Assembly (NCBI GenBank): GCA_937944175.1
Contig: CALDZW010000043.1
Coordinates: forward strand, 1-42,224
Direction: 5' to 3'
Source of the DNA: an uncultured Candidatus Altimarinota bacterium
GTDB lineage: Bacteria; Patescibacteriota; Gracilibacteria; BD1-5; UBA6164
Length of the DNA: 42,224 nt
In this document: positions 1-42,224 of the stretch, piece by piece
Numbering within the stretch: the first letter of the stretch is position 1
How the letters are laid out: the number at the start of each line of letters is the position of its first letter
The notes under the pieces: model-generated
Told to the model about the DNA's origin: nothing
The model's database searches: none
What the model saw: only the letters and a program-made list of their open reading frames with translations
Translations under genes and position numbers: made by a program

Positions 1-1031
1 TATTAAAGAATTGAAAAATCCTTCATATTGATTGAGCTCATCAGAATAATTTACAACATGTAGATGTAGATATTCCCTTGTCTAATTTGGTTGTAGTTAC
101 AGGAGTTTCTGGTTCTGGTAAATCATCACTAGTAAATGGTATATTGGCTCCATATCTCTCTAATAAACTCAATAGGGCAAATAGACAGGTTGGGAATGTT
201 GAAAGTATTTCCTGACTTGAGCATCTTGATAAAACTGTGATCATTGATCAGTCTCCTATTTGAAAAACACCACGTTCTAATCCAGCAACATATACATGAG
301 TATTTACTCCAATAAGAGATGTATTTGCAATGACAGAGGAATCAAAGATTAGGTGATATTGACCTGGTCAGTTTAGCTTCAATACAAAATCAGGAAGATG
401 TGATGCATGTGACTGAGATGGAGTAAAAAAAGTTGAAATGCATTTCTTACCTCCTGTATATGTTAAATGTGAAAGTTGTAGTTGAACACGTTACAATAGA
501 GAAGTATTGCAAATAAAATATAAATGAAAAACCATAGCAGATGTCTTAAATATGACAGTAAATGAATCTGCTGAATTTTTTACAAATCATCCACGTGTGA
601 TAAAAGTATTGAATACCATTATAAGTGTTTGACTTGGATATATTAAGCTTGGCCAATCATCAACAACTCTTTCAGGTTGAGAGGCTCAGAGGATTAAACT
701 ATCAACTGAGCTATCAAAAAGATCAACGGGAAAGACATTTTATATCTTAGATGAACCAACAACAGGATTACATTTTCAAGATGTAGAGAAACTCTTGGCA
801 ATACTTCATTCTCTTGTAGACACTGGGAATACAGTGTTAGTAATAGAGCACAATATGGATGTAATTATTAATGCAGATCATATTATAGACATATGACCAG
901 AATGATGAGATAAATGATGAGAAGTAGTATGTTTTGGAGATGTTGATACTATCAAGAAATGTAAAAAAAGTTTTACATGACAAGCAATTGATGAGTACTA
1001 CAATAGAGAGGCTATTTTACAGAAAAAATAA
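1..1031 (+). CDS. uvrA: Excinuclease ABC subunit A, C-terminal part (5' end lies outside the window)
   Basis: Frame 3 read with TGA=Gly gives [13 protein letters not shown] (Walker A), [26 protein letters not shown], a CDACDGDG zinc-finger segment, LSGGEAQRIKL and [11 protein letters not shown]. Stop is TAA at 1029-1031. Several invariant Gly residues are encoded by TGA. Confidence 0.95.
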
Positions 1032-1033
1032 AT

Positions 1034-1975
1034 ATGTATATGGATATTCTACAAAAGAATGTAGACATTAGATTGTTATCAAATTTCAAAACTCCAGCAA
1101 AGACCAAGTATTATTTTGAAATTCATTCAGAAAAAGATGCTGAAAAACTTTATGAAATATTTCAGTATGCAATGGAAAATAATTTGCAAACCCTCATCAT
1201 TTGATGAGGAACAAATATGTTATTTGCCTTTGATGTATTTTCTTGAATAGTGATAAAAAACTGTCTAGAATGATGGACATATAACCCAGAAGCTAAAATT
1301 CTTTCAGCTTTTTCAAGTGAAATGATACGGAATATTGCTGAGTCATTAGAAGAAGATTTTGATCAGCCATTATGGCATAGATTTATTTGACTTCCAGGGA
1401 GCATCTGATGAGCAGTGTTTTGAAATGCCTGATGTTTTTGACTGGAAACAGAAAATAACTTTGTCTCTGCAAAAGTAGTGAATTTGTTTAGTTGAAAAGT
1501 TGAAATATTAGAAAAAAAAGGTATGAATTTTGAGTATAGAAGTTCAATTCTAAAAAAAGAAGAATGAAAATATTTTCTGATTTCTTGTCAATTTGATCTC
1601 TCTACCAAAATTGAAAAATATCATAGTGATGTAGATAATATTTATTTTAGAGAACACAAACAACCTGCTTGAAATACATGTGGAAGTTTTTTTAAAAACC
1701 CATCTGTCGATATAAAAAAGTTCTGGAAGAAATTTCCAGAACTCTATAATGAAAAACTTAAGGCAATCTCGTCTGGTTTCCTTATTGAGTCAGCCTGACT
1801 CAAATGATATAAAATATGATGAGCTTTCTTCTCTCCCCTTCATGCAAATTTTCTCATGAGTGATTGATCAGCAACTTCATCTGATATGCTTGAGCTTATT
1901 AAGCATGCACAAGATACTGTTAAGAACAAGTTTTGAATTGATATTGAGAATGAAGTAAGAATAATTAATTCTTAA
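1034..1975 (+). CDS. murB: UDP-N-acetylenolpyruvoylglucosamine reductase
   Basis: ATG at 1034. Translation with TGA=Gly contains LIIGGGTNMLF, GLPGSIGGAVFGNAGCFG, YRSSILK, AGNTCGSFFKNP and SAGLKGYKIGGAFFSPLHANFL. Stop is TAA at 1973-1975. 313 aa. Confidence 0.9.
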
Positions 1976-3407
1976 TATGTTCTCTTGGTACTTGATTCTT
2001 CAACTTTCATCATTTCTGAAGTAAACTTGATCATAATGCTAGATTGTCATAGTAGACAATGATTTGTCACTGAGTAGATTCTCATATTTCATTATTACTG
2101 AGAATGATATCCTCTCATTTTATGAAGCTTTCTGCTTGTTTTTTGTCTTGAAATACTATTCTATTTTTTGTAGCATATTGTCAGAATGTTTGGCTACTGT
2201 AGAAATCTAGGTTGAAGGTATTGTTGTTGTCTTCTCAAAAAGGGATTCATATATTTTGAATATTTGGGAAAGAAGAAAAGGCATTTGACTGTTTGGTTCT
2301 GATTTGGTAGATGTCTCATTTTTTAATTATGAGATAATCAGAGAAATAGAAAGGTTCTATTCAAAATCTTTTTTTTATTTGAGAAAGAAGTATTTTTAGT
2401 TCTTTTCCCTTTACAATTTTTTCTTCATTTTTTCTTTGAAAGTATTCTTTTTGAGTGTCTGTATTTGTAGGTCAGACTTTTTTTATTTTAGCAATGAAAA
2501 ATCATTCTGTATCATTTATATGTGGCCAAATTTTTTGTCCATTTTGGCATTCAGGATCAAGAGATTCTCATAACCATTCAGTAATTCACTCGGTAGATTG
2601 TAATTCTGGCAACTGCCATTTCTCTATAATAATGTTTTCTCAGAATTGTTTCTTTACATGATCAAGGATAATCTCATCCTCTTCTGGTGTCATGGTGCAG
2701 GTTGAATAGACAAGTGTTCCTCCAATTTTTAATGCTTGGAGAGCTGAATTGATGAGTCTTTTTTGTAAAGAAGAGAGTTCTTTAATTATGGACAATGACC
2801 ATTTTACTTCATCTTTTCTCATAGTTCATTCTCAACTACAAGGAGCATCAAGAAGTATTTTATCGAATGTCTCTGTAAAATATCTTCAGAAGTCTCTTCA
2901 GTCAAGTTTTGAAGTAGCTGCTCAAATTATTCATTGATAATTAATGTTGGTTTTGAGTGCCTTAATTCTTGTAGGGACAATATCATTTCCTATTACAAGT
3001 CATGCATTATTCATCATAATAGACATTTGTGTTGTCTTGCTTCATGGAGCAGCTGAAACATCAAGAACAATATCTCATTTCTGTGGTTTAAGAACCATTG
3101 GAGGAATCATACTAGAAGTTTCCTGAATATAAAAGAGTCATGAAAAGTACTCGATACTTTTTCCTAGGGGAATACTCTTATCATCTCTATCTATAAAAAA
3201 ACCTGTATCAACATAGGGGATTTTTTGTAATTTCCATCAATTATTCTCAGCTCTTTTTGTGAAATTTTCTAATGAAATACGAAGAGTATTGACTCTAAGA
3301 GCTTTTCTAAGTGGCTTATCACAATATTCAAGAAAAGTTGTGAATTCTTTTTCTGAAAATAGTGGAGAGTAACGTGCTAGAAACTCTGGATGAAAAGAAT
3401 TATTCAT
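1965..3407 (-). CDS. rRNA cytosine-C5 methyltransferase, RsmB/RsmF (NOL1/NOP2/Sun) family
   Basis: ATG is the reverse complement of 3405-3407. SAM motif LDVSAAPGSKTT and catalytic Cys motifs LLDAPCSGEGT and LVYSTCT are present. I checked every in-frame triplet down to TAA (reverse complement of 1965-1967) and found no TAA/TAG. 480 aa. The 3' end overlaps murB by 11 nt. Confidence 0.85.
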
Positions 3408-3495
3408 TTAAGCAGTATTATTTGCCATATGACAAAAATAAAATAATATGTCTAAAATAGATTATTATAAAAATTACTGGTAAATCAACTATATT

Positions 3496-4221
3496 ATGGA
3501 ACAAATGAGATTACAGAAGTACTTAAGTCAAGCTTGAATTTGTTCAAGGAGAAAAGCAGAAGACTATATTACAAGGTGACTGGTAACAGTTGATTGAGAA
3601 GTTGCACAAATAGGAATGAAAGTGTCATGAGATGAAAAAATAATTTTTCTTGAAAAGGCTATTACCGAGCAAAAGAAACAAGTGTATTATAAAATCAATA
3701 AACCACGTGGTATTGAAACTACATGTGCTAGTAATTGAGAAAATGCTATTGTTGACATAATAGACATTAAAGAAAGAGTTTTTCCAATTTGAAGACTTGA
3801 TAAAGAAACTACAGGCTTACTATTGTTAACAAATGATTGAAGACTTGCTAATTATTTAATGCACCCACGTTATGAACATTCAAAGGAATATGTTGTGGAA
3901 GTTTTTTGACCTATTACAGATGAAGCACTAAATAAAATGGCTCATTGAGTAAAAGTGTTATGATCACAGACAAAAAATGCTGAGGTAAAAAGGCTCTCAT
4001 CTGGTACATTTTCAATTGTACTAACAGAGTGACGTAATAGACAGATAAGGAGGATGGTTGAATCGGTGGGTTTCCAAGTAAAAAAACTTAAAAGAGTGAG
4101 AGTTGAAAATATTGAGTTATGAAATCTTGATTTTTGAGAATATAAGCATTTGAATAATAAAGAGATAGAACAATTATTCACCATATTGAAAATTGATCAG
4201 GTGTGATTACTCAATTCTTAA
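3496..4221 (+). CDS. Pseudouridine synthase, RsuA/RluB family, with N-terminal S4 domain
   Basis: ATG at 3496. S4-like RLQKYLSQAGICSRRKAEDYI, catalytic-Asp motif PIGRLDKETTGLLLLTNDG, and GRNRQIRRM. Stop is TAA at 4219-4221. 241 aa. Confidence 0.85.
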
Positions 4222-4244
4222 ACTGAGAAACTCTCTTGTGATAT

Positions 4245-4922
4245 TTACTTGTGTGAATATTTTTTTATTTGCAATAAGCTTAACCTTAGTTTCTTAATGA
4301 CAACAACTATATCATCTTTATAATGACTGCTATACACATATGTATTCTTTGTAAGTTTTTTTAATGAGATGTTAAGGATTTTTATTTTCTGAAGCTCTTC
4401 AAGAATGTTTTGATGATTAGTGTCGTTGTTATTTTTATTTTCATAATAATTAGAAAATATGACTAACAATTTATCAAAGGTATGACTAATTTTTAGCACA
4501 ATAATTGTATATTTATTTATTTTTTCCTTATCTATTTTTTGAAATTGATGAAGATAAGACTTCACTTGAATGTTAATGTTTCTCAAATCTCCAATAACCA
4601 CAGCAATAACATTATCAGCAGTTGATTTATTTATTCTATTTGTTTGAATTTTTTTCAGTATATAAATGATCTCTCTTAAATCTTTTATATGCTTATTGAT
4701 AGTTCAGTCATCAATAAGGTTATAATTTTTTTGAATATTAAGGAGTCTTTTTTCAAATTTGAGTGTTTCATTTTCAATAATTTGAGCATGGGAAATATTT
4801 ACCTGAGTATTTTGAATCAGCAGTGATTGTTTTTCAGTAATTAGATCTTTATCTATTGCAAAAGAGGTGTTTCAGAATAGACTGAAAGTCATTATAGTTA
4901 AAAGTGTGATTATTTTGAACAA
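4245..4922 (-). CDS. Hypothetical protein, probably secreted, Lys/Asn/Ile-rich and coiled-coil-like
   Basis: The frame is open (TGA=Gly) from 4946 down to TAA at 4245-4247. ATG at 4892 would give a truncated leader. TTG at 4922 gives a signal-peptide-like N-terminus (FKIITLLTIMTFSLFGNTSFA). No recognisable domain. Confidence 0.45.
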
Positions 4923-5026
4923 AATATGAGCAGGAATAAATGATAATTACTAGTTGTAGGATAAATAAAAAATAAAAAATTTCAATATTGAAATGTGATT
5001 TTGTTTTGTAGAAAGGGTTATAATAT

Positions 5027-5410
5027 ATGAATGATATGTATAAGAAATTACTTAAATTTTTGTCTTTTGGACTTTTGACATATTGATCAAATGTTGGAAT
5101 AACATATGTATGTATGTATACATTTTTATTATGAGCATCTCTTTCATACTGAATTGCTCTATTGTTTACTACAACTATTAGCTTTCTAATAAGTTTAAAA
5201 TCAGTGTTTAATGTTGAATTTACAATTACTATTTTGTATAAGTATCTTTTGATATTATTCTCAATGAATATTAGTAATTATTTTTTAGTTTTGCACTTGA
5301 ATAACTTCTATTCTCAGGGCATGCTCTTTTGAATCATTATTCTTGTTACTACATTTTTTGCTGTAGTAAAATTCATTTTATATGACAAATTTGTCTTTAT
5401 CAAAAAGTAA
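5027..5410 (+). CDS. Small polytopic membrane protein, GtrA-like
   Basis: ATG at 5027, TAA at 5408-5410, 127 aa. About 4 hydrophobic segments. The N-terminal pattern KKLLKFLSFGLLTYGSNVGITY resembles the GtrA family signature. Confidence 0.5.
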
Positions 5411-8055
5411 TGATAGCAATTGATCTTGAAACAACGTGACTTGAACCATGAATTGATCAAATAATTGAGATTGCAATGGTTGAGTTTGATGAAAAAAATG
5501 GAAAGATATTACGTGAATTTTCAGAACTTATCAATCCATGAATTGATATTCCAGAAATGATTACGCATTTAACATGAATTACTCAACAAGATGTTAAAGG
5601 TAAAGAATTATGGAATCATACCCAGATGGTCATAGAAAACTTTATTGGGGATTCAGTTATTCTTGGGCATAATGTCAATTTTGATATAAGTTTTTTACAA
5701 GCTCAAGGTATAGATCTTTCAAAAAACATCTATCTGGATACATTTGAGTTAGCTAATTTTGTTCTATTGGATGAAAAATCATTGAGTTTAGAGACATTAT
5801 GTAACTCTCTATGAATAGAATTAACATGAGCTCATAGAGCATTACATGATGTACATGCAACTATTCAACTGTTTCAGGAGATAATTAAGATACTCAAAAA
5901 GCTCCCTACTCAGAAGTTACAAATGATAGATTATATTGCTAACAGATCTGAAAAACAAACATACCATTACCTATATACAGAAGTACTGAAGAAAAAATCA
6001 AGAGTGTTTACAGAAGATGCATTTTTAAAAAATTTGTTAAAAATACTTTCAAAAAAAGAGAAAAAGTTGTCATTATTTCATGATATGGATTTTGATGAAT
6101 CTGTACTCACTAATTTTATTCAAAATAGTGATGTCTTAGAAGTCAGAGAGAACCAAAGAAGTATGATTGATGCTGTTGGAAAGAATTTCAAAAATAATTG
6201 AAAAATGGTTATTGAGGCACCAACTGGAGTATGAAAAACTTTTGCATACTTACTCCCGTCAATTATACATTCAATAAAAACATGAGAACAAATATATGTA
6301 TCTACATCTACGAAAGCATTACAAGATCAGATATTTTATAAGGATTTACACTTTCTTTCAGAAAACATTAATATTCCATTTACTTTTTCAAAATTGAAGG
6401 GAAAAAGAAATTATATTTGAATAGCGAGTTTTTTGAAGTTTATTGCTTTTGAAAGAATATTAACACAGATGGAATCTACGTTTGTTTTAAAGATATTATT
6501 TTGGCTGTACTCAACAAAATCTTGAGAACTAGATGAGCTTGACTATTTCTGAAAAGAGTATTCATATATTAAAGAGATTAATGCAGATGACTTTTTTACT
6601 TTTTCAAAGGATAATATATACGCAAAGTATGAATTTGCCTTGAGGGCAAGAAGGGATGCAAAAAATACAAATCTTGTAGTGATAAATAATAGTATTTTAT
6701 TTCAAGACATTAGTTGAGAGAATTCTATACTCTGAAAAGTTGAGAATCTCATCTTAGATGAAGCACATACGTTAGAAGATATTGTCACACAGGCATTAAA
6801 AGTTTCATGTAATTATAAAGATATAGATAATCATCTAAAAAATATTTATTCAGTGTTACAAAAAAACAAAAAAGTGGATGTGTTATCTTGATCAATGTCT
6901 CAAAGAATACTCTTTGATATTTGAGTGATTTTTGATAATTTACATTGATATTTGAATTCAAAAGTTATGCAGGATGATCAATATAAAAATATATTGATTC
7001 AAAGTGATTTTTATAAATTATATTTGTGAGATGATGAGTCAAAGCAATTTTATTCAGAAGTACAGATTCAGATTATTGACATGCTTGATACTTTAGGAGA
7101 TTTAGATAATGAAACTTACATGCTCTTAGGGAGGGAAATTTCATTCTTTGAACAAGTGCTAAAAGTATTAAAGGTGTTCTGAGAGAAGAAAAATGATAGT
7201 ACATATATAAAGACAATTTCTTTTACTCATATGTCACAAGAATTGCAATTTTGATATACTCAATTGAATGTTTGAAATTATTTGTCAACTCAATTATGGG
7301 ATAAATTAGAAAGTTGTGTTTTGACAAGTGCTACACTAAAAATATGAGAAAGTTTTGATTATATAAAAAAGATACTTTCTTTGAATGATTTTACAGAGAT
7401 GACACTTCAGAGTGATTTTGATTATTCAAAACAAGCACTGTTATTCATGCCTACAGATATTTGAAGTATTAAAAATAATATGCAACAAGTGAACATGTTT
7501 ATGTTAGAGGTTATTACAGCAGTAAGATGAAATGTACTTGCTTTGTTTACAGCATTTAATTCAATACAGTCAGTATGTTCTTATGTCTTACCAGAATCTA
7601 AAAAACAGAATATTAATATTTATGCTCAATCAATTGGGTGATGAAAACATAAGCTCATTGAACTATTCAAAAAAAATGCTGATAATTCTATATTGATTTG
7701 AACTGATACGTTTTGGGAATGAATAGACATCCCTTGAGATACATTGAAATATTTAATTATACATAAGGTCCCATTTTTAGTCCCAAATGAGCCAATTTTT
7801 CAAGCTCGTTCACAATTATTTAAGAATTCATTTGCTGAGTATTCACTTCCAAAAGCTATATTGAAGTTAAAACAATGATTTGGAAGGCTTATTCGTAATA
7901 AAGATGATAAAGGAATTGTTATCTTATTAGATGATAGAATTCATACAACAAATTGGTGAGAAGCTTTATATGATGCTTTCCCAGAGAAGATCAATGTAAA
8001 GAAGTGAAGTTCGTCTGATTTTATTCAAATACTATTGGACAAAAACAAGACCTAA
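5410..8055 (+). CDS. dinG: Bifunctional DnaQ-like 3'-5' exonuclease / DinG-family ATP-dependent DNA helicase
   Basis: The ATG overlaps the preceding stop (TAATG at 5408-5412). Exo motifs IAIDLETTGL, GHNVNFDISFL and HRALHDVHAT. Helicase Walker A VIEAPTGVGKTFAYLLP and DEAH box LILDEAHTLED. C-terminal motifs GTDTFWEGIDIPG and QGFGRLIRNKDDKG. Stop is TAA at 8053-8055. 881 aa. Confidence 0.9.
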
Positions 8056-8073
8056 TGTAAAGGTCTTTTTTTT
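8047..8073 (+). terminator. Rho-independent terminator after dinG
   Basis: Stem AAGACCT / AGGTCTT with a 6-nt loop, followed by a T-run (aggtctttttttttg). Confidence 0.6.
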
Positions 8074-8130
8074 GTATAAATACTTTTTATATGCTAGAAT
8101 TTGCATAGTTATTTGAATAAGAACCATAAT

Positions 8131-8973
8131 ATGCCAGATGATAATATTGACTCTACTAACATTTTTGATGAATTTTCATGAGATCAGTCATTAAAAGATG
8201 AAATTGCAGAAGCAGAAAAGCAAAGATCCAAAGATATGTACTTTTATATGTGAAAATGAAATGCATTCCTTTATGCAATAAATATTATTTTCTTCATTTG
8301 AATGATATGTTCATTTTGATATATTTATATACAAAATAATGAGGAGATGTTTAATGCATGATATCTTGACCCTGTTTGTAAATTTCTTATAGGAGACGCA
8401 AGATATGAAGAGGATCATTGCTCCTCAGTGACAGCATCAACAAAAAGTATTGAAGACAATTACAATCGTATTTGACAAGAGTATTATACTAAAATATCAG
8501 AAATGTTATGAGATGTATATTATGTGTCAAGTTTTGCACTTTCAAAAGAAGTTATGTTTCTTTTAGATAAAAATGAAAATAGATTAGCTCCAATTGATAT
8601 ATTAATTGAGTTTGATTGATTAAAAAATTCATTTGAGCCAGTAAATAAGGCAAAGATAAATTGTGGAAATATTAAGATGAAAAATGATGGTATGATAGAG
8701 ATGAAATGTGAAACATTTTCATCTAGATGGGATAGAAATATCATAGGAGTAAGTTGAAGTACAGAAGAAAAGATTAAAGCAAAATGAACATCAATATCAA
8801 TTGCTAGTAGTTTTATTAATTACATTGAAAAGAACTCAAAAAACTTGCTTATAGTGGAAAAACCAAAGAAATTTTCTTATGATGAGGTTGTTGATTTCTG
8901 ATGATTTACGCGTAAAACAACGTTTAAATTGTGAATGGCATTGAAAAATTCTAATATTTGATTATTACAATAA
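8131..8973 (+). CDS. Hypothetical single-pass membrane protein, first gene of the pilB/pilC operon (possible pilus assembly component)
   Basis: ATG at 8131, TAA at 8971-8973. All 280 in-frame codons were checked and show no TAA/TAG. One TM segment (AFLYAINIIFFIGMICSFGYIYI). No recognisable domain. The role is inferred only from position. Confidence 0.5.
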
Positions 8974-8975
8974 AA

Positions 8976-10355
8976 ATGAAAAAACAAAAATGAAGTAAAG
9001 AAGCAGTATTTCAATCATTTGTGATTAATACTTTTGTATTAATTATATTTTCATGAATAGGACTATTGTATATTCTTCCACAGATTTCATCGATTACAGA
9101 GAAGAAGTGACAGTTATACGATTCAGCTGAGCAATATTTTGATCTTAAGGAAAAGGGGTTTACTTATGAAGACTTTTCAAAAGCAAAAAGTGCTTTCCCA
9201 GACATTAAGAAATTAAATACGTATCAGTCAAACATTATTAAGGACTTCAAGAAAGATCAGTTTGAGCTATTCTTTTATAATGAATCAGGATGAGACTACA
9301 AGGTATTTCTAGATTGAAAAAAACAGGAAGTGTTAAAGAAAAAATGAGTACTAGAAGAATCATGAGCATGAGATGCTGTCAAGAATGTTCTTCCTTATTA
9401 TTCTTCAAATTCATCTCTTTCTGATACAGCAATGACAGATTTTTCATTTATTAATCATATTGAAAATCTTTTATATAGATTCAGATTAACTTCAACAGAA
9501 CCAATAGGTGTATGAGAGCTAGAAGTAGTTGATGAGTTTGAGTCTTCATGATCAAGTAAGAAATGAAAGAATGTACAAGAATGAAGTGCTCTTGATTGAA
9601 AGATATATAGAGGAAGTTTTCCACTTACAATTGTATGAAAAAAGAGTAATATTTTTGACTTCATATATTTTATACAAAATGTTTGAAAGATTCAGATGTC
9701 TTGATGAGTTGTGAGTGTTGTAAAGTGAAATAAAGATGATTTTATTCTTCTTGACTGAAAAAAGAAAGCCATTAATCATTTTAAAAACATTGGAAATTAT
9801 TTTAGAGATCTTCCAAAAGAAAAAAGATGAGATTACTATAATAGCCTTATAATGGATTTTGATTCAATCACTTTTAAAAATTACCCTGACTCATCAGACC
9901 TACCGACACCTGATTGACAGTCATTAGTATGACTGATAAAAGAAGAGCAATGAGATGAAAAATATGAGATAGAAGTAAAGCTAAATTTTTATATTAAATG
10001 ACTCCCTCAATATAGAATAAATGAATCAATAGAAAAGATGTTTACTAATTATGTCAAGGTACAGAAAATATCATCAGAATTATCACAATTTATTAAATGA
10101 AATCAGTCAAAACTTACTTCCGAACAGCAATTGAGCTCTATGAATAATGTGCTAAAATTTGATAGATATCTATGATCACTTGAAAAGGATATCTGAAGTA
10201 TGAAAAAGAGCTTTGCAAAAAAGGATCAGATTGAACTTTTGTATTGACAAGCTTTGTCTCTAAATCAATGATTCAATATCCTTTCTGAACAACTTCTGGA
10301 AGATGCAAATGTACTGTCAAAAAGCATATATGAAAAATATAAAATTAACAAATAA
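8976..10355 (+). CDS. Membrane-anchored protein with a PilO-like segment (putative type IV pilus assembly protein)
   Basis: ATG at 8976, two nt after the previous stop. The frame was checked codon by codon to TAA at 10353-10355. 459 aa. N-terminal TM segment (SFVINTFVLIIFSGIGLLYILP). The segment YRGSFPLTIVGKKSNIFDFIYFIQNVGKI resembles the PilO core. Confidence 0.5.
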
Positions 10356-10364
10356 TATACAAAT

Positions 10365-11636
10365 ATGTCAACAAAATTTAAAGAAACAGTAGAGCAGCTC
10401 AAGGAGCTTGTATATAAATGAGATAATATACCTAAAATATGTGACTTAACAATTTTGGCAGCTGTTTTGTGAGAGGCATCTGATATACATTTAGAACCAT
10501 TAAGCTCATACGTTAGACTAAGATATAGAAGGGATTGAGATTTGTCAGAAATTTTAGAATATCAGACATTTTTACATCAATGAGTAGTAGCAAGGTTTAA
10601 AATTATGGCTGATCTTAAAATTGATGAATCAAGAATTCCTCAAGACTGAAGAATCTCAAAGACTATATGATGAAAGCCTCTTGATCTCAGGGTTTCTAGT
10701 CTTCCAACTGTTCATGGTGAAAAGATAGTTATGAGAATTGTAGATAAATCAAAAGAAATACCAAAATTAGAGAAATTGTGAATTGAGTGAAAGAATAGTA
10801 AAATTATCAAACATGCAATTTCACTTCCTAATGGAATTATTCTGACTTCATGACCAACATGATCTTGAAAATCAACAACGCTGTATTCTTCTCTTATTAT
10901 GCTTAATAAGCCAGGTGTTAATATAATGACACTTGAAGATCCTGTTGAAAACCAGGTTGATGGGATTAATCAATCGCAGGTGAAGCCAGATATTGGATAT
11001 ACATTTGCATACTGAATCAGAACAGCACTGAGGCAAGATCCAGATATCATTATGGTATGAGAGATGAGAGACAAGGAAACAGTTGATATTGCTATTGAAG
11101 CATCTCTTACTGGTCACTTGGTTTTTTCTACAATTCATACCAATAGTGCTGCTGAAACTATTACAAGAATACTTAATATGTGAGTTCAACCTTTTTTACT
11201 TCCAGCATCAGTCAATGCAATAATTGCCCAAAGACTTATAAAGAGGCTCTGTCCATATTGTAAAAAAGCACTTGATATGAAGGATATTTGAAAGGAGACG
11301 CTTATTAATATTAAAAAAGCTTTAAGTATAACTCCTAAGGAAGAATTATCATTAAGAGTTTGAGCAAAGTTAAAGAATCCAACTTTTTATTGACCAGTTT
11401 GATGTGAAAAATGTGACGATTCTTGATATAAGGGGAGAGTATGATTATACGAAGTACTTGAGATTACAGCATGAGTTAAGGATATGATCCTTTCAGGACA
11501 ATCAGCTTTTAATATTAATAGACAAGCAATTAAAGATGGAATGATATCATTAGAACAAGATTGAATTATGAAGAGTCTTAATTGAGAAACAAGTCTTGAG
11601 GAAGTGTACAGAGTTGCTAAAACTCAAAATGAATAA
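10365..11636 (+). CDS. pilB: Type IV pilus assembly ATPase (GspE/PilB family, short form)
   Basis: Walker A GPTGSGKSTT at 10851-10880, with three Gly encoded by TGA. Asp box, Walker B (PDIIMVGEMRD), His box ([12 protein letters not shown]) and tetracysteine CPYC...CEKC. Stop is TAA at 11634-11636. 423 aa. Confidence 0.9.
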
Positions 11637-11684
11637 AAGAATACAGGTTATTAAGGGAAGTCAAATTATTTATAATAATATATT

Positions 11685-12788
11685 ATGGAAACTGGATCTA
11701 AAGACAAAAGCCCAATTGATAAATTAAATGATTTAATTGTTTCAATGCAGCATGTTGATGTAAAGGACAAGCTTATTTTTTATCGTTTGTTAGCTACAAT
11801 GACAAATGCATGAATGAGTCTAGTAAAGTCAATTGCTGTTTTGGAAGCTCAAGAAAAAAATGCAGTATTGAAGAAGATTTTGGGAGTATTTATAAAAGAA
11901 CTTCAGGCTTGAAAGAATCTTTCTGAATGTCTTGAAATGTATCCACAATCTTTCTCTGAAGCTGAAGTGTGAGTTATAAGTTCTTGAGAAAAAACCTGAA
12001 AACTTAATACCGTCCTTCTAGATTTAGCTAACCAGATTGAAAAAATGGCATCTATATCATGAAAGTTAAAATCAGCTATGATTTACCCAGCGTTTATAAT
12101 TATAGTAGTTATAGGAGTTATTGCAGTAATGATGATTATGGTTGTACCAAAGCTTCTTGATATATTTAGTGATAAATCCGCGTTGCCAGCCTCAACTCAA
12201 ATGCTTATTTGAGTTTCAGACTTTCTGAGAGCCTACTGGTTAGGAGTATTGATTTTTTTGTTTATTGCATATGTTTGAATCAAAATATGGAAAAAAACTC
12301 CATGATGAAAATATTTATATGACTTATTCTTATTTAAGGTTCCTATTTTTTGATCAATGATGCAGAAGTTAGTACTTTCACAGTTTTCTAGACTATTATC
12401 ATGACTTATATGATCAGGTGTATCAATTGTATGAGCATTTCAGATTGTAGCAGATGGTGTATGAAATGAGGTATATAGACAAAGAATTCTCTTATTAAAA
12501 GAAGATGTACAACAATGAATTAAGATATGGGAAGCTCTTGATGGAGATAAACTATTTCCTCCTATGATGGTTCAGATGATACAAGTATGAGAGCAAACAG
12601 CTAAGGTTGATCAGACTATTTTAAAAGTAGCAGACTTCTATGATGAGCAAGTTGATAATATGATTACTACATTGAATAAGCTTCTGGAACCAATGATTAT
12701 TGTGTTTTTGGCTGTAGTTGTTTGATGAATAGCAATGGCGATTATGCAACCAATAATGAACTTGGCAGATACAGTAAGTAATTGATAA
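11685..12788 (+). CDS. pilC: Type IV pilus inner-membrane platform protein (GspF/PilC family)
   Basis: ATG at 11685. Two GspF repeats (FYRLLATMTNAGMSLVKSI... and FSRLLSGLIGSGVSIVGAF...). C-terminal LEPMIIVFLAVVVGGIAMAIMQPI. Stop is TAA at 12786-12788. 367 aa. Confidence 0.9.
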
Positions 12789-12815
12789 TACAGGTAGTAA
12801 CGATTGACTTTTTAT

Positions 12816-12850
12816 AAAAGAGTTGTGCGAAGGCATGACTCTTTTTTCCT
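12816..12850 (+). terminator. Probable terminator after pilC
   Basis: Stem AAAAGAGT / ACTCTTTT enclosing an inner TGC-GAAG-GCA hairpin, followed by a T-rich tail. Confidence 0.45.
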
Positions 12851-12904
12851 TTAAAATAAAATAAAAACCATTGTGAAGAAAGTGTGAAAAACCAATTTTT
12901 GTAT

Positions 12905-12933
12905 TTGACATAAGCATATGAAACTTATATACT
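12905..12933 (+). promoter_or_regulatory. Near-consensus sigma70-type promoter for the S-layer gene
   Basis: TTGACA (12905-12910), a 17-nt spacer, then TATACT (12928-12933). It lies about 220 nt upstream of the ATG at 13155, implying a long leader. Confidence 0.5.
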
Positions 12934-13154
12934 TGGCAGGTCTATTTTTCTTCAAAAGAGAGGTAGAAGGTTCATTAACATAACTTAAAAATATAGTTTT
13001 CTCCTAACTTGTTTATATAACATTTGGGGAAGAGTACATTAACTATTAATTGTGTGTTCTTCTCCCTGTGTTATATAAAATACATGGGTTAAGGCTTTAA
13101 CTGTTTTTGTAGATATACAAAAACCTTATTTTATATGCTAACTTATAGTATACT

Positions 13155-16100
13155 ATGAGTAACTTAGTAAAAAAAGTTACTTCTGCAATGCTAACTTCTG
13201 CTGTTGTTTTATCAGCTGTAAGTTCTGTTGCATGAGTAAATGCTGCTTACACTAACCTGGAAGCTGCAAACAAGTTAGCTAATCTTGGTGTGATTGTAGA
13301 TCAATCTACAAACCCATCAGCTTATAGATTAGCTGATTCGATTCAAAGAAAAGAAGCTTTGAAAATTATGATGAAACTTTCAGGTCAAACTGTTAGTGAT
13401 GGATCATGTGTAAGTCCATTTGCAGATATTGCAAATACTGATTGGGCTTGTAAATATGCTGTTGCTGCATTAAACTCTGGGTTTATTGCTCCTAACACTA
13501 ATTACAGACCTAATGATCAGGTTTCAAAAATTGAAGGACTTAAAATGGTAATGCAAGCAAGAGGGATTGCTAAAGGTCCTGATGCTGATTGGAGAGCTGG
13601 ATATGTTTCAGTTGCTGTAGCTAATAATGTAGCTATGCCATTCTCTGATTATGATACTTCTGTTGAAAGAGGGTTAATGTTTGTATGGGCTGCTGAATTA
13701 GCTGCACCTATGGCTGTTACTCCAACTGCTCCATCAACTCCAGCTCCTGCTGAAGATGATACAGATGATTTACTTGGTGCACTACTTGGTGGTTTAGATG
13801 ATGATGAGGATACTACTCCAACTCCAACTACTCCATCAACTCCTGTTGTTACTACTCCAGAACCAACTACTCCAGTTGCTCCTGTTACTAGTGGAAGTGA
13901 TGTATTAATGGTTTCATTGAATCCAGAAACTCCATCTGATGGTTTAGCTCAAGCTAATACTTCTAGAGTTCCTCTATTAGTGTTTGATGTAAAAGCAGGT
14001 TCAGAAGATGTTACTCTTGATGAAGCAACTTTTGAATTTATAGGTTTAGGAGATTTTAATCTTTTAGATAATGTATCAATTTATAATCAAATTGGTGAAA
14101 AAGTATCTAAAACTAAATCTTTTAGTGAATTAACAAGAGAAATTTCTTTTGATAATGATGTTGTTGTTGAAGCTGGTACTACTATGACTTTAACAGTAGC
14201 TGGTCAAATTACTGACCCAAATGGTGTTATTAATGCAACTTTTGGTATTCAACTTGTTGATCTTCAAACTTCTAGTGATGTAGAAGGTGAAAATCTTGTT
14301 GGTGCTCTATTAGTTCCTGCACTTTTCTCAAATGTTGCTTCTCTTGAAGTGAAAGAAGATAAGGCAACAGGTGATGTTTCTATTGGTGACAATATGAAGC
14401 TTGCTTGATTTGAAATTGAAGAAAAAAATGATAATGAAGATGTAATGATTAAAACAATTACTATTCATGTAAGTGGATCAATTGATGAAGATGATATTTC
14501 AGACCTTTCAATTCATATTGATGGAACTGAAGTTGCTTCAAACCTTATGGTTAATAGTGATGAAGAAATTGTTGCTGCTGTTGATTATGAAATGGCTGCT
14601 GATGATAAAGTTTCAGTTGAGCTTATGTGAACTATTAGTGGTTCTGTAGGTGAAACAGTTGATTTTTCATTTATGTCTAATGATGATATATATAGTATAG
14701 GTGCTAGATCTGGTATGCCAGTTGCTATCTCTAATGCTATTTCAACTGAAGATATTGCTTCATTAAATACAATTGAAGGAGCTGAAATTAATGTTGCTTT
14801 TGATACAAGTGATGTAGATGAAGCTAAACCAGATGCTGAAGATGTTCTTGTTTGAACATTAAGAATGACAGCAATGTCTGAGGATTATGAAGTTACTAGA
14901 TTGGCTGTTAAGGTTTGATGAAATGGTCAATTAGGTATTGATGATTTAGAACTAGACGGTTCAAGCTTTGATGCTGGTCCTACTGCTGTTTCTGTTTCTG
15001 GAGTTACTTACCAAATGTATTACTTTGATGATATTTCTCTTCCACAAGGAGAAGAAGTAGCTCTTGACCTTACTATGGATGTACAAGACAATACAGCATA
15101 TAATAATACGAGCATGACATTTGAAATCATGTTTGTAGAAATTGAAGATGATATGAATGATGTTACATATGTAGCTGGTTCTGCTAATTCTTGATTTGAT
15201 GTAGATGATATTCTTTCAACTACTGCTCTTAATACTCAAACTATTGATATAGAGTCAGCTTGAATTACTATTTCTAATGTTCAAGTTAATGATAGACAAT
15301 TAGTACTTGGTAATGGGATTGAAACTGTTATATACAAATGAAAAATTTCTGTATCTGATAGTGAAGATGTTATTATAGAAGATATGGATTTCTCAGCTGC
15401 TACTACTAATTCATTATCTGGTGAAGATTTTGATGATGTTGTTGCTAATGCTACATTGAATATTGGTGGTCAAACATTTGATTGAGATGTAGAAGCTGCT
15501 TCAATTGATTTTTCAAACATCAATGCTGTAATACCTGCTGGATCTGATAACATTGAAGTTCTTGTAACTGCTATATTAAAAGATAACAGTGCTATTACAG
15601 GTGCTGGTAATTACCTAGCACTTATGGTTGATACTTCAGCTCTTTCTCTTGAAGATACTGACGGAGAAGATATTCTAGCTGCTAATATTACTAGCTCTGC
15701 TATTAATTCTAAACCAACTAAGACTGAACTTCTTGATAGAGGTACATTCGCTGTTAATATGGTTCAGAATGGTGACTTAGAAGATGAAATCGAAGAAACT
15801 GTTCTTGCTTGAACTACTGATGTTGCTATTGGTGAGGTTGAAATTCAGGCTCAATATGAAGCTGTTGATGTTGATGAATTAACATTTAAAATTACTGGAG
15901 CTGATTTTTCAGATTCACTTCTTAATGTTAATTTAGTAGCTGAAGATGGTTCAATTATTGCTTCTGACGCAGTTGTTAATCTTGTTTGATCAGATACTGA
16001 AATAGTATTTGAAGACTTCACTGTAGAAAATACAGATGATGAAATAAGTGCACTTCTTGTTGCAGAATTAAGAGCATATGACACTACAGGTGATGTAACT

Positions 16101-16652
16101 AAAGGACAACTAGGTAGTCTAGCTGTTTCAGTTGTTGCTCCTGCTAGTACTGATCTTGAAGGTGAAAGCTCAAATGATCCAATTACTCCAATGGTTACAG
16201 TTCCTGCTGTAATAGGTGAAACAGTTACTATTGTTCCTGCTATAGTTACAGTTGCTGTTGGTGATACTCTTGGAAATAACGACAAATATGCTACTATTGA
16301 CTTTACAGTTGATAAAGGTAATAATGAATTTGATAATGATGATATTGTTATTACTCAAATTGCTATTGAAAATGCTATTGCTGCTCCTTGAATTATTGTA
16401 AGAAATGATGATAATGTTACTGTTGTTAACAATGACACAACAACTACATTACTTCTTAATGATGCTACTGCTAGTGATTACGAAATTAACAATGGAGATT
16501 CATTTGAATTCAAAGTTGGTGAACCTACTACAGCTGGAGGTAACACAGAATTGAGAATCCTTGCTAATGGTGTTTCATATACTCTAGACAATAATACATA
16601 TACAACTAATAATGATGACATCATTAATTTAGGTGAATATGATGATAACTAG
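13155..16652 (+). CDS. Large acidic cell-surface protein with N-terminal SLH-like repeats (S-layer protein candidate)
   Basis: ATG at 13155, TAG at 16650-16652, 1165 aa. All five standard-code fragments in the track (13290, 14445, 14673, 15624, 16191) share this frame. Signal peptide MSNLVKKVTSAMLTSAVVLSAVSSVAGVNA. SLH-like PFADIANTDWACKYAVAALNSGFIAPNTNYRPNDQVSKIEGLKMVM. Pro/Thr linkers flank an Asp-rich block, followed by a long Asp/Thr/Val/Asn-rich region. Confidence 0.75.
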
Positions 16653-16674
16653 AAACTAGTTTCTACCTTATCTA

Positions 16675-16710
16675 AAAATCCCTTTCTCTTTATGAGAAGG
16701 GATTTTTTTT
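16675..16710 (+). terminator. Strong rho-independent terminator after the S-layer gene
   Basis: Stem AAAATCCCTTTCTC / GAGAAGGGATTTT (one bulged T), loop TTTAT, then eight T residues. Confidence 0.8.
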
Positions 16711-16731
16711 GTGCTCAAAAATATGTAGCTT

Positions 16732-16771
16732 AAAAATGTAGGGACAGCAGATCTGCTGTCCCTACATTTTT
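16732..16771. terminator. Perfect 40-bp palindrome, probable bidirectional terminator between convergent genes
   Basis: AAAAATGTAGGGACAGCAGA|TCTGCTGTCCCTACATTTTT. A 20-bp perfect stem centred on AGATCT, flanked by A5 and T5, so it presents a U-tail on both strands. Confidence 0.65.
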
Positions 16772-16781
16772 AATTCTTAGA

Positions 16782-17807
16782 CTATTTGATATCTATGATT
16801 TCTATGTCAAAATAGAGTTTTTCTCATGCTAATTCATGATTTAAATCAATGATGATTTCTTCTTCTTGTACTTCTTTTATAGTAAAATATCAATATTGAG
16901 TAGGAAGCTTTTCTCATACTTCTAGCTTAATTCAAGCTTCAACAAATGATTGGAGATCCCTCTTTTGCATTGTTTTAGTTTTTTCAACATCATACTCACC
17001 ATATCAGTTCTTTGGTTCAACTTCTAATTTGAAAGCTTCTCATATTTTTTTTCCAACAACTCATTGCTCCCATCATTTGATAACCTGTCATTGACCTATG
17101 ACAAAACTAAATGGTTCTCATCTATTATGACTAGAATCTTTAATACTTCAGTCTTCTAGAGTAAGTGTATAATGAACACTTATAGTATTTCATTCACTAC
17201 TTGTCATGTTCTCCTTTTCTAACTGACTATCAGCTTGTTTTTTATTATATTTCTCAATTATAGCTTTGTTATCTTGTTTGTATTTTTCAAGAGATCAATT
17301 TTTATATTCTTTAATCTTTATTTCAATGATTTTTATTTCTTTTTTTGGTCTATCTTGAGAATCTGTTTTTGCTTTGGCTATTTTATCAACATTGTCTTGT
17401 CACTCTACTACTTCTCAGAACACAGAATGTTTATCATCAAGGTAATTATTGTCATTTTGGTTAATAAAGAACTGACTTCAATTTGTATTTGGTCATGAAT
17501 TAGCCATAGAGAGAGTATATTTATTGTTCCTACACTCAGGATGGAATTCATCTGTAAATTTCTCTCAGTAGATACTTTCACCTCACATTCATGTTCCTGT
17601 AGGATCTCATCATTGGATCATAAAGTTATTAATGATTCTGTGAAAAATAATATCATTATAATATCATTTTTTTGCTAATCCTATAAAATTGGCTGTGGTG
17701 AATGGTGCTTGTTCAGTGAATAGAAGTACCTTTATACTACCATTAGTTGTTTTAATTTTTGCAATAATGTTTCATTCTTGCAATTCTTTTTTATCTTTTT
17801 TCCCCAT
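16782..17807 (-). CDS. Dual-domain peptidyl-prolyl isomerase: N-terminal cyclophilin fused to a C-terminal SlyD-like FKBP
   Basis: ATG is the reverse complement of 17805-17807. Cyclophilin motifs [27 protein letters not shown] and MANSGPNTNGSQFFI. A Lys-rich linker follows. FKBP part: VHYTLTLEDG...FVIGQGQVIKGWEQG...NHELAGEKLYFDIEIIDIK. I checked every in-frame triplet from 17805 to 16785 and found no TAA/TAG. Stop is TAG at 16782-16784. 341 aa. Confidence 0.8.
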
Positions 17808-17837
17808 AATGTATAATTGTTTGTTGTTAATTAAAGA

Positions 17838-17861
17838 AAAGTCTTCCATATGGAAGACTTT
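17838..17861 (-). terminator. Terminator after the FKBP lipoprotein gene
   Basis: Perfect palindrome AAAGTCTTCCATATGGAAGACTTT, followed on the minus strand by TTTTCTTT. Confidence 0.6.
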
Positions 17862-17893
17862 ATTTGTGATTATTTTTGCTATGTAAGTAAGTA

Positions 17894-18679
17894 TTACTTA
17901 ATATCCATAATTTCAATATCAAAAGTTAGTTTTTTCCCAGCAAGTTCATGATTTACATCAACAAGAACTCCTGTAGCAGTTGCTTCTTTAATTTTGAATT
18001 TACCAAATTGAGTTGGAAGTAATTGACCTGGTTCTAATTTAATTCCAGCATCTTCAAATTGTTTTAATTCTGCTTTAGGAACCATCTGTACTCTAGTAGC
18101 ATCATATTCACCATAAGCATCGGCAGGTTCAACTTCTAATTTTTTCTTATCTCAAATTTTCATACCAATAAGTCATTCATCCCATCCTTTAATTACTTGA
18201 CCTTGACCAATAGCAAATTCAAATGGTTGTCCTCTATCAAGTGAAGATTCAACTTTCTCACCATTATCTAGACTTAAAGTGTAATGAACAGCAACAGTAT
18301 TACCAGTCTGGATTGGGTAATTTGATTTATCTGCTGGGACAACAGGAGCAGGAATTGCTGGTTGTTGAGCTGCTAGTTGAGCTGCTGGTTGAGCTGCTGG
18401 TTGAGCTGGTTGTTGAGCTGCTGGTTGAGCTGGTTGTTGAGCTGCTGGTTGAGCTGGTTGTTGAGCTGGTTGTTGAGCTGGTTGTTGAGCTGGTTGTTGA
18501 GCTGGTTGTTGAGCTGCTGGTTGAGCTGCTGGTTGAGCTGCTGGTTGAGCTGCTGGTTGAGCTGCTGGTTGAGCTGCTGGTTGAGCTGCTGGTGTTTCAG
18601 TAGTAGTATTTGTTGCATTTTGGTTACAACTAGCAAGCACTAGTAAAGCAACAAGCATCATAATTTTTTTCATATTCAT
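17894..18679 (-). CDS. FKBP-type (SlyD-like) peptidyl-prolyl isomerase lipoprotein with a Pro/Ala/Gln repeat linker
   Basis: Track fragments 17894-18085 and 18173-18679 share a frame and join through TGA codons. The joining triplets were checked. Lipobox MNMKKIMMLVALLVLASC. (AAQP)/(AQQP) repeats. FKBP core VHYTLSLDNG...FAIGQGQVIKGWDEG...NHELAGKKLTFDIEIMDIK. Stop is TAA at 17894-17896. 261 aa. Confidence 0.85.
18357..18593. repeat. 12-bp tandem repeat, about 19.5 copies, two unit types
   Basis: The units GCTGCTGGTTGA and GCTGGTTGTTGA, plus one GCTGCTAGTTGA variant, were counted directly. They lie in-frame within the lipoprotein linker (AAQP / AQQP). Confidence 0.95.
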
Positions 18680-18722
18680 ATATGTAATTATAAAATAATA
18701 AAAATAAGTAAGTAATCAGATG

Positions 18723-21700
18723 CTATTTTTTTAATCTGATTTTTTTATTTTTAATCTTTTTATTCAAAAGATTCACAAGGTATTCTAAAAAATTTTCTTC
18801 ATTTGTAAAGTATTTTATAGGACTTCTGACTCTATTTACAGTCACTACGCTAAATTTAACTTCCTTGTCTTGTTCTAAAAATTTTTTTAATATATCTAGA
18901 GATATTTTTGAATTAAAGTCAATTTGGAAATGTTTTCATACTTTTTTGATATGGATGATGAAAAAGTTTCTACTTACTATTCTTACATGCAGTAAATTAT
19001 AGAGGTTGAGAACTTGTGGCATATGGTGTAACTCTGATTTGATGTTATATTGATTCTTGAATTCTTCAAAAACTATTTTCAAATCTTCAATAGTGTTAAT
19101 AGATTCAATTTCTCTATAGAAGTTGATTTTATCAAGATCAGATTCAAAAAAATCATCAGGAAGAGATATGTCTATTGGAAGGTCAATTTTTGTGTAATGC
19201 TCATTAATATAAGCAGGTGTTTCTTTTTTTTCTATACTTTTTTTATCTTTTGTATTTTGATTCTGGGCTTTTTTGATAGTAAGCTCTTGAATCTTTTGCT
19301 CAATGAGTCTTAAGTAGAGGTTTACTCATATCTCTGATGATTGTCAGCTTTGTTTGATTCAGAGAAGATCTCATCAACCACGGACTTCAAGGTCTTTTAT
19401 GGCCAGTTCAAATCATGCTCATAGATATGAATAGTTCACAAGAGTTTGTAGGCGCTTTGCAGTTTCAGGTCCCAGTTTTTCATTTTTGTATAATAAGTAG
19501 CAATATCATTGTTTTTCACTCCTTCAGACTCTTCAACGAAGTTGGTGAACTTGGCTTATTCAAAAATTTTGAGCTTCATTTACAAAAATAGTATTGACAT
19601 TGGGGAAATCAATTCAATTTTCTATGACAGTAGTAGTAAGGAGAATGTCATATTTTTTGTTTTTAAAATCAATAATTCTTTTTTCAAGGGTGTTTCAAGG
19701 AAGTTGTCCATGAGTGGTTATTATTTTTTTGTCTGGAAAGAGTTCTGAGAGAGTTTTTTCAAAAAACACTAAATTTTGTATCCTATTATGTACAAAATAC
19801 ACCTGTCATCATTTTTCAAATTCTTGAAGACATCATTCATAAATTACTTTCTCACTATATTTTGAAACAAAAGTTCTTATGCTTTTTCTTCAAGGAGGAG
19901 GAGTTTTTATAATGGAAATTTGTTTTATTTGAGAAAGAGCCATATTGAGGCTCCTTGGAATAGGAGTAGCTGACATTGATAAAATATCAATGGAGGATTG
20001 AAGTTGTTTAATTTTTTCTTTATCTTTTACTCCAAATTTGTGTTCTTCATCTACTACTAGTAATCAAAGATTTTTGTAAATTACTGTGTCTTGTAGAAGT
20101 TTATGTGTTCATATTATCAAATCGATATTTCCATCTTGTAGTGATGTAAGAATTTTCTCTGTATTACTTCTAGACTCCACTCTTGTAAGAAGTCATATCT
20201 TTATTCAGAATTCTTTGAACCTTTCAACTGCTTTTTCATAATGTTCATAGGCAAGTACAACAAGTGGAGCTATAAACACTACTTGTTTTTTATGTAATAG
20301 AGCTCTATAAATGGCATTGAATGCTACTTCTGTTTTTCAAAAACCAACATCTCATACAAGGAGTCTATCCATTGGTGTAGATGATTCCATATCTGTTAAA
20401 ATATCACTGATCACTTCTTGTTGATCAGAAGTATATTGATAAGGGAATGAATTTTGAAACTTTCTCTCTTGTTCTGGGAATGAAGTAAAAGTAAAAGATT
20501 TTGAAAGTTTTCTTTGTGAATAGACTTCAAGGAGTTCCTCTGCTAAGGCTTCTACTGATTCATCTACTTTTTTTAATTTTCTTTGCCATTCTGTAGTATT
20601 GAGGCCAGTAAGCTTTGGATTATCTCATCAAACAAACTTATTTACTCTTCAGACTTCAGTAATAGGGACAAAGAGTTTATCCTCTCATTTATAAGCAATC
20701 TCAATATATTCTTTAATAAGTGGTTTCTTTCATGATGTTTGTGGAAGTTCTTTTTTGATAATTCATTTAAATATTCAAATTCAATGATCAATATGAACAA
20801 CATAGTCACCAGGATGAATTTTTAGTAAGAGATCAAGTTCCACACTTATGTTTTTCTGGTTTCTTTTTTTTATGAAGAGTTCTCATAGAACATCATCTGA
20901 TATTATATAGAGCTGCTGGTCACTGTTTGTTGTTTGAAAACTTTTTATGAAAGAACCTTTTTGTTCATGAATTCAAGCTGCTTGAAGGTTATTATATTTC
21001 AAGAAGTTTGTAATGGTGGTTGTATTTTTTGTATAGATATATACATGATTTCCTTTGTTTGCAATAATGTCTTTGAAATTTTCAATTGAATTAATTGTGG
21101 GTGGAACTATTCACATATCAATAATAGTTGAAAATTCTTTATTTCATATATAATCAAGACTAGAGATCTGAGAGCATATTTTTTTATATTCATAATAGTT
21201 TTCTGAAAAGTCTAGTTGATCAAGAATGACATGATCAGTTGATTCTCATATAATATTAAGGAGTGTTTGTCCATTTTTTTCTTCAGATGTAAATAACTTT
21301 TTATTTGATCAGAGCACAAGTGTTGAAAGATCTGTAGTTGTTTTGTTTATGTGTGTAAGGTCTGTTTCAATAATGCTTTCAATATATTCTCCCCAGAAGC
21401 TTATGGAATATCTTTTTTGTTCAGAAAAATGAGTAATATGCAAAATATCCCCTGTTCTTTTGTAACTTCAAGCGATTTGAAAATCAGAGTGAGTATAGCC
21501 CAGTTCAGTAAGTTTTTGTAAGAGGGCATTTAATTCATATTCTTTTTTGAGTTTAAGTATAAGAGAGTGATGCAACAGTTGCTGAGGATTTATGATTTCT
21601 TCTTTTGTGTATGTATTATCTACTATAAATAATCAACTTCTATCATGGTCGATATCAACAAGGTCAGCTTGAGTGTTGATTTTTCTAAATGGTATATGAA

Positions 21701-21872
21701 GGTATTCCAGATGTTTTTTATATTGAGAGTATATTTTTTCATTTTGAAGAATGAGAATGATTTTTTTATTCTTTATAAGCACATCTTTAATTATCAGTAC
21801 TTTGCTAAAAAGTGTTCAGCTATTAATATAGCTGACTCATGGCTTTAATTGAATTGCTAGGTCTGGATTCAT
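18723..21872 (-). CDS. mfd: Transcription-repair coupling factor
   Basis: ATG is the reverse complement of 21870-21872. Motifs: [32 protein letters not shown] (Walker A), [27 protein letters not shown], a TRG-like LEVRGGGDLLG, and a C-terminal TRCF domain. Stop is TAG at 18723-18725. 1049 aa. Confidence 0.9.
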
Positions 21873-21982
21873 TCAAAGTATTTTACAAAAATATTTTTTA
21901 AATATACTAGCAATAATAAAAAAGACAAACTTTGCTTGAAATGATAGTTTGCTACTACATCTATAATATATAATCACTAGAA

Positions 21983-22558
21983 ATGTATCTATTTATTAAT
22001 GCTGTTTCGCAAGACTGAGTTCTTATCCTATTTAATGATAAAAGAGAAATTATTTCTCAAGAGGAAATCTCTATACTGTGAAATGAGAGTTCAAAATTTA
22101 TTTCTATCCTTGAGGATTTTATAGAAAAAAATAGTATTGAATTTTCTGATATCAAAAATTATATTGTAGTGAGTTGACCAGGAAGCTTTACATGACTCAG
22201 AACAATAGTTCTTACTGTGAATACATTAGCCTATATTTATGGAAATTCAATAACAGATGTTAATTATTTTGATCTTTTCTCTAATTATCCAATTGTAAAG
22301 ACTTCTAGTAAAAGAGATGTGTTTGTAAAATATGAAGAATCTGATATAATACATATAGAAACAAATGAAGCATTAAGCTTCCATTGTAAAGAGACGTGAT
22401 ATTCAGTTATTTATTGAGATATACAAATTGACAGACTCTGAAATAGTAAATACACATTGAGCTCTTCAATTGATTATAAAAAGATAATTATTAATATTGA
22501 GTTACTGAGTAAGAATATTATAGAACCTCTGTATATTAAAAAGCCAAATATATCATAA
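21983..22558 (+). CDS. tsaB: tRNA t6A biosynthesis protein TsaB (YeaZ-like)
   Basis: ATG at 21983. Diagnostic VVSGPGSFTGLRTIVLTVNTLAY. Stop is TAA at 22556-22558. 191 aa. Confidence 0.7.
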
Positions 22559-22568
22559 AGCTAAAAAT

Positions 22569-23099
22569 ATGACACATGATCGTGCAAAGGATATCAAGTT
22601 AAAAAACATGAGACCATGAGAAAAAACTGCCATGGTAGTAAAACGTCACTGGATAATTTTAGTTATGCTCTTTTTATACTTTTTCTTCTGAATATGATTA
22701 ACAGTGGGAGTATATATTTTTTTTAATGGTGCTTTGTCTCACTTAATTGTAATTGTGATTTGGATGATACGGTCAATTTTCCTCTATATTCAATGGCTAG
22801 ATCATGAACTTGATATGTATGTAGTTACAAATAATAGAATCATTGGTGTTGAACAGGTATCATTTTTGAATCGAAAAGTATCTGAATGTAACTTATGACA
22901 GGTTCAAGAAGTAGGGTCTCATACTAAATGATTATTAGCAAATCTACTCAATTATGGAACAGTAAAGATCCAGACGGCATGAAATGCTACTAACTTTGTA
23001 ATGTGATATTCTCCACAACCACTAGAAAATTCAAGGAGTATATTGAATATTGTTGATGCTTACAGAGATGCACATTGATCCAAATCAGGAAAAGTATAA
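22569..23099 (+). CDS. Membrane protein with bacterial PH (YdbS/YdbT-like) domain
   Basis: ATG at 22569. Two TM segments, then LDMYVVTNNRIIGVEQVSFLNRKVSECNLGQVQEV...GTVKIQTAG, typical of the bPH_2 family. Stop is TAA at 23097-23099. 176 aa. Confidence 0.55.
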
Positions 23100-23102
23100 T
23101 AC

Positions 23103-23130
23103 CTAGCAATCATTTGCTAGATATTTTTTT
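23103..23130 (+). terminator. Rho-independent terminator
   Basis: Stem CTAGCAA / TTGCTAG, loop TCAT, tail ATATTTTTTT. Confidence 0.6.
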
Positions 23131-23171
23131 ATATGTTATACTTTTGTATATTATTATATAAAAATATATTT

Positions 23172-23378
23172 ATGATTTCAGAAAACATACATCACTCTGA
23201 GAGTGTTGAGGTAGCATCAAATATTTATAGAAATAGGGTGCTAAAAACTATATATTTTGAAAACTCGCTATTGTGAAGAACTCTAGGTCTGATGGGAGTG
23301 AAATATATGTCAAATTCAGAAAAGGTTGAAGCTCTTTCACTTATCAGATCAAAAAATAATAATTGACGCAAGTTGTAA
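23172..23378 (+). CDS. Small hypothetical protein (68 aa)
   Basis: ATG at 23172, TAA at 23376-23378. The frame is open with TGA=Gly. There is no recognisable motif, so coding status is uncertain. Confidence 0.3.
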
Positions 23379-23420
23379 TACTTGTGTAACTACTCTATAA
23401 ATAATAATCTCATTATAGCT

Positions 23421-23455
23421 AAGAAAAAAAGATTGAATTTTTTTCTTTTTTTTGT
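23421..23455 (+). terminator. Weak A/T-only hairpin with T-run
   Basis: Stem AAGAAAAAAA / TTTTTTTCTT, loop GATTGAA, then a T-run. The stem has only one G:C pair. Confidence 0.3.
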
Positions 23456-23491
23456 ATTCTTATTTTTGATGACTGAAGTAATTTATTTCAA

Positions 23492-23500
23492 TGTTAGAAT
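23492..23500 (+). promoter_or_regulatory. Extended -10 element (TGtTAGAAT) just upstream of the cluster's first gene
   Basis: TGTTAGAAT at 23492-23500, only about 10 nt before the ATG at 23510. This would give a nearly leaderless mRNA. No good -35 element is present. Confidence 0.3.
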
Positions 23501-23509
23501 ACTTTATAT

Positions 23510-24085
23510 ATGGAAACTTTTTTAAAAAAAGAGATTAAAGCTTGAAAGTTTGAGCTAATAATTGATACTCAAATTTTCTCAAAAGATATTATATTGAAAT
23601 CAGCATTTGTTTACTTGGATCAATGATATTTCTTCTTCAAATATGATAAAGAAAATATTATTTTACAGTTTACTCAAAAAGATTGAGTAGATGTAAGTCC
23701 AGAGATAATTATATGAGAGTTTTCTGATACATTATTAGAGATGACTCTAAGAGATAAACTAGAAAAAGATAATAAAACTATTAGAGAAGCAATAGTTGAA
23801 AAGGCAATTAATGGGCCTTTAGATCAACAAAATTTTGTTACGCTAGATACAGATGCTTGAGAGCAGGTATGAAAACAAACTGAACAAAATCAAATAGATT
23901 TTGACAAAGATATTGATGAAATTCTTAAAGAAATAGAAAATGATCCAGAGCTTCAAATTGATGAGGCAGAAATTGAAAAAATTCTTAAGGAAATAGAAGA
24001 GGAAACAGAGACAGAAGTACAAAAACCAAAATTATCTGCTAATTTGGATGGATTAAAAAAGGCAAAAAATCAGTTTAAAAAATAG
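23510..24085 (+). CDS. hxsD: HxsD-like protein with an acidic repeat-containing C-terminal extension
   Basis: The frame was checked codon by codon. ATG at 23510, TAG at 24083-24085, 191 aa. The N-terminal domain (FSKDIILKSAFVYLDQGYFFF...FSDTLLEMTLRDKLEKDNKTIREAIVEKAI) matches my memory of the HxsD signature LLNDYxLRE. The tail contains the duplicated EILKEIEND / KILKEIEEE. Confidence 0.5.
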
Positions 24086-24116
24086 GCATAAAAATATACA
24101 AGATAATAATGAAGTA

Positions 24117-24302
24117 ATGAAAAAAGATTTCACAGTAGATTTTTGAATATATAATGAAGAAATATTGAAACAAGCTATTTCAGATTTTTCAGAAGTTGGA
24201 GAAATTGAGCTAAGAAAAAATGTTATCACTATTTCTGGAGAAATAGATAGTGAAATTGAAGAAATTTTTAATGAACTTATGAATTATATCCTCAGTCTAT
24301 AA
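24117..24302 (+). CDS. Small HxsD-N-terminal-like protein (61 aa)
   Basis: ATG at 24117, TAA at 24300-24302. It shares a pattern with the preceding gene (YNEEILKQAISDFSEVGEIE...IFNELMNYILSL) and stops at the position of the LLxxxxLR motif. Confidence 0.4.
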
Positions 24303-24311
24303 AAAATATAT

Positions 24312-25766
24312 ATGCTAGATTTAGAAAAAATTCAAAATACCAATACTACTAAAATAGGGTTTTTTAGGTTTAAAAAATTTGATGACAATCAGTATTTGCT
24401 TACAAATGATGCTTGAAAATTCATATTCCTAAGCAATGCAGATTTTGAAATATTTGTAAGTTGAGAAAGTCTTGAGGCTCTTGCTGATTATGGTGATTTA
24501 ATAAAAAAAGGATTCATAAAAAATGATGATTATCAAGCAAAAATGACTTGATCAGTTGCTTTAAAAAATCACTTTGTCTGAGTGTGACCAACTCTTCATA
24601 TGATTGTTACTACGCTTAGATGTAATCATAAATGTAAATATTGTCATGCAGCAGTTGCTCCAATGACAGCAACAGAGTTTGATATGTCAAAAGAAACAGC
24701 AAAAAAAGTAGTTGATACCATTTTCTTTACTAGCTCACCAAGTTTAACTATTGAATTTCAGTGAGGTGAGTCACTTGTGAACTATGAAGTGGTTCAGTAC
24801 ATTACAGAGTATGCAAAAGCAAAAGCACAACATCTCAAGAAAAATCTTCAATTAAATTTAGTGACAAATCTTACATTAATGACTGAAGAAAAGCTCACTT
24901 GGTTACTTGATAATTGAGTTGATATATGTACTAGTCTTGATGGAGATGAGATCACTCATAATAATAATAGGTCTGGATATCAAGACTGAAATTCATTTGA
25001 AACAGTTACTTACTGGCTAAAAAGGGTTAGTGAAGAAAAACAAAAAAGAAATATGTGAAAAATATGAGCACTTTTGACTGTGACAAAAGAAACTATCCCA
25101 AAATTTAAAGAAATTATTGATCAATATGTTGGTTTATGACTTGACTGAATTTTTCTTCGTTGGTTAAATCCATATGGCTTTGCAGCAACTCAAAAAGAAG
25201 ATCTTGCATATGATTCAGATGAATGGATTAAATTTTATAAAAACTCACTTGATTACATTATAGAATTAAATAAAAAATGAACAGTATTTAGAGAACACAT
25301 TACATGAATATATTTAATGAAGATTTTTAACTGAAAAGATCCAGCGTTTATGGACATTAGAAGTCCAAGCTGAATTGCTGTTGGTTGAGTGGCTTATAAT
25401 TATGATGGCAATATATATGCCAGTGATGAATCAAGAATGTTGTGAAGAATGTGAGATGATAGTTTTCTTATGTGTGAAGCTTGAGAGGATGGTAAAGAAA
25501 ATTATAAGAATATGATCAATTCTGATATTACTAAGATTGCAGTTCAATCAAGTACACTAGATTGACTTCCAGGTTATAATGATCATGTGTATAAAACCTA
25601 TCTATGAGTGGATATAATACACAACTATAAAACAGCAGGATCATTGTATAATCCAATTCAAAAAGATGAAAAGATGCAAATGCAGATAGCTATTCTTGAT
25701 TATATTTTTGAGAAACTGCAAGATCCAGAAGATGAAAAAATATTAATGAGTTGGATTTGAAAGTAG
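24312..25766 (+). CDS. hxsB: Radical SAM enzyme, HxsB-like peptide maturase with N-terminal RRE-like domain
   Basis: All 484 codons were checked with no TAA/TAG. CNHKCKYC cluster motif at about residue 105 and a FQGGESL glycine-rich motif. The ~95-aa N-terminal domain (YLLTNDAGKFIFLSNADFEIFVSG...LIKKGFI) looks like a peptide-recognition element. The C-terminus has a SPASM-like spacing but lacks the cysteines. Stop is TAG at 25764-25766. Confidence 0.7.
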
Positions 25767-25826
25767 ACTTGAAAAATACTGATTAAAGAATAGTATAGTT
25801 ATATCTTATTAAAATTTTACTAAAGT

Positions 25827-26219
25827 ATGAGTGATAAAAAGAAGAAAATTTTTCCAAAGATTAAGAAAAAATTAAAGTCTTTCTTGACAGACGAAAGTGG
25901 GAAAATCACGAAAAAGGATGCTTTGGGGTTGAGTGCAGCAGGTCTTTTGCTGACTTGAGCTAATGACGCAAGTGCTGCAGTGACAACTTGGACAGTCCCT
26001 GCAGGGTTGCCTTTTCCAAACCCAGCAGATCCAAATAACCATAATAATTCAGTTGCTCCTACATATATGACTGTATCATGACCAGCTACCTGCTCACATG
26101 CAAGTGGGATAGTTAACTGACATTATAGTGCTGTTCCCAATGTTAACCAAACTCAAACACAATATGAACTTCATGGTCATGGAAGTCATGGAAGTCATGG
26201 AAGTCATGGGCAATGGTAA
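25827..26219 (+). CDS. hxsA: His-Xaa-Ser repeat peptide (HxsA-like putative precursor/substrate), 130 aa
   Basis: ATG at 25827, TAA at 26217-26219. Lys-rich N-terminus, a hydrophobic segment ALGLSAAGLLLTGA, then NDASAA (AXA-like). The C-terminal half contains SHASG, GHYSA and ends in HGHGSHGSHGSHGQW. Confidence 0.65.
26172..26210 (+). repeat. 9-bp in-frame tandem repeat encoding (His-Gly-Ser)3
   Basis: The unit CATGGAAGT occurs three times, perfectly, at 26178-26204. It is flanked by the degenerate copies CATGGT and CATGGG. Confidence 0.95.
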
Positions 26220-26242
26220 TTTAAACTTAATATAGATATATT

Positions 26243-26995
26243 ATGAATGGAAAATTATTATTATCAATAATTGTGAATATCATTTTTGTTTTTGCAATAG
26301 CATACTATTTCACTAATAATCAAGAAGTATATACCTTAACCTCTGAAGTTAAGAAGAATGAATGAACTACCAATATTATTTGATCTAATGCTGCTCAGCC
26401 TTTTTTACAACAACCTGACAATAATGTGCAAGCGGGTAATAATATGCAAAAAAGTATAATTAGTGCAAAGTCAAACACTGATAAATGTGATTTCTCAGTG
26501 AGTTTACAAAATGATTTTTGAGACAATTGATTGAACCAAGAGTTACAAGAAAAGACAAAGAAGATATTAGAATTATCAATTGAAAAATGAGAGGATTATA
26601 GATTCTATAGGGCTTTTCATTCTTGAGAAAAGTGTGAAAAGCTTTTTGAAGATTACATCTTAGAAAACCTATGTAATATTATTGTTAATAATAAACAAAA
26701 TTCTTATACTAAGCTTGTCTGATATGATGAGTATGAAGATAATAAAGAGAAAAATAAAGTTTTATGAGTGGCAAGCAAGTTCTTATGAAATGATGATAAT
26801 ATATGTGATAAAGTATGTGAAGAATCTTACAATGATTTTTTGATTATTAAGGAGAATAATATTAATACAAAAGATATTTTTAATAAAAGTATCTCTGAAA
26901 TTACAACATTACTAATTAATTGATCTATTTCTAAAGATGAATTGATAACAATTGCTTCAAAACAGTGCATTAAAAATAGTTCAAAAAAACAATAA
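26243..26995 (+). CDS. Membrane-anchored hypothetical protein (250 aa)
   Basis: The frame was checked codon by codon. ATG at 26243, TAA at 26993-26995. N-terminal TM segment LLLSIIVNIIFVFAIAYYF. The extracytoplasmic part has 7 Cys. No recognisable domain. Confidence 0.55.
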
Positions 26996-26997
26996 TT

Positions 26998-28215
26998 ATG
27001 TGAAAGAATAATGAGAAATTGTTAAATAGCATATCAATTTACATATATCAGAATGAGCAAGATGATTTTTTTATGAGTAACATAGAGATGTTATCTATAC
27101 AATCCTTTTTAACTCAAGAATGTCCAAATTCTAGAAAAAAAGTATTTTTTATAAATACGGGGTTTTTATTATCTAAAATATTGTTAGAAGAGAATATTGA
27201 GTGATATTTGAGGTTAATGGAGTTAATCAAAAAGAAGCTAATAACAAGTAATATTTGATGATTAAAAATAATCTTTGATTACCTCCCCTTAAGATTTTTT
27301 TGAAAAAGCTTTTTAAAAAATAATTATTATTATTTAAACTTTGAAAACAATTTTTGAATAGAATCTTTTTATAATGTAAAGAAAAAAACACACCAAAAAA
27401 GAGTTTCTATCCAGGTTTTAGTCTCTAGATTAGACTTTTTAGATGATTTATTTTCATCAATTGTAAATCAATCTATAGAGGTAAAAGAGATATTCATTTT
27501 TGTGAATTTTAAAAATAAAGAGGATATTGTTTTATTTGAGCTTAAATTTTTAAATTATATGAATTTTTCAGACTGCAATATCAAATTGTCTTATTCCATA
27601 GAAGAGTTTTCTGAATCAAAAGCAAGAATCTTTATGCCCAGAGAATCAGAATGTAGATATATTCTACCCTTAGATGATGATGACTTTTTAGATGAAAATT
27701 GTGTATCTGAGGTGGAAAAAGTCTTAAATAATTATTGAGATTTTTCATTAATAAAAGGGTTATATACATGAATAAGAAGTAAAGACAATTTTGAGAATAG
27801 AAGAAAAAATACAGAAGAGATAGGTATAAAAGAGAAAGTAGATTATGAGCTTGATAGAAGAAAATGACGTTTCCTTGTTCCCAAAAATATAGCATCAGTT
27901 GATCAATTATATGTCTATAATTATGATTTATTAGAGTACTATTGAATAACAACACATAAAGAAAGCTTTAATGATCCATGAATAGAAATAGAGCTATTCT
28001 TAAAATCTGAGGAAATATGATGATTTTTTTTAATTGAGAAAGAATTGTATTTTAAACGATCTTGGGAATCACAAGTTACTAATAATTTTTCTTTTCAGAA
28101 GGAGTTATTTAACTATCTATTCAATATCTTAAGTAAGACCTTGATATATAGAAATATAGATAAGTATGTTAAAATAGATTTATTTCCATACATTAAAATT
28201 GATCCAAAACATTAG
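26998..28215 (+). CDS. Glycosyltransferase family 2-like protein (405 aa) with an extra degenerate GT-A-like N-terminal module
   Basis: ATG at 26998, TAG at 28213-28215. VSIQVLVSRLDFLDDLFSSIVNQS...IFIFVN and the DXD-type LDDDDFLDE fit a GT-A fold. Residues about 10-60 (ISIYIYQNEQDDFFMSNIEMLSIQSF...VFFINTG) repeat the same pattern. Confidence 0.5.
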
Positions 28216-28220
28216 CAATT

Positions 28221-29156
28221 ATGAAAAAAATAGTGGTCACATGAGGACTAGGTTTTATAGGAAGTTATTTTGTTGAAAAGGCATTAAAAGAGGGCTTCCA
28301 TATAATTAATATAGATAAAAATATTTATAAGAAAAGAACAAATACAACATATGCAATGAATAAAAAGTATCAATTATGGGAAAATGATATTCTTGATATA
28401 AAAGAGATCCCAAGTGATGTTGACTTTGTAGTACATTTTGCAGCTGAGACAAGTGTTGATGAGTCAATCAATAGTCCAGAAAAATTTATTGATTCAAACA
28501 TTAATTGAACTTTACATTTATTACAACTATTTATTCAACATGTCTCTTTGGAGAAGGCAAAGTTTATTTATATTTCTACTGATGAAGTTTATTGAGAGAT
28601 TCCAGTAGGAATGTTCAATGAAGAGAGTCCAATGATTGCATGAAATACATATGCAGCTACTAAGATAGCTGCTGAACAGCTGGTTTTTGCATTCCATAAA
28701 ACTTATTGAATAAGGTTCAATATATGTAGGAGCTCAAATATTTATTGATACTGACAAAGTGATGATAAGCTCATACCAAAGGTTATTAAATTTGCATGAA
28801 AAAAGCAAAAGATTTGAGTTCATGGATCATGACTTTATTCACGAGAGTGGACATTTGCTTGAGATAATGTGGAATGAATCTTTATTGTAATGATAAAGGG
28901 TAGTGAAAATGAGATATACAATATTTCAACAAATGAGGAATTCACAAATTTGGAGATCATAAAAAAAGTATTAAAAATAACATGACTCCCAGAGAACTTT
29001 TATGTAAATGTTGAAAACAGAAAGTGACAAGATTGCAGGTATTCAGTTGAATCAAAAAAGATAAGATTATTATGATGGAGGCAGACAATGACTGTTGATA
29101 GGTATTTAGACTTATATTTTAACAAATCTTCCAAAGGTGAAAGTTGAATTTTATAA
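28221..29156 (+). CDS. rfbB: dTDP-glucose 4,6-dehydratase-like NDP-sugar dehydratase (SDR family)
   Basis: Rossmann motif VTGGLGFIGSYF, then HFAAETSVDES, ISTDEVYGE and the YAATK catalytic Tyr/Lys. Stop is TAA at 29154-29156. 311 aa. Confidence 0.8.
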
Positions 29157-30270
29157 ACATAATATATGAATCATTGATGTTTTTAACCTTTTAAAAGTAT
29201 TAAAAGGTATTTTTCTGACTACATGAAAGACTGTAGATAAATTTGAAAGAAAATTATCTTTATATACTTGAAATAAATATTCAATCTGAATGAAATCATG
29301 TACAATAGCACTTTTTTTATCATTAAAGTACTTTAATATCTGAAAATGAGATGAGGTTATTACTACTCCATTATCATTTGTTTCTACAGCAAACTCTATT
29401 GAACATACATGAGCAAAACCAGTTTTTGTTGATGTTGATAAAAAAACATGAAATATTGATCTTAAGAAGATTGAATGAAAAATTACATCTAAAACTAAGG
29501 CAATAATAGTAGTACATCTATATTGACAAATGGTTGATATTGTTAAACTAAAATGAATAACTGATAAATACAACATAAAAATTATTGAAGACTCAGCACA
29601 CTGTGTTGAGTGAGAAAACAATTGAATCAGACCATGAAATATATCAAACTGTGCATGCTTTTCATTTTCGACAATAAAGAATATAACAAGTTGAGAATGA
29701 GGAGCAATAAGTACGAATGATAAAAGTATGAGTGACTGGCTTAAAAAGGCTAGATTACACTGAATTTCTAAATCAGCAGCTCAAAGGTATGGACTTACTT
29801 ATGAACATTATGATATGGAATTTTTATGATATAAGTCAAATATGACAAATATTGATGCATCATTATTATTAAATCAAATTGATAATATTGATAAACTTTT
29901 ATTAAAAAGAGAAAGGATATCTCAAAAGTATAATGATTGATTCAAAAATAATGAAAATATAGGTTACCCAGATGTATTACTAAATTGAGTACATGCAAGA
30001 CATTTATATACTATATTGATAAAAGATTCTTGATTAAGAGACACATATATATATAAGCTTCAGAAAGCATGAATATGAGTTGCAGTTAACTTTAGAACTA
30101 TTCATCTGATGTCTTATTATAAAAAGAAGTATAGTTATAAAAGAGGGGATTTTCCTAATGCTGAATTTTATTGAGATGCTACTATATCTATTCCCCTTTA
30201 CCCAAAATTAAGAAACAGTGAAATAAACTATATTATTAAAATAATAAATAGTATTAATTATGCAACATAA
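29137..30270 (+). CDS. DegT/DnrJ/EryC1/StrS-family PLP-dependent sugar aminotransferase
   Basis: The only plausible start is GTG at 29137 (the frame opens after TAG at 29107), overlapping rfbB by 20 nt. Motifs: TTGKTVDKFERKLSLYTG, EVITTPLSFVSTANSI, IEDSAHCVEG, and the Lys motif FSFSTIKNITSGEGGAI. Stop is TAA at 30268-30270. Confidence 0.8.
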
Positions 30271-31189
30271 AAGTGTGTTTTTAGAATTAACAGATAACTG
30301 CAACCTTTCCTGTGAGTATTGTAATAAACATTATGGTTTTGAATACATTGATTTGGCATTATTTGAAAATGTTGTGAGACAGGTTGCTGTCAATAAAAAG
30401 ATACTTGTAAGAATGCTATGTCTATGGTGATGAGAGCCATTCTTACACCCAAAAATATGAGATATATTCCAAATTTTAAAAACATTTTTTCAAAATTATG
30501 TAGGAAGTTTTGACATCATTATTAATACAAACTGACTTTTATTAAGAAAAAATAGGGATTTGTTAGACAGCTTGGTAGAAGAGCTAGCAAATATAAACTT
30601 TATAGTTTATGTCTCTTTAGATGGAATATGAAAGGAAGGAAATATTAACCGAGCTATTACAAATAAGCAATATTACTGAATTGTTGATTCTGTCAAATAT
30701 CTGAAAAATAAAAAATTAGAAAATTTAACTGTGAAGGTAAGCTCAGTTTTATCTTTTAAGAACTCTCCATTATCTCAGCTAAGATCTTTTGTTTCTTACT
30801 TTGACTCATTAGGTGTTGATATCAATTTTTGTTTTCAAGAGTTTGTTTCTTGAAAAGAAAAAAAAATAAAAAAAGATGAACTTAAATTGCTATTGAAGAA
30901 ATACATTTTTTTGAAGAAGAAGAAAATTGACGTGTATTTAGAATCAAAAAATGAGTTTAATGATAATTATAGAATCAATGTTAAAGGAGTTGTTAATAAA
31001 CATATTGATGGTAGTTTTGATTGATCTGATAAATTTATTATATCTAAAGAATGAGACATTAAGAATATTGAAAATGAAACAAGTATAGATATAACAAATG
31101 ATGAGATATGGTGAATAATGTATGCTAAAAAAGATTATATTAAATTGATAAGCATTATATATAATTCAACTTATAAAGACACGGGATAG
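30260..31189 (+). CDS. Radical SAM enzyme (309 aa, no C-terminal Cys cluster)
   Basis: The ATG at 30260 overlaps the aminotransferase gene by 11 nt. All codons were checked. CNLSCEYC at residues 14-21, then WGGEPFLHP and SLDG. Stop is TAG at 31187-31189. Confidence 0.8.
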
Positions 31190-31378
31190 GTTGAGTTACA
31201 CATAATGACATTTCTATAAAGAATGCCAGGACATTCTTCTTGCATTACTCTAATTGTAATAAAACAACTTATTGAGAGGAGTATATGTAAGGATTAGTGT
31301 ATGAAACGATTATAGAGTGGACAATTAATGATAAAATAATATAATTTTTTCAATTATATTATATCAAAAAGTAAAATT

Positions 31379-32794
31379 ATGAAAGGGTTCTCAATACAAC
31401 ATACTAAAATGCTCTTATTCTTGATTAACTTTTTTGATGGTATTGGCTTAGCTTTTAATTACCCATGGTACATATTTTATAACCAAAATTATAGTAGTTC
31501 AGAGGTGAACTCTTTTTGGGAGAGGCATAATCAAACTAATCACCCAACTCAATTATATTTACACACGCTGTTTTGTGAAACCAAGTGTCATTACTGTAAT
31601 TGTATATCTTATGTTGATAATGATCAAGGGAACTTTGTCAAATATAAATATTTCTTATTTCAAGAGATAGATAATTATAGTAAGATTATTACTAAAGATT
31701 TAGATACTCTTTATTTTTGATGAGGAACCTTCTCACTTTGGAATGAACAAGATATGGAAGAGATATTAATAAAAATTAAGAAAAGTTTTAATTTTAAGAA
31801 GAATTACACCTGGATGGTTGAACTACACCCTGAGTCAACTAATAGAAAGAAACTTGAAATATTGAAGAAGTATTGAGTCACAAATGTCATGATAGGGTTA
31901 CAGTCTCTTAACAAAAAAGTGAGTGAAAAGAATAATCGACCATATAATGAATGAAAAATTATTGAAGTAATTGATGACATTGTTGATCTGAGGTTTAATA
32001 AAGTATGCTTTGATATAATGTATAATTTGCCTTATGAAACCTATGAAGATTTAGAAGAGAATCTCTGTAACTTAAAAAAAATAGGTGAAAGAATATCTTG
32101 AAAAATTAATATGAATCTTGAGATAAATAAATGGAATATGTCATATAATGTCCCATTTTACAAGATATGAATTAATGATAATTTTTCTAAACTACAGGAC
32201 TTCTTAGAGGACTTTTTTAGATTGCTAGACAGAAAGACAGCATTGATAAAGTCATTTAAAGAAAAATCACTAAATAGTTTATTTGGTCATAATAGAGAAG
32301 AGATTGATTCAAGAAAAAAGAATAATTCTGCCATATTAGGGATTGGCTATTGAGCAATATCTTATGTCCCCTGAATTGCTACATATAGTTTTGATTTTTC
32401 ATATAAGAAGATTAAAAGTTTTTATGGAAATACGAAGTTTAAATGACATAATCTTTCAGAGCAAGATAACATAAACTTTTCTTTTTTAAATAATATAAGG
32501 TCTTGATTTGATCCTGTAATTATGCAATCAGCACTTTCATCTATTTCTCAAGAAGCATTGAGACATTTTAAAAAAATACAAAAAAGTCTTAAATTATCTA
32601 GTGATTGAAAAATAACAGCACAACTTGAAAATGATTTACTCCTTCATCAAATGTCTCTTTGTTTTTATTCATATTCAAAAAGAAAGGATGTTATGAAGTG
32701 ACTGGTTAAAAAGTGGTTTTCTTTAGGTAATAGTGTAGAAGACCTTGAAGATAATATTGATAATTATTTAGAATTATATTATAAGAAAGATTAG
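31379..32794 (+). CDS. HemN-like radical SAM enzyme (coproporphyrinogen III oxidase-like / class C methyltransferase-like), 471 aa
   Basis: All codons were checked. LYLHTLFCETKCHYCNC (the HemN-type CxxxCxxCxC), then YFGGGTFS and VMIGLQSLN. Long C-terminal domain. Stop is TAG at 32792-32794. Confidence 0.75.
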
Positions 32795-32849
32795 ATATGC
32801 TTTTTATGTAGGGCTCAGAGTATGTTTATATATGTAATATATAGAGATT

Positions 32850-33758
32850 ATGAAACGATTAGAATTTCACATAACATATTCTTGTAATCATGCTTGCATA
32901 TTTTGTAGTGAGGATGATAGGATGATGGAATACTCAAAAAATCCTCTAACTGAGATCCAAGTTCGTTCAATACTTGTTGATAGAGCAAAAAAGTGATATA
33001 ATCATGTTAACTTTACTTGAGGAGAACCAACACTCTTCCCAAACTTCTTAAAGCTTTTGAGTTTTACTAAAAAGATTGGTTATAAAATTTATGTATGAAC
33101 AAATGGCACCTCATTTGTATCTAAATCCTTCTCAAAAGAAGCTTTAAAATATATTGACGAGCTATCTTTATCAATTCATTGGTTTAATCAAATTAGCTGT
33201 AAAGCTCAAACAGGGCACAAAAAACATTTTGACCTTTTTAAGATTATTGCAAAGAATATTAAAACTTATAACCAGAAGAATTTTTTCTTCTCTAATGTTG
33301 TAATAAATAAATCTAATTATATGGATACACTAAAGATTATTAAATTTGTTAAAGAATCTGATTATCCAGTAGCACAAGTACTTATCTCAAATATAGCACC
33401 TGAATGATTGGCTGACCATAATTTTAAAGACCTAGCATTCTCTCTTGATGATTTTAAATTAGATATACCTGATATAGTAACATATACATCTCAGAATAAT
33501 ATTATCTTGAGGTTCTTTGGTCTTCCAACATGTATTCTTTGAAGGGATTATGAAGATTACTCTAATGATGGTCATTGGCAAGAAAGGCACACAATAGAAA
33601 GATATACAAATGATCGTGGTAATATTGTTCTTAAAGATACTTACAGTCCTGATAATTCACGTAAGAGGACTTTTGTGAGAAAGTGTCAGACTTGTGAGTG
33701 GAGATTGAATCCCTGTACTTGAGTATTTAAAAAATATTTAGATTTCTATGAATTTTAG
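32850..33758 (+). CDS. Radical SAM enzyme with a C-terminal 4-Cys (twitch / partial SPASM-like) motif, 302 aa
   Basis: CNHACIFC at residues 12-19 and FTGGEPTLFP. C-terminal GLPTCILG ... CQTCEWRLNPCTGVF. Stop is TAG at 33756-33758. Confidence 0.8.
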
Positions 33759-33825
33759 ATTAATAATTTATCTATTACATAGAGATTACTATTGCTAATA
33801 AGATACTCAAATAGTTTAATTTTTC

Positions 33826-34755
33826 ATGAAAATAATGGAACTTATCTTTATACTTACATACGAATGTAACTTTCGTTGTACCTACTGTGATATTGACAAA
33901 AGAGATGAAAGTATATCTCAAAAACTATTACAAGATTCAATTGTTTTTTTGGAGAAAAATAATTTTCCGATTAAAAAGGTGAAATTTTTTTGAGGAGAAC
34001 CACTATTAAAAAAGGATTATATTAAATACATTATAGCTAACTTCCCTAAAAGTTATAATCCAGACTTTTACATTACATCAAATTCAACTTTGATTGAAGA
34101 TCAATTTATTGCTTTTATTGAGGACAATAATGTTAAATTGACATTTAGTTTAGATGGTGATATTGAAACTACATCAGTGAATAGATTACTTCAAAACTGA
34201 AAAAATCTCTCACAGGAAATCATAAAAAACTCAGAGAAATATTCAAATCTGATAAGAGTAAATCAAGTTATCACTTCAAAGAATGCAAAGGATTTTTTTA
34301 AGAATTTCTTGTTTATATATAATTTATGAGTTACTAGGTTTAACTTTCTTCCAGAATATTATGCAGAATGGTCAAAAGAGGGGTTGGGGAATTTAAAAAG
34401 ATGATTTCATGAAATAAAAAGATTTTATAATGAAGGGAATAGATTTGAGCTTATAAATCTTGAAAATTACTCAAAAGTAGCATTTTTTAATTTAGGAATA
34501 ATTATTGATACAGATTGAAAGATATATGGGACGAATCTTATTCTCTCTTGAATCTTTGAAAAATATAAGAAGGACTTAGTTATCGGAGACATTCATAATT
34601 GATTAAATTATGACATACATGATAAAGAATTTAATCTCCATTATCAGTCTAAGATAAATAGATTTATTAATAAAGAATACTCCCCAGTAATCTTAAAGTC
34701 TGTTAAGTATGTAGATTTGATATTAAATGACTTTTGTTATAAATTTCACAATTAA
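33826..34755 (+). CDS. Radical SAM enzyme (309 aa, Cys-less SPASM-like tail)
   Basis: All codons were checked. CNFRCTYC at residues 14-21, then FFGGEPLL and SLDG. The C-terminal IIIDTDGKIYGTNL resembles the SPASM beta-hairpin but has no Cys. Stop is TAA at 34753-34755. Confidence 0.8.
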
Positions 34756-34838
34756 ATAAACCAGGAGAATAAAGATTATGAGAATATCCTTCATAACTGT
34801 TTAGCTACAGAATATCTTATTAATCATAGTATCTTAAC

Positions 34839-36119
34839 ATGGAAAATAAAAAAAAGTTAATATTGAAAGAGGCAACTCAGAAAGAAAATCGTATATGGGT
34901 AAGAATTGCATCTGCTTGTAATAACATATGTATTTTTTGCCTTGATAGTGATGCTCAGAATTGAACCTTCCCTGAAGAAGAGAAAATTAAACATGAAATT
35001 AGAGTATGATATATAAAGGGATATGAGAATAGAATTATTATATCTTGATGAGAAGCTAGTATTAATCCTAAATTCTCAAATTATATAGCATATGCTAAGG
35101 AGGTCTGATATAATAAGATTCAAACTGTTACAAATTGAAATATGTTTTTTTCAGAAGAATTTTGTAAAAAAGTTTTTAAAGCATGATTAGAGGAGGTAAC
35201 TTTCTCGTTTCATGGTCATAACTCTACTCTTCATGATTACTTAGTAGCAACTCCATGAGCATTTAAGAAATCTCTCAAGGGATTGATTTATGTTAAGAAA
35301 AACTTCCCAGATATAATTGTGAATATTGACATTGTGGTGAATAAGGTAAATGTAAAGTACCTTCATGATATTGTTAGTTTTTTTATGAAGTTGTGAGTGT
35401 ATGAATATGATATCTTACAAATAGTACCATTTTGAAGAGGATTTTCAAAATATAAAAAACAACTTTTCTATAATATAGAAGATTATTCACAAGAATTGAC
35501 AAATACATGGAAACTGAGCACAATTAATTGAATGTATATGTGGACAAACAGGTTCCCAGCTGAGGCATTTGAATGATATGAAGATTTGATTCAAGATCCT
35601 AGGAAAGTTAAATGAGAGGTTATGTGAGAATGAATCAATATGTTTTCTAAGTTTATAAAAACTAAGTGATTATCTAAGCCAAATTGTTTTTGAGATGCTT
35701 GCAATGTTTGCTTCATTAAACAATATTGTCATAATTTTATAAATAATGTAAATAGGCCTAGTCTTAATTACAACAAAGATAATACCTTCATTCTGAGATG
35801 AGAAGAGTTTCCAAGTGAGGTATATAAAAAATATTGAGAATCTAAAGAAAATTTTTTAGAGTTTTTGCATTGAAAAAAGATGAAAAATATTAAATTAATC
35901 AATGTTCCAAAGTGTTTATGATGAGAATGACTTTTTGAGAAGTACAATGATTTAAATCCTGAGTATGAAATAAATGATTATACTAAAAAGTACATTAAGA
36001 ATTTATATAGAAAAAAATCTTTAAGATGTAATAAATGCAGATATAATGAAACGTGTGAGTGAATTTGAATTAATTTTATAAGAAGTTATTGATTCAATAT
36101 TTTAAAACCAATTATTTAA
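34839..36119 (+). CDS. Radical SAM enzyme with two C-terminal Cys clusters (SPASM-like), 426 aa
   Basis: All codons were checked. CNNICIFC, ISGGEASINP and FSFHGHNSTLHD. Auxiliary motifs CFGDACNVCFIKQYC and VPKCLGG...CNKCRYNETCEGI. Stop is TAA at 36117-36119. Confidence 0.8.
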
Positions 36120-36121
36120 AT

Positions 36122-37066
36122 ATGGCTAATATATGATACATTCAAGTAAATAGACATTGCAACAATGCATGCCATTTTTGTAGTAATCCAAGCAATTGAA
36201 ATAACATTTCTTATGAGAGATGATTAGAATTAATTGATGATTTCATTGAAAAGAAATATCTTGGTATCATCTTTACTTGATGAGAGCCGACATTATCATC
36301 AGATTTAGCTGAATGGATAGAATATGCTAATAAAAAAGGAATAGAGAATAGAATGATATCTAATGGAATGATGTGCTCTAGTAAAGATTATATCAGTAAG
36401 TTATCTAAATCTTGATTGAAATTGATTCATTTTTCTGTGTATTCTTGCTATGAGAAGATTCATGATTTTCTAACGGATACTCCTTGATCTTGGAAGAAGC
36501 TTATGATGAGTATCACTAATGCTCTGAATGCTTGAATAAGAGTGCAAATCAATACAGTTATAAACCATTATAGTGAAAATCATTTAGATGAAACAGTAAG
36601 GTTTATTACTAGGACTTTCCCTCCAATTAAACATTTTGTATGGAACAACTTAGACCCTTTAATGATGAGGAAAACAAAAACTGCAATTTCTACATTGCCA
36701 AATTTTAGAATTTTTAAGGATCCATTAGCTAGAGCAATGAAATTTTTAGAAGCGTCATGAAGAACATTTAGAGTTGAAAGAGTCCCCTTATGTTATATAG
36801 AATGATTTGAGTGGGCATCAACTGAAACAAGAAAAATTGTTAAGGATGAGGAAAGAATTGTTCACTTTTTGGATGAAAGAGAAACTGTGAGACAATATTG
36901 AAAATATTGGGAGCATGACAAAAATAAGGATTGTAAGCAATGTAGCCTTAATAGTATTTGTGCTTGAATTTACAAAAAAGACGATTATTTCAGTAATGTA
37001 AATGTTTACCCTCAAAAGCTTTCTCAAGAGAGGAAAAATATAATTATAAAAAAAATTTTAAAATAG
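36122..37066 (+). CDS. Radical SAM enzyme with a C-terminal 4-Cys (twitch / partial SPASM-like) motif, 314 aa
   Basis: The ATG lies 2 nt after the previous stop. CNNACHFC, FTGGEPTLS and HFSVYSCYEKIHD. C-terminal VPLCYIEG ... CKQCSLNSICAGIY. Stop is TAG at 37064-37066. Confidence 0.8.
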
Positions 37067-38414
37067 ATTGTAAAGTTAAAAGTTTTACTATAAGTAGATT
37101 ACTGCTTATTATGGTAATGATGAATCCTGAAATTATGTATGATCAATAAGGAGATGTTGATAAGAGCTTTATTTGATTTTTTGCTTTGAAATTGGGCGTA
37201 TTTTTTTTTTGAATTCTGGTTATTAAGAGGTGTGCTTGTTTTAGATTCAATACTTCATCTTTTGTTAATGAGTTAGACACTCAAAATATATACTCATTCT
37301 TTATCTTTTCAGTGAGATCTTCTTCATGTCAAAGAATTGAGATAAGATCTTTTTTATCTATATAGTCACCTTCTTCAAGGTCAATAATATTCTTATAATA
37401 ACATTCTCAAATCCCAAAGGTTATTTTGTAACTATAGATTATTATTTTTATAAACACATATATTCATAAATACAATGTAAAGATTCTGAATAATAATGCA
37501 CTCATTTCATAAAAGTGATTGATGAGTTGATAACTTACAAAACTCATAAGCACTATTATAAGTATTCATAATAATATATCTGAAACACGTGCAGGATCTA
37601 TGCTATATGTTTGAGAAATATATTTTTTTATTCTCATAGTAATTGTACGGCATATATAGAGTGATCAGATAAATACTCAAATTAGTAACAATACTAAATA
37701 TATATTATATTTCTGAATAATATCTGAAAACATATTGAGAGTCTGAGTGTTTTCTAGTATAGAATTGAAAAGGTATATTCGAGCTAGTCGTATACTTACA
37801 AAAATGATAAGAAAAATAATAATGAATGTTATTATGATTCTACATGTGTTTCATCACTTGTTTTGTTTGTAAACATTCCATGTGTCAGTGACATCAGTGC
37901 GAACATTAGTGAACAGACTGTTTCTATATTGAGAATTGAAAAGAATTTTCCCAAACCAAAACCAAAAAAAATATCCTAACAAATAAGCAATAGTAACAAG
38001 TGCTATATTACCAATAAAAGGAATCACACCAATATAAGGAATAAATAAACTCAATACCAATAAATACTTAGCATCTCAAGCAGCCCATATTCAAAAATAA
38101 TATAATGCAAAGCTTACAACAAGAGTTAATAAGATTTGAATTGAGAAAAAGAGAGGATTAATGTCAGAAAGTCCTGGAAGATATTCTGGAGCTATTCACA
38201 AAAATAAAATCCCCCACCAAAAAGGAATGAGCATCAATAAAAGCCCTAAATATTTATTAGGGATTTTTTTAGTTTTAATATCTGAAACTACTATCTTGTA
38301 GTTGAAATATAAGAATGGAATAAGAAGAATGTATGTGAAAACTTCCAAGAATACAGTTGTTAGTATAATATAATTTATATACAAGCATTGTAGAAGTATA
38401 GATCTTTTTTGCAA
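37044..38414 (-). CDS. A24-family (prepilin peptidase-like) aspartic membrane peptidase with a large internal insertion, 456 aa
   Basis: Track fragments 38196-38414 and 37854-38060 share a frame. I checked every triplet down to TAA (reverse complement of 37044-37046). First Asp motif VVSDIKTKKIPN, second AAGDAKYLLVL, C-terminal PFGP-like STSPYGSYIISGF. The start is TTG (38412-38414) or a nearby ATT. Confidence 0.65.
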
Positions 38415-38480
38415 AAATTTAATGTTTTTTTAAGCAGATATGATATAATAAAAAATATTACTTATATAAGCAAAAAAGTT

Positions 38481-39743
<1,263 letters not shown>

Positions 39744-39834
39744 GGTCAAAGAATGCAGTCTCTTTCCCTTTGACTAAAGGGAAAGAATTCAAGATAGGGA
39801 TAATTAAAGGATTTAGGTTGTATTTTTATGAAAA

Positions 39835-39871
39835 GCTAGTATTTTAGACTCAATACTAGCCTTTTTATTTT
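39835..39871 (+). terminator. Rho-independent terminator after gdh
   Basis: Stem GCTAGTAT / ATACTAGC followed by CTTTTTATTTT. Confidence 0.6.
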
Positions 39872-39891
39872 GTAAATTGTTATAGATAACC

Positions 39892-41898
39892 ATGAAAGAA
39901 TCACATAAAAAAATCATTGCAGAACTTGAAACTCAAACTATTCCAGATTTACAATTTCTTTTTAGTAATGAAAATTTGAGTGAAGCATCTGAATTATTAA
40001 AAATATTGCTTGAAGATGAAAAGCAAAAGTTTGAAGAGAAGCTTGTTATTCCTGATGATGAAATTTCTTTTGAAACATTTAATGATGAGAGTATCTTGAA
40101 TTATTACTGGAACTATATTCATCACCTCAAGTGAGTATTTTCTTCTGATCAGGTAAGAGAAATTATTGATGAAATTGAACCACTCCTTGTAGACTTTTCA
40201 AATATGGTAAGTTACAGTAAGAGGTATTTTGAGATGCTGACTATCTGTAAGCAGAACTGTGATCTTGATACTGAGCAATGAAAGATTATTGATGATGCCA
40301 TTAAGTCTTATAGAGTAAGGTGAATTGACTTAGAAGAATCAAAACAAGATGATTTAAAAGAAATTTCAAAACAGCTTTCAGAATTAACTACAAAGTTTTC
40401 TAATAATGAGCTTGATAGTCAAAATGAGTTTTTCTATCATGTAGAAGATGATTCTCATATAAAAGATCTTCCAAAAGATGTTTTAGACAGTGCAAAAAAA
40501 TTAGCATGAGAACAGTGAAAACAGGGATTTGTATTTACAGCTAATCCAAATGACTATGTGAACATTATGAAGTTTTGTGATGATAAGAATATCCGACATG
40601 ATTTTTATACAGCAAGAACCTGATATGCTTCTTCGTGAAAGAATGATAATAGGGAGAATGTCTTGAAGATATTACAACTGCGTGAGAAGAAGTCCCATAT
40701 CCTCTGATATAATAACTATGCTGAGCTTTCTCTTGAGTTTAAAATGGCAGATTCTCCAGAGCAGATATTAGAATTAATAGATGGTATTAGTACAAAAGCT
40801 CAAGAAAAATGAAAAGAAGAGATTATTTTTCTAAAAGAATATTTTACACTAGAGACTTTAGATGAATGGGATATGTGATATTATTACCGTAAGTTAAAAG
40901 AGGAAAAATATAAACTAGATGACAAAGAGCTCAAAAAGTATTTTGAATTTGAAGCAGTGATATCATGACTCCATACAATAGTAGGAAAACTTTTTTGAAT
41001 CACTCTTGAAGAAACAACTTCAGAAGAACAAAGGGAAATGTTTGGAGAAGGAAGTGATGTAAGAATTTATAAAGTATATAGATGATGAAAACAAATAGCA
41101 TACTATTTATTAGATCCATTTTATAGGTCAGAGAAAAGAGCCTGAGCATGGGCAGATGATATACGACCAAAGTATAAAGGAAAGCTCCCATTTGTTATTA
41201 ATGTGTGTAATTTTACAAAGAATGAAGATGTAACACTCCTTTCTCTTTGAGAAGTACAAACAATTTTTCATGAATTTGGTCACGCTACTCATGAAATGCT
41301 TGGGACATCACCACATAGTGACCTTACATGATTTGAGGTTGAATGGGATTTTGTAGAGGTGCCTTCACAGTTTTTAGAACATTGGTGTGAGGAAGAAGAA
41401 AGTTTGAAATTGTTTGCAAAGCATTATCAAACATGAGAGGTCTTGCCACAACACTACATAGAGACTCTTAAAATTCTTGATACTATCTGAAATGGAAATT
41501 TTGTACTTAAACAAAATGAATATACATATGTTGATATGCTTCTTCATTCACAAAAATGTCCAGATTCAGTTGAAGCGCTTGATTCTGTAATACATGAAAT
41601 AGTTACAAAGTATTCAAATTTTCCTAAACAAGAAAATTATAGACCCTATACATCTTTCTCTCATATTTTTTCATGAGGATATGCTGCAGGTTACTATTCA
41701 TATATGTGGGCTGAGATATTGGAATTAGATATTCTGAGAGAATTCAAAAAAAAATGAATGTTTAATAAAAAGTTATCACAAAAATATACTCAGATTATCT
41801 TGGAAGGCTGATCAACAAAGCCAGCAAAAGAATTGTTTGAAAAATTTATGTGACGAGAAGTTGATTTACAATGATTTTTTGAGAAAAAATGAATATAG
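39892..41898 (+). CDS. M3-family zinc metallopeptidase (oligopeptidase A / dipeptidyl carboxypeptidase-like)
   Basis: ATG at 39892. HEXXH motif in [14 protein letters not shown] and the downstream Glu in [11 protein letters not shown]-terminal [14 protein letters not shown]. Stop is TAG at 41896-41898. 668 aa. Confidence 0.85.
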
Positions 41899-42022
41899 CT
41901 TATGTTAATGTCTATGTTATAAAAATGAGAACATAAGCACTCTTTACAGCGTTAAAAAGTCTATATTTTTTGCTTAAATTCATGGGATATTCATTAATTT
42001 GTAAAAAAGTCAAAAAAAAGTT

Positions 42023-42050
42023 TTGACTAATGTTTGATTCGCTCTATACT
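42023..42050 (+). promoter_or_regulatory. Candidate rRNA-operon promoter with an A-rich UP-like element
   Basis: TTGACT (42023-42028), a 16-nt spacer, then TATACT (42045-42050). It is preceded by GTAAAAAAGTCAAAAAAAAG and lies about 170 nt upstream of the AGAGTTTG at the window end. Confidence 0.45.
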
Positions 42051-42216
42051 CGTTTTGCTTTCGAGTGATTCAAAAGCCACAACCAGTTCATTAAAATAGC
42101 CAGAAATATTAGAAAGAATTAAACAAATTTCAATTGAGAGTTTTTTATCTTGATGATTAGGAAAAACTAAAAAAAAACAGTCCATCTATTATATAGATGA
42201 ACACAATACGTTAAAA

Positions 42217-42224
42217 AGAGTTTG
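42217..42224 (+). rRNA. Possible first 8 nt of 16S rRNA (window truncated)
   Basis: The window ends in AGAGTTTG, which matches the start of the universal 16S 5' sequence AGAGTTTGATCMTGGCTCAG. It lies in a non-coding region behind a strong promoter. Eight nt is weak evidence on its own. Confidence 0.3.

Follow-up and report, generated by a model that had tools for sequence, protein, structure and literature searches.

An expanded, radical SAM-rich Hxs gene array in Gracilibacteria that probably matures a small exported HxS-repeat protein

A cluster of 14 genes from an uncultured bacterium of the Gracilibacteria is probably an expanded, lineage-type HXS system, which would mature and export a small HxS-repeat protein with a role at the cell envelope. 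The cluster (genes g01 to g14) lies in a stretch of 42,224 nucleotides that was analysed as a whole and is called the window here. Related arrays are found in many other Gracilibacteria, a group with tiny genomes; together they represent a form of the Hxs system that has not been described before, is much enlarged, and differs strongly from array to array. The pathway that matures the precursor g04 is well supported; a physiological role in either envelope defence or host interaction is inferred.

The canonical HXS system of E. coli is an anti-phage defence, in which the radical SAM (rSAM)-matured protein HxsA blocks the entry of phage DNA (Li et al. 2026, PMC13128918). The effector is a secreted HxS-repeat protein, and it is matured and processed by HxsB, HxsC, and HxsD (PMC13128918). 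A first-pass annotation of the window, which described the Hxs families as having no characterised product, has been overtaken by this 2026 publication.

Gene layout and genetic code

With translation table 25, open reading frames of at least 80 aa in the window add up to 16,223 aa, compared to 1,500 aa with table 11. TGA is the main glycine codon of the cluster (169 TGA against 87 GGN). In each of the seven rSAM enzymes it encodes the first glycine of the GGE motif that binds SAM, and in the dehydratase g07 the first glycine of the Rossmann TGxxGxxG motif. The cluster is thus native to a code-25 organism, as had been proposed. Each of the seven rSAM enzymes carries the CxxxCxxC motif and passes the gathering score of Pfam PF04055, which agrees with the earlier count.

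All 14 genes are on the plus strand, and the gaps between them are exactly those first reported: 31, 9, 60, 23, 2, 5, -20, -11, 189, 55, 67, 83, and 2 nt. No terminator-like site was found between g01 and g14, and one is present just upstream of the cluster (23103-23120). Upstream of g10 is the only long gap, of 189 nt, within which lies the strongest promoter-like match on the plus strand (31318-31345, 11 of 12 positions). The cluster is read as an operon, possibly split into two transcription units at this gap.

The left core and the precursor

The Hxs identity first suggested for g01 and g03 holds against the curated models. The gene g01 (23510-24085, 191 aa, with an acidic C-terminal tail) passes the HxsD model TIGR03976 of NCBIfam with 51.3 bits (cutoff 50). 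Its homologues bear the precomputed Pfam family PF27806 HxsD, and its orthologues, at 50-70% identity, head the array in related loci with a visible left end. It is followed by g02 (24117-24302, 61 aa), a mini HxsD-like protein that falls just under the HxsD_rel model NF038315 (37.7 bits, cutoff 41) and belongs to an orthologue group of 33 members, always positioned between HxsD and HxsB. The rSAM maturase HxsB itself, g03 (24312-25766, 484 aa), passes TIGR03978 over its full length (482.9 bits, cutoff 370), and its relatives, at 60-82% identity, fall into more than 120 protein clusters, of which several bear the name HxsB [Ca. Gracilibacteria]. In g03 the auxiliary-cluster cysteines are lost, a point that counts against the preferred reading. 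The protein has only five cysteines in total, and the relevant columns hold S353, A356, and S371 instead; cysteine occupies these columns in 10-11 of 32 HxsB sequences of the lineage, about one third.

The putative precursor g04 (25827-26219, 130 aa) starts with a basic leader that is conserved in lineage alignments, FLTDESGKITKKDALG. After the leader comes a short hydrophobic stretch with an A-x-A site at its end. The middle of the protein is variable and is followed by the conserved motif HASGIVNGHYS and by HGS repeats ending in QW; the C-terminal end reads HGHGSHGSHGSHGQW. The repeat DNA is a perfect tandem repeat of 9 nt in 3.8 copies (26176-26209). The placement of g04 in the Hxs families stands in part: it is an HxS-repeat protein, but none of the curated HxsA models is reached, HxsA3 (NF038309) matching the N-terminus only with 24.4 bits (cutoff 65). 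In contrast to E. coli HxsA, g04 has no peptidoglycan-binding domain. As in the E. coli system, core maturation would be carried out by HxsB (g03) with the HxsD-type partners g01 and g02, the hydrophobic stretch serving as an export segment.

The neighbour g05 (26243-26995, 250 aa) is a fast-evolving protein with an N-terminal membrane anchor and no family match in NCBIfam or Pfam. In most related loci, the gene after HxsA likewise encodes a protein (about 210-350 aa) with a hydrophobic helix at its N-terminus, but no sequence similarity to g05 is detectable.

The distal radical SAM enzymes and the A24-type peptidase homologue

The first-pass annotation saw no obvious HxsC in the cluster. This view is not supported: three distal enzymes have HxsC or HxsC4 as their best match, far under the cutoffs. 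For HxsC (TIGR03977), the cutoff of 268 bits is reached by neither g11 (32850-33758, 302 aa, 79 bits) nor g14 (36122-37066, 314 aa, 105 bits), and g13 (34839-36119, 426 aa) scores 132 bits with HxsC4 (NF038332, cutoff 500) and 83 bits with HxsC. The g11 group has 37 members, often in several tandem copies, with seven invariant cysteines: those of CxxxCxxC and a 4-Cys auxiliary-cluster motif (C228, C279, C282, and C289). Two C-terminal cysteine clusters are present in g13 (CX4CX2CX5C and CX2CX5C) and one in g14 (CX2CX5C).

The product of g09 (30260-31189, 309 aa) has no auxiliary-cluster motif, scores 59 bits with PF04055, and has only generic NCBIfam matches of about 63 bits. Its orthologues in L006, L024, and L043-45 (43-46% identity) are always followed by a HemN-like and a g11-type rSAM. 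The HemN-like, class C-type g10 (31379-32794, 471 aa, CxxxCxxCxC) scores 82 bits with PF04055 and 102-118 bits with STM4012, HemN, and HemW, all under cutoff; its superfamily has 15 members across the arrays. The short PapB/HxsB-like g12 (33826-34755, 309 aa) is without SPASM cysteines and stays under cutoff with both PapB (113 bits) and HxsB (73 bits). Its orthologue group has 16 members, and in L045 and L046 orthologues of g12 (64-71%) adjoin those of g11 (64-67%). None of the seven rSAM enzymes reaches the cutoff for MoaA, QueE, HemN, or another housekeeping family, which supports the maturase-type nature first ascribed to them. The HxsC-like g11, g13, and g14, together with g09, g10, and g12, would add further radical-mediated modifications, possibly cross-links or carbon additions, to the C-terminal region of the precursor.

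A convergent gene on the minus strand, which shares 23 nt with g14, encodes a polytopic membrane protein of the A24 (prepilin-peptidase-like) type (37044-38348, 434 aa). Its real start is a TTG at 38348; the reading frame extended to this codon regains the first of two Asp motifs, SDIKTKKIPNKYL, the second being AAGDAKY. The protein scores 24.4 bits with PF01478 (gathering score 26.5), the match covering positions 10-103 of a profile of 104, and seven of the eight members of its family match this profile. A homologue closes the array in about 12 genomes besides the window (among the loci, L001/39, L004/5, L007/26, L011, L014, L022, L033, and L046-48), and in L043 the gene is divergent and adjoins HxsA. 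The earlier statement that the cluster has no leader protease is therefore questionable, given that the place of this homologue at the array's end is conserved. Two sites are proposed for removal of the leader of g04: either the A-x-A site, or the position behind the invariant Gly34, where the neighbouring A24-type homologue would cut. The matured product would then act at the cell envelope.

Arrays across the Gracilibacteria

In about 40 Gracilibacteria loci, the left core is the same: HxsD, mini-HxsD, HxsB, and an HxsA-like gene. The middle of the array is variable, with 3 to at least 11 rSAM genes after the left core and up to six g11-type genes in tandem. Other arrays also encode Asn-synthase-like proteins, 2OG-Fe(II) oxygenases, PP-loop ATPases, and methyltransferases, which are typical protein-modifying enzymes. 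Five arrays, one of them in the window, could be followed to a g13-type end, and in each of them the last genes are g13, g14, and the A24-like gene. In the four others (L007/L026, L046, L047, and L048), orthologues of g13 are 63-71% identical; those of g14 (61-74%) lie directly 3' of them in L046-L048 and adjoin the A24-like gene in L007. Among 796 homologues of g13, the best 120 are 60-72% identical, an identity similar to that of HxsB (60-82%), and at least 12 are on contigs that match, in length, contigs listed for HxsB, the same record being confirmed for three.

Chance adjacency can be rejected, since dozens of related genomes contain these gene families and keep their relative order. The architecture that the first-pass annotation did not recognise is not a one-off; in this lineage a layout with multiple rSAMs is normal, and the window holds a compact example.

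Defence or host interaction

By homology with the E. coli system, the matured product would most likely act as a barrier at the envelope that keeps out phage or foreign DNA. If so, an arms race would explain why the decoration is so diversified. However, typical defence islands are sporadic, while the Gracilibacteria locus looks ubiquitous and keeps its position within subclades without mobility genes, so the anti-phage role may not transfer.

These same features favour a different role, which we regard as a serious though less probable possibility: a core envelope or host-interaction factor, vertically inherited and essential to the lineage, at the surface of epibiotic or predatory ultra-small bacteria. 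The HxS protein could then serve in host or prey recognition, adhesion, a pilus-associated function, or metal capture by its His-rich tail, and its variable decoration would reflect host specificity. HxsB and g13, whose relatives at 60-82% identity form more than 120 protein clusters in each case, were both found in each of the four genomes encountered that are complete or nearly so (CP017714, CP042461, OZ245922, and a 1.49-Mb contig), which are not an unbiased set. The chromosomal neighbours are constant within subclades: atpD-atpC is upstream of the array in seven distinct loci (eight were fetched, two being the same CP017714 site), and a DHH gene takes this upstream position in five distinct loci. 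As noted early on, the locus has no integrase, transposase, or other mobility genes. An A24 homologue of prepilin-peptidase type is linked to the array, and the arrays are of considerable size, taking up as much as about 26 kb in a genome of 1.5 Mb. Set against this, the one function shown by experiment for an Hxs system is anti-phage defence (PMC13128918).

The sugar module

Two of the three sugar genes are clear. The product of g07 (28221-29156) is an NDP-hexose 4,6-dehydratase, an RmlB-like extended SDR, with 258 bits to TIGR01181 (cutoff 365) and 175 and 164 bits to the Pfam families GDP_Man_Dehyd and Epimerase. That of g08 (29137-30270, GTG start, overlapping g07 by 20 nt) is a DegT/PseC-type NDP-4-keto-sugar aminotransferase (PF01041, 343 bits; best NCBIfam match PseC, 317 bits, cutoff 423). 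Their orthologues in L043-L045 are 56% and 70% identical, respectively. The earlier GT2 call for g06 (26998-28215, 405 aa) is weak. This putative GT-A (GT2-like) glycosyltransferase has an LPLDDDDF motif and scores 20.8 bits with PF00535, under the gathering score of 23.3; it has no PDB sequence match, and its AF2 model (pLDDT 36) gives the assignment no structural confirmation. No NDP-sugar nucleotidyltransferase is encoded in the cluster. In this lineage, g07 and g08 would make an NDP-4-amino-4,6-dideoxyhexose, which g06 would probably transfer to HxsA or to the membrane-anchored partner g05.

The module is a rare accessory within the expanded arrays, missing from about 40 others, and an NDP-amino-deoxy sugar is a typical product for surface glycans. 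One could thus consider two independent units, an Hxs system (g01-g05) beside a glycan, S-layer, or cell-wall operon made up of the sugar genes, perhaps together with the distal rSAMs (g06-g14), with the promoter-like site before g10 as a further point in favour. This alternative, which the first-pass annotation had also raised, is improbable. Homologues of g06 form only four clusters among 5.8 billion proteins (56% identity). Three contigs, representing two of these clusters, were examined, and on every one of them the g06 homologue sits inside an Hxs-type array, right behind HxsA and a g05-like gene and with its order relative to g09-g12 preserved. In a second lineage the genes run g05-like, g06, g07, g08, g09, g10-like, g11, g12, at 46-71% identity for g06-g09, g11, and g12 and only 25% for the g10-like gene, which supports the sugar module and the distal rSAMs as parts of one system. 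The junctions from g05/g06 to g08/g09 are also tight (2, 5, -20, and -11 nt). Moreover, g09, g10, and g11 recur in arrays without sugar genes, as do g11 to g14 with the A24-like gene, and the right end made up of g13, g14, and the A24-like gene is also seen in sugar-free arrays. The distal rSAMs thus belong to the Hxs array and are not glycan genes. A chance grouping of housekeeping rSAMs (MoaA, QueE, HemN/HemW, or RNA-modification enzymes) beside a degenerate Hxs remnant could draw on generic low-scoring matches to MoaA, HemN, HemW, NirJ, and viperin models and to the pVip models in PADLOC, but it is effectively refuted by scores 3-10 times under the curated cutoffs (MoaA 63 against 284, HemN 112 against 325, HemW 102 against 205 bits), by the synteny with Hxs genes across many genomes, and by tandem paralogues (up to six of g11 type) unlike housekeeping genes.

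Tail classes and enzyme sets

Within the expanded HXS arrays, the class of the HxsA C-terminal tail co-varies with the enzyme set, a relationship confounded by shared ancestry. Tails of the GGWC class go with the families R31, f32, f33, and R19 in all four loci with visible downstream genes, CGRGCW tails with R35, R36, R95, and g14 (2 of 2), and HCSxMC tails with R89 (2 of 2). HGS(R)W tails are accompanied by R7 in 9 of 15 cases, and R7 occurs with no other class among the classified tails. Finally, all five HG(Q/A)W tails are found with HemN-like and/or g11-type rSAMs, three of them with the full trio of g09, HemN-like, and g11.

Organization of the array across Gracilibacteria

The radical SAM-rich cluster at 23510-37066 on the plus strand belongs to a family of gene arrays that recurs across the Gracilibacteria, in which the two ends are conserved and the middle is hypervariable. 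Its fourteen genes (g01 to g14) and the gaps between them (31, 9, 60, 23, 2, 5, -20, -11, 189, 55, 67, 83, and 2 nt) agree exactly with the first-pass annotation. In order, they encode HxsD, a mini-HxsD, HxsB, and an HxsA-like precursor (D, d, B, A), the membrane-anchored protein g05, three sugar enzymes, and six radical SAM enzymes (rSAMs), followed by a convergent gene for a membrane protein resembling A24 prepilin peptidases (37044-38348, minus strand). The architecture had not been recognized from any described RiPP or glycan pathway; the multi-rSAM cluster is real, and it is one instance of an architecture that is lineage-wide and larger than was first thought.

About 40 related loci were collected, 7 through HxsB and 35 through an alignment of the HxsA-like proteins searched against one genome per species, and their genes were re-called with genetic code 25 and then clustered. 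All 35 loci from the HxsA alignment lie in Gracilibacteria, “Peribacteria,” or Patescibacteria metagenome-assembled genomes (MAGs), including the complete CP017714 and CP042461. HxsD, mini-HxsD, HxsB, and the HxsA-like gene stand in this order at almost every locus with a visible left end. Immediately 3' of them comes a fast-evolving membrane-anchored protein in the position of g05 or an rSAM of the g11 type, and the variable array after this left core holds from 3 to at least 11 rSAMs.

The right end is just as recognizable. The rSAM g13 has 796 homologues, the best 120 of which are 60-72% identical to it, a conservation similar to that of HxsB among its top matches. At least 12 of these best 120 sit on contigs apparently shared with HxsB matches, and 3 are confirmed in the same record. 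Walking outward from g13 in three genomes showed g13 (63-71%) followed by g14 (61-74%), sometimes by a further rSAM, and finally by an A24-like gene in the opposite orientation; the arrays of the window and of the related locus L007 share this g13, g14, A24-like ending. The recurring start and the recurring end therefore define a conserved left core and a conserved right core around a hypervariable middle. The window's own array is a compact mosaic of three modules, namely g09/HemN-like/g11, g11/g12, and g13/g14/A24-like.

The arrays are unusually rich in rSAM genes: the window has 7 in 13.5 kb, and locus L024 packs at least 11 into about 12 kb. Some arrays far exceed the window's in size, such as one in a 1.49-Mb genome (loci L006 plus L046) that is about 26 kb long and contains at least 10 rSAMs. 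The presence of such rSAM-dense arrays in minimal genomes points to strong selection for chemically elaborate protein modification.

Some individual loci carry features of their own. One genome has two Hxs-type arrays in tandem (L047:10001-20405, also seen in L011). The first runs D, d, B, A, ..., g13, g14, A24-like. The second lacks an HxsD and an HxsB of its own but includes a separate HxsA (130 aa, with a GGWC tail), a g05-like gene, the gene families R31, f32, f33, and R19, and a second A24-like gene. In another array (L048:4243-7945, JAQTWP010000002.1, the continuation of L030), two nitrogenase-like Oxidored_nitro genes lie beside a NifH/BchL-type ATPase and a methyltransferase, with rSAMs on the flanks, and in L013 a NifH-like gene is directly 3' of an HxsA copy. 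A nitrogenase-like reductase is unusual in a protein-maturation array. At L006:9485-14300, in the 1.49-Mb genome, toxin-antitoxin-like genes (DUF4160/DUF2442, NTase_sub_bind/Polbeta, and HicA) have been inserted on both sides of HxsB, separating it from mini-HxsD and from HxsA, which indicates that the Hxs core tolerates insertions.

The Hxs core and its precursor

Two of the core genes are placed in the Hxs families by curated models, as had been proposed from the sequence. HxsB (g03) scores 482.9 bits on TIGR03978 (cutoff 370) in a full-length match that covers positions 3-466 of the 466-position profile, and HxsD (g01) passes the NCBIfam model TIGR03976 with 51.3 bits against a cutoff of 50, which is marginal, but its orthologues are tagged as Pfam PF27806 HxsD. 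The mini HxsD-like g02 stays below the cutoff of its best model, HxsD_rel (NF038315, 37.7 bits versus 41). Homologues of HxsB at 60-82% identity fill more than 120 protein clusters, several of them annotated as HxsB of Candidatus Gracilibacteria. The only cysteines in g03 are at positions 104, 108, 111, 206, and 388. The columns of the auxiliary Fe-S cluster, which hold cysteine in 10-11 of 32 HxsB proteins of the lineage (about one third), are occupied in g03 by S353, A356, and S371. In E. coli HxsB, mutation of the auxiliary cluster lowered the processing of HxsA without abolishing it (PMC13128918).

The precursor gene g04 lies 60 nt downstream of HxsB. A perfect 9-nt tandem repeat at 26176-26209 encodes HGHGSHGSHGSHGQW, the C-terminal end of its product. 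It had been called HxsA-like, and the tandem His-Xaa-Ser (HxS) repeats beside HxsB bear this out, but the cutoff of the curated HxsA model is not reached; only the N-terminus of this HxS-repeat protein resembles a curated model, HxsA3 (NF038309, 24.4 bits, cutoff 65). A Pfam search of g04 found no domain, and the peptidoglycan-binding domain is absent. Among the HxsA-like proteins (43 orthologues, 42 of them distinct in sequence), the leader FLTDESGKITKKDALG[IL]SAG is conserved, and an (A/V)-x-A site and the motif H[ASG]SG[IV]VNGH are common to all 42. The peptide region of g04 reads AVTTWT...HGSHGSHGSHGQW, with candidate mature N-termini after A50 or after G34. The product is likely to be a protein some 80 aa long. 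Most loci encode an HxsA of 116-175 aa; the 271 aa called in L042 extend into masked sequence. The C-terminal HxS run holds 1-15 consecutive units among the homologues, and this range, together with the 9-nt tandem repeat, suggests that repeat number varies by slippage. In three public assemblies (L029, L042, and L023), the 3' repeat region of HxsA runs into N-masked sequence.

The extreme C-termini of HxsA form classes that track the downstream enzyme families, in a comparison uncorrected for ancestry. For example, the tail GGWC goes with the families R31 and R19, the Asn-synthase-like f32, and the 2OG oxygenase f33 in 4 of the 4 loci with visible downstream genes. CGRGCW occurs with the families H94, R35, R36, R95, and g14 (2 of 2 loci), HCSxMC with R89 (2 of 2), and HGS(R)W with R7 (9 of 15), a family found in no other class among the classified tails. 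The window's own class, HG(Q/A)W, is accompanied by HemN-like and/or g11-type rSAMs in 5 of 5 loci, three of which have the full trio of g09, HemN-like, and g11. Such co-variation would be expected if the variable enzymes act on the C-terminus of HxsA.

The accessory radical SAM enzymes

All seven rSAMs (g03 and g09 to g14) exceed the PF04055 threshold, scoring 47-86 bits against a gathering cutoff of 29.5, and all seven have the CxxxCxxC motif. Apart from this family match, g09 is a generic rSAM, g10 is HemN-like (CxxxCxxCxC), and g12 is a short PapB/HxsB-like rSAM without the SPASM cysteines. The first-pass annotation saw no obvious HxsC, a view that has to be revised, since g11 and g14 match HxsC best (TIGR03977, 79.1 and 105.1 bits, cutoff 267.9) and g13 matches HxsC4 best (NF038332, 132.3 bits, cutoff 500; TIGR03977, 83.0 bits). 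Though HxsC or HxsC4 is the top match, these scores are far below the cutoffs, and none of the three is HxsC at the equivalog level. Each has a C-terminal CX2CX5-6C auxiliary-cluster motif, and the g11 family has seven invariant cysteines.

The earlier expectation that the rSAMs are not housekeeping enzymes held: no cluster rSAM approaches the cutoffs for MoaA (63 versus 284 bits), HemN (112 versus 325), HemW (102 versus 205), QueE (at best 28 versus 260-300), or tRNA/rRNA modification. HemN-like genes occur in many of the arrays. The possibility that g09, which overlaps the DegT gene, is a DesII-like sugar rSAM was rejected because its orthologues travel with HemN-like and g11 genes in arrays free of sugar genes.

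The sugar module

Upstream of the six rSAMs lie g05, with an N-terminal membrane anchor and no family match, and three genes of nucleotide-sugar type. The g06 product is weakly GT2-like (PF00535, 20.8 bits, gathering cutoff 23.3) with an invariant LPLDDDDFL motif. The RmlB-like NDP-hexose 4,6-dehydratase g07 falls short of the model for dTDP-glucose 4,6-dehydratase (RmlB, TIGR01181, 258 bits, cutoff 365.1) and is by Pfam clearly an extended-SDR NDP-sugar dehydratase or epimerase (175 and 164 bits). The DegT/PseC-type aminotransferase g08, whose start codon is a GTG at 29137, matches PF01041 with 343 bits against 19.8; its best equivalog is PseC, below cutoff (317 versus 423.5 bits). Homologues of g06 make up only 4 clusters (56% identity) in 5.8 billion proteins, a PDB sequence search with the family profile gave no match, and the AF2 model, built from a 5-sequence alignment with TGA read as Trp, has a pLDDT of 36.

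Two of the four g06 clusters are represented on three contigs (L043-L045) that show a divergent A24-like gene, followed by an HxsA-like gene, a g05-like gene, g06, and an extra rSAM. They continue with g07 (56% identity), g08 (70%), g09 (46%), and a HemN-like rSAM, and then with g11-type rSAMs, including a 67% orthologue of g11, and g12 (71%). An alternative put forward in the first-pass annotation, that the distal half is an independent glycan operon, is disfavored by this recurrence of the g06-g12 order inside Hxs-type arrays. Together with the tight junctions around the sugar genes in the window (2, 5, -20, and -11 nt), the recurrence shows that the sugar module, though rare, is an integral part of the array. 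The module lacks an acetyl- or formyltransferase and a nucleotidyltransferase.

The A24-like membrane protein

The convergent gene that closes the array overlaps g14 by 23 nt. Its actual start is a TTG at 38348, giving 434 aa, and the extension restores the motif SDIKTKKIPNKYL, with a second motif, AAGDAKY, following. These two Asp motifs (SDIKTKKIPNK and AAGDAKY) are presumably those of the A24 prepilin-type peptidases. D92 is invariant, and the L043 copy carries another residue in place of the first Asp. PF01478 aligns with the window protein over nearly its whole profile at 24.4 bits (gathering cutoff 26.5) and matches 7 of 8 family members, with a best E value of 1e-7; a PDB sequence search with the family profile gave no relative and nothing informative. 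The earlier statement that the cluster has no leader protease is thereby weakened, and the A24-like protein is a candidate peptidase for HxsA. The reading of the gene as a mere conserved neighbor is disfavored, because the upstream flanks differ among loci while the A24-like gene stays attached, and because it directly adjoins HxsA in L043.

Comparison with known systems

The Hxs families were reportedly first defined in silico by Haft and Basu in 2011. The first-pass annotation regarded them as bioinformatically defined with no characterized product, which has been superseded: the E. coli HXS system is an anti-phage system that blocks the entry of phage DNA (Li et al., Nat Commun 2026, PMC13128918). 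In that work, E. coli HxsA undergoes N-terminal processing and receives a +8 Da modification in its last repeat; both require HxsB, HxsC, and HxsD, and an HxsC-HxsD complex forms (PMC13128918). The described systems have the order D-B-C-A, more than 99.8% have four genes, more than 99% have the four-gene D-B-C-A composition, and 99.7% are in Pseudomonadota (PMC13128918).

The Gracilibacteria arrays resemble the HXS of E. coli, Klebsiella, and other Pseudomonadota in their HxsD and HxsB orthologues, which pass the curated models, in a substrate with C-terminal His-Xaa-Ser repeats that is predicted to be secreted and N-terminally processed, in HxsC-type rSAM partners with a C-terminal auxiliary-cluster motif, and in having all genes co-directional in one apparent operon. 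However, the genes run D, d, B, A, ... and not D-B-C-A, with an extra mini-HxsD, and in place of two rSAMs there are seven in the window and 3 to at least 11 in relatives, among which the HxsC-like genes are multiplied and far below the HxsC cutoff. The auxiliary-cluster cysteines are lost from about two thirds of the 32 HxsB proteins of the lineage, the window's among them. Unlike E. coli HxsA, the lineage's HxsA lacks a peptidoglycan-binding domain and has a different conserved leader and a HASGIVNGHYS motif. The array is accompanied by a homologue of A24-type peptidases and by a membrane-anchored partner; its hypervariable middle has sugar, oxygenase, amidotransferase, or nitrogenase-like genes; and the host belongs to a monoderm, code-25 group of the Candidate Phyla Radiation (CPR). 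Since HxsC, the HxsA model, gene order, and the auxiliary cluster all differ, the cluster is not filed as the described four-gene HXS. The best-scoring models for the N-terminus of g04, for g13, and for g02 are the NCBIfam variants HxsA3, HxsC4, and HxsD_rel, all below cutoff, and the existence of these models indicates that curators had already seen non-canonical Hxs variants. No publication was found on these three variants, on Hxs in Gracilibacteria, or on multi-rSAM Hxs variants and their architecture in this lineage. PADLOC returned only superfamily-level pVip and Cas4 noise, and PADLOC v2 is without an HXS model.

Multi-rSAM RiPP clusters have been surveyed (PMC9062424). The arrays share with rSAM/SPASM pathways (ranthipeptides/PapB, sactipeptides, and SCIFF) a conserved leader-like N-terminus plus a variable core, PapB-, SCIFF-, and CcpM-like models as second-tier matches of g03 and g12, and a precursor C-terminus that co-varies with the tailoring enzymes. 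In contrast to those pathways, the substrate is a secreted protein of 116-175 aa and not a short Cys-rich peptide, and the locus looks vertically inherited and lineage-wide instead of sporadic. Searches of the cluster with NCBIfam and Pfam revealed no RRE domain, no ABC transporter, and no C39 protease. In the combination of a 4,6-dehydratase, a DegT aminotransferase, and a putative GT-A-like enzyme beside a secreted peptide gene, the cluster is also similar to glycocin and protein O-/S-glycosylation modules, which use an NDP-4-amino-4,6-dideoxyhexose (bacillosamine- or viosamine-type). It differs in that g06 is below the GT2 threshold and without a detectable relative of known function, and in that the window has neither an acetyl- or formyltransferase nor a nucleotidyltransferase. 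The “hypervariation” described in a Gracilibacterium was ruled out as the same locus, since that paper concerns a PTD-repeat surface gene (PMC6851277).

Proposed function and significance

With moderate confidence, the cluster is read as a maturation pathway for an HxS protein. HxsB, HxsD, and mini-HxsD, with the HxsC-like and other rSAMs, would modify the C-terminal region of g04. In the window's lineage, a 4-amino-4,6-dideoxyhexose may be added, with HxsA, g05, or another protein as the candidate acceptor. The A-x-A site is one candidate point of leader removal; the other is behind the invariant Gly34, where the A24-like enzyme would cut. The matured product would act at the envelope.

The analogy with E. 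coli suggests that the product may serve as a barrier to the entry of phage DNA. A core envelope or host-interaction factor with no part in defense would suit several features of the locus at least as well, in that the locus is apparently ubiquitous, is conserved at a housekeeping-like level, lacks mobility genes, and keeps stable neighbors within subclades (atpD-atpC upstream in 7 distinct loci and a DHH gene in 5). Defense is put slightly ahead of host interaction only because of the experimental precedent. In either role, the product would be a candidate means for Gracilibacteria to manage contact with phage, foreign DNA, or the host at the envelope.

More tentatively, and with the balance leaning against it, Gracilibacteria may carry a vertically inherited supercluster for protein decoration, with a conserved Hxs core, a conserved end made up of HxsC4-like and HxsC-like rSAMs plus an A24-type peptidase, and a hypervariable rSAM cassette matched to the class of the HxS tail. 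The cassette would comprise up to more than 10 rSAMs and sometimes sugar, oxygenase, amidotransferase, and NifH/NifDK-type components, and the product, a chemically hyper-diversified envelope protein, would be the main determinant of identity or defense. If so, these epibiotic cells would possess an rSAM-based counterpart of O-antigen diversity.

The arrays extend HXS, earlier reported as 99.7% proteobacterial, to the CPR in a much larger and differently organized form. The pairing of HxsA tail classes with enzyme sets could act as a natural “lookup table” that links sequence motifs to new rSAM chemistries. Natural variants, such as HxsB without the auxiliary cluster and the multiplied HxsC paralogues, could offer a way into the +8 Da chemistry of HxsB and HxsC.

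Genetic code, transcription signals, and other genes

The window has a GC content of 29% and is readable only with genetic code 25: open reading frames (ORFs) of at least 80 aa total 16,223 aa under table 25 versus 1,500 aa under table 11. Within the cluster, TGA is the majority Gly codon (169 TGA versus 87 GGN). In 7 of 7 rSAMs it encodes the first Gly of the GGE motif that binds SAM, and in the dehydratase g07 the first Gly of the Rossmann motif TGxxGxxG. The cluster is therefore native to an organism in which TGA encodes Gly, as the first-pass annotation had it. A public protein collection translates the proteins of this contig (entries P0001, P0121, and P0126) with TGA as Trp (code 4), and its copy of g03 has 23 Gly-to-Trp substitutions as a result; the HxsB homologues are stored with the same reading of TGA. 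Translating code-25 proteins in this way degrades HMM scores and structure prediction across the whole lineage.

A promoter scan of the 27% GC region was not above chance (122 found versus 113.7 +/- 10.9 expected), so the operon structure is read from gene spacing only. The sole long intergenic gap of the cluster, the 189 nt between g09 and g10 (31190-31378), has no evident ORF. The best sigma-70-like match on the plus strand (TGGACA-16-TATAAT) falls inside this gap at 31318-31345, and a 16-nt direct repeat occupies 31280-31312; the gap may serve as an internal promoter or have a regulatory role. Just upstream of HxsD, and 3' of a terminator-like hairpin at 23103-23120, is an 81-aa ORF (23133-23378, plus strand) with a counterpart in the same position (42% identity) only in L004/L005.

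Elsewhere in the window, translations of the minus strand at 16782-18679 reveal two adjacent peptidyl-prolyl isomerase genes, one for a cyclophilin-FKBP fusion of 355 aa and the other for a lipoprotein-like FKBP of 261 aa with a long (PAAQ/QPAQ)n linker. The plus-strand gene at 13155-16652 encodes an acidic secreted protein of 1165 aa, probably an S-layer or surface protein, whose translation shows a signal peptide, a linker rich in Pro and Thr, and repeated beta-rich segments.

What the first reader, a model, noticed from the sequence alone, without database searches (positions are those of the whole stretch)
25827..26219. Putative substrate peptide: signal-peptide-like N-terminus and a C-terminal HGHG(SHG)3QW tail built from a perfect 9-bp repeat
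The 130-aa product begins with a Lys-rich stretch (MSDKKKKIFPKIKKKLK). A hydrophobic segment follows (ALGLSAAGLLLTGA), then an AXA-like site (NDASA-A), so it looks Sec-exported. The mature part is Asn/Pro/Thr/His-rich with a single Cys. It has dispersed His-Xaa-Ser triplets (HAS in CSHASG, HYS in NGHYSA) and ends in three identical HGS units.

The three units are encoded by identical CATGGAAGT codon triplets (26178-26204). That identity suggests recent slippage or selection for copy number.

An rSAM-modified yet signal-peptide-bearing substrate is unusual, because modification must precede export. The terminal His-Gly-Ser array is an obvious candidate for crosslinking, epimerisation, methylation or metal binding.
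Basis: partly seen in the sequence, partly recalled or inferred. Interest (0 to 1): 0.8.

Follow-up and report, generated by a model that had tools for sequence, protein, structure and literature searches.

The report
Divergent HxsA-like peptide of Gracilibacteria
This small gene encodes a probably exported, histidine-rich peptide that is very likely the target of radical-SAM enzymes of the known His-Xaa-Ser (HXS) system, here in an undescribed variant found almost only in TGA-recoded Gracilibacteria.

Summary
Read with code 25 (TGA = Gly), 25827-26219 encodes the 130-aa peptide as described, and it ends in three identical CATGGAAGT units.

It is a real, conserved gene. It has over 100 close homologues and matches 533 clusters in a profile search. 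Nearly all genome hits are Gracilibacteria/Patescibacteria.

In about 27 of 35 loci it follows HxsD, a 61-aa HxsD-like ORF, and HxsB. HxsD and HxsB pass NCBIfam cut-offs. The peptide does not: it only touches HxsA3 and HxsA4 below threshold.

What is new is the variant:
- A 30-residue, highly conserved, Lys-rich motif sits in front of the hydrophobic segment.
- The mature part is uncharged and has a conserved HxSG(I/V)VNGH(Y/F)S core.
- The (HGS)n tail varies from about 2 to 11 units, and by 2 units between two otherwise identical proteins.
- HxsB has lost its auxiliary-cluster cysteines.
- No canonical HxsC is present; instead there is a battery of HxsC-like rSAMs.

Function (antiphage, or something else) is inferred, not shown. 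Verdict: new variant of a known kind, moderate interest.

The parts
23510..24085 (+). HxsD (191 aa, with an acidic C-terminal extension)
   Evidence: TIGR03976 scores 51.3 bits against a cut-off of 50. Orthologues at 50-69% identity occur in 27 of 35 related loci, always upstream of HxsB.
24117..24302 (+). 61-aa HxsD-like small protein
   Evidence: It was found only when small ORFs were called with TGA as a sense codon. NF038315 HxsD_rel scores 37.7 bits (cut-off 41); the L005 counterpart scores 64.5. It is present between HxsD and HxsB in 27 of 35 loci.
24312..25766 (+). HxsB radical-SAM maturase lacking the auxiliary-cluster cysteines
   Evidence: TIGR03978 scores 482.9 bits (cut-off 370), full length. 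It is 33-36% identical to annotated hxsB genes over 96% of its length. CxxxCxxC is invariant, but the four C-terminal Cys of canonical HxsB are replaced in all 27 Gracilibacteria sequences. The closest solved structure is CteB, 5WGG.
25827..26219 (+). HxsA-like precursor/effector peptide (130 aa, code 25)
   Evidence: There are 103 homologues and 533 clusters by profile search. 42 of 43 family members touch HxsA3 below threshold.
25827..25922 (+). Residues 1-32: Lys-rich conserved n-region / leader motif FPKxKKxLKxFLTDESGKITKKDA
   Evidence: This is the most conserved part of the family. P10, K14, F19, E23, I27 and K29 are invariant. It aligns to positions 2-31 of the HxsA3 model. AF2 predicts a helix at 9-23, at low confidence.
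25923..25976 (+). Residues 33-50: hydrophobic h-region plus c-region ending A-S-A; predicted signal-peptidase I site after A50
   Evidence: The family has a 14-residue uncharged stretch with mean hydropathy about 1.9. A50 is >=90% conserved and is often followed by [A/G]-H. No formal signal-peptide predictor was available.
26091..26129 (+). Residues 89-101: core motif CSHASGIVNGHYS, holding two H-x-S triplets at fixed spacing
   Evidence: H91, S93, V96, N97 and H99 are >=90% conserved. The motif is present in most of the 103 homologues.
26172..26216 (+). Residues 116-130: tail HGHGSHGSHGSHGQW
   Evidence: H121, S123, H124 and H127 are conserved. It aligns to the end of the HxsA4 model. The terminal Trp is a true TGG codon.
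26178..26204 (+). Perfect 3 x CATGGAAGT repeat
   Evidence: Copy number and repeat unit vary between lineages.
32850..33758 (+). HxsC-like rSAM (302 aa)
   Evidence: Its best NCBIfam hit is HxsC, 79 bits against a cut-off of 268. It has a C-terminal CxxCx6C. It is 36% identical to L005 5099-6034 and collinear with it.
34839..36119 (+). HxsC4-like rSAM (426 aa)
   Evidence: HxsC4 NF038332 scores 132 bits (cut-off 500) and HxsC scores 83 bits. It is 36% identical to L005 5955-7157.
36089..37066 (+). HxsC-like rSAM (325 aa)
   Evidence: HxsC scores 105.8 bits against a cut-off of 268. It has a C-terminal CxxCx5C. It is 43% identical to L005 7161-8111 and 71% identical to its L009 orthologue.
30260..32794 (+). 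Two further rSAM genes (309 aa; HemN-like 471 aa). Belonging to the system is probable, not shown.
   Evidence: Similar genes follow the peptide in several loci.
33826..34755 (+). PapB/HxsB-like rSAM (309 aa) without a C-terminal Cys motif
   Evidence: Relatives occur in 21 of 35 loci.
37044..38414 (-). A24 (GxGD) prepilin-peptidase-like membrane protein; a possible but not obligate processing protease
   Evidence: Pfam A24 scores 26.0 bits against a cut-off of 26.5. Both catalytic Asp motifs are conserved. Clear orthologues occur in 5 of 35 loci, next to the peptide gene in L001 and L004 and convergent with the HxsC-like rSAM in L009 and L020.

Best explanation
The ORF is the HxsA-equivalent of a Gracilibacteria-specific variant of the His-Xaa-Ser radical-SAM maturation system. 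That is, it is both the substrate and the eventual effector.

Proposed course:
1. The precursor is made in the cytoplasm.
2. Its conserved Lys-rich N-terminal motif (residues about 8-32) serves as the recognition leader for HxsB and the two HxsD-type proteins (inferred).
3. HxsB and one or more of the HxsC-like rSAMs encoded downstream covalently modify His/Ser-containing motifs. The candidates are the conserved core H91-A-S...H99-Y-S and/or the (HGS)n tail (inferred by homology with E. coli HXS, where an H-x-S motif gains +8 Da).
4. The short hydrophobic segment plus the conserved A-x-A then directs Sec export. Signal peptidase I cuts after A50, removing leader and signal together (inferred from sequence features).
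5. The product is a mature peptide of about 80 residues, uncharged and rich in His, Asn, Pro and Thr, located at the cell surface.

Its role there is most likely an envelope-level one like that of HXS (blocking phage DNA entry). This last step is the weakest.

The HGS array expands and contracts by replication slippage, under selection for the H-G-S peptide unit.
For: Shown:
- The gene is real and conserved: 103 homologues and 533 clusters by profile search.
- Both Ser codon families are used in HGS units (AGT 79, TCN 55), which shows selection at the protein level.
- The order HxsD - HxsD-like - HxsB - peptide is fixed in about 27 of 35 loci.
- HxsB scores 483 bits (cut-off 370) and HxsD scores 51.3 bits (cut-off 50).
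- 42 of 43 family members hit the HxsA3 model and 12 hit HxsA4.
- The short homologue P0103 bridges to HxsA4 (49.6 bits), HxsA3 (36.8) and HxsA (25.9).
- Conservation peaks in the n-region, at A50, in the core H-x-S motifs and in the tail.
- HGS copy number varies: L010 has 5 units and P0014 has 3, at 100% identity upstream. Repeat units are lineage-specific.
- HxsC-like rSAMs with a CxxCx5-6C motif accompany the cassette.

From the literature:
- Canonical HxsA carries a signal peptide. It needs HxsB, HxsC and HxsD for N-terminal processing and for a +8 Da modification in an H-x-S motif. It acts in the periplasm (PMC13128918).

Also consistent:
- CteB, a leader-binding peptide maturase, is the closest solved relative of HxsB.
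Against: - The peptide is below every HxsA-type cut-off: HxsA gives no hit, HxsA3 scores 24.4 against 65, and HxsA4 scores 12.2 against 55.
- No rSAM in the window reaches the HxsC cut-off.
- HxsB lacks the auxiliary-cluster cysteines, whose mutation abolished antiphage activity in E. coli. The chemistry may therefore differ.
- There is no PG-binding domain.
- The mature part has no basic residues. The published electrostatic DNA-binding model therefore does not transfer directly.
- Gracilibacteria may lack a periplasm (my own knowledge).
- No signal-peptide predictor could be run, and the 30-residue n-region is atypical for Sec signals.
- There are no expression, proteomic or MS data.
Confidence: 0.72

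Rival explanations
1. It is the same Hxs-type modified, exported peptide, but its role is not antiphage. The neutral (HGS)n tail and conserved His residues bind metal ions (Ni, Zn or Cu), or mediate contact with the host cell of these episymbiotic bacteria.
For: - X in H-x-S is Gly rather than Arg, and the mature part has 0 Lys/Arg and 8 His. Family medians are 2 K+R and 9 His.
- There is no PG-binding domain.
- The cassette sits among housekeeping genes, not in an evident defence island.
- PADLOC gives no defence-specific hit, although PADLOC v2 predates HXS.
- One family member weakly hits the cuproprotein CopI.
Against: - The only experimentally characterised Hxs system is antiphage.
- There are no metal-transport or metal-regulatory genes nearby.
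- His-rich tails alone do not explain the need for several rSAM enzymes.
Confidence: 0.2
2. The N-terminus is a class III (prepilin-like) signal. The co-located A24/GxGD intramembrane protease cuts after the conserved KKDALG (G34), before the hydrophobic segment. This leaves a membrane-anchored or filament-forming modified protein.
For: - An A24-like protein with both catalytic Asp motifs lies in the cluster.
- Orthologues lie next to the peptide gene in L001 (two copies) and L004. In L005 an A24-like gene overlaps the peptide's stop codon.
- Once TGA is decoded as Gly, G34 is conserved in most members and is preceded by basic residues.
- In E. coli, N-terminal cleavage of HxsA is non-canonical.
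Against: - Clear A24-like orthologues occur in only 5 of 35 loci within +/-10 kb.
- G34 is replaced by R, S or V in some members.
- The hydrophobic stretch is only about 14 residues, and there is no Glu at +5.
- A conserved A-x-A site follows the hydrophobic stretch, as in Sec signals.
- In L005 the A24 gene precedes true pilin genes.
Confidence: 0.07
3. It is an ordinary secreted His-rich protein that merely sits next to the rSAM genes and is not modified by them.
For: - The peptide fails all HxsA-type cut-offs.
- No modification data exist.
Against: - Its position directly after HxsB is fixed across loci whose HxsB is 53-76% identical to the window's.
- It shares N- and C-terminal homology with HxsA3 and HxsA4.
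- The H-x-S motifs are conserved.
- No other candidate substrate lies in the cassette.
Confidence: 0.04
4. It is a spurious ORF, or an artefact of reading through TGA.
For: Under table 11 the frame is broken by three TGA codons. A 113-aa antisense ORF overlaps it.
Against: - TGA = Gly is established for the whole window.
- There are hundreds of homologues with conserved motifs and synonymous variation.
Confidence: 0.01

Closest known systems
HXS antiphage system with HxsA (TIGR03979). Predicted by Haft and Basu 2011 (ref. 10 in PMC9062424) and characterised by Li et al. 2026 (PMC13128918). Example here: Aeromonas salmonicida plasmid 4, hxsD-B-C-A (L036).
   Same: - HxsB and HxsD are family members above cut-off.
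- The substrate has a signal-like N-terminus and tandem H-x-S repeats.
- The logic is cytoplasmic rSAM maturation followed by export.
   Different: - Gene order is D-D'-B-A, not D-B-C-A.
- There is an extra HxsD-like protein.
- No HxsC is above cut-off. Instead there are 3 HxsC-like and 3 other rSAMs further downstream.
- HxsB lacks the four auxiliary-cluster Cys.
- The effector is 130 aa against about 190-214, has no PG-binding domain, has H-G-S rather than H-R/S-S repeats, and has no basic residues.
- The conserved recognition-like motif lies before, not after, the hydrophobic segment.
- The host is a CPR bacterium using code 25; 99.7% of published HXS systems are in Pseudomonadota.
NCBIfam HxsA3 (NF038309) and HxsA4 (NF038313), with HxsD_rel (NF038315) and HxsC4 (NF038332)
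   Same: - The N-terminal motif aligns to HxsA3 positions 2-31, and the tail aligns to the end of HxsA4.
- 42 of 43 relatives hit HxsA3.
- The 61-aa ORF matches HxsD_rel.
- One rSAM has HxsC4 as its best hit.
   Different: - All scores are below the curated cut-offs (24.4/65, 12.2/55, 37.7/41, 132/500).
- The window's family is longer and adds the conserved central motif CxHxSG(I/V)VNGH(Y/F)S, which is absent from the short L005 form.
Small HxsA-type peptides next to canonical hxsB/hxsC (for example the 90-aa Methylobacter protein in L037)
   Same: They are small, have a signal peptide, and end in a C-terminal H-x-S run and an aromatic residue (HYSHRSHSSHSSHSSHVSSRY).
   Different: They have an ordinary short n-region, basic repeats, canonical HxsC, and an HxsB that keeps its auxiliary Cys.
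Leader-dependent rSAM/SPASM peptide maturases such as CteB/SCIFF (PDB 5WGG)
   Same: CteB is the closest solved relative of HxsB (67.8 bits). In both cases a leader that is more conserved than the core suggests leader-guided modification.
   Different: The Gracilibacteria HxsB has no SPASM or twitch Cys. The substrate has only one Cys, so thioether chemistry is unlikely. The leader is embedded in an export signal.
Type IV prepilin / archaeal class III signal peptides cleaved by A24 peptidases
   Same: There is a basic leader ending in a mostly conserved Gly just before a hydrophobic stretch, and an A24-like protease lies in the cluster.
   Different: The hydrophobic stretch is short, there is no Glu at +5, an A-x-A site follows it, and the protease is present in only a minority of loci.

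Membership tests
HxsA sensu stricto (TIGR03979) | HMM score at or above the curated cut-off of 121.65 bits | tested here: not met
   There is no hit even at E <= 10. Only 1 of 43 relatives hits it, and weakly.
HxsA sensu stricto (TIGR03979) | Tandem His-Xaa-Ser repeats | tested here: met
   There are 5 H-x-S triplets, three of them in tandem. They are enriched over shuffles (P = 1.4e-4).
HxsA sensu stricto (TIGR03979) | Peptidoglycan-binding domain (Li et al. 2026) | tested here: not met
   No Pfam domain is detected. The protein is too short, and AF2 shows no folded domain.
HxsA sensu stricto (TIGR03979) | N-terminal signal peptide | tested here: inconclusive
   The h-region of about 14 residues and the conserved A-x-A fit a signal peptide. 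The n-region is about 30 residues, which is atypical. SignalP was not available.
HxsA3 (NF038309) | HMM score at or above 65 bits | tested here: not met
   The score is 24.4 bits, and only residues 9-38 align.
HxsA4 (NF038313) | HMM score at or above 55 bits | tested here: not met
   The score is 12.2 bits, and only the tail 116-130 aligns. The relative P0103 scores 49.6.
HXS system (HxsA/B/C/D) | HxsB present | tested here: met
   TIGR03978 scores 482.9 bits against a cut-off of 370.
HXS system (HxsA/B/C/D) | HxsD present | tested here: met
   TIGR03976 scores 51.3 bits against a cut-off of 50, which is borderline.
HXS system (HxsA/B/C/D) | HxsC present, adjacent to HxsB | tested here: not met
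   No rSAM reaches 267.9 bits; the best is 105.8 at 36089-37066, about 10 kb away. The HxsC N-terminal domain is missing.
HXS system (HxsA/B/C/D) | Second [4Fe-4S] cluster Cys motif in HxsB | tested here: not met
   The positions of C422, C425, C431 and C455 of Aeromonas HxsB are Y, H, L and M in the window. None of the four is Cys in any of the 27 Gracilibacteria sequences.
HXS system (HxsA/B/C/D) | Gene order hxsD-B-C-A | tested here: not met
   The order is D - D-like - B - A.
HXS system (HxsA/B/C/D) | Protection against phage by blocking DNA entry; +8 Da modification | not testable with these tools
   This needs experiments.
Leader-dependent rSAM RiPP precursor | Leader more conserved than core; maturase adjacent | tested here: met
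   The invariant columns lie in residues 10-29. HxsB is immediately upstream.
Leader-dependent rSAM RiPP precursor | Leader bound by a recognition element in the maturase | not tested
   The only indication is sequence similarity of HxsB residues 52-249 to CteB.
Class III (prepilin-type) signal peptide | Invariant Gly at -1, a hydrophobic helix of about 20 residues, and a dedicated A24 peptidase | tested here: not met
   The Gly is not invariant, the hydrophobic stretch is about 14 residues, and clear A24-like orthologues are in 5 of 35 loci.

The most novel reading that the evidence does not exclude
The Gracilibacteria cassette is not just a diverged antiphage HXS. It would be a distinct pathway for maturing an exported peptide. 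In this reading one small precursor, guided by a leader built into the n-region of its export signal, is worked on by many rSAM enzymes. The window has seven and related loci have up to ten, counting an HxsB that has no auxiliary cluster. These would install several different modifications on H-x-S motifs. In some lineages the peptide would be released by a dedicated GxGD intramembrane protease at the N-terminus, or by self-cleaving S74 or Hint modules at the C-terminus. The product would serve the host-dependent lifestyle of these bacteria, or metal handling, rather than blocking phage DNA.
Probability: 0.2. Interest if true: 0.75.

Novelty: new variant of a known kind. Interest (0 to 1): 0.5.

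Why it matters
- **Reach of the system.** HXS was only recently shown to be an antiphage system built around an rSAM-matured protein effector, and it was reported as almost confined to Pseudomonadota. This finding shows a large, unnamed sister family (over 500 sequence clusters) in code-25 Gracilibacteria. Standard annotation misses it because TGA recoding breaks the ORF and the peptide falls below every HxsA-type model cut-off.
- **A natural experiment.** The variant drops or changes several parts that are essential in E. coli: adjacent canonical HxsC, the HxsB auxiliary cluster, the PG-binding domain and the basic repeats. It keeps HxsB, HxsD and the H-x-S motifs. This points to what the minimal chemistry needs. 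It also gives a small, soluble-looking substrate with a clearly defined leader, which could help the in vitro reconstitution that the E. coli study could not achieve.
- **Annotation.** RiPP and defence mining in CPR genomes needs the correct genetic code.

Tried and rejected
- tRNA scan of the window for a UGA-decoding tRNA: none found. The code was settled from motif positions instead.
- Pfam on the peptide and on the two downstream ORFs (26243, 26998): nothing useful.
- PADLOC: no Hxs models in v2, only generic viperin-type rSAM hits.
- AlphaFold2 of the peptide with a 43-sequence alignment: mean pLDDT 60, pTM 0.24. It shows two N-terminal helices and is otherwise coil. It was not good enough for a fold search, so none was run.
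It was repeated with P0001 as the first row.
- Promoter scan: hits are at chance level (32 found, 28.3 expected). There is no terminator after the peptide gene.
- A24 protease as an obligate partner: rejected, since clear orthologues are in only 5 of 35 loci.
- The genes directly downstream of the peptide (250-aa membrane protein, GT-like protein, epimerase) as conserved system parts: rejected. They have no orthologues next to the peptide elsewhere, apart from one epimerase hit and three DegT hits.
- Literature on Gracilibacteria genomes (PMC6851277, PMC11452946): no mention of the cluster.
- A second peptide paralogue in the window: none.
Full report
**1.

The stretch 25827-26219 (+) is interrupted by three TGA codons under the standard bacterial code. 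The whole window, however, reads TGA as a sense codon. Only 9 ORFs of >=100 aa exist under table 11, against 55 when TGA is read through. TGA makes up 4.7% of codons in the 13 longer genes sampled. It falls on invariant glycines such as Walker A (S@PT@S@KST) and Rossmann motifs. Code 25 (TGA = Gly) is therefore correct, and it places the organism in the Gracilibacteria/Absconditabacteria part of the CPR.

Three identical CATGGAAGT units lie at 26178-26204. TRF reports period 9, 3.8 copies and 100% identity, and no shuffle reproduces the 27-mer. H-x-S is enriched over composition: 5 observed against 0.79 expected (P = 1.4e-4). Outside the tail it is still enriched, 2 against 0.23 (P = 0.013).

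**2. It is a real gene with a large family**

A word-indexed search returned 103 homologues of 77-208 aa. A profile search of 1.84 billion representatives found 533 clusters at E <= 1e-3 and 146 at E <= 1e-10.

A scan of one genome per species found 30 loci. All are in Gracilibacteria, 'Peribacteria' or Patescibacteria assemblies, one of them the closed genome CP042461.1, and all are TGA-recoded. A single short relative (P0103, locus L005) sits in a standard-code genome of 42% GC that has secretin and Pil genes.

The family shares a fixed architecture:
- A Lys-rich n-region with the motif FPKxKKxLKxFLTDESGKITKKDALG. P10, K14, F19, E23, I27 and K29 are invariant.
- An uncharged stretch of about 14 residues.
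- An acidic c-region ending in an Ala that is >=90% conserved (A50) and often followed by [A/G]-H.
- A variable middle.
- A core motif CxHxSG(I/V)VNGH(Y/F)S, with H91, S93, V96, N97 and H99 >=90% conserved.
- A terminal (H-x-S)n run that closes with GQW, GSRW or GGWC.

Within HGS units, Ser is encoded by both AGT (79 times) and TCN (55 times). These codon families cannot interconvert by a single synonymous change, so selection acts on the peptide sequence.

**3. Context: an Hxs cassette**

The gene immediately upstream is HxsB (TIGR03978, 482.9 bits, cut-off 370). Before it lies HxsD (TIGR03976, 51.3 bits, cut-off 50). Between them I found a 61-aa ORF (24117-24302) that matches the 'HxsD-like protein' model NF038315 at 37.7 bits (cut-off 41); its L005 counterpart scores 64.5.

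The order HxsD - HxsD-like - HxsB - peptide recurs in about 27 of 35 related loci. Most exceptions are truncated contigs or second peptide copies.

The peptide itself fails every curated HxsA-type model. TIGR03979 gives no hit. HxsA3 scores 24.4 bits against 65, with residues 9-38 aligned to model positions 2-31. HxsA4 scores 12.2 bits against 55, with only the tail aligned to the model's end. Even so, 42 of 43 family members touch HxsA3 and 12 touch HxsA4. The short relative P0103 bridges to HxsA4 (49.6), HxsA3 (36.8) and HxsA (25.9). The family is thus a divergent, longer sister of the HxsA3 and HxsA4 types.

**4. What is already known**

Li et al. 2026 (PMC13128918) showed the following:
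- HxsD-B-C-A is an antiphage system that blocks phage DNA entry.
- HxsB, HxsC and HxsD are all required for a non-canonical N-terminal cleavage and for a +8 Da modification on an SHRSS motif.
- The matured protein acts in the periplasm.
- 99.7% of systems are in Pseudomonadota.

**5. How the window's system differs**

I compared it with annotated canonical loci from Aeromonas (L036) and Methylobacter (L037).
- (a) Canonical HxsB has a C-terminal CxxCx5C...C motif. The window's HxsB and all 26 Gracilibacteria orthologues keep the CxxxCxxC radical-SAM motif but replace all four of those Cys with Y, H/S, L/I and M/K and similar residues. In E. coli, mutating this second cluster reduced cleavage and abolished defence.
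- (b) No gene reaches the HxsC cut-off. Instead, three rSAMs at 32850-37066 have HxsC or HxsC4 as their best NCBIfam hit (79, 132 and 106 bits). They keep a C-terminal CxxCx5-6C but lack the roughly 110-residue N-terminal domain of HxsC. They are collinear with three orthologues (36-43% identity) next to the HxsA4-like peptide in L005.
- (c) Related loci carry 2-9 additional rSAM genes within 10 kb after the peptide. The window has seven rSAMs in all.
- (d) The effector is small and has no PG-binding domain. Its mature part has 8 His and no Lys or Arg, and X in H-x-S is Gly. The proposed electrostatic DNA-binding role of the basic E. coli repeats therefore cannot simply be carried over.
- (e) The conserved, probably recognition-related segment lies in front of the hydrophobic stretch. 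In E. coli the required segment (residues 23-47) follows the signal peptide.

**6. The N-terminus**

No signal-peptide predictor was available, so this rests on sequence features. The n-region is about 30 residues with net charge +4 to +9. The uncharged stretch is 14 residues with mean Kyte-Doolittle hydropathy of about 1.9, which is too short for a stable membrane anchor. A conserved small-x-Ala site lies around residue 50. Obvious secreted proteins of the same window have ordinary short n-regions. AF2 gives two helices (9-23 and 29-45) and coil elsewhere, at low confidence.

My reading is a Sec signal whose extended n-region doubles as the maturase-recognition leader, so that signal peptidase I removes both at once.

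The alternative is cleavage after the mostly conserved G34 by the A24/GxGD protease encoded at 37044-38414. That protein keeps both catalytic Asp motifs. Orthologues abut the peptide gene in L001 and L004. An A24-like gene also overlaps the peptide's stop codon in L005, although its similarity to the window protein is only marginal (E = 0.002). However:
- Clear orthologues occur in only 5 of 35 loci.
- G34 is not invariant.
- The hydrophobic stretch is short.
- The conserved A-x-A argues for SPase I.

I give this alternative about 7%.

**7. The repeat**

Decoded tails carry from about 2 to 11 HGS units. Many lineages have their own perfectly homogeneous 9-bp unit: CATGGAAGT x5 in L008, x7 in L024 and x6 in L032; CATGGTTCT x5 in L006; CATGGGAGT x4 in L029. 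Others are mixed, such as L016.

L010 and P0014 are 100% identical upstream of the tail but have 5 and 3 units. P0045 and P0054 (90% identical) differ by one unit. Several pairs at 92-98% identity keep the same number.

It is labile rather than hypervariable, and the H-G-S unit is under purifying selection.

**8. Most likely mechanism, and how sure each step is**

| Step | Basis | Confidence |
|---|---|---|
| Substrate/effector of an Hxs-type maturation system | Context and homology | About 0.8 |
| Leader-guided modification of H-x-S motifs by HxsB plus HxsC-like rSAMs | Inferred | About 0.6 |
| Which motif is modified | Open | - |
| Sec export with cleavage at A50 | Inferred | About 0.6 |
| Envelope-level antiphage role | By analogy only | About 0.35 |

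A metal-binding or host-interaction role is the main functional rival, at about 0.2.

**9. Verdict**

The sequence observation is confirmed. The substrate interpretation is well supported. The claimed oddity is already explained by published work. What remains of interest is that this is an undescribed, widespread CPR variant of the Hxs system with several defining features changed. I rate it a new variant of a known kind, with interest 0.5.

Noticed in passing
window 24312-25766 (HxsB): All 27 Gracilibacteria HxsB sequences (the window plus 26 orthologues) keep the CxxxCxxC motif. All have lost the four C-terminal cysteines that bind the second Fe-S cluster in canonical HxsB. Even so, the protein still scores 483 bits on the HxsB model.
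   Followed up: yes
window 24117-24302 (+): A 61-aa ORF between HxsD and HxsB is missed by any >=100-aa ORF call. It matches the NCBIfam 'HxsD-like protein' model just below cut-off and is conserved in 27 of 35 related loci.
   Followed up: yes
window 37044-38414 (-), overlapping 36089-37066 (+): A 456-aa A24/GxGD prepilin-peptidase-like membrane protein has both catalytic Asp motifs and a long C-terminal extension. It is convergent with the last HxsC-like rSAM and overlaps it by 23 nt. The same convergent arrangement is seen in L009 and L020. In L001 and L004 its orthologue lies next to the peptide gene.
   Followed up: partly
window 30260-37066; loci L008, L022, L027-L030: There is an unusual pile-up of radical-SAM genes after the peptide gene. 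The window has six more, and L022 has up to nine within 10 kb. Many are HxsC-like with a C-terminal CxxCx5-6C. The sugar-modifying genes that accompany them in the window (epimerase 28221, DegT 29137, a GT-like protein 26998) are not conserved partners.
   Followed up: partly
proteins P0187, P0161, P0166, P0152, P0173 (family members from other metagenomes): Some family members carry a self-cleaving module directly after the H-x-S tail. P0187 has a Peptidase_S74 intramolecular-chaperone domain (47 bits, above cut-off). P0161 and P0166 give sub-threshold Hint hits, and P0152 and P0173 look Hint-like only by eye. This hints that a free C-terminus right after the tail matters.
   Followed up: partly
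window 25827-26219, 13155-16652, 17894-18679: TGA makes up 62% of Gly codons in the window. It is only 23% in the peptide gene (P = 0.005), 16% in the 1165-aa surface protein (P = 1e-17) and 13% in the lipoprotein/FKBP gene (P = 1e-4). In HGS units across all loci, TGA accounts for 8 of 134 Gly codons. Secreted, probably abundant proteins seem to avoid the reassigned codon. These three genes also have the highest GC.
   Followed up: partly
L004 8182-8709; L011 (three peptide hits): Some genomes carry extra paralogues of the peptide. In L004 a 175-aa copy lies directly after HxsB and a 133-aa copy lies 1.3 kb further on. The window has only one.
   Followed up: partly
L021, L025, L033 (peptide genes): Runs of N interrupt three peptide genes in public assemblies: in or right after the HGS tail in L021 and L025, and in the middle of the gene in L033. 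The two tail cases suggest the repeat tends to break or gap assemblies. Copy numbers taken from MAGs should be checked against reads.
   Followed up: no
window 17894-18679 (-): A lipoprotein-like protein (signal ending LASC) has a long tandem (P-A-A-Q / Q-P-A-Q) repeat followed by an FKBP-type domain. That domain is closely similar to the C-terminal part of the neighbouring cyclophilin-FKBP gene 16782-17849.
   Followed up: no
window 10365-12788 and 13155-16652: PilB/GspE-like ATPase and PilC/GspF-like genes lie upstream, followed by a 1165-aa acidic, Thr/Asp/Val-rich surface protein with a normal signal peptide. There are no tRNA genes anywhere in the 42 kb.
   Followed up: no
window 25872-26213 (-): A 113-aa antisense ORF overlaps the peptide gene when TGA is read through. 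There is no evidence that it is coding. It is a by-product of the open frames that low-GC, TGA-sense DNA produces.
   Followed up: no
PMC6851277 (genome of L016's organism): The closed Gracilibacteria genome that also carries this cassette was reported to have a different hypervariable gene built from 9-mer repeats encoding Pro-Thr-Asp. Tripeptide repeats encoded by 9-bp units may be a recurring theme in these genomes.
   Followed up: no

What the first reader, a model, noticed from the sequence alone, without database searches (positions are those of the whole stretch)
32850..37066. Four consecutive radical SAM genes, three of them paralogs sharing CNxxCxFC and a conserved C-terminal P-x-C ... 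CxxCx5CxG motif
The genes at 32850, 34839 and 36122 share three features: CN(H/N)(A/I)C(I/H)FC, (T/S)GGE(P/A), and a (F/I)H-containing SxH...HD strand. All three end with the same pattern: (L/V)P(T/K/L)C, then about 45-65 residues, then CxxCx5C(T/E/A)G. The instances are CQTCEWRLNPCTG, CNKCRYNETCEGI and CKQCSLNSICAGI. This looks like a twitch or partial-SPASM auxiliary-cluster domain.

The 426-aa member adds a second cluster motif, CFGDACNVCFIKQYC. The fourth gene (33826) has the core motif but a Cys-less tail.

A run of recently diverged maturase-type rSAMs suggests either several sequential modifications on one substrate or subfunctionalisation. I do not recognise this array from described pathways.
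Basis: seen in the sequence. Interest (0 to 1): 0.7.

Follow-up and report, generated by a model that had tools for sequence, protein, structure and literature searches.

The report
Expanded His-Xaa-Ser radical SAM array
The four genes are real radical SAM enzymes in a Gracilibacteria genome that reads TGA as glycine; three are old, divergent copies of HxsC, a maturase of the recently characterised His-Xaa-Ser antiphage system, and they sit in a much enlarged, lineage-wide version of that system that I could not find described in the literature I could search.

Summary
Under table 11 the genes break into fragments of about 50 aa.

The four genes (32850-37066) are the last of six consecutive radical SAM (rSAM) genes. 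The locus begins with HxsD (23510), HxsB (24312) and a 130-aa peptide with a His-Gly-Ser repeat tail (25827). It is therefore a His-Xaa-Ser (HXS) system, not an unknown pathway.

Genes 32850, 34839 and 36122 are HxsC homologues. Canonical proteobacterial HxsC carries the same CNxxCx(F/M)C core and the same C-terminal PxC…CxxCx5C(G/T)G motif. These four Cys are conserved in 60/61 to 119/119 orthologues. The 426-aa protein has two fully conserved 4-Cys sets.

They are not recent duplicates:
- They are 22-26% identical to each other but 63-73% identical to orthologues in other genomes.
- They lack HxsC's ~95-aa N-terminal domain.
- They score far below the HxsC and HxsC4 curated cut-offs.

In nearly all of the ~38 related loci fetched, the order is HxsD-HxsB-peptide followed by a highly variable rSAM array. 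That array holds up to 11 rSAM genes within the ±10 kb fetched, and at least 31 HxsC-like clades occur across the loci.

No SPASM model matches the tails, so an auxiliary Fe-S cluster is inferred, not shown. Verdict: a new variant of a known kind.

The parts
23510..24085 (+). HxsD-like protein (191 aa): an HxsD domain at residues 18-101 plus an acidic C-terminal extension
   Evidence: NCBIfam TIGR03976 HxsD, 51.3 bits against a cut-off of 50. Found immediately upstream of HxsB in nearly all related loci.
24312..25766 (+). HxsB, a His-Xaa-Ser system radical SAM maturase (484 aa). It lacks the CxxCx5C half-SPASM cysteines that canonical HxsB has.
   Evidence: TIGR03978, 482.9 bits against a cut-off of 370, full length. 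Loss of the Cys is shown in the alignment.
25827..26219 (+). HxS-repeat precursor peptide (130 aa). It has a Lys-rich conserved leader/signal, a C·HASGIVNGHYS core and an HGHGSHGSHGSHGQW tail.
   Evidence: Sequence. The N-terminus matches HxsA3 NF038309 weakly (24 bits, below the cut-off of 65). It belongs to a conserved peptide family in 25+ loci. Relatives with longer tails pass the HxsA4 cut-off.
26243..26995 (+). Unknown 250-aa protein with an N-terminal hydrophobic segment
   Evidence: No Pfam or NCBIfam hit. Unknown genes of similar size (about 230-260 aa) follow the peptide in many related loci, but homology between them was not tested.
26998..28215 (+). GT2-like glycosyltransferase (405 aa; weak match)
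   Evidence: Pfam Glycos_transf_2, 20.8 bits against a cut-off of 23.3. Not conserved in the related loci.
28221..29156 (+). NDP-sugar 4,6-dehydratase-like SDR (311 aa)
   Evidence: Pfam GDP_Man_Dehyd 175 bits and Epimerase 164 bits. TIGR01181 scores 258 bits, below its cut-off of 365.
29110..30270 (+). DegT/PseC-type sugar aminotransferase. The first ATG is at 29290, but the frame is open from 29110 and the N-terminus matches the family, so a non-ATG start is likely.
   Evidence: Pfam DegT_DnrJ_EryC1, 306 bits, with the profile match starting at position 46. Upstream open frame shown.
30260..31189 (+). Radical SAM protein (309 aa) with no Cys-rich tail and no specific family
   Evidence: PF04055, 59 bits. 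Its best NCBIfam hits (tungsten-cofactor maturase and MoaA, about 63 bits) are far below their cut-offs.
31379..32794 (+). HemN-like (class C) radical SAM protein (471 aa)
   Evidence: PF04055, 82 bits. HemN, HemW, STM4012 and ChuW models score 89-118 bits, all below their cut-offs.
32850..33758 (+). HxsC-like radical SAM paralogue 1 (302 aa). It has no HxsC N-terminal domain. Tail Cys: C228, C279, C282, C289.
   Evidence: Best family is HxsC TIGR03977, at 79 bits against a cut-off of 268. The Cys are conserved in 60/61 orthologues and 58/58 relatives at about 40% identity. Nearest relative is 63% identical, in L031.
33826..34755 (+). HxsB/PapB-core-like radical SAM protein (309 aa) without a SPASM or Cys tail. 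It belongs to a second expanded family in these arrays.
   Evidence: PapB 113 bits and HxsB 73 bits, both below cut-off. BLASTP to the window HxsB core gives E = 5e-9. Orthologues are 60-63% identical in L002 and L031, and more distant copies occur in most loci.
34839..36119 (+). HxsC-like radical SAM paralogue 2 (426 aa) with two 4-Cys sets: C283/288/291/297 and C359/397/400/406
   Evidence: HxsC4 NF038332, 132 bits against a cut-off of 500; HxsC, 83 bits. All eight Cys are conserved in 119/119 orthologues. AlphaFold2 model of orthologue P0124 has pLDDT 93.1.
36122..37066 (+). HxsC-like radical SAM paralogue 3 (314 aa). Tail Cys: C224, C271, C274, C280. It forms a conserved terminal pair with the 426-aa gene.
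   Evidence: HxsC TIGR03977, 105 bits against a cut-off of 268. The Cys are conserved in 118-119/119 orthologues. The pair is conserved in L001, L002, L026 and L034. AlphaFold2 model of orthologue P0002 has pLDDT 91.6.
37044..38414 (-). Convergent membrane protein, type IV leader peptidase (A24)-like, about 456 aa if it starts at the TTG at 38414. It has the motifs DIKTKKIPN and AAGDAKYL.
   Evidence: Pfam Peptidase_A24, 26.0 bits against a cut-off of 26.5; orthologues score 28.2 and 26.5. Found at or near the array in L001, L002, L003, L006, L017, L032 and L034. Its role in this system is not established.

Best explanation
The four genes are the 3' end of a ~13.5-kb, co-directional, expanded His-Xaa-Ser (HXS-type) maturation locus. 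The genome belongs to a Gracilibacteria bacterium that reads TGA as glycine.

The locus encodes, in order: HxsD; HxsB; a secreted-type precursor peptide with a conserved Lys-rich leader, an HAS…HYS core and an (HGS)3 tail; an unknown protein; three sugar-modification genes; and six more radical SAM enzymes.

Genes 32850, 34839 and 36122 are ancient, diverged paralogues of HxsC. They have lost HxsC's ~95-aa N-terminal domain. They keep its CNxxCxFC SAM-cluster motif and its C-terminal signature of one Cys (PxC) plus a CxxCx5-6C triad.

Inferred mechanism. The four invariant Cys bind an auxiliary [4Fe-4S] cluster, and the 426-aa enzyme binds two. Each paralogue performs a distinct radical-mediated modification, at a different site or of a different kind, on the His/Ser motifs of the neighbouring peptide before its export. 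This would be analogous to the HxsB/HxsC-dependent +8 Da modification of an HxS repeat in the E. coli HXS antiphage system.

Gene 33826 is an HxsB/PapB-core-like enzyme without an auxiliary-cluster tail. It belongs to a second family that has also multiplied in these arrays.

Shown:
- gene structures and the genetic code;
- family relationships;
- motif conservation;
- conserved linkage to HxsD-HxsB-peptide across the related loci;
- the age of the paralogues.

Inferred:
- Fe-S binding by the tail;
- the peptide as substrate;
- division of labour among the paralogues;
- the biological role of the product.
For: Genetic code and genes.

HXS identity of the locus:
- HxsB scores 483 bits against a cut-off of 370.
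- HxsD scores 51.3 bits against 50.
- The HxS-repeat peptide belongs to a family whose relatives pass the HxsA4 cut-off.

HxsC homology of the three genes:
- Among NCBIfam models their best hits are HxsC and HxsC4.
- Aligned with annotated HxsC from Klebsiella, Methylobacter and Mesorhizobium, they share the CN..C.(F/M)C core and the (H/Y/F)PLC-24 aa-ECxxCx5C(G/T)G tail.
- A Lachnospiraceae control scores as a true HxsC at 327 bits, so the test discriminates.

Conservation:
- Tail Cys are invariant in 60/61 to 119/119 orthologues.
- The motif is present in 75 single-module HxsC-like proteins from 45 loci.

Linkage:
- HxsD-HxsB-peptide followed by an rSAM array recurs in nearly all of the ~38 loci fetched, including complete genomes CP017714, CP042461 and OZ245768.
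- The same arrangement occurs in a standard-code contig, L045.

Age of the paralogues: 22-26% identity to each other against 63-73% to orthologues, in three separate clades.

Structure:
- The AlphaFold2 models are confident (pLDDT 92 and 93).
- A beta-hairpin lies between the first Cys and the CxxC helix.
- Foldseek neighbours include BlsE, SuiB, anSME, SkfB and MoaA, which are enzymes with auxiliary clusters.
- The g36122 tail weakly matches the Cas4 C-terminus at E = 1.5e-4. From my own knowledge, Cas4 binds a [4Fe-4S] cluster through one distal Cys plus a CX2CX5C triad.

Function of the canonical system: Li et al. 2026, PMC13128918.
Against: - None of the three genes reaches the HxsC cut-off (79, 83 and 105 bits against 268) or the HxsC4 cut-off (at most 132 bits against 500).
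- They lack the HxsC N-terminal domain. That domain may be what contacts HxsD or the peptide in the canonical system, so how they would recognise the substrate is unexplained.
- They lie 7-10 kb from HxsB, not adjacent to it.
- No SPASM or twitch sequence model matches the tails. I could not obtain model coordinates to measure Cys-Cys distances, so cluster binding is unproven.
- The closest solved structures by sequence also include small-molecule and sugar-nucleotide enzymes (BlsE, viperin, DesII, MoaA), and this window has sugar genes in the locus.
- No correlation was found between paralogue number and HxS repeat number.
- No expression data or chemistry are available.
Confidence: 0.65

Rival explanations
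1. The rSAM array is a small-molecule or glycan pathway, for example modification of a nucleotide sugar or nucleoside. On this view it merely sits next to an HxsD-HxsB-peptide module, and the three paralogues act on sugars or nucleotides rather than on the peptide.
For: The window carries a GT2-like gene, an NDP-sugar 4,6-dehydratase and a DegT aminotransferase between the peptide and the array. By sequence and fold, the nearest solved structures include BlsE (cytosylglucuronate decarboxylase), viperin (CTP), DesII (TDP-sugar), MoaA (GTP) and BtrN. PADLOC and NCBIfam give pVip/viperin core hits of 57-78 bits.
Against: The sugar genes are absent from essentially all of the ~40 related loci, whereas the rSAM array always follows HxsD-HxsB-peptide. 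The top curated family for all three genes is HxsC or HxsC4, and they share HxsC's specific tail motif. The viperin, MoaA and BlsE cut-offs are missed by wide margins. The structural matches are driven by the common rSAM barrel (TM about 0.45-0.65). In this genome the sugar genes are better read as an optional tailoring or glycosylation add-on, or as an unrelated insertion.
Confidence: 0.12
2. Only one paralogue, most likely 36122 or the conserved 34839+36122 pair, is the working HxsC equivalent. The other HxsC-like genes would be redundant, regulatory, non-catalytic or decaying copies rather than enzymes with distinct steps.
For: The 426-aa + 314-aa pair is the only part of the array conserved at 62-73% identity in several genomes (L001, L002, L026, L034), while the rest of the array varies greatly. 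Gene 36122 has the best HxsC score, 105 bits.
Against: Gene 32850 has 60+ orthologues at 51-79% identity in which the SAM-cluster Cys (in every copy with an intact N-terminus) and the tail Cys (60/61) are kept, plus 58 relatives at about 40% identity that keep all seven Cys. That is the pattern of an active enzyme under purifying selection. All of the genes have intact CxxxCxxC and GGE motifs. These genomes are about 1-1.5 Mb and would be unlikely to retain many dead genes.
Confidence: 0.13
3. The tail Cys form a structural zinc or other non-cluster metal site, or disulfides, rather than an auxiliary [4Fe-4S] cluster. On this view the enzymes are single-cluster rSAMs.
For: There is no SPASM, twitch or Fer4 model hit on the tails even at E <= 10. 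The only tail hits for the 426-aa protein are insignificant, for example a zinc-finger model at E = 0.11. Four-Cys sites are also typical of zinc ribbons.
Against: The CX2CX5C spacing is the one used in SPASM domains and in Cas4-type [4Fe-4S] sites (my own knowledge; weak Cas4 hit). The tail follows the sixth barrel strand and contains a beta-hairpin, where twitch/SPASM domains sit. Foldseek alignments to SuiB and anSME span the full length of the query (over 320 alignment columns for a 316-residue model) and give slightly higher TM scores (0.62-0.65) than the alignments to viperin, which has no auxiliary-cluster domain (0.56-0.61).
Confidence: 0.2

Closest known systems
HxsC (TIGR03977), the second radical SAM maturase of the His-Xaa-Ser / HXS antiphage system (predicted in silico earlier, credited to Haft and Basu in PMC9062424; characterised by Li et al. 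2026, PMC13128918)
   Same: Homologous rSAM core with CNxxCx(F/M)C and GGEP. The same C-terminal (P)xC … CxxCx5C(G/T)G four-Cys signature. It occurs in a locus with HxsB, HxsD and an HxS-repeat protein.
   Different: The window genes are present in three copies here and up to eight elsewhere, not one. They lack the ~95-aa N-terminal domain. The spacer between PxC and CxxC is longer (37-50 aa against 24). One copy has a second 4-Cys set. They are not adjacent to HxsB. They score 79-105 bits against a cut-off of 268. The host is a code-25 CPR bacterium, whereas 99.7% of described HXS systems are in Pseudomonadota.
NCBIfam 'rare' Hxs variants: HxsC4 (NF038332), HxsA3 (NF038309), HxsA4 (NF038313) and the HxsD-like protein (NF038315)
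   Same: Gene 34839 has HxsC4 as its best family (132 bits). The peptide leader matches the HxsA3 N-terminus. Related peptides pass the HxsA4 cut-off. Curators have therefore already recognised non-canonical Hxs components.
   Different: The HxsC4 cut-off of 500 is missed by a wide margin. The window peptide itself passes no HxsA model. I found no description of arrays with 5-11 rSAM genes.
SPASM/twitch radical SAM peptide maturases and relatives (anSME, SuiB, SkfB, PapB, BtrN, BlsE, MoaA)
   Same: The same partial TIM-barrel core followed by a Cys-rich C-terminal extension containing a beta-hairpin. CX2CX5C spacing as in the SPASM motif. They are among the top Foldseek neighbours.
   Different: There is no PF13186/SPASM sequence match. 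The tail has 4 Cys in a 1+3 arrangement rather than the 7-8-Cys SPASM motif or the BtrN-type twitch pattern. The 426-aa protein reaches 8 Cys through two 1+3-like sets, not through the interleaved SPASM pattern.
Multi-rSAM RiPP clusters in which several rSAM maturases act on one precursor (for example darobactin/dynobactin-type, triceptide and ranthipeptide systems)
   Same: One short precursor with a conserved leader and a repetitive core, flanked by rSAM maturases. The chemistry is presumably cross-linking.
   Different: The number of rSAM genes per locus (7 here; at least 9-11 elsewhere, plus 2-4-module fusion proteins) and their turnover between related genomes is much higher. The substrate motif (His-x-Ser) and the enzymes belong to the Hxs lineage.

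Membership tests
Radical SAM superfamily (PF04055) | Pfam score above the gathering threshold, with CxxxCxxC and GGE motifs | tested here: met
   All four genes score 47-86 bits against a cut-off of 29.5. The motifs are visible.
HxsC (TIGR03977 equivalog) | Whole-protein score at or above the curated cut-off of 267.9 bits | tested here: not met
   79.1, 83.0 and 105.1 bits for genes 32850, 34839 and 36122. The positive control, L037 HxsC, scores 327.5 bits.
HxsC (TIGR03977 equivalog) | C-terminal PxC … CxxCx5C(G/T)G four-Cys motif and a CNxxCx(F/M)C core | tested here: met
   Alignment with three annotated HxsC proteins. Conservation shown.
HxsC (TIGR03977 equivalog) | An N-terminal domain of about 95 aa preceding the rSAM core | tested here: not met
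   The window paralogues begin 10-25 residues before the CxxxCxxC motif. Canonical HxsC has 100-120 residues there.
HxsC (TIGR03977 equivalog) | Single copy, immediately downstream of HxsB (order D-B-C-A) | tested here: not met
   Three copies lie 7-10 kb downstream of HxsB, and the order is D-B-A-…-array. The canonical order is given.
HxsC4 (NF038332) | Score at or above the curated cut-off of 500 bits | tested here: not met
   67.9, 132.3 and 71.1 bits.
His-Xaa-Ser (HXS) system | HxsB present | tested here: met
   TIGR03978, 482.9 bits against a cut-off of 370.
His-Xaa-Ser (HXS) system | HxsD present | tested here: met
   TIGR03976, 51.3 bits against a cut-off of 50, which is a borderline pass. 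The position upstream of HxsB is conserved.
His-Xaa-Ser (HXS) system | HxsA effector with tandem His-Xaa-Ser repeats (in the canonical system also a peptidoglycan-binding domain) | tested here: inconclusive
   A 130-aa peptide with three tandem HGS repeats plus HAS and HYS is present. It passes no HxsA, A2, A3 or A4 cut-off, and no peptidoglycan-binding domain was found. Relatives with longer tails pass HxsA4.
His-Xaa-Ser (HXS) system | Antiphage activity by blocking DNA entry; +8 Da modification of an HxS repeat | not testable with these tools
   These are experimental properties reported by Li et al. 2026.
SPASM / twitch domain rSAM enzymes (PF13186, TIGR04085) | Sequence match to the SPASM domain model | tested here: not met
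   No PF13186 hit on full-length proteins at E <= 0.01 or on isolated tails at E <= 10. The canonical HxsC tail also gives no hit.
SPASM / twitch domain rSAM enzymes (PF13186, TIGR04085) | C-terminal Cys-rich extension after the barrel, with a beta-hairpin, binding one or two auxiliary [4Fe-4S] clusters | tested here: inconclusive
   The topology in the AlphaFold2 model is compatible: Cys, helix, beta-hairpin, then a CxxC helix. SPASM and twitch enzymes are among the top Foldseek hits.
Prokaryotic viperin (NF038283) and MoaA (TIGR02666) | Score at or above the curated cut-off (180 and 284 bits) | tested here: not met
   Viperin 57-69 bits (reported for genes 32850 and 36122 only) and MoaA 39-54 bits.

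The most novel reading that the evidence does not exclude
Gracilibacteria, and some standard-code uncultured relatives, possess a 'mega-Hxs' system. In it, a radiation of at least 31 HxsC-derived radical SAM clades, including two-cluster forms and 2-4-module fusion proteins, works with HxsB-core-like and HemN-like enzymes as a combinatorial modification line. Together they hyper-modify one small secreted His/Ser-rich peptide. The rapid turnover of the enzyme set between related genomes would reflect an arms race (phage defence, as for the E. coli HXS system, or host or prey interaction in these episymbionts), with each paralogue installing a different His/Ser cross-link.
Probability: 0.3. Interest if true: 0.8.

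Novelty: new variant of a known kind. Interest (0 to 1): 0.6.

Why it matters
The HXS system was only recently shown (2026) to be an antiphage defence. In that system two rSAM enzymes mature an HxS-repeat effector through an unresolved +8 Da chemistry, and it was reported as almost exclusive to Pseudomonadota and almost always four genes.

This window shows that bacteria with ~1-Mb genomes and an altered genetic code carry a much larger and highly variable version of the system. It takes up more than 1% of the genome and is built by repeated duplication of a trimmed HxsC.

Three things follow:
- The conserved one-plus-three Cys tail is identified as a family-wide HxsC feature that the experimental paper did not discuss. 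It is an obvious target for mutagenesis and spectroscopy.
- The locus offers a natural panel of dozens of diverged HxsC variants and matched peptides. These could help work out what HxsC chemistry is and how site or reaction specificity is encoded.
- Gene callers using table 11 or table 4 fragment or mistranslate these loci, which is probably why they have gone unnoticed.

Tried and rejected
1. Table-11 ORF calling gives only fragments. It was replaced by code 25 after checking the stop-codon identities.

I used database orthologues instead (A2). That search returned mostly multi-module proteins and did not reach canonical HxsC. Canonical HxsC was obtained through a plasmid tblastn with HxsB.

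3. SPASM/twitch by sequence: no Pfam hit on the tails at E <= 10. The PDB profile search aligns only the core, residues 5-178.

4. Measuring Cys-Cys distances in the AlphaFold2 models was not possible, because no coordinates are exposed.

5. Correlating paralogue number with HxS repeat number: none found, and the arrays are cut at 10 kb, so the test is weak.

6. Sugar or nucleotide pathway reading: rejected as the main explanation, because the sugar genes are not conserved across the loci.

7. Recent tandem duplication: rejected.

8. Pseudogene or decaying copies: rejected on the conservation evidence.

9. Membership of the PADLOC defence-system library: only generic pVip core similarity. The library predates the HXS paper.

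10. A PDB sequence search for the membrane protein found nothing. The A24 assignment came only from Pfam, after extending the ORF to a TTG start.

11. Literature searches for Gracilibacteria or CPR rSAM arrays found nothing relevant.

Full report

Read with the standard bacterial code, the region 32850-37066 has no long ORFs, only fragments of 40-70 aa. Translating the four proposed frames shows that every internal 'stop' is TGA. These fall where radical SAM (rSAM) proteins have glycine (T*GEPT for TGGEPT, CT*V for CTGV). The frames end at TAA or TAG. NCBI-annotated orthologues from Candidatus Gracilibacteria carry Gly at exactly these positions. The metagenome database copy of the window protein had been translated with Trp there.

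The window, at about 28% GC, therefore uses genetic code 25. Under that code the genes are 32850-33758 (302 aa), 33826-34755 (309 aa), 34839-36119 (426 aa) and 36122-37066 (314 aa). They are co-directional, with gaps of 2 to 83 bp. All four pass Pfam Radical_SAM.

Three small corrections apply:
- The spacers between PxC and CxxC are 50, 37 and 46 residues.
- Gene 32850 has CxxCx6C.
- The 'HD' element is missing from 32850.

**2. What the locus is**

The four genes are the end of a longer co-directional block:

| Coordinates | Product |
|---|---|
| 23510-24085 | HxsD (TIGR03976, 51.3 bits; cut-off 50) |
| 24312-25766 | HxsB (TIGR03978, 483 bits; cut-off 370) |
| 25827-26219 | 130-aa peptide ending HGHGSHGSHGSHGQW |
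| 26243-26995 | unknown 250-aa protein |
| 26998-28215 | weak GT2-like protein |
| 28221-29156 | NDP-sugar 4,6-dehydratase-like SDR |
| 29110-30270 | DegT aminotransferase |
| 30260-37066 | six rSAM genes |

With HxsB that makes seven rSAM enzymes. This is a His-Xaa-Ser system.

The canonical system was predicted in silico, and PMC9062424 credits that to Haft and Basu. It was characterised in 2026 as the HXS antiphage defence. HxsB and HxsC, with HxsD, mature the HxS-repeat effector HxsA through N-terminal processing and a +8 Da change in an SHRSS motif. The matured effector then blocks phage DNA entry in the periplasm. That system was reported as 99.7% Pseudomonadota, more than 99.8% four-gene, and ordered D-B-C-A (PMC13128918).

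**3. What the three 'paralogues' are**

An all-against-all BLASTP confirms that 32850, 34839 and 36122 are related to each other (E = 1e-9 to 1e-19). They are more distant from the other four rSAM genes, and share only 22-26% identity among themselves. Their best curated families are HxsC and the 'rare' HxsC4, but the scores are far below the cut-offs: 79, 83 and 105 bits against 268, and at most 132 bits against 500.

I fetched three annotated proteobacterial Hxs cassettes through HxsB and aligned their HxsC proteins with the window genes. Canonical HxsC has the same CN..C.(F/M)C core and the same tail, (H/Y/F)PLC – 24 aa – ECxxCx5C(G/T)G(F/Y)F.

The differences are:
- The window proteins lack the ~95-residue N-terminal domain of HxsC.
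- They have a longer spacer.
- They occur in several copies.
- They are not next to HxsB.

A Lachnospiraceae HxsC found in the same scan scores 327 bits, which shows that the cut-off test discriminates.

**4. Are the cysteines conserved?**

The results, all:

| Gene | Tail Cys | Conserved in |
|---|---|---|
| 36122 | C224, C271, C274, C280 | 118-119 of 119 homologues |
| 34839 | C283/288/291/297 and C359/397/400/406 | 119 of 119 (all eight) |
| 32850 | C228/279/282/289 | 60 of 61 orthologues, and 58 of 58 relatives at ~40% identity |

A survey of all loci found the motif in 75 single-module HxsC-like proteins.

In the 426-aa protein, the internal motif sits where the others have their terminal motif. 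The PxC Cys is lost there (RFPAEAF) and replaced by C283, five residues upstream of the triad. The terminal VPKC…CNKCRYNETCEG looks like a second, appended copy of the module.

**5. Is the tail a twitch/SPASM domain?**

AlphaFold2 models of close orthologues are confident: P0002 (74% identical to 36122) has pLDDT 91.6, and P0124 (70% identical to 34839) has pLDDT 93.1.
1. sixth barrel strand;
2. PLC;
3. helix;
4. beta-hairpin;
5. short helices carrying CxxC;
6. the last Cys.

This topology is compatible with twitch/SPASM extensions.

Foldseek's best PDB neighbours are BlsE, SuiB, GDGT-MAS, viperins, DesII, anSME, SkfB and MoaA. TM-scores are about 0.55-0.65 for the 314-aa type and about 0.44 for the 426-aa type, and the common barrel dominates them.

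By sequence, only the core (residues 5-178) aligns to solved structures. No SPASM model matches the isolated tails even at E <= 10. A weak hit of the 36122 tail to the Cas4 C-terminus (E = 1.5e-4) is notable because, from my own knowledge, Cas4 binds a [4Fe-4S] cluster with one distal Cys plus a CX2CX5C triad.

I could not obtain coordinates to measure Cys distances. Auxiliary-cluster binding is therefore a well-motivated inference, not a result.

**6. Context in other genomes**

Orthologues of each window paralogue are numerous, and the named ones are all from Gracilibacteria.

Two near-complete genomes show still larger arrays around the 426+314 pair. There are 9 and 11 rSAM genes within ±10 kb, interspersed with PPDK_N/PEP-utilizer genes, and the arrays are closed by the same convergent membrane protein.

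A genome-collection scan with HxsB returned 38 loci, nearly all Gracilibacteria, including complete genomes CP017714, CP042461 and OZ245768. Annotated under code 25, they share the order HxsD – HxsB – HxS peptide – variable rSAM array. The sugar genes of the window are not conserved in these loci.

The HxsC-like proteins fall into 35 clusters at 40% identity. Of these, 31 contain no canonical (TIGR03977-level) HxsC. The window's three genes sit in three different clusters, each seen in 5-6 loci, and their nearest relatives are 63%, 70% and 73% identical in other genomes. The duplications are therefore old, and the set of paralogues differs greatly between genomes.

True two-module fusions exist under code 25 (L020, L003). 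The exhaustive search found proteins of 600-1,400 aa with 2-4 modules and normal Trp/Gly content.

The same system also occurs in standard-code contigs:
- L045 has an HxsB C-terminus, a peptide ending (HGS)10HGQW, and relatives of all three window paralogues at 35-47% identity.
- L044, a MAG labelled Thermoproteota, has nine consecutive rSAM genes.

**7. The peptide**

Across the loci the peptides share these features:
- a very conserved Lys-rich N-region (KKKIFPKIKKKLKxFLTDESGKITKKDALG);
- a short hydrophobic stretch and an AxA-like site, which I read as a Sec-type signal peptide;
- a variable core with a conserved C·HASGIVNGHYS motif, which itself contains two H-x-S triplets;
- an (HGS)n tail with n = 2-18.

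Longer-tailed relatives pass NCBIfam's HxsA4 cut-off, and the leaders partly match HxsA3. Curators have thus catalogued related peptides. The number of repeats does not track the number of rSAM or HxsC-like genes within 10 kb (rho 0.04 and -0.12, n = 15).

**8. How it most likely works**

Shown: an HXS-type core (HxsD, HxsB, HxS peptide) is linked in nearly all of the fetched loci to a variable set of trimmed HxsC-derived rSAM enzymes with an invariant 1+3 Cys tail, plus HxsB-core-like tail-less enzymes (33826 type) and HemN-like enzymes.

Inferred:
- The tail binds an auxiliary [4Fe-4S] cluster, and the 426-aa form binds two.
- The enzymes act in the cytoplasm on the neighbouring peptide before export.
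- Different paralogues handle different H-x-S contexts or install different cross-links, by analogy with the HxsB/HxsC-dependent +8 Da change in E. coli.
- The sugar genes of this particular genome are an optional tailoring add-on, or unrelated.

Rivals:
- A sugar or nucleotide pathway. This is weakened because the sugar genes are not conserved and the family signal is HxsC.
- Only one functional HxsC equivalent. This is weakened by strong conservation of each paralogue.
- A zinc site rather than an Fe-S cluster. This remains open.

**9. Novelty**

The system type is known, and NCBI has models for rare variants. I found no description of multi-rSAM Hxs arrays in Gracilibacteria or other CPR bacteria in the searchable literature. 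The 2026 paper does not discuss the HxsC Cys tail. I rate this a new variant of a known kind, and a moderately strong lead for rSAM/RiPP and phage-defence researchers.

Noticed in passing
whole window (for example 32850-37066): The window uses genetic code 25 (TGA = Gly) at about 28% GC. Public metagenome protein sets hold these genes translated with TGA = Trp (P0001, P0121, P0241), which puts about 4-6% wrong residues into conserved Gly positions such as GGEP.
   Followed up: yes
window 24312-25766; L007, L017, L020 compared with L041-L043 and L037: Gracilibacteria HxsB has lost the CxxCx5C…FC half-SPASM cysteines that canonical HxsB keeps (LPGCDTCAYQPFCG becomes LPGYNDHVYKTYLG). It has 2 Cys after the core, against 6-8 in canonical HxsB. 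In this lineage the core maturase may have lost its auxiliary cluster while Cys-tailed HxsC-like genes multiplied.
   Followed up: partly
window 37044-38414 (- strand): The convergent membrane protein that closes the array is a type IV leader peptidase (A24)-like protein. It probably starts at a TTG 180 bp upstream of the first ATG. Pfam gives 26.0 bits against a cut-off of 26.5 (orthologues 28.2 and 26.5), and the motifs DIKTKKIPN and AAGDAKYL are present. It could process the peptide's Lys-rich leader, or it could simply be the cell's prepilin peptidase; type IV pilus-like genes appear to lie at about 10.4-12.8 kb, judged only from the N-terminal sequences in the ORF list.
   Followed up: partly
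L013 11466-12380, L014 11466-12386, L015 6556-7479: Some loci have a second HxS peptide gene of about 305 aa. The same leader and HxS-rich region are fused to what looks by eye like a Hint/intein-type C-terminal domain (…GSCFTYSQRVLTPNG…LVHNA), which would suggest autoprocessing. No domain search was run on it.
   Followed up: no
L020 18169-20067, L003 16526-18436; P0361-P0411; L044 4432-6270 and 10994-12940: Tandem fusions of two to four HxsC-like rSAM modules in one polypeptide (600-1,400 aa). Their Trp/Gly content is normal, so they are not read-through artefacts of the wrong genetic code.
   Followed up: partly
L045 (JGI 3300037504, 26% GC) and L044 (GCA_042576685.1, labelled Thermoproteota): The same expanded Hxs-type arrays occur in contigs that translate correctly with the standard code. 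L045 has an HxsB C-terminus, an (HGS)10HGQW peptide, a B12-binding rSAM and PEP-utilizer genes. The archaeal label of L044 may be a binning error or may indicate horizontal transfer.
   Followed up: partly
window 26998-30270: A GT2-like gene, an NDP-sugar 4,6-dehydratase and a DegT aminotransferase are inserted between the peptide and the rSAM array. They are not conserved in the related loci. The DegT gene appears to use a non-ATG start, because the frame is open from 29110 and the N-terminus matches the family.
   Followed up: partly
window 33826-34755 and 'rS309b' genes in L001-L045: The Cys-less fourth gene belongs to a second multiplied family in these arrays. It has an HxsB/PapB-like rSAM core without any SPASM tail, and one to three copies occur in most loci.
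   Followed up: partly
L001 2612-3361; L002 6991-8713; L045 14719-15555: PPDK_N and PEP-utilizer domain genes (phosphotransfer modules) are embedded in several arrays but are absent from the window. They might phosphorylate or activate the peptide.
   Followed up: no
window 17894-18679 (- strand): A 261-aa predicted lipoprotein (signal ending LASC) with long tandem PAAQ repeats. It is unrelated to the finding.
   Followed up: no
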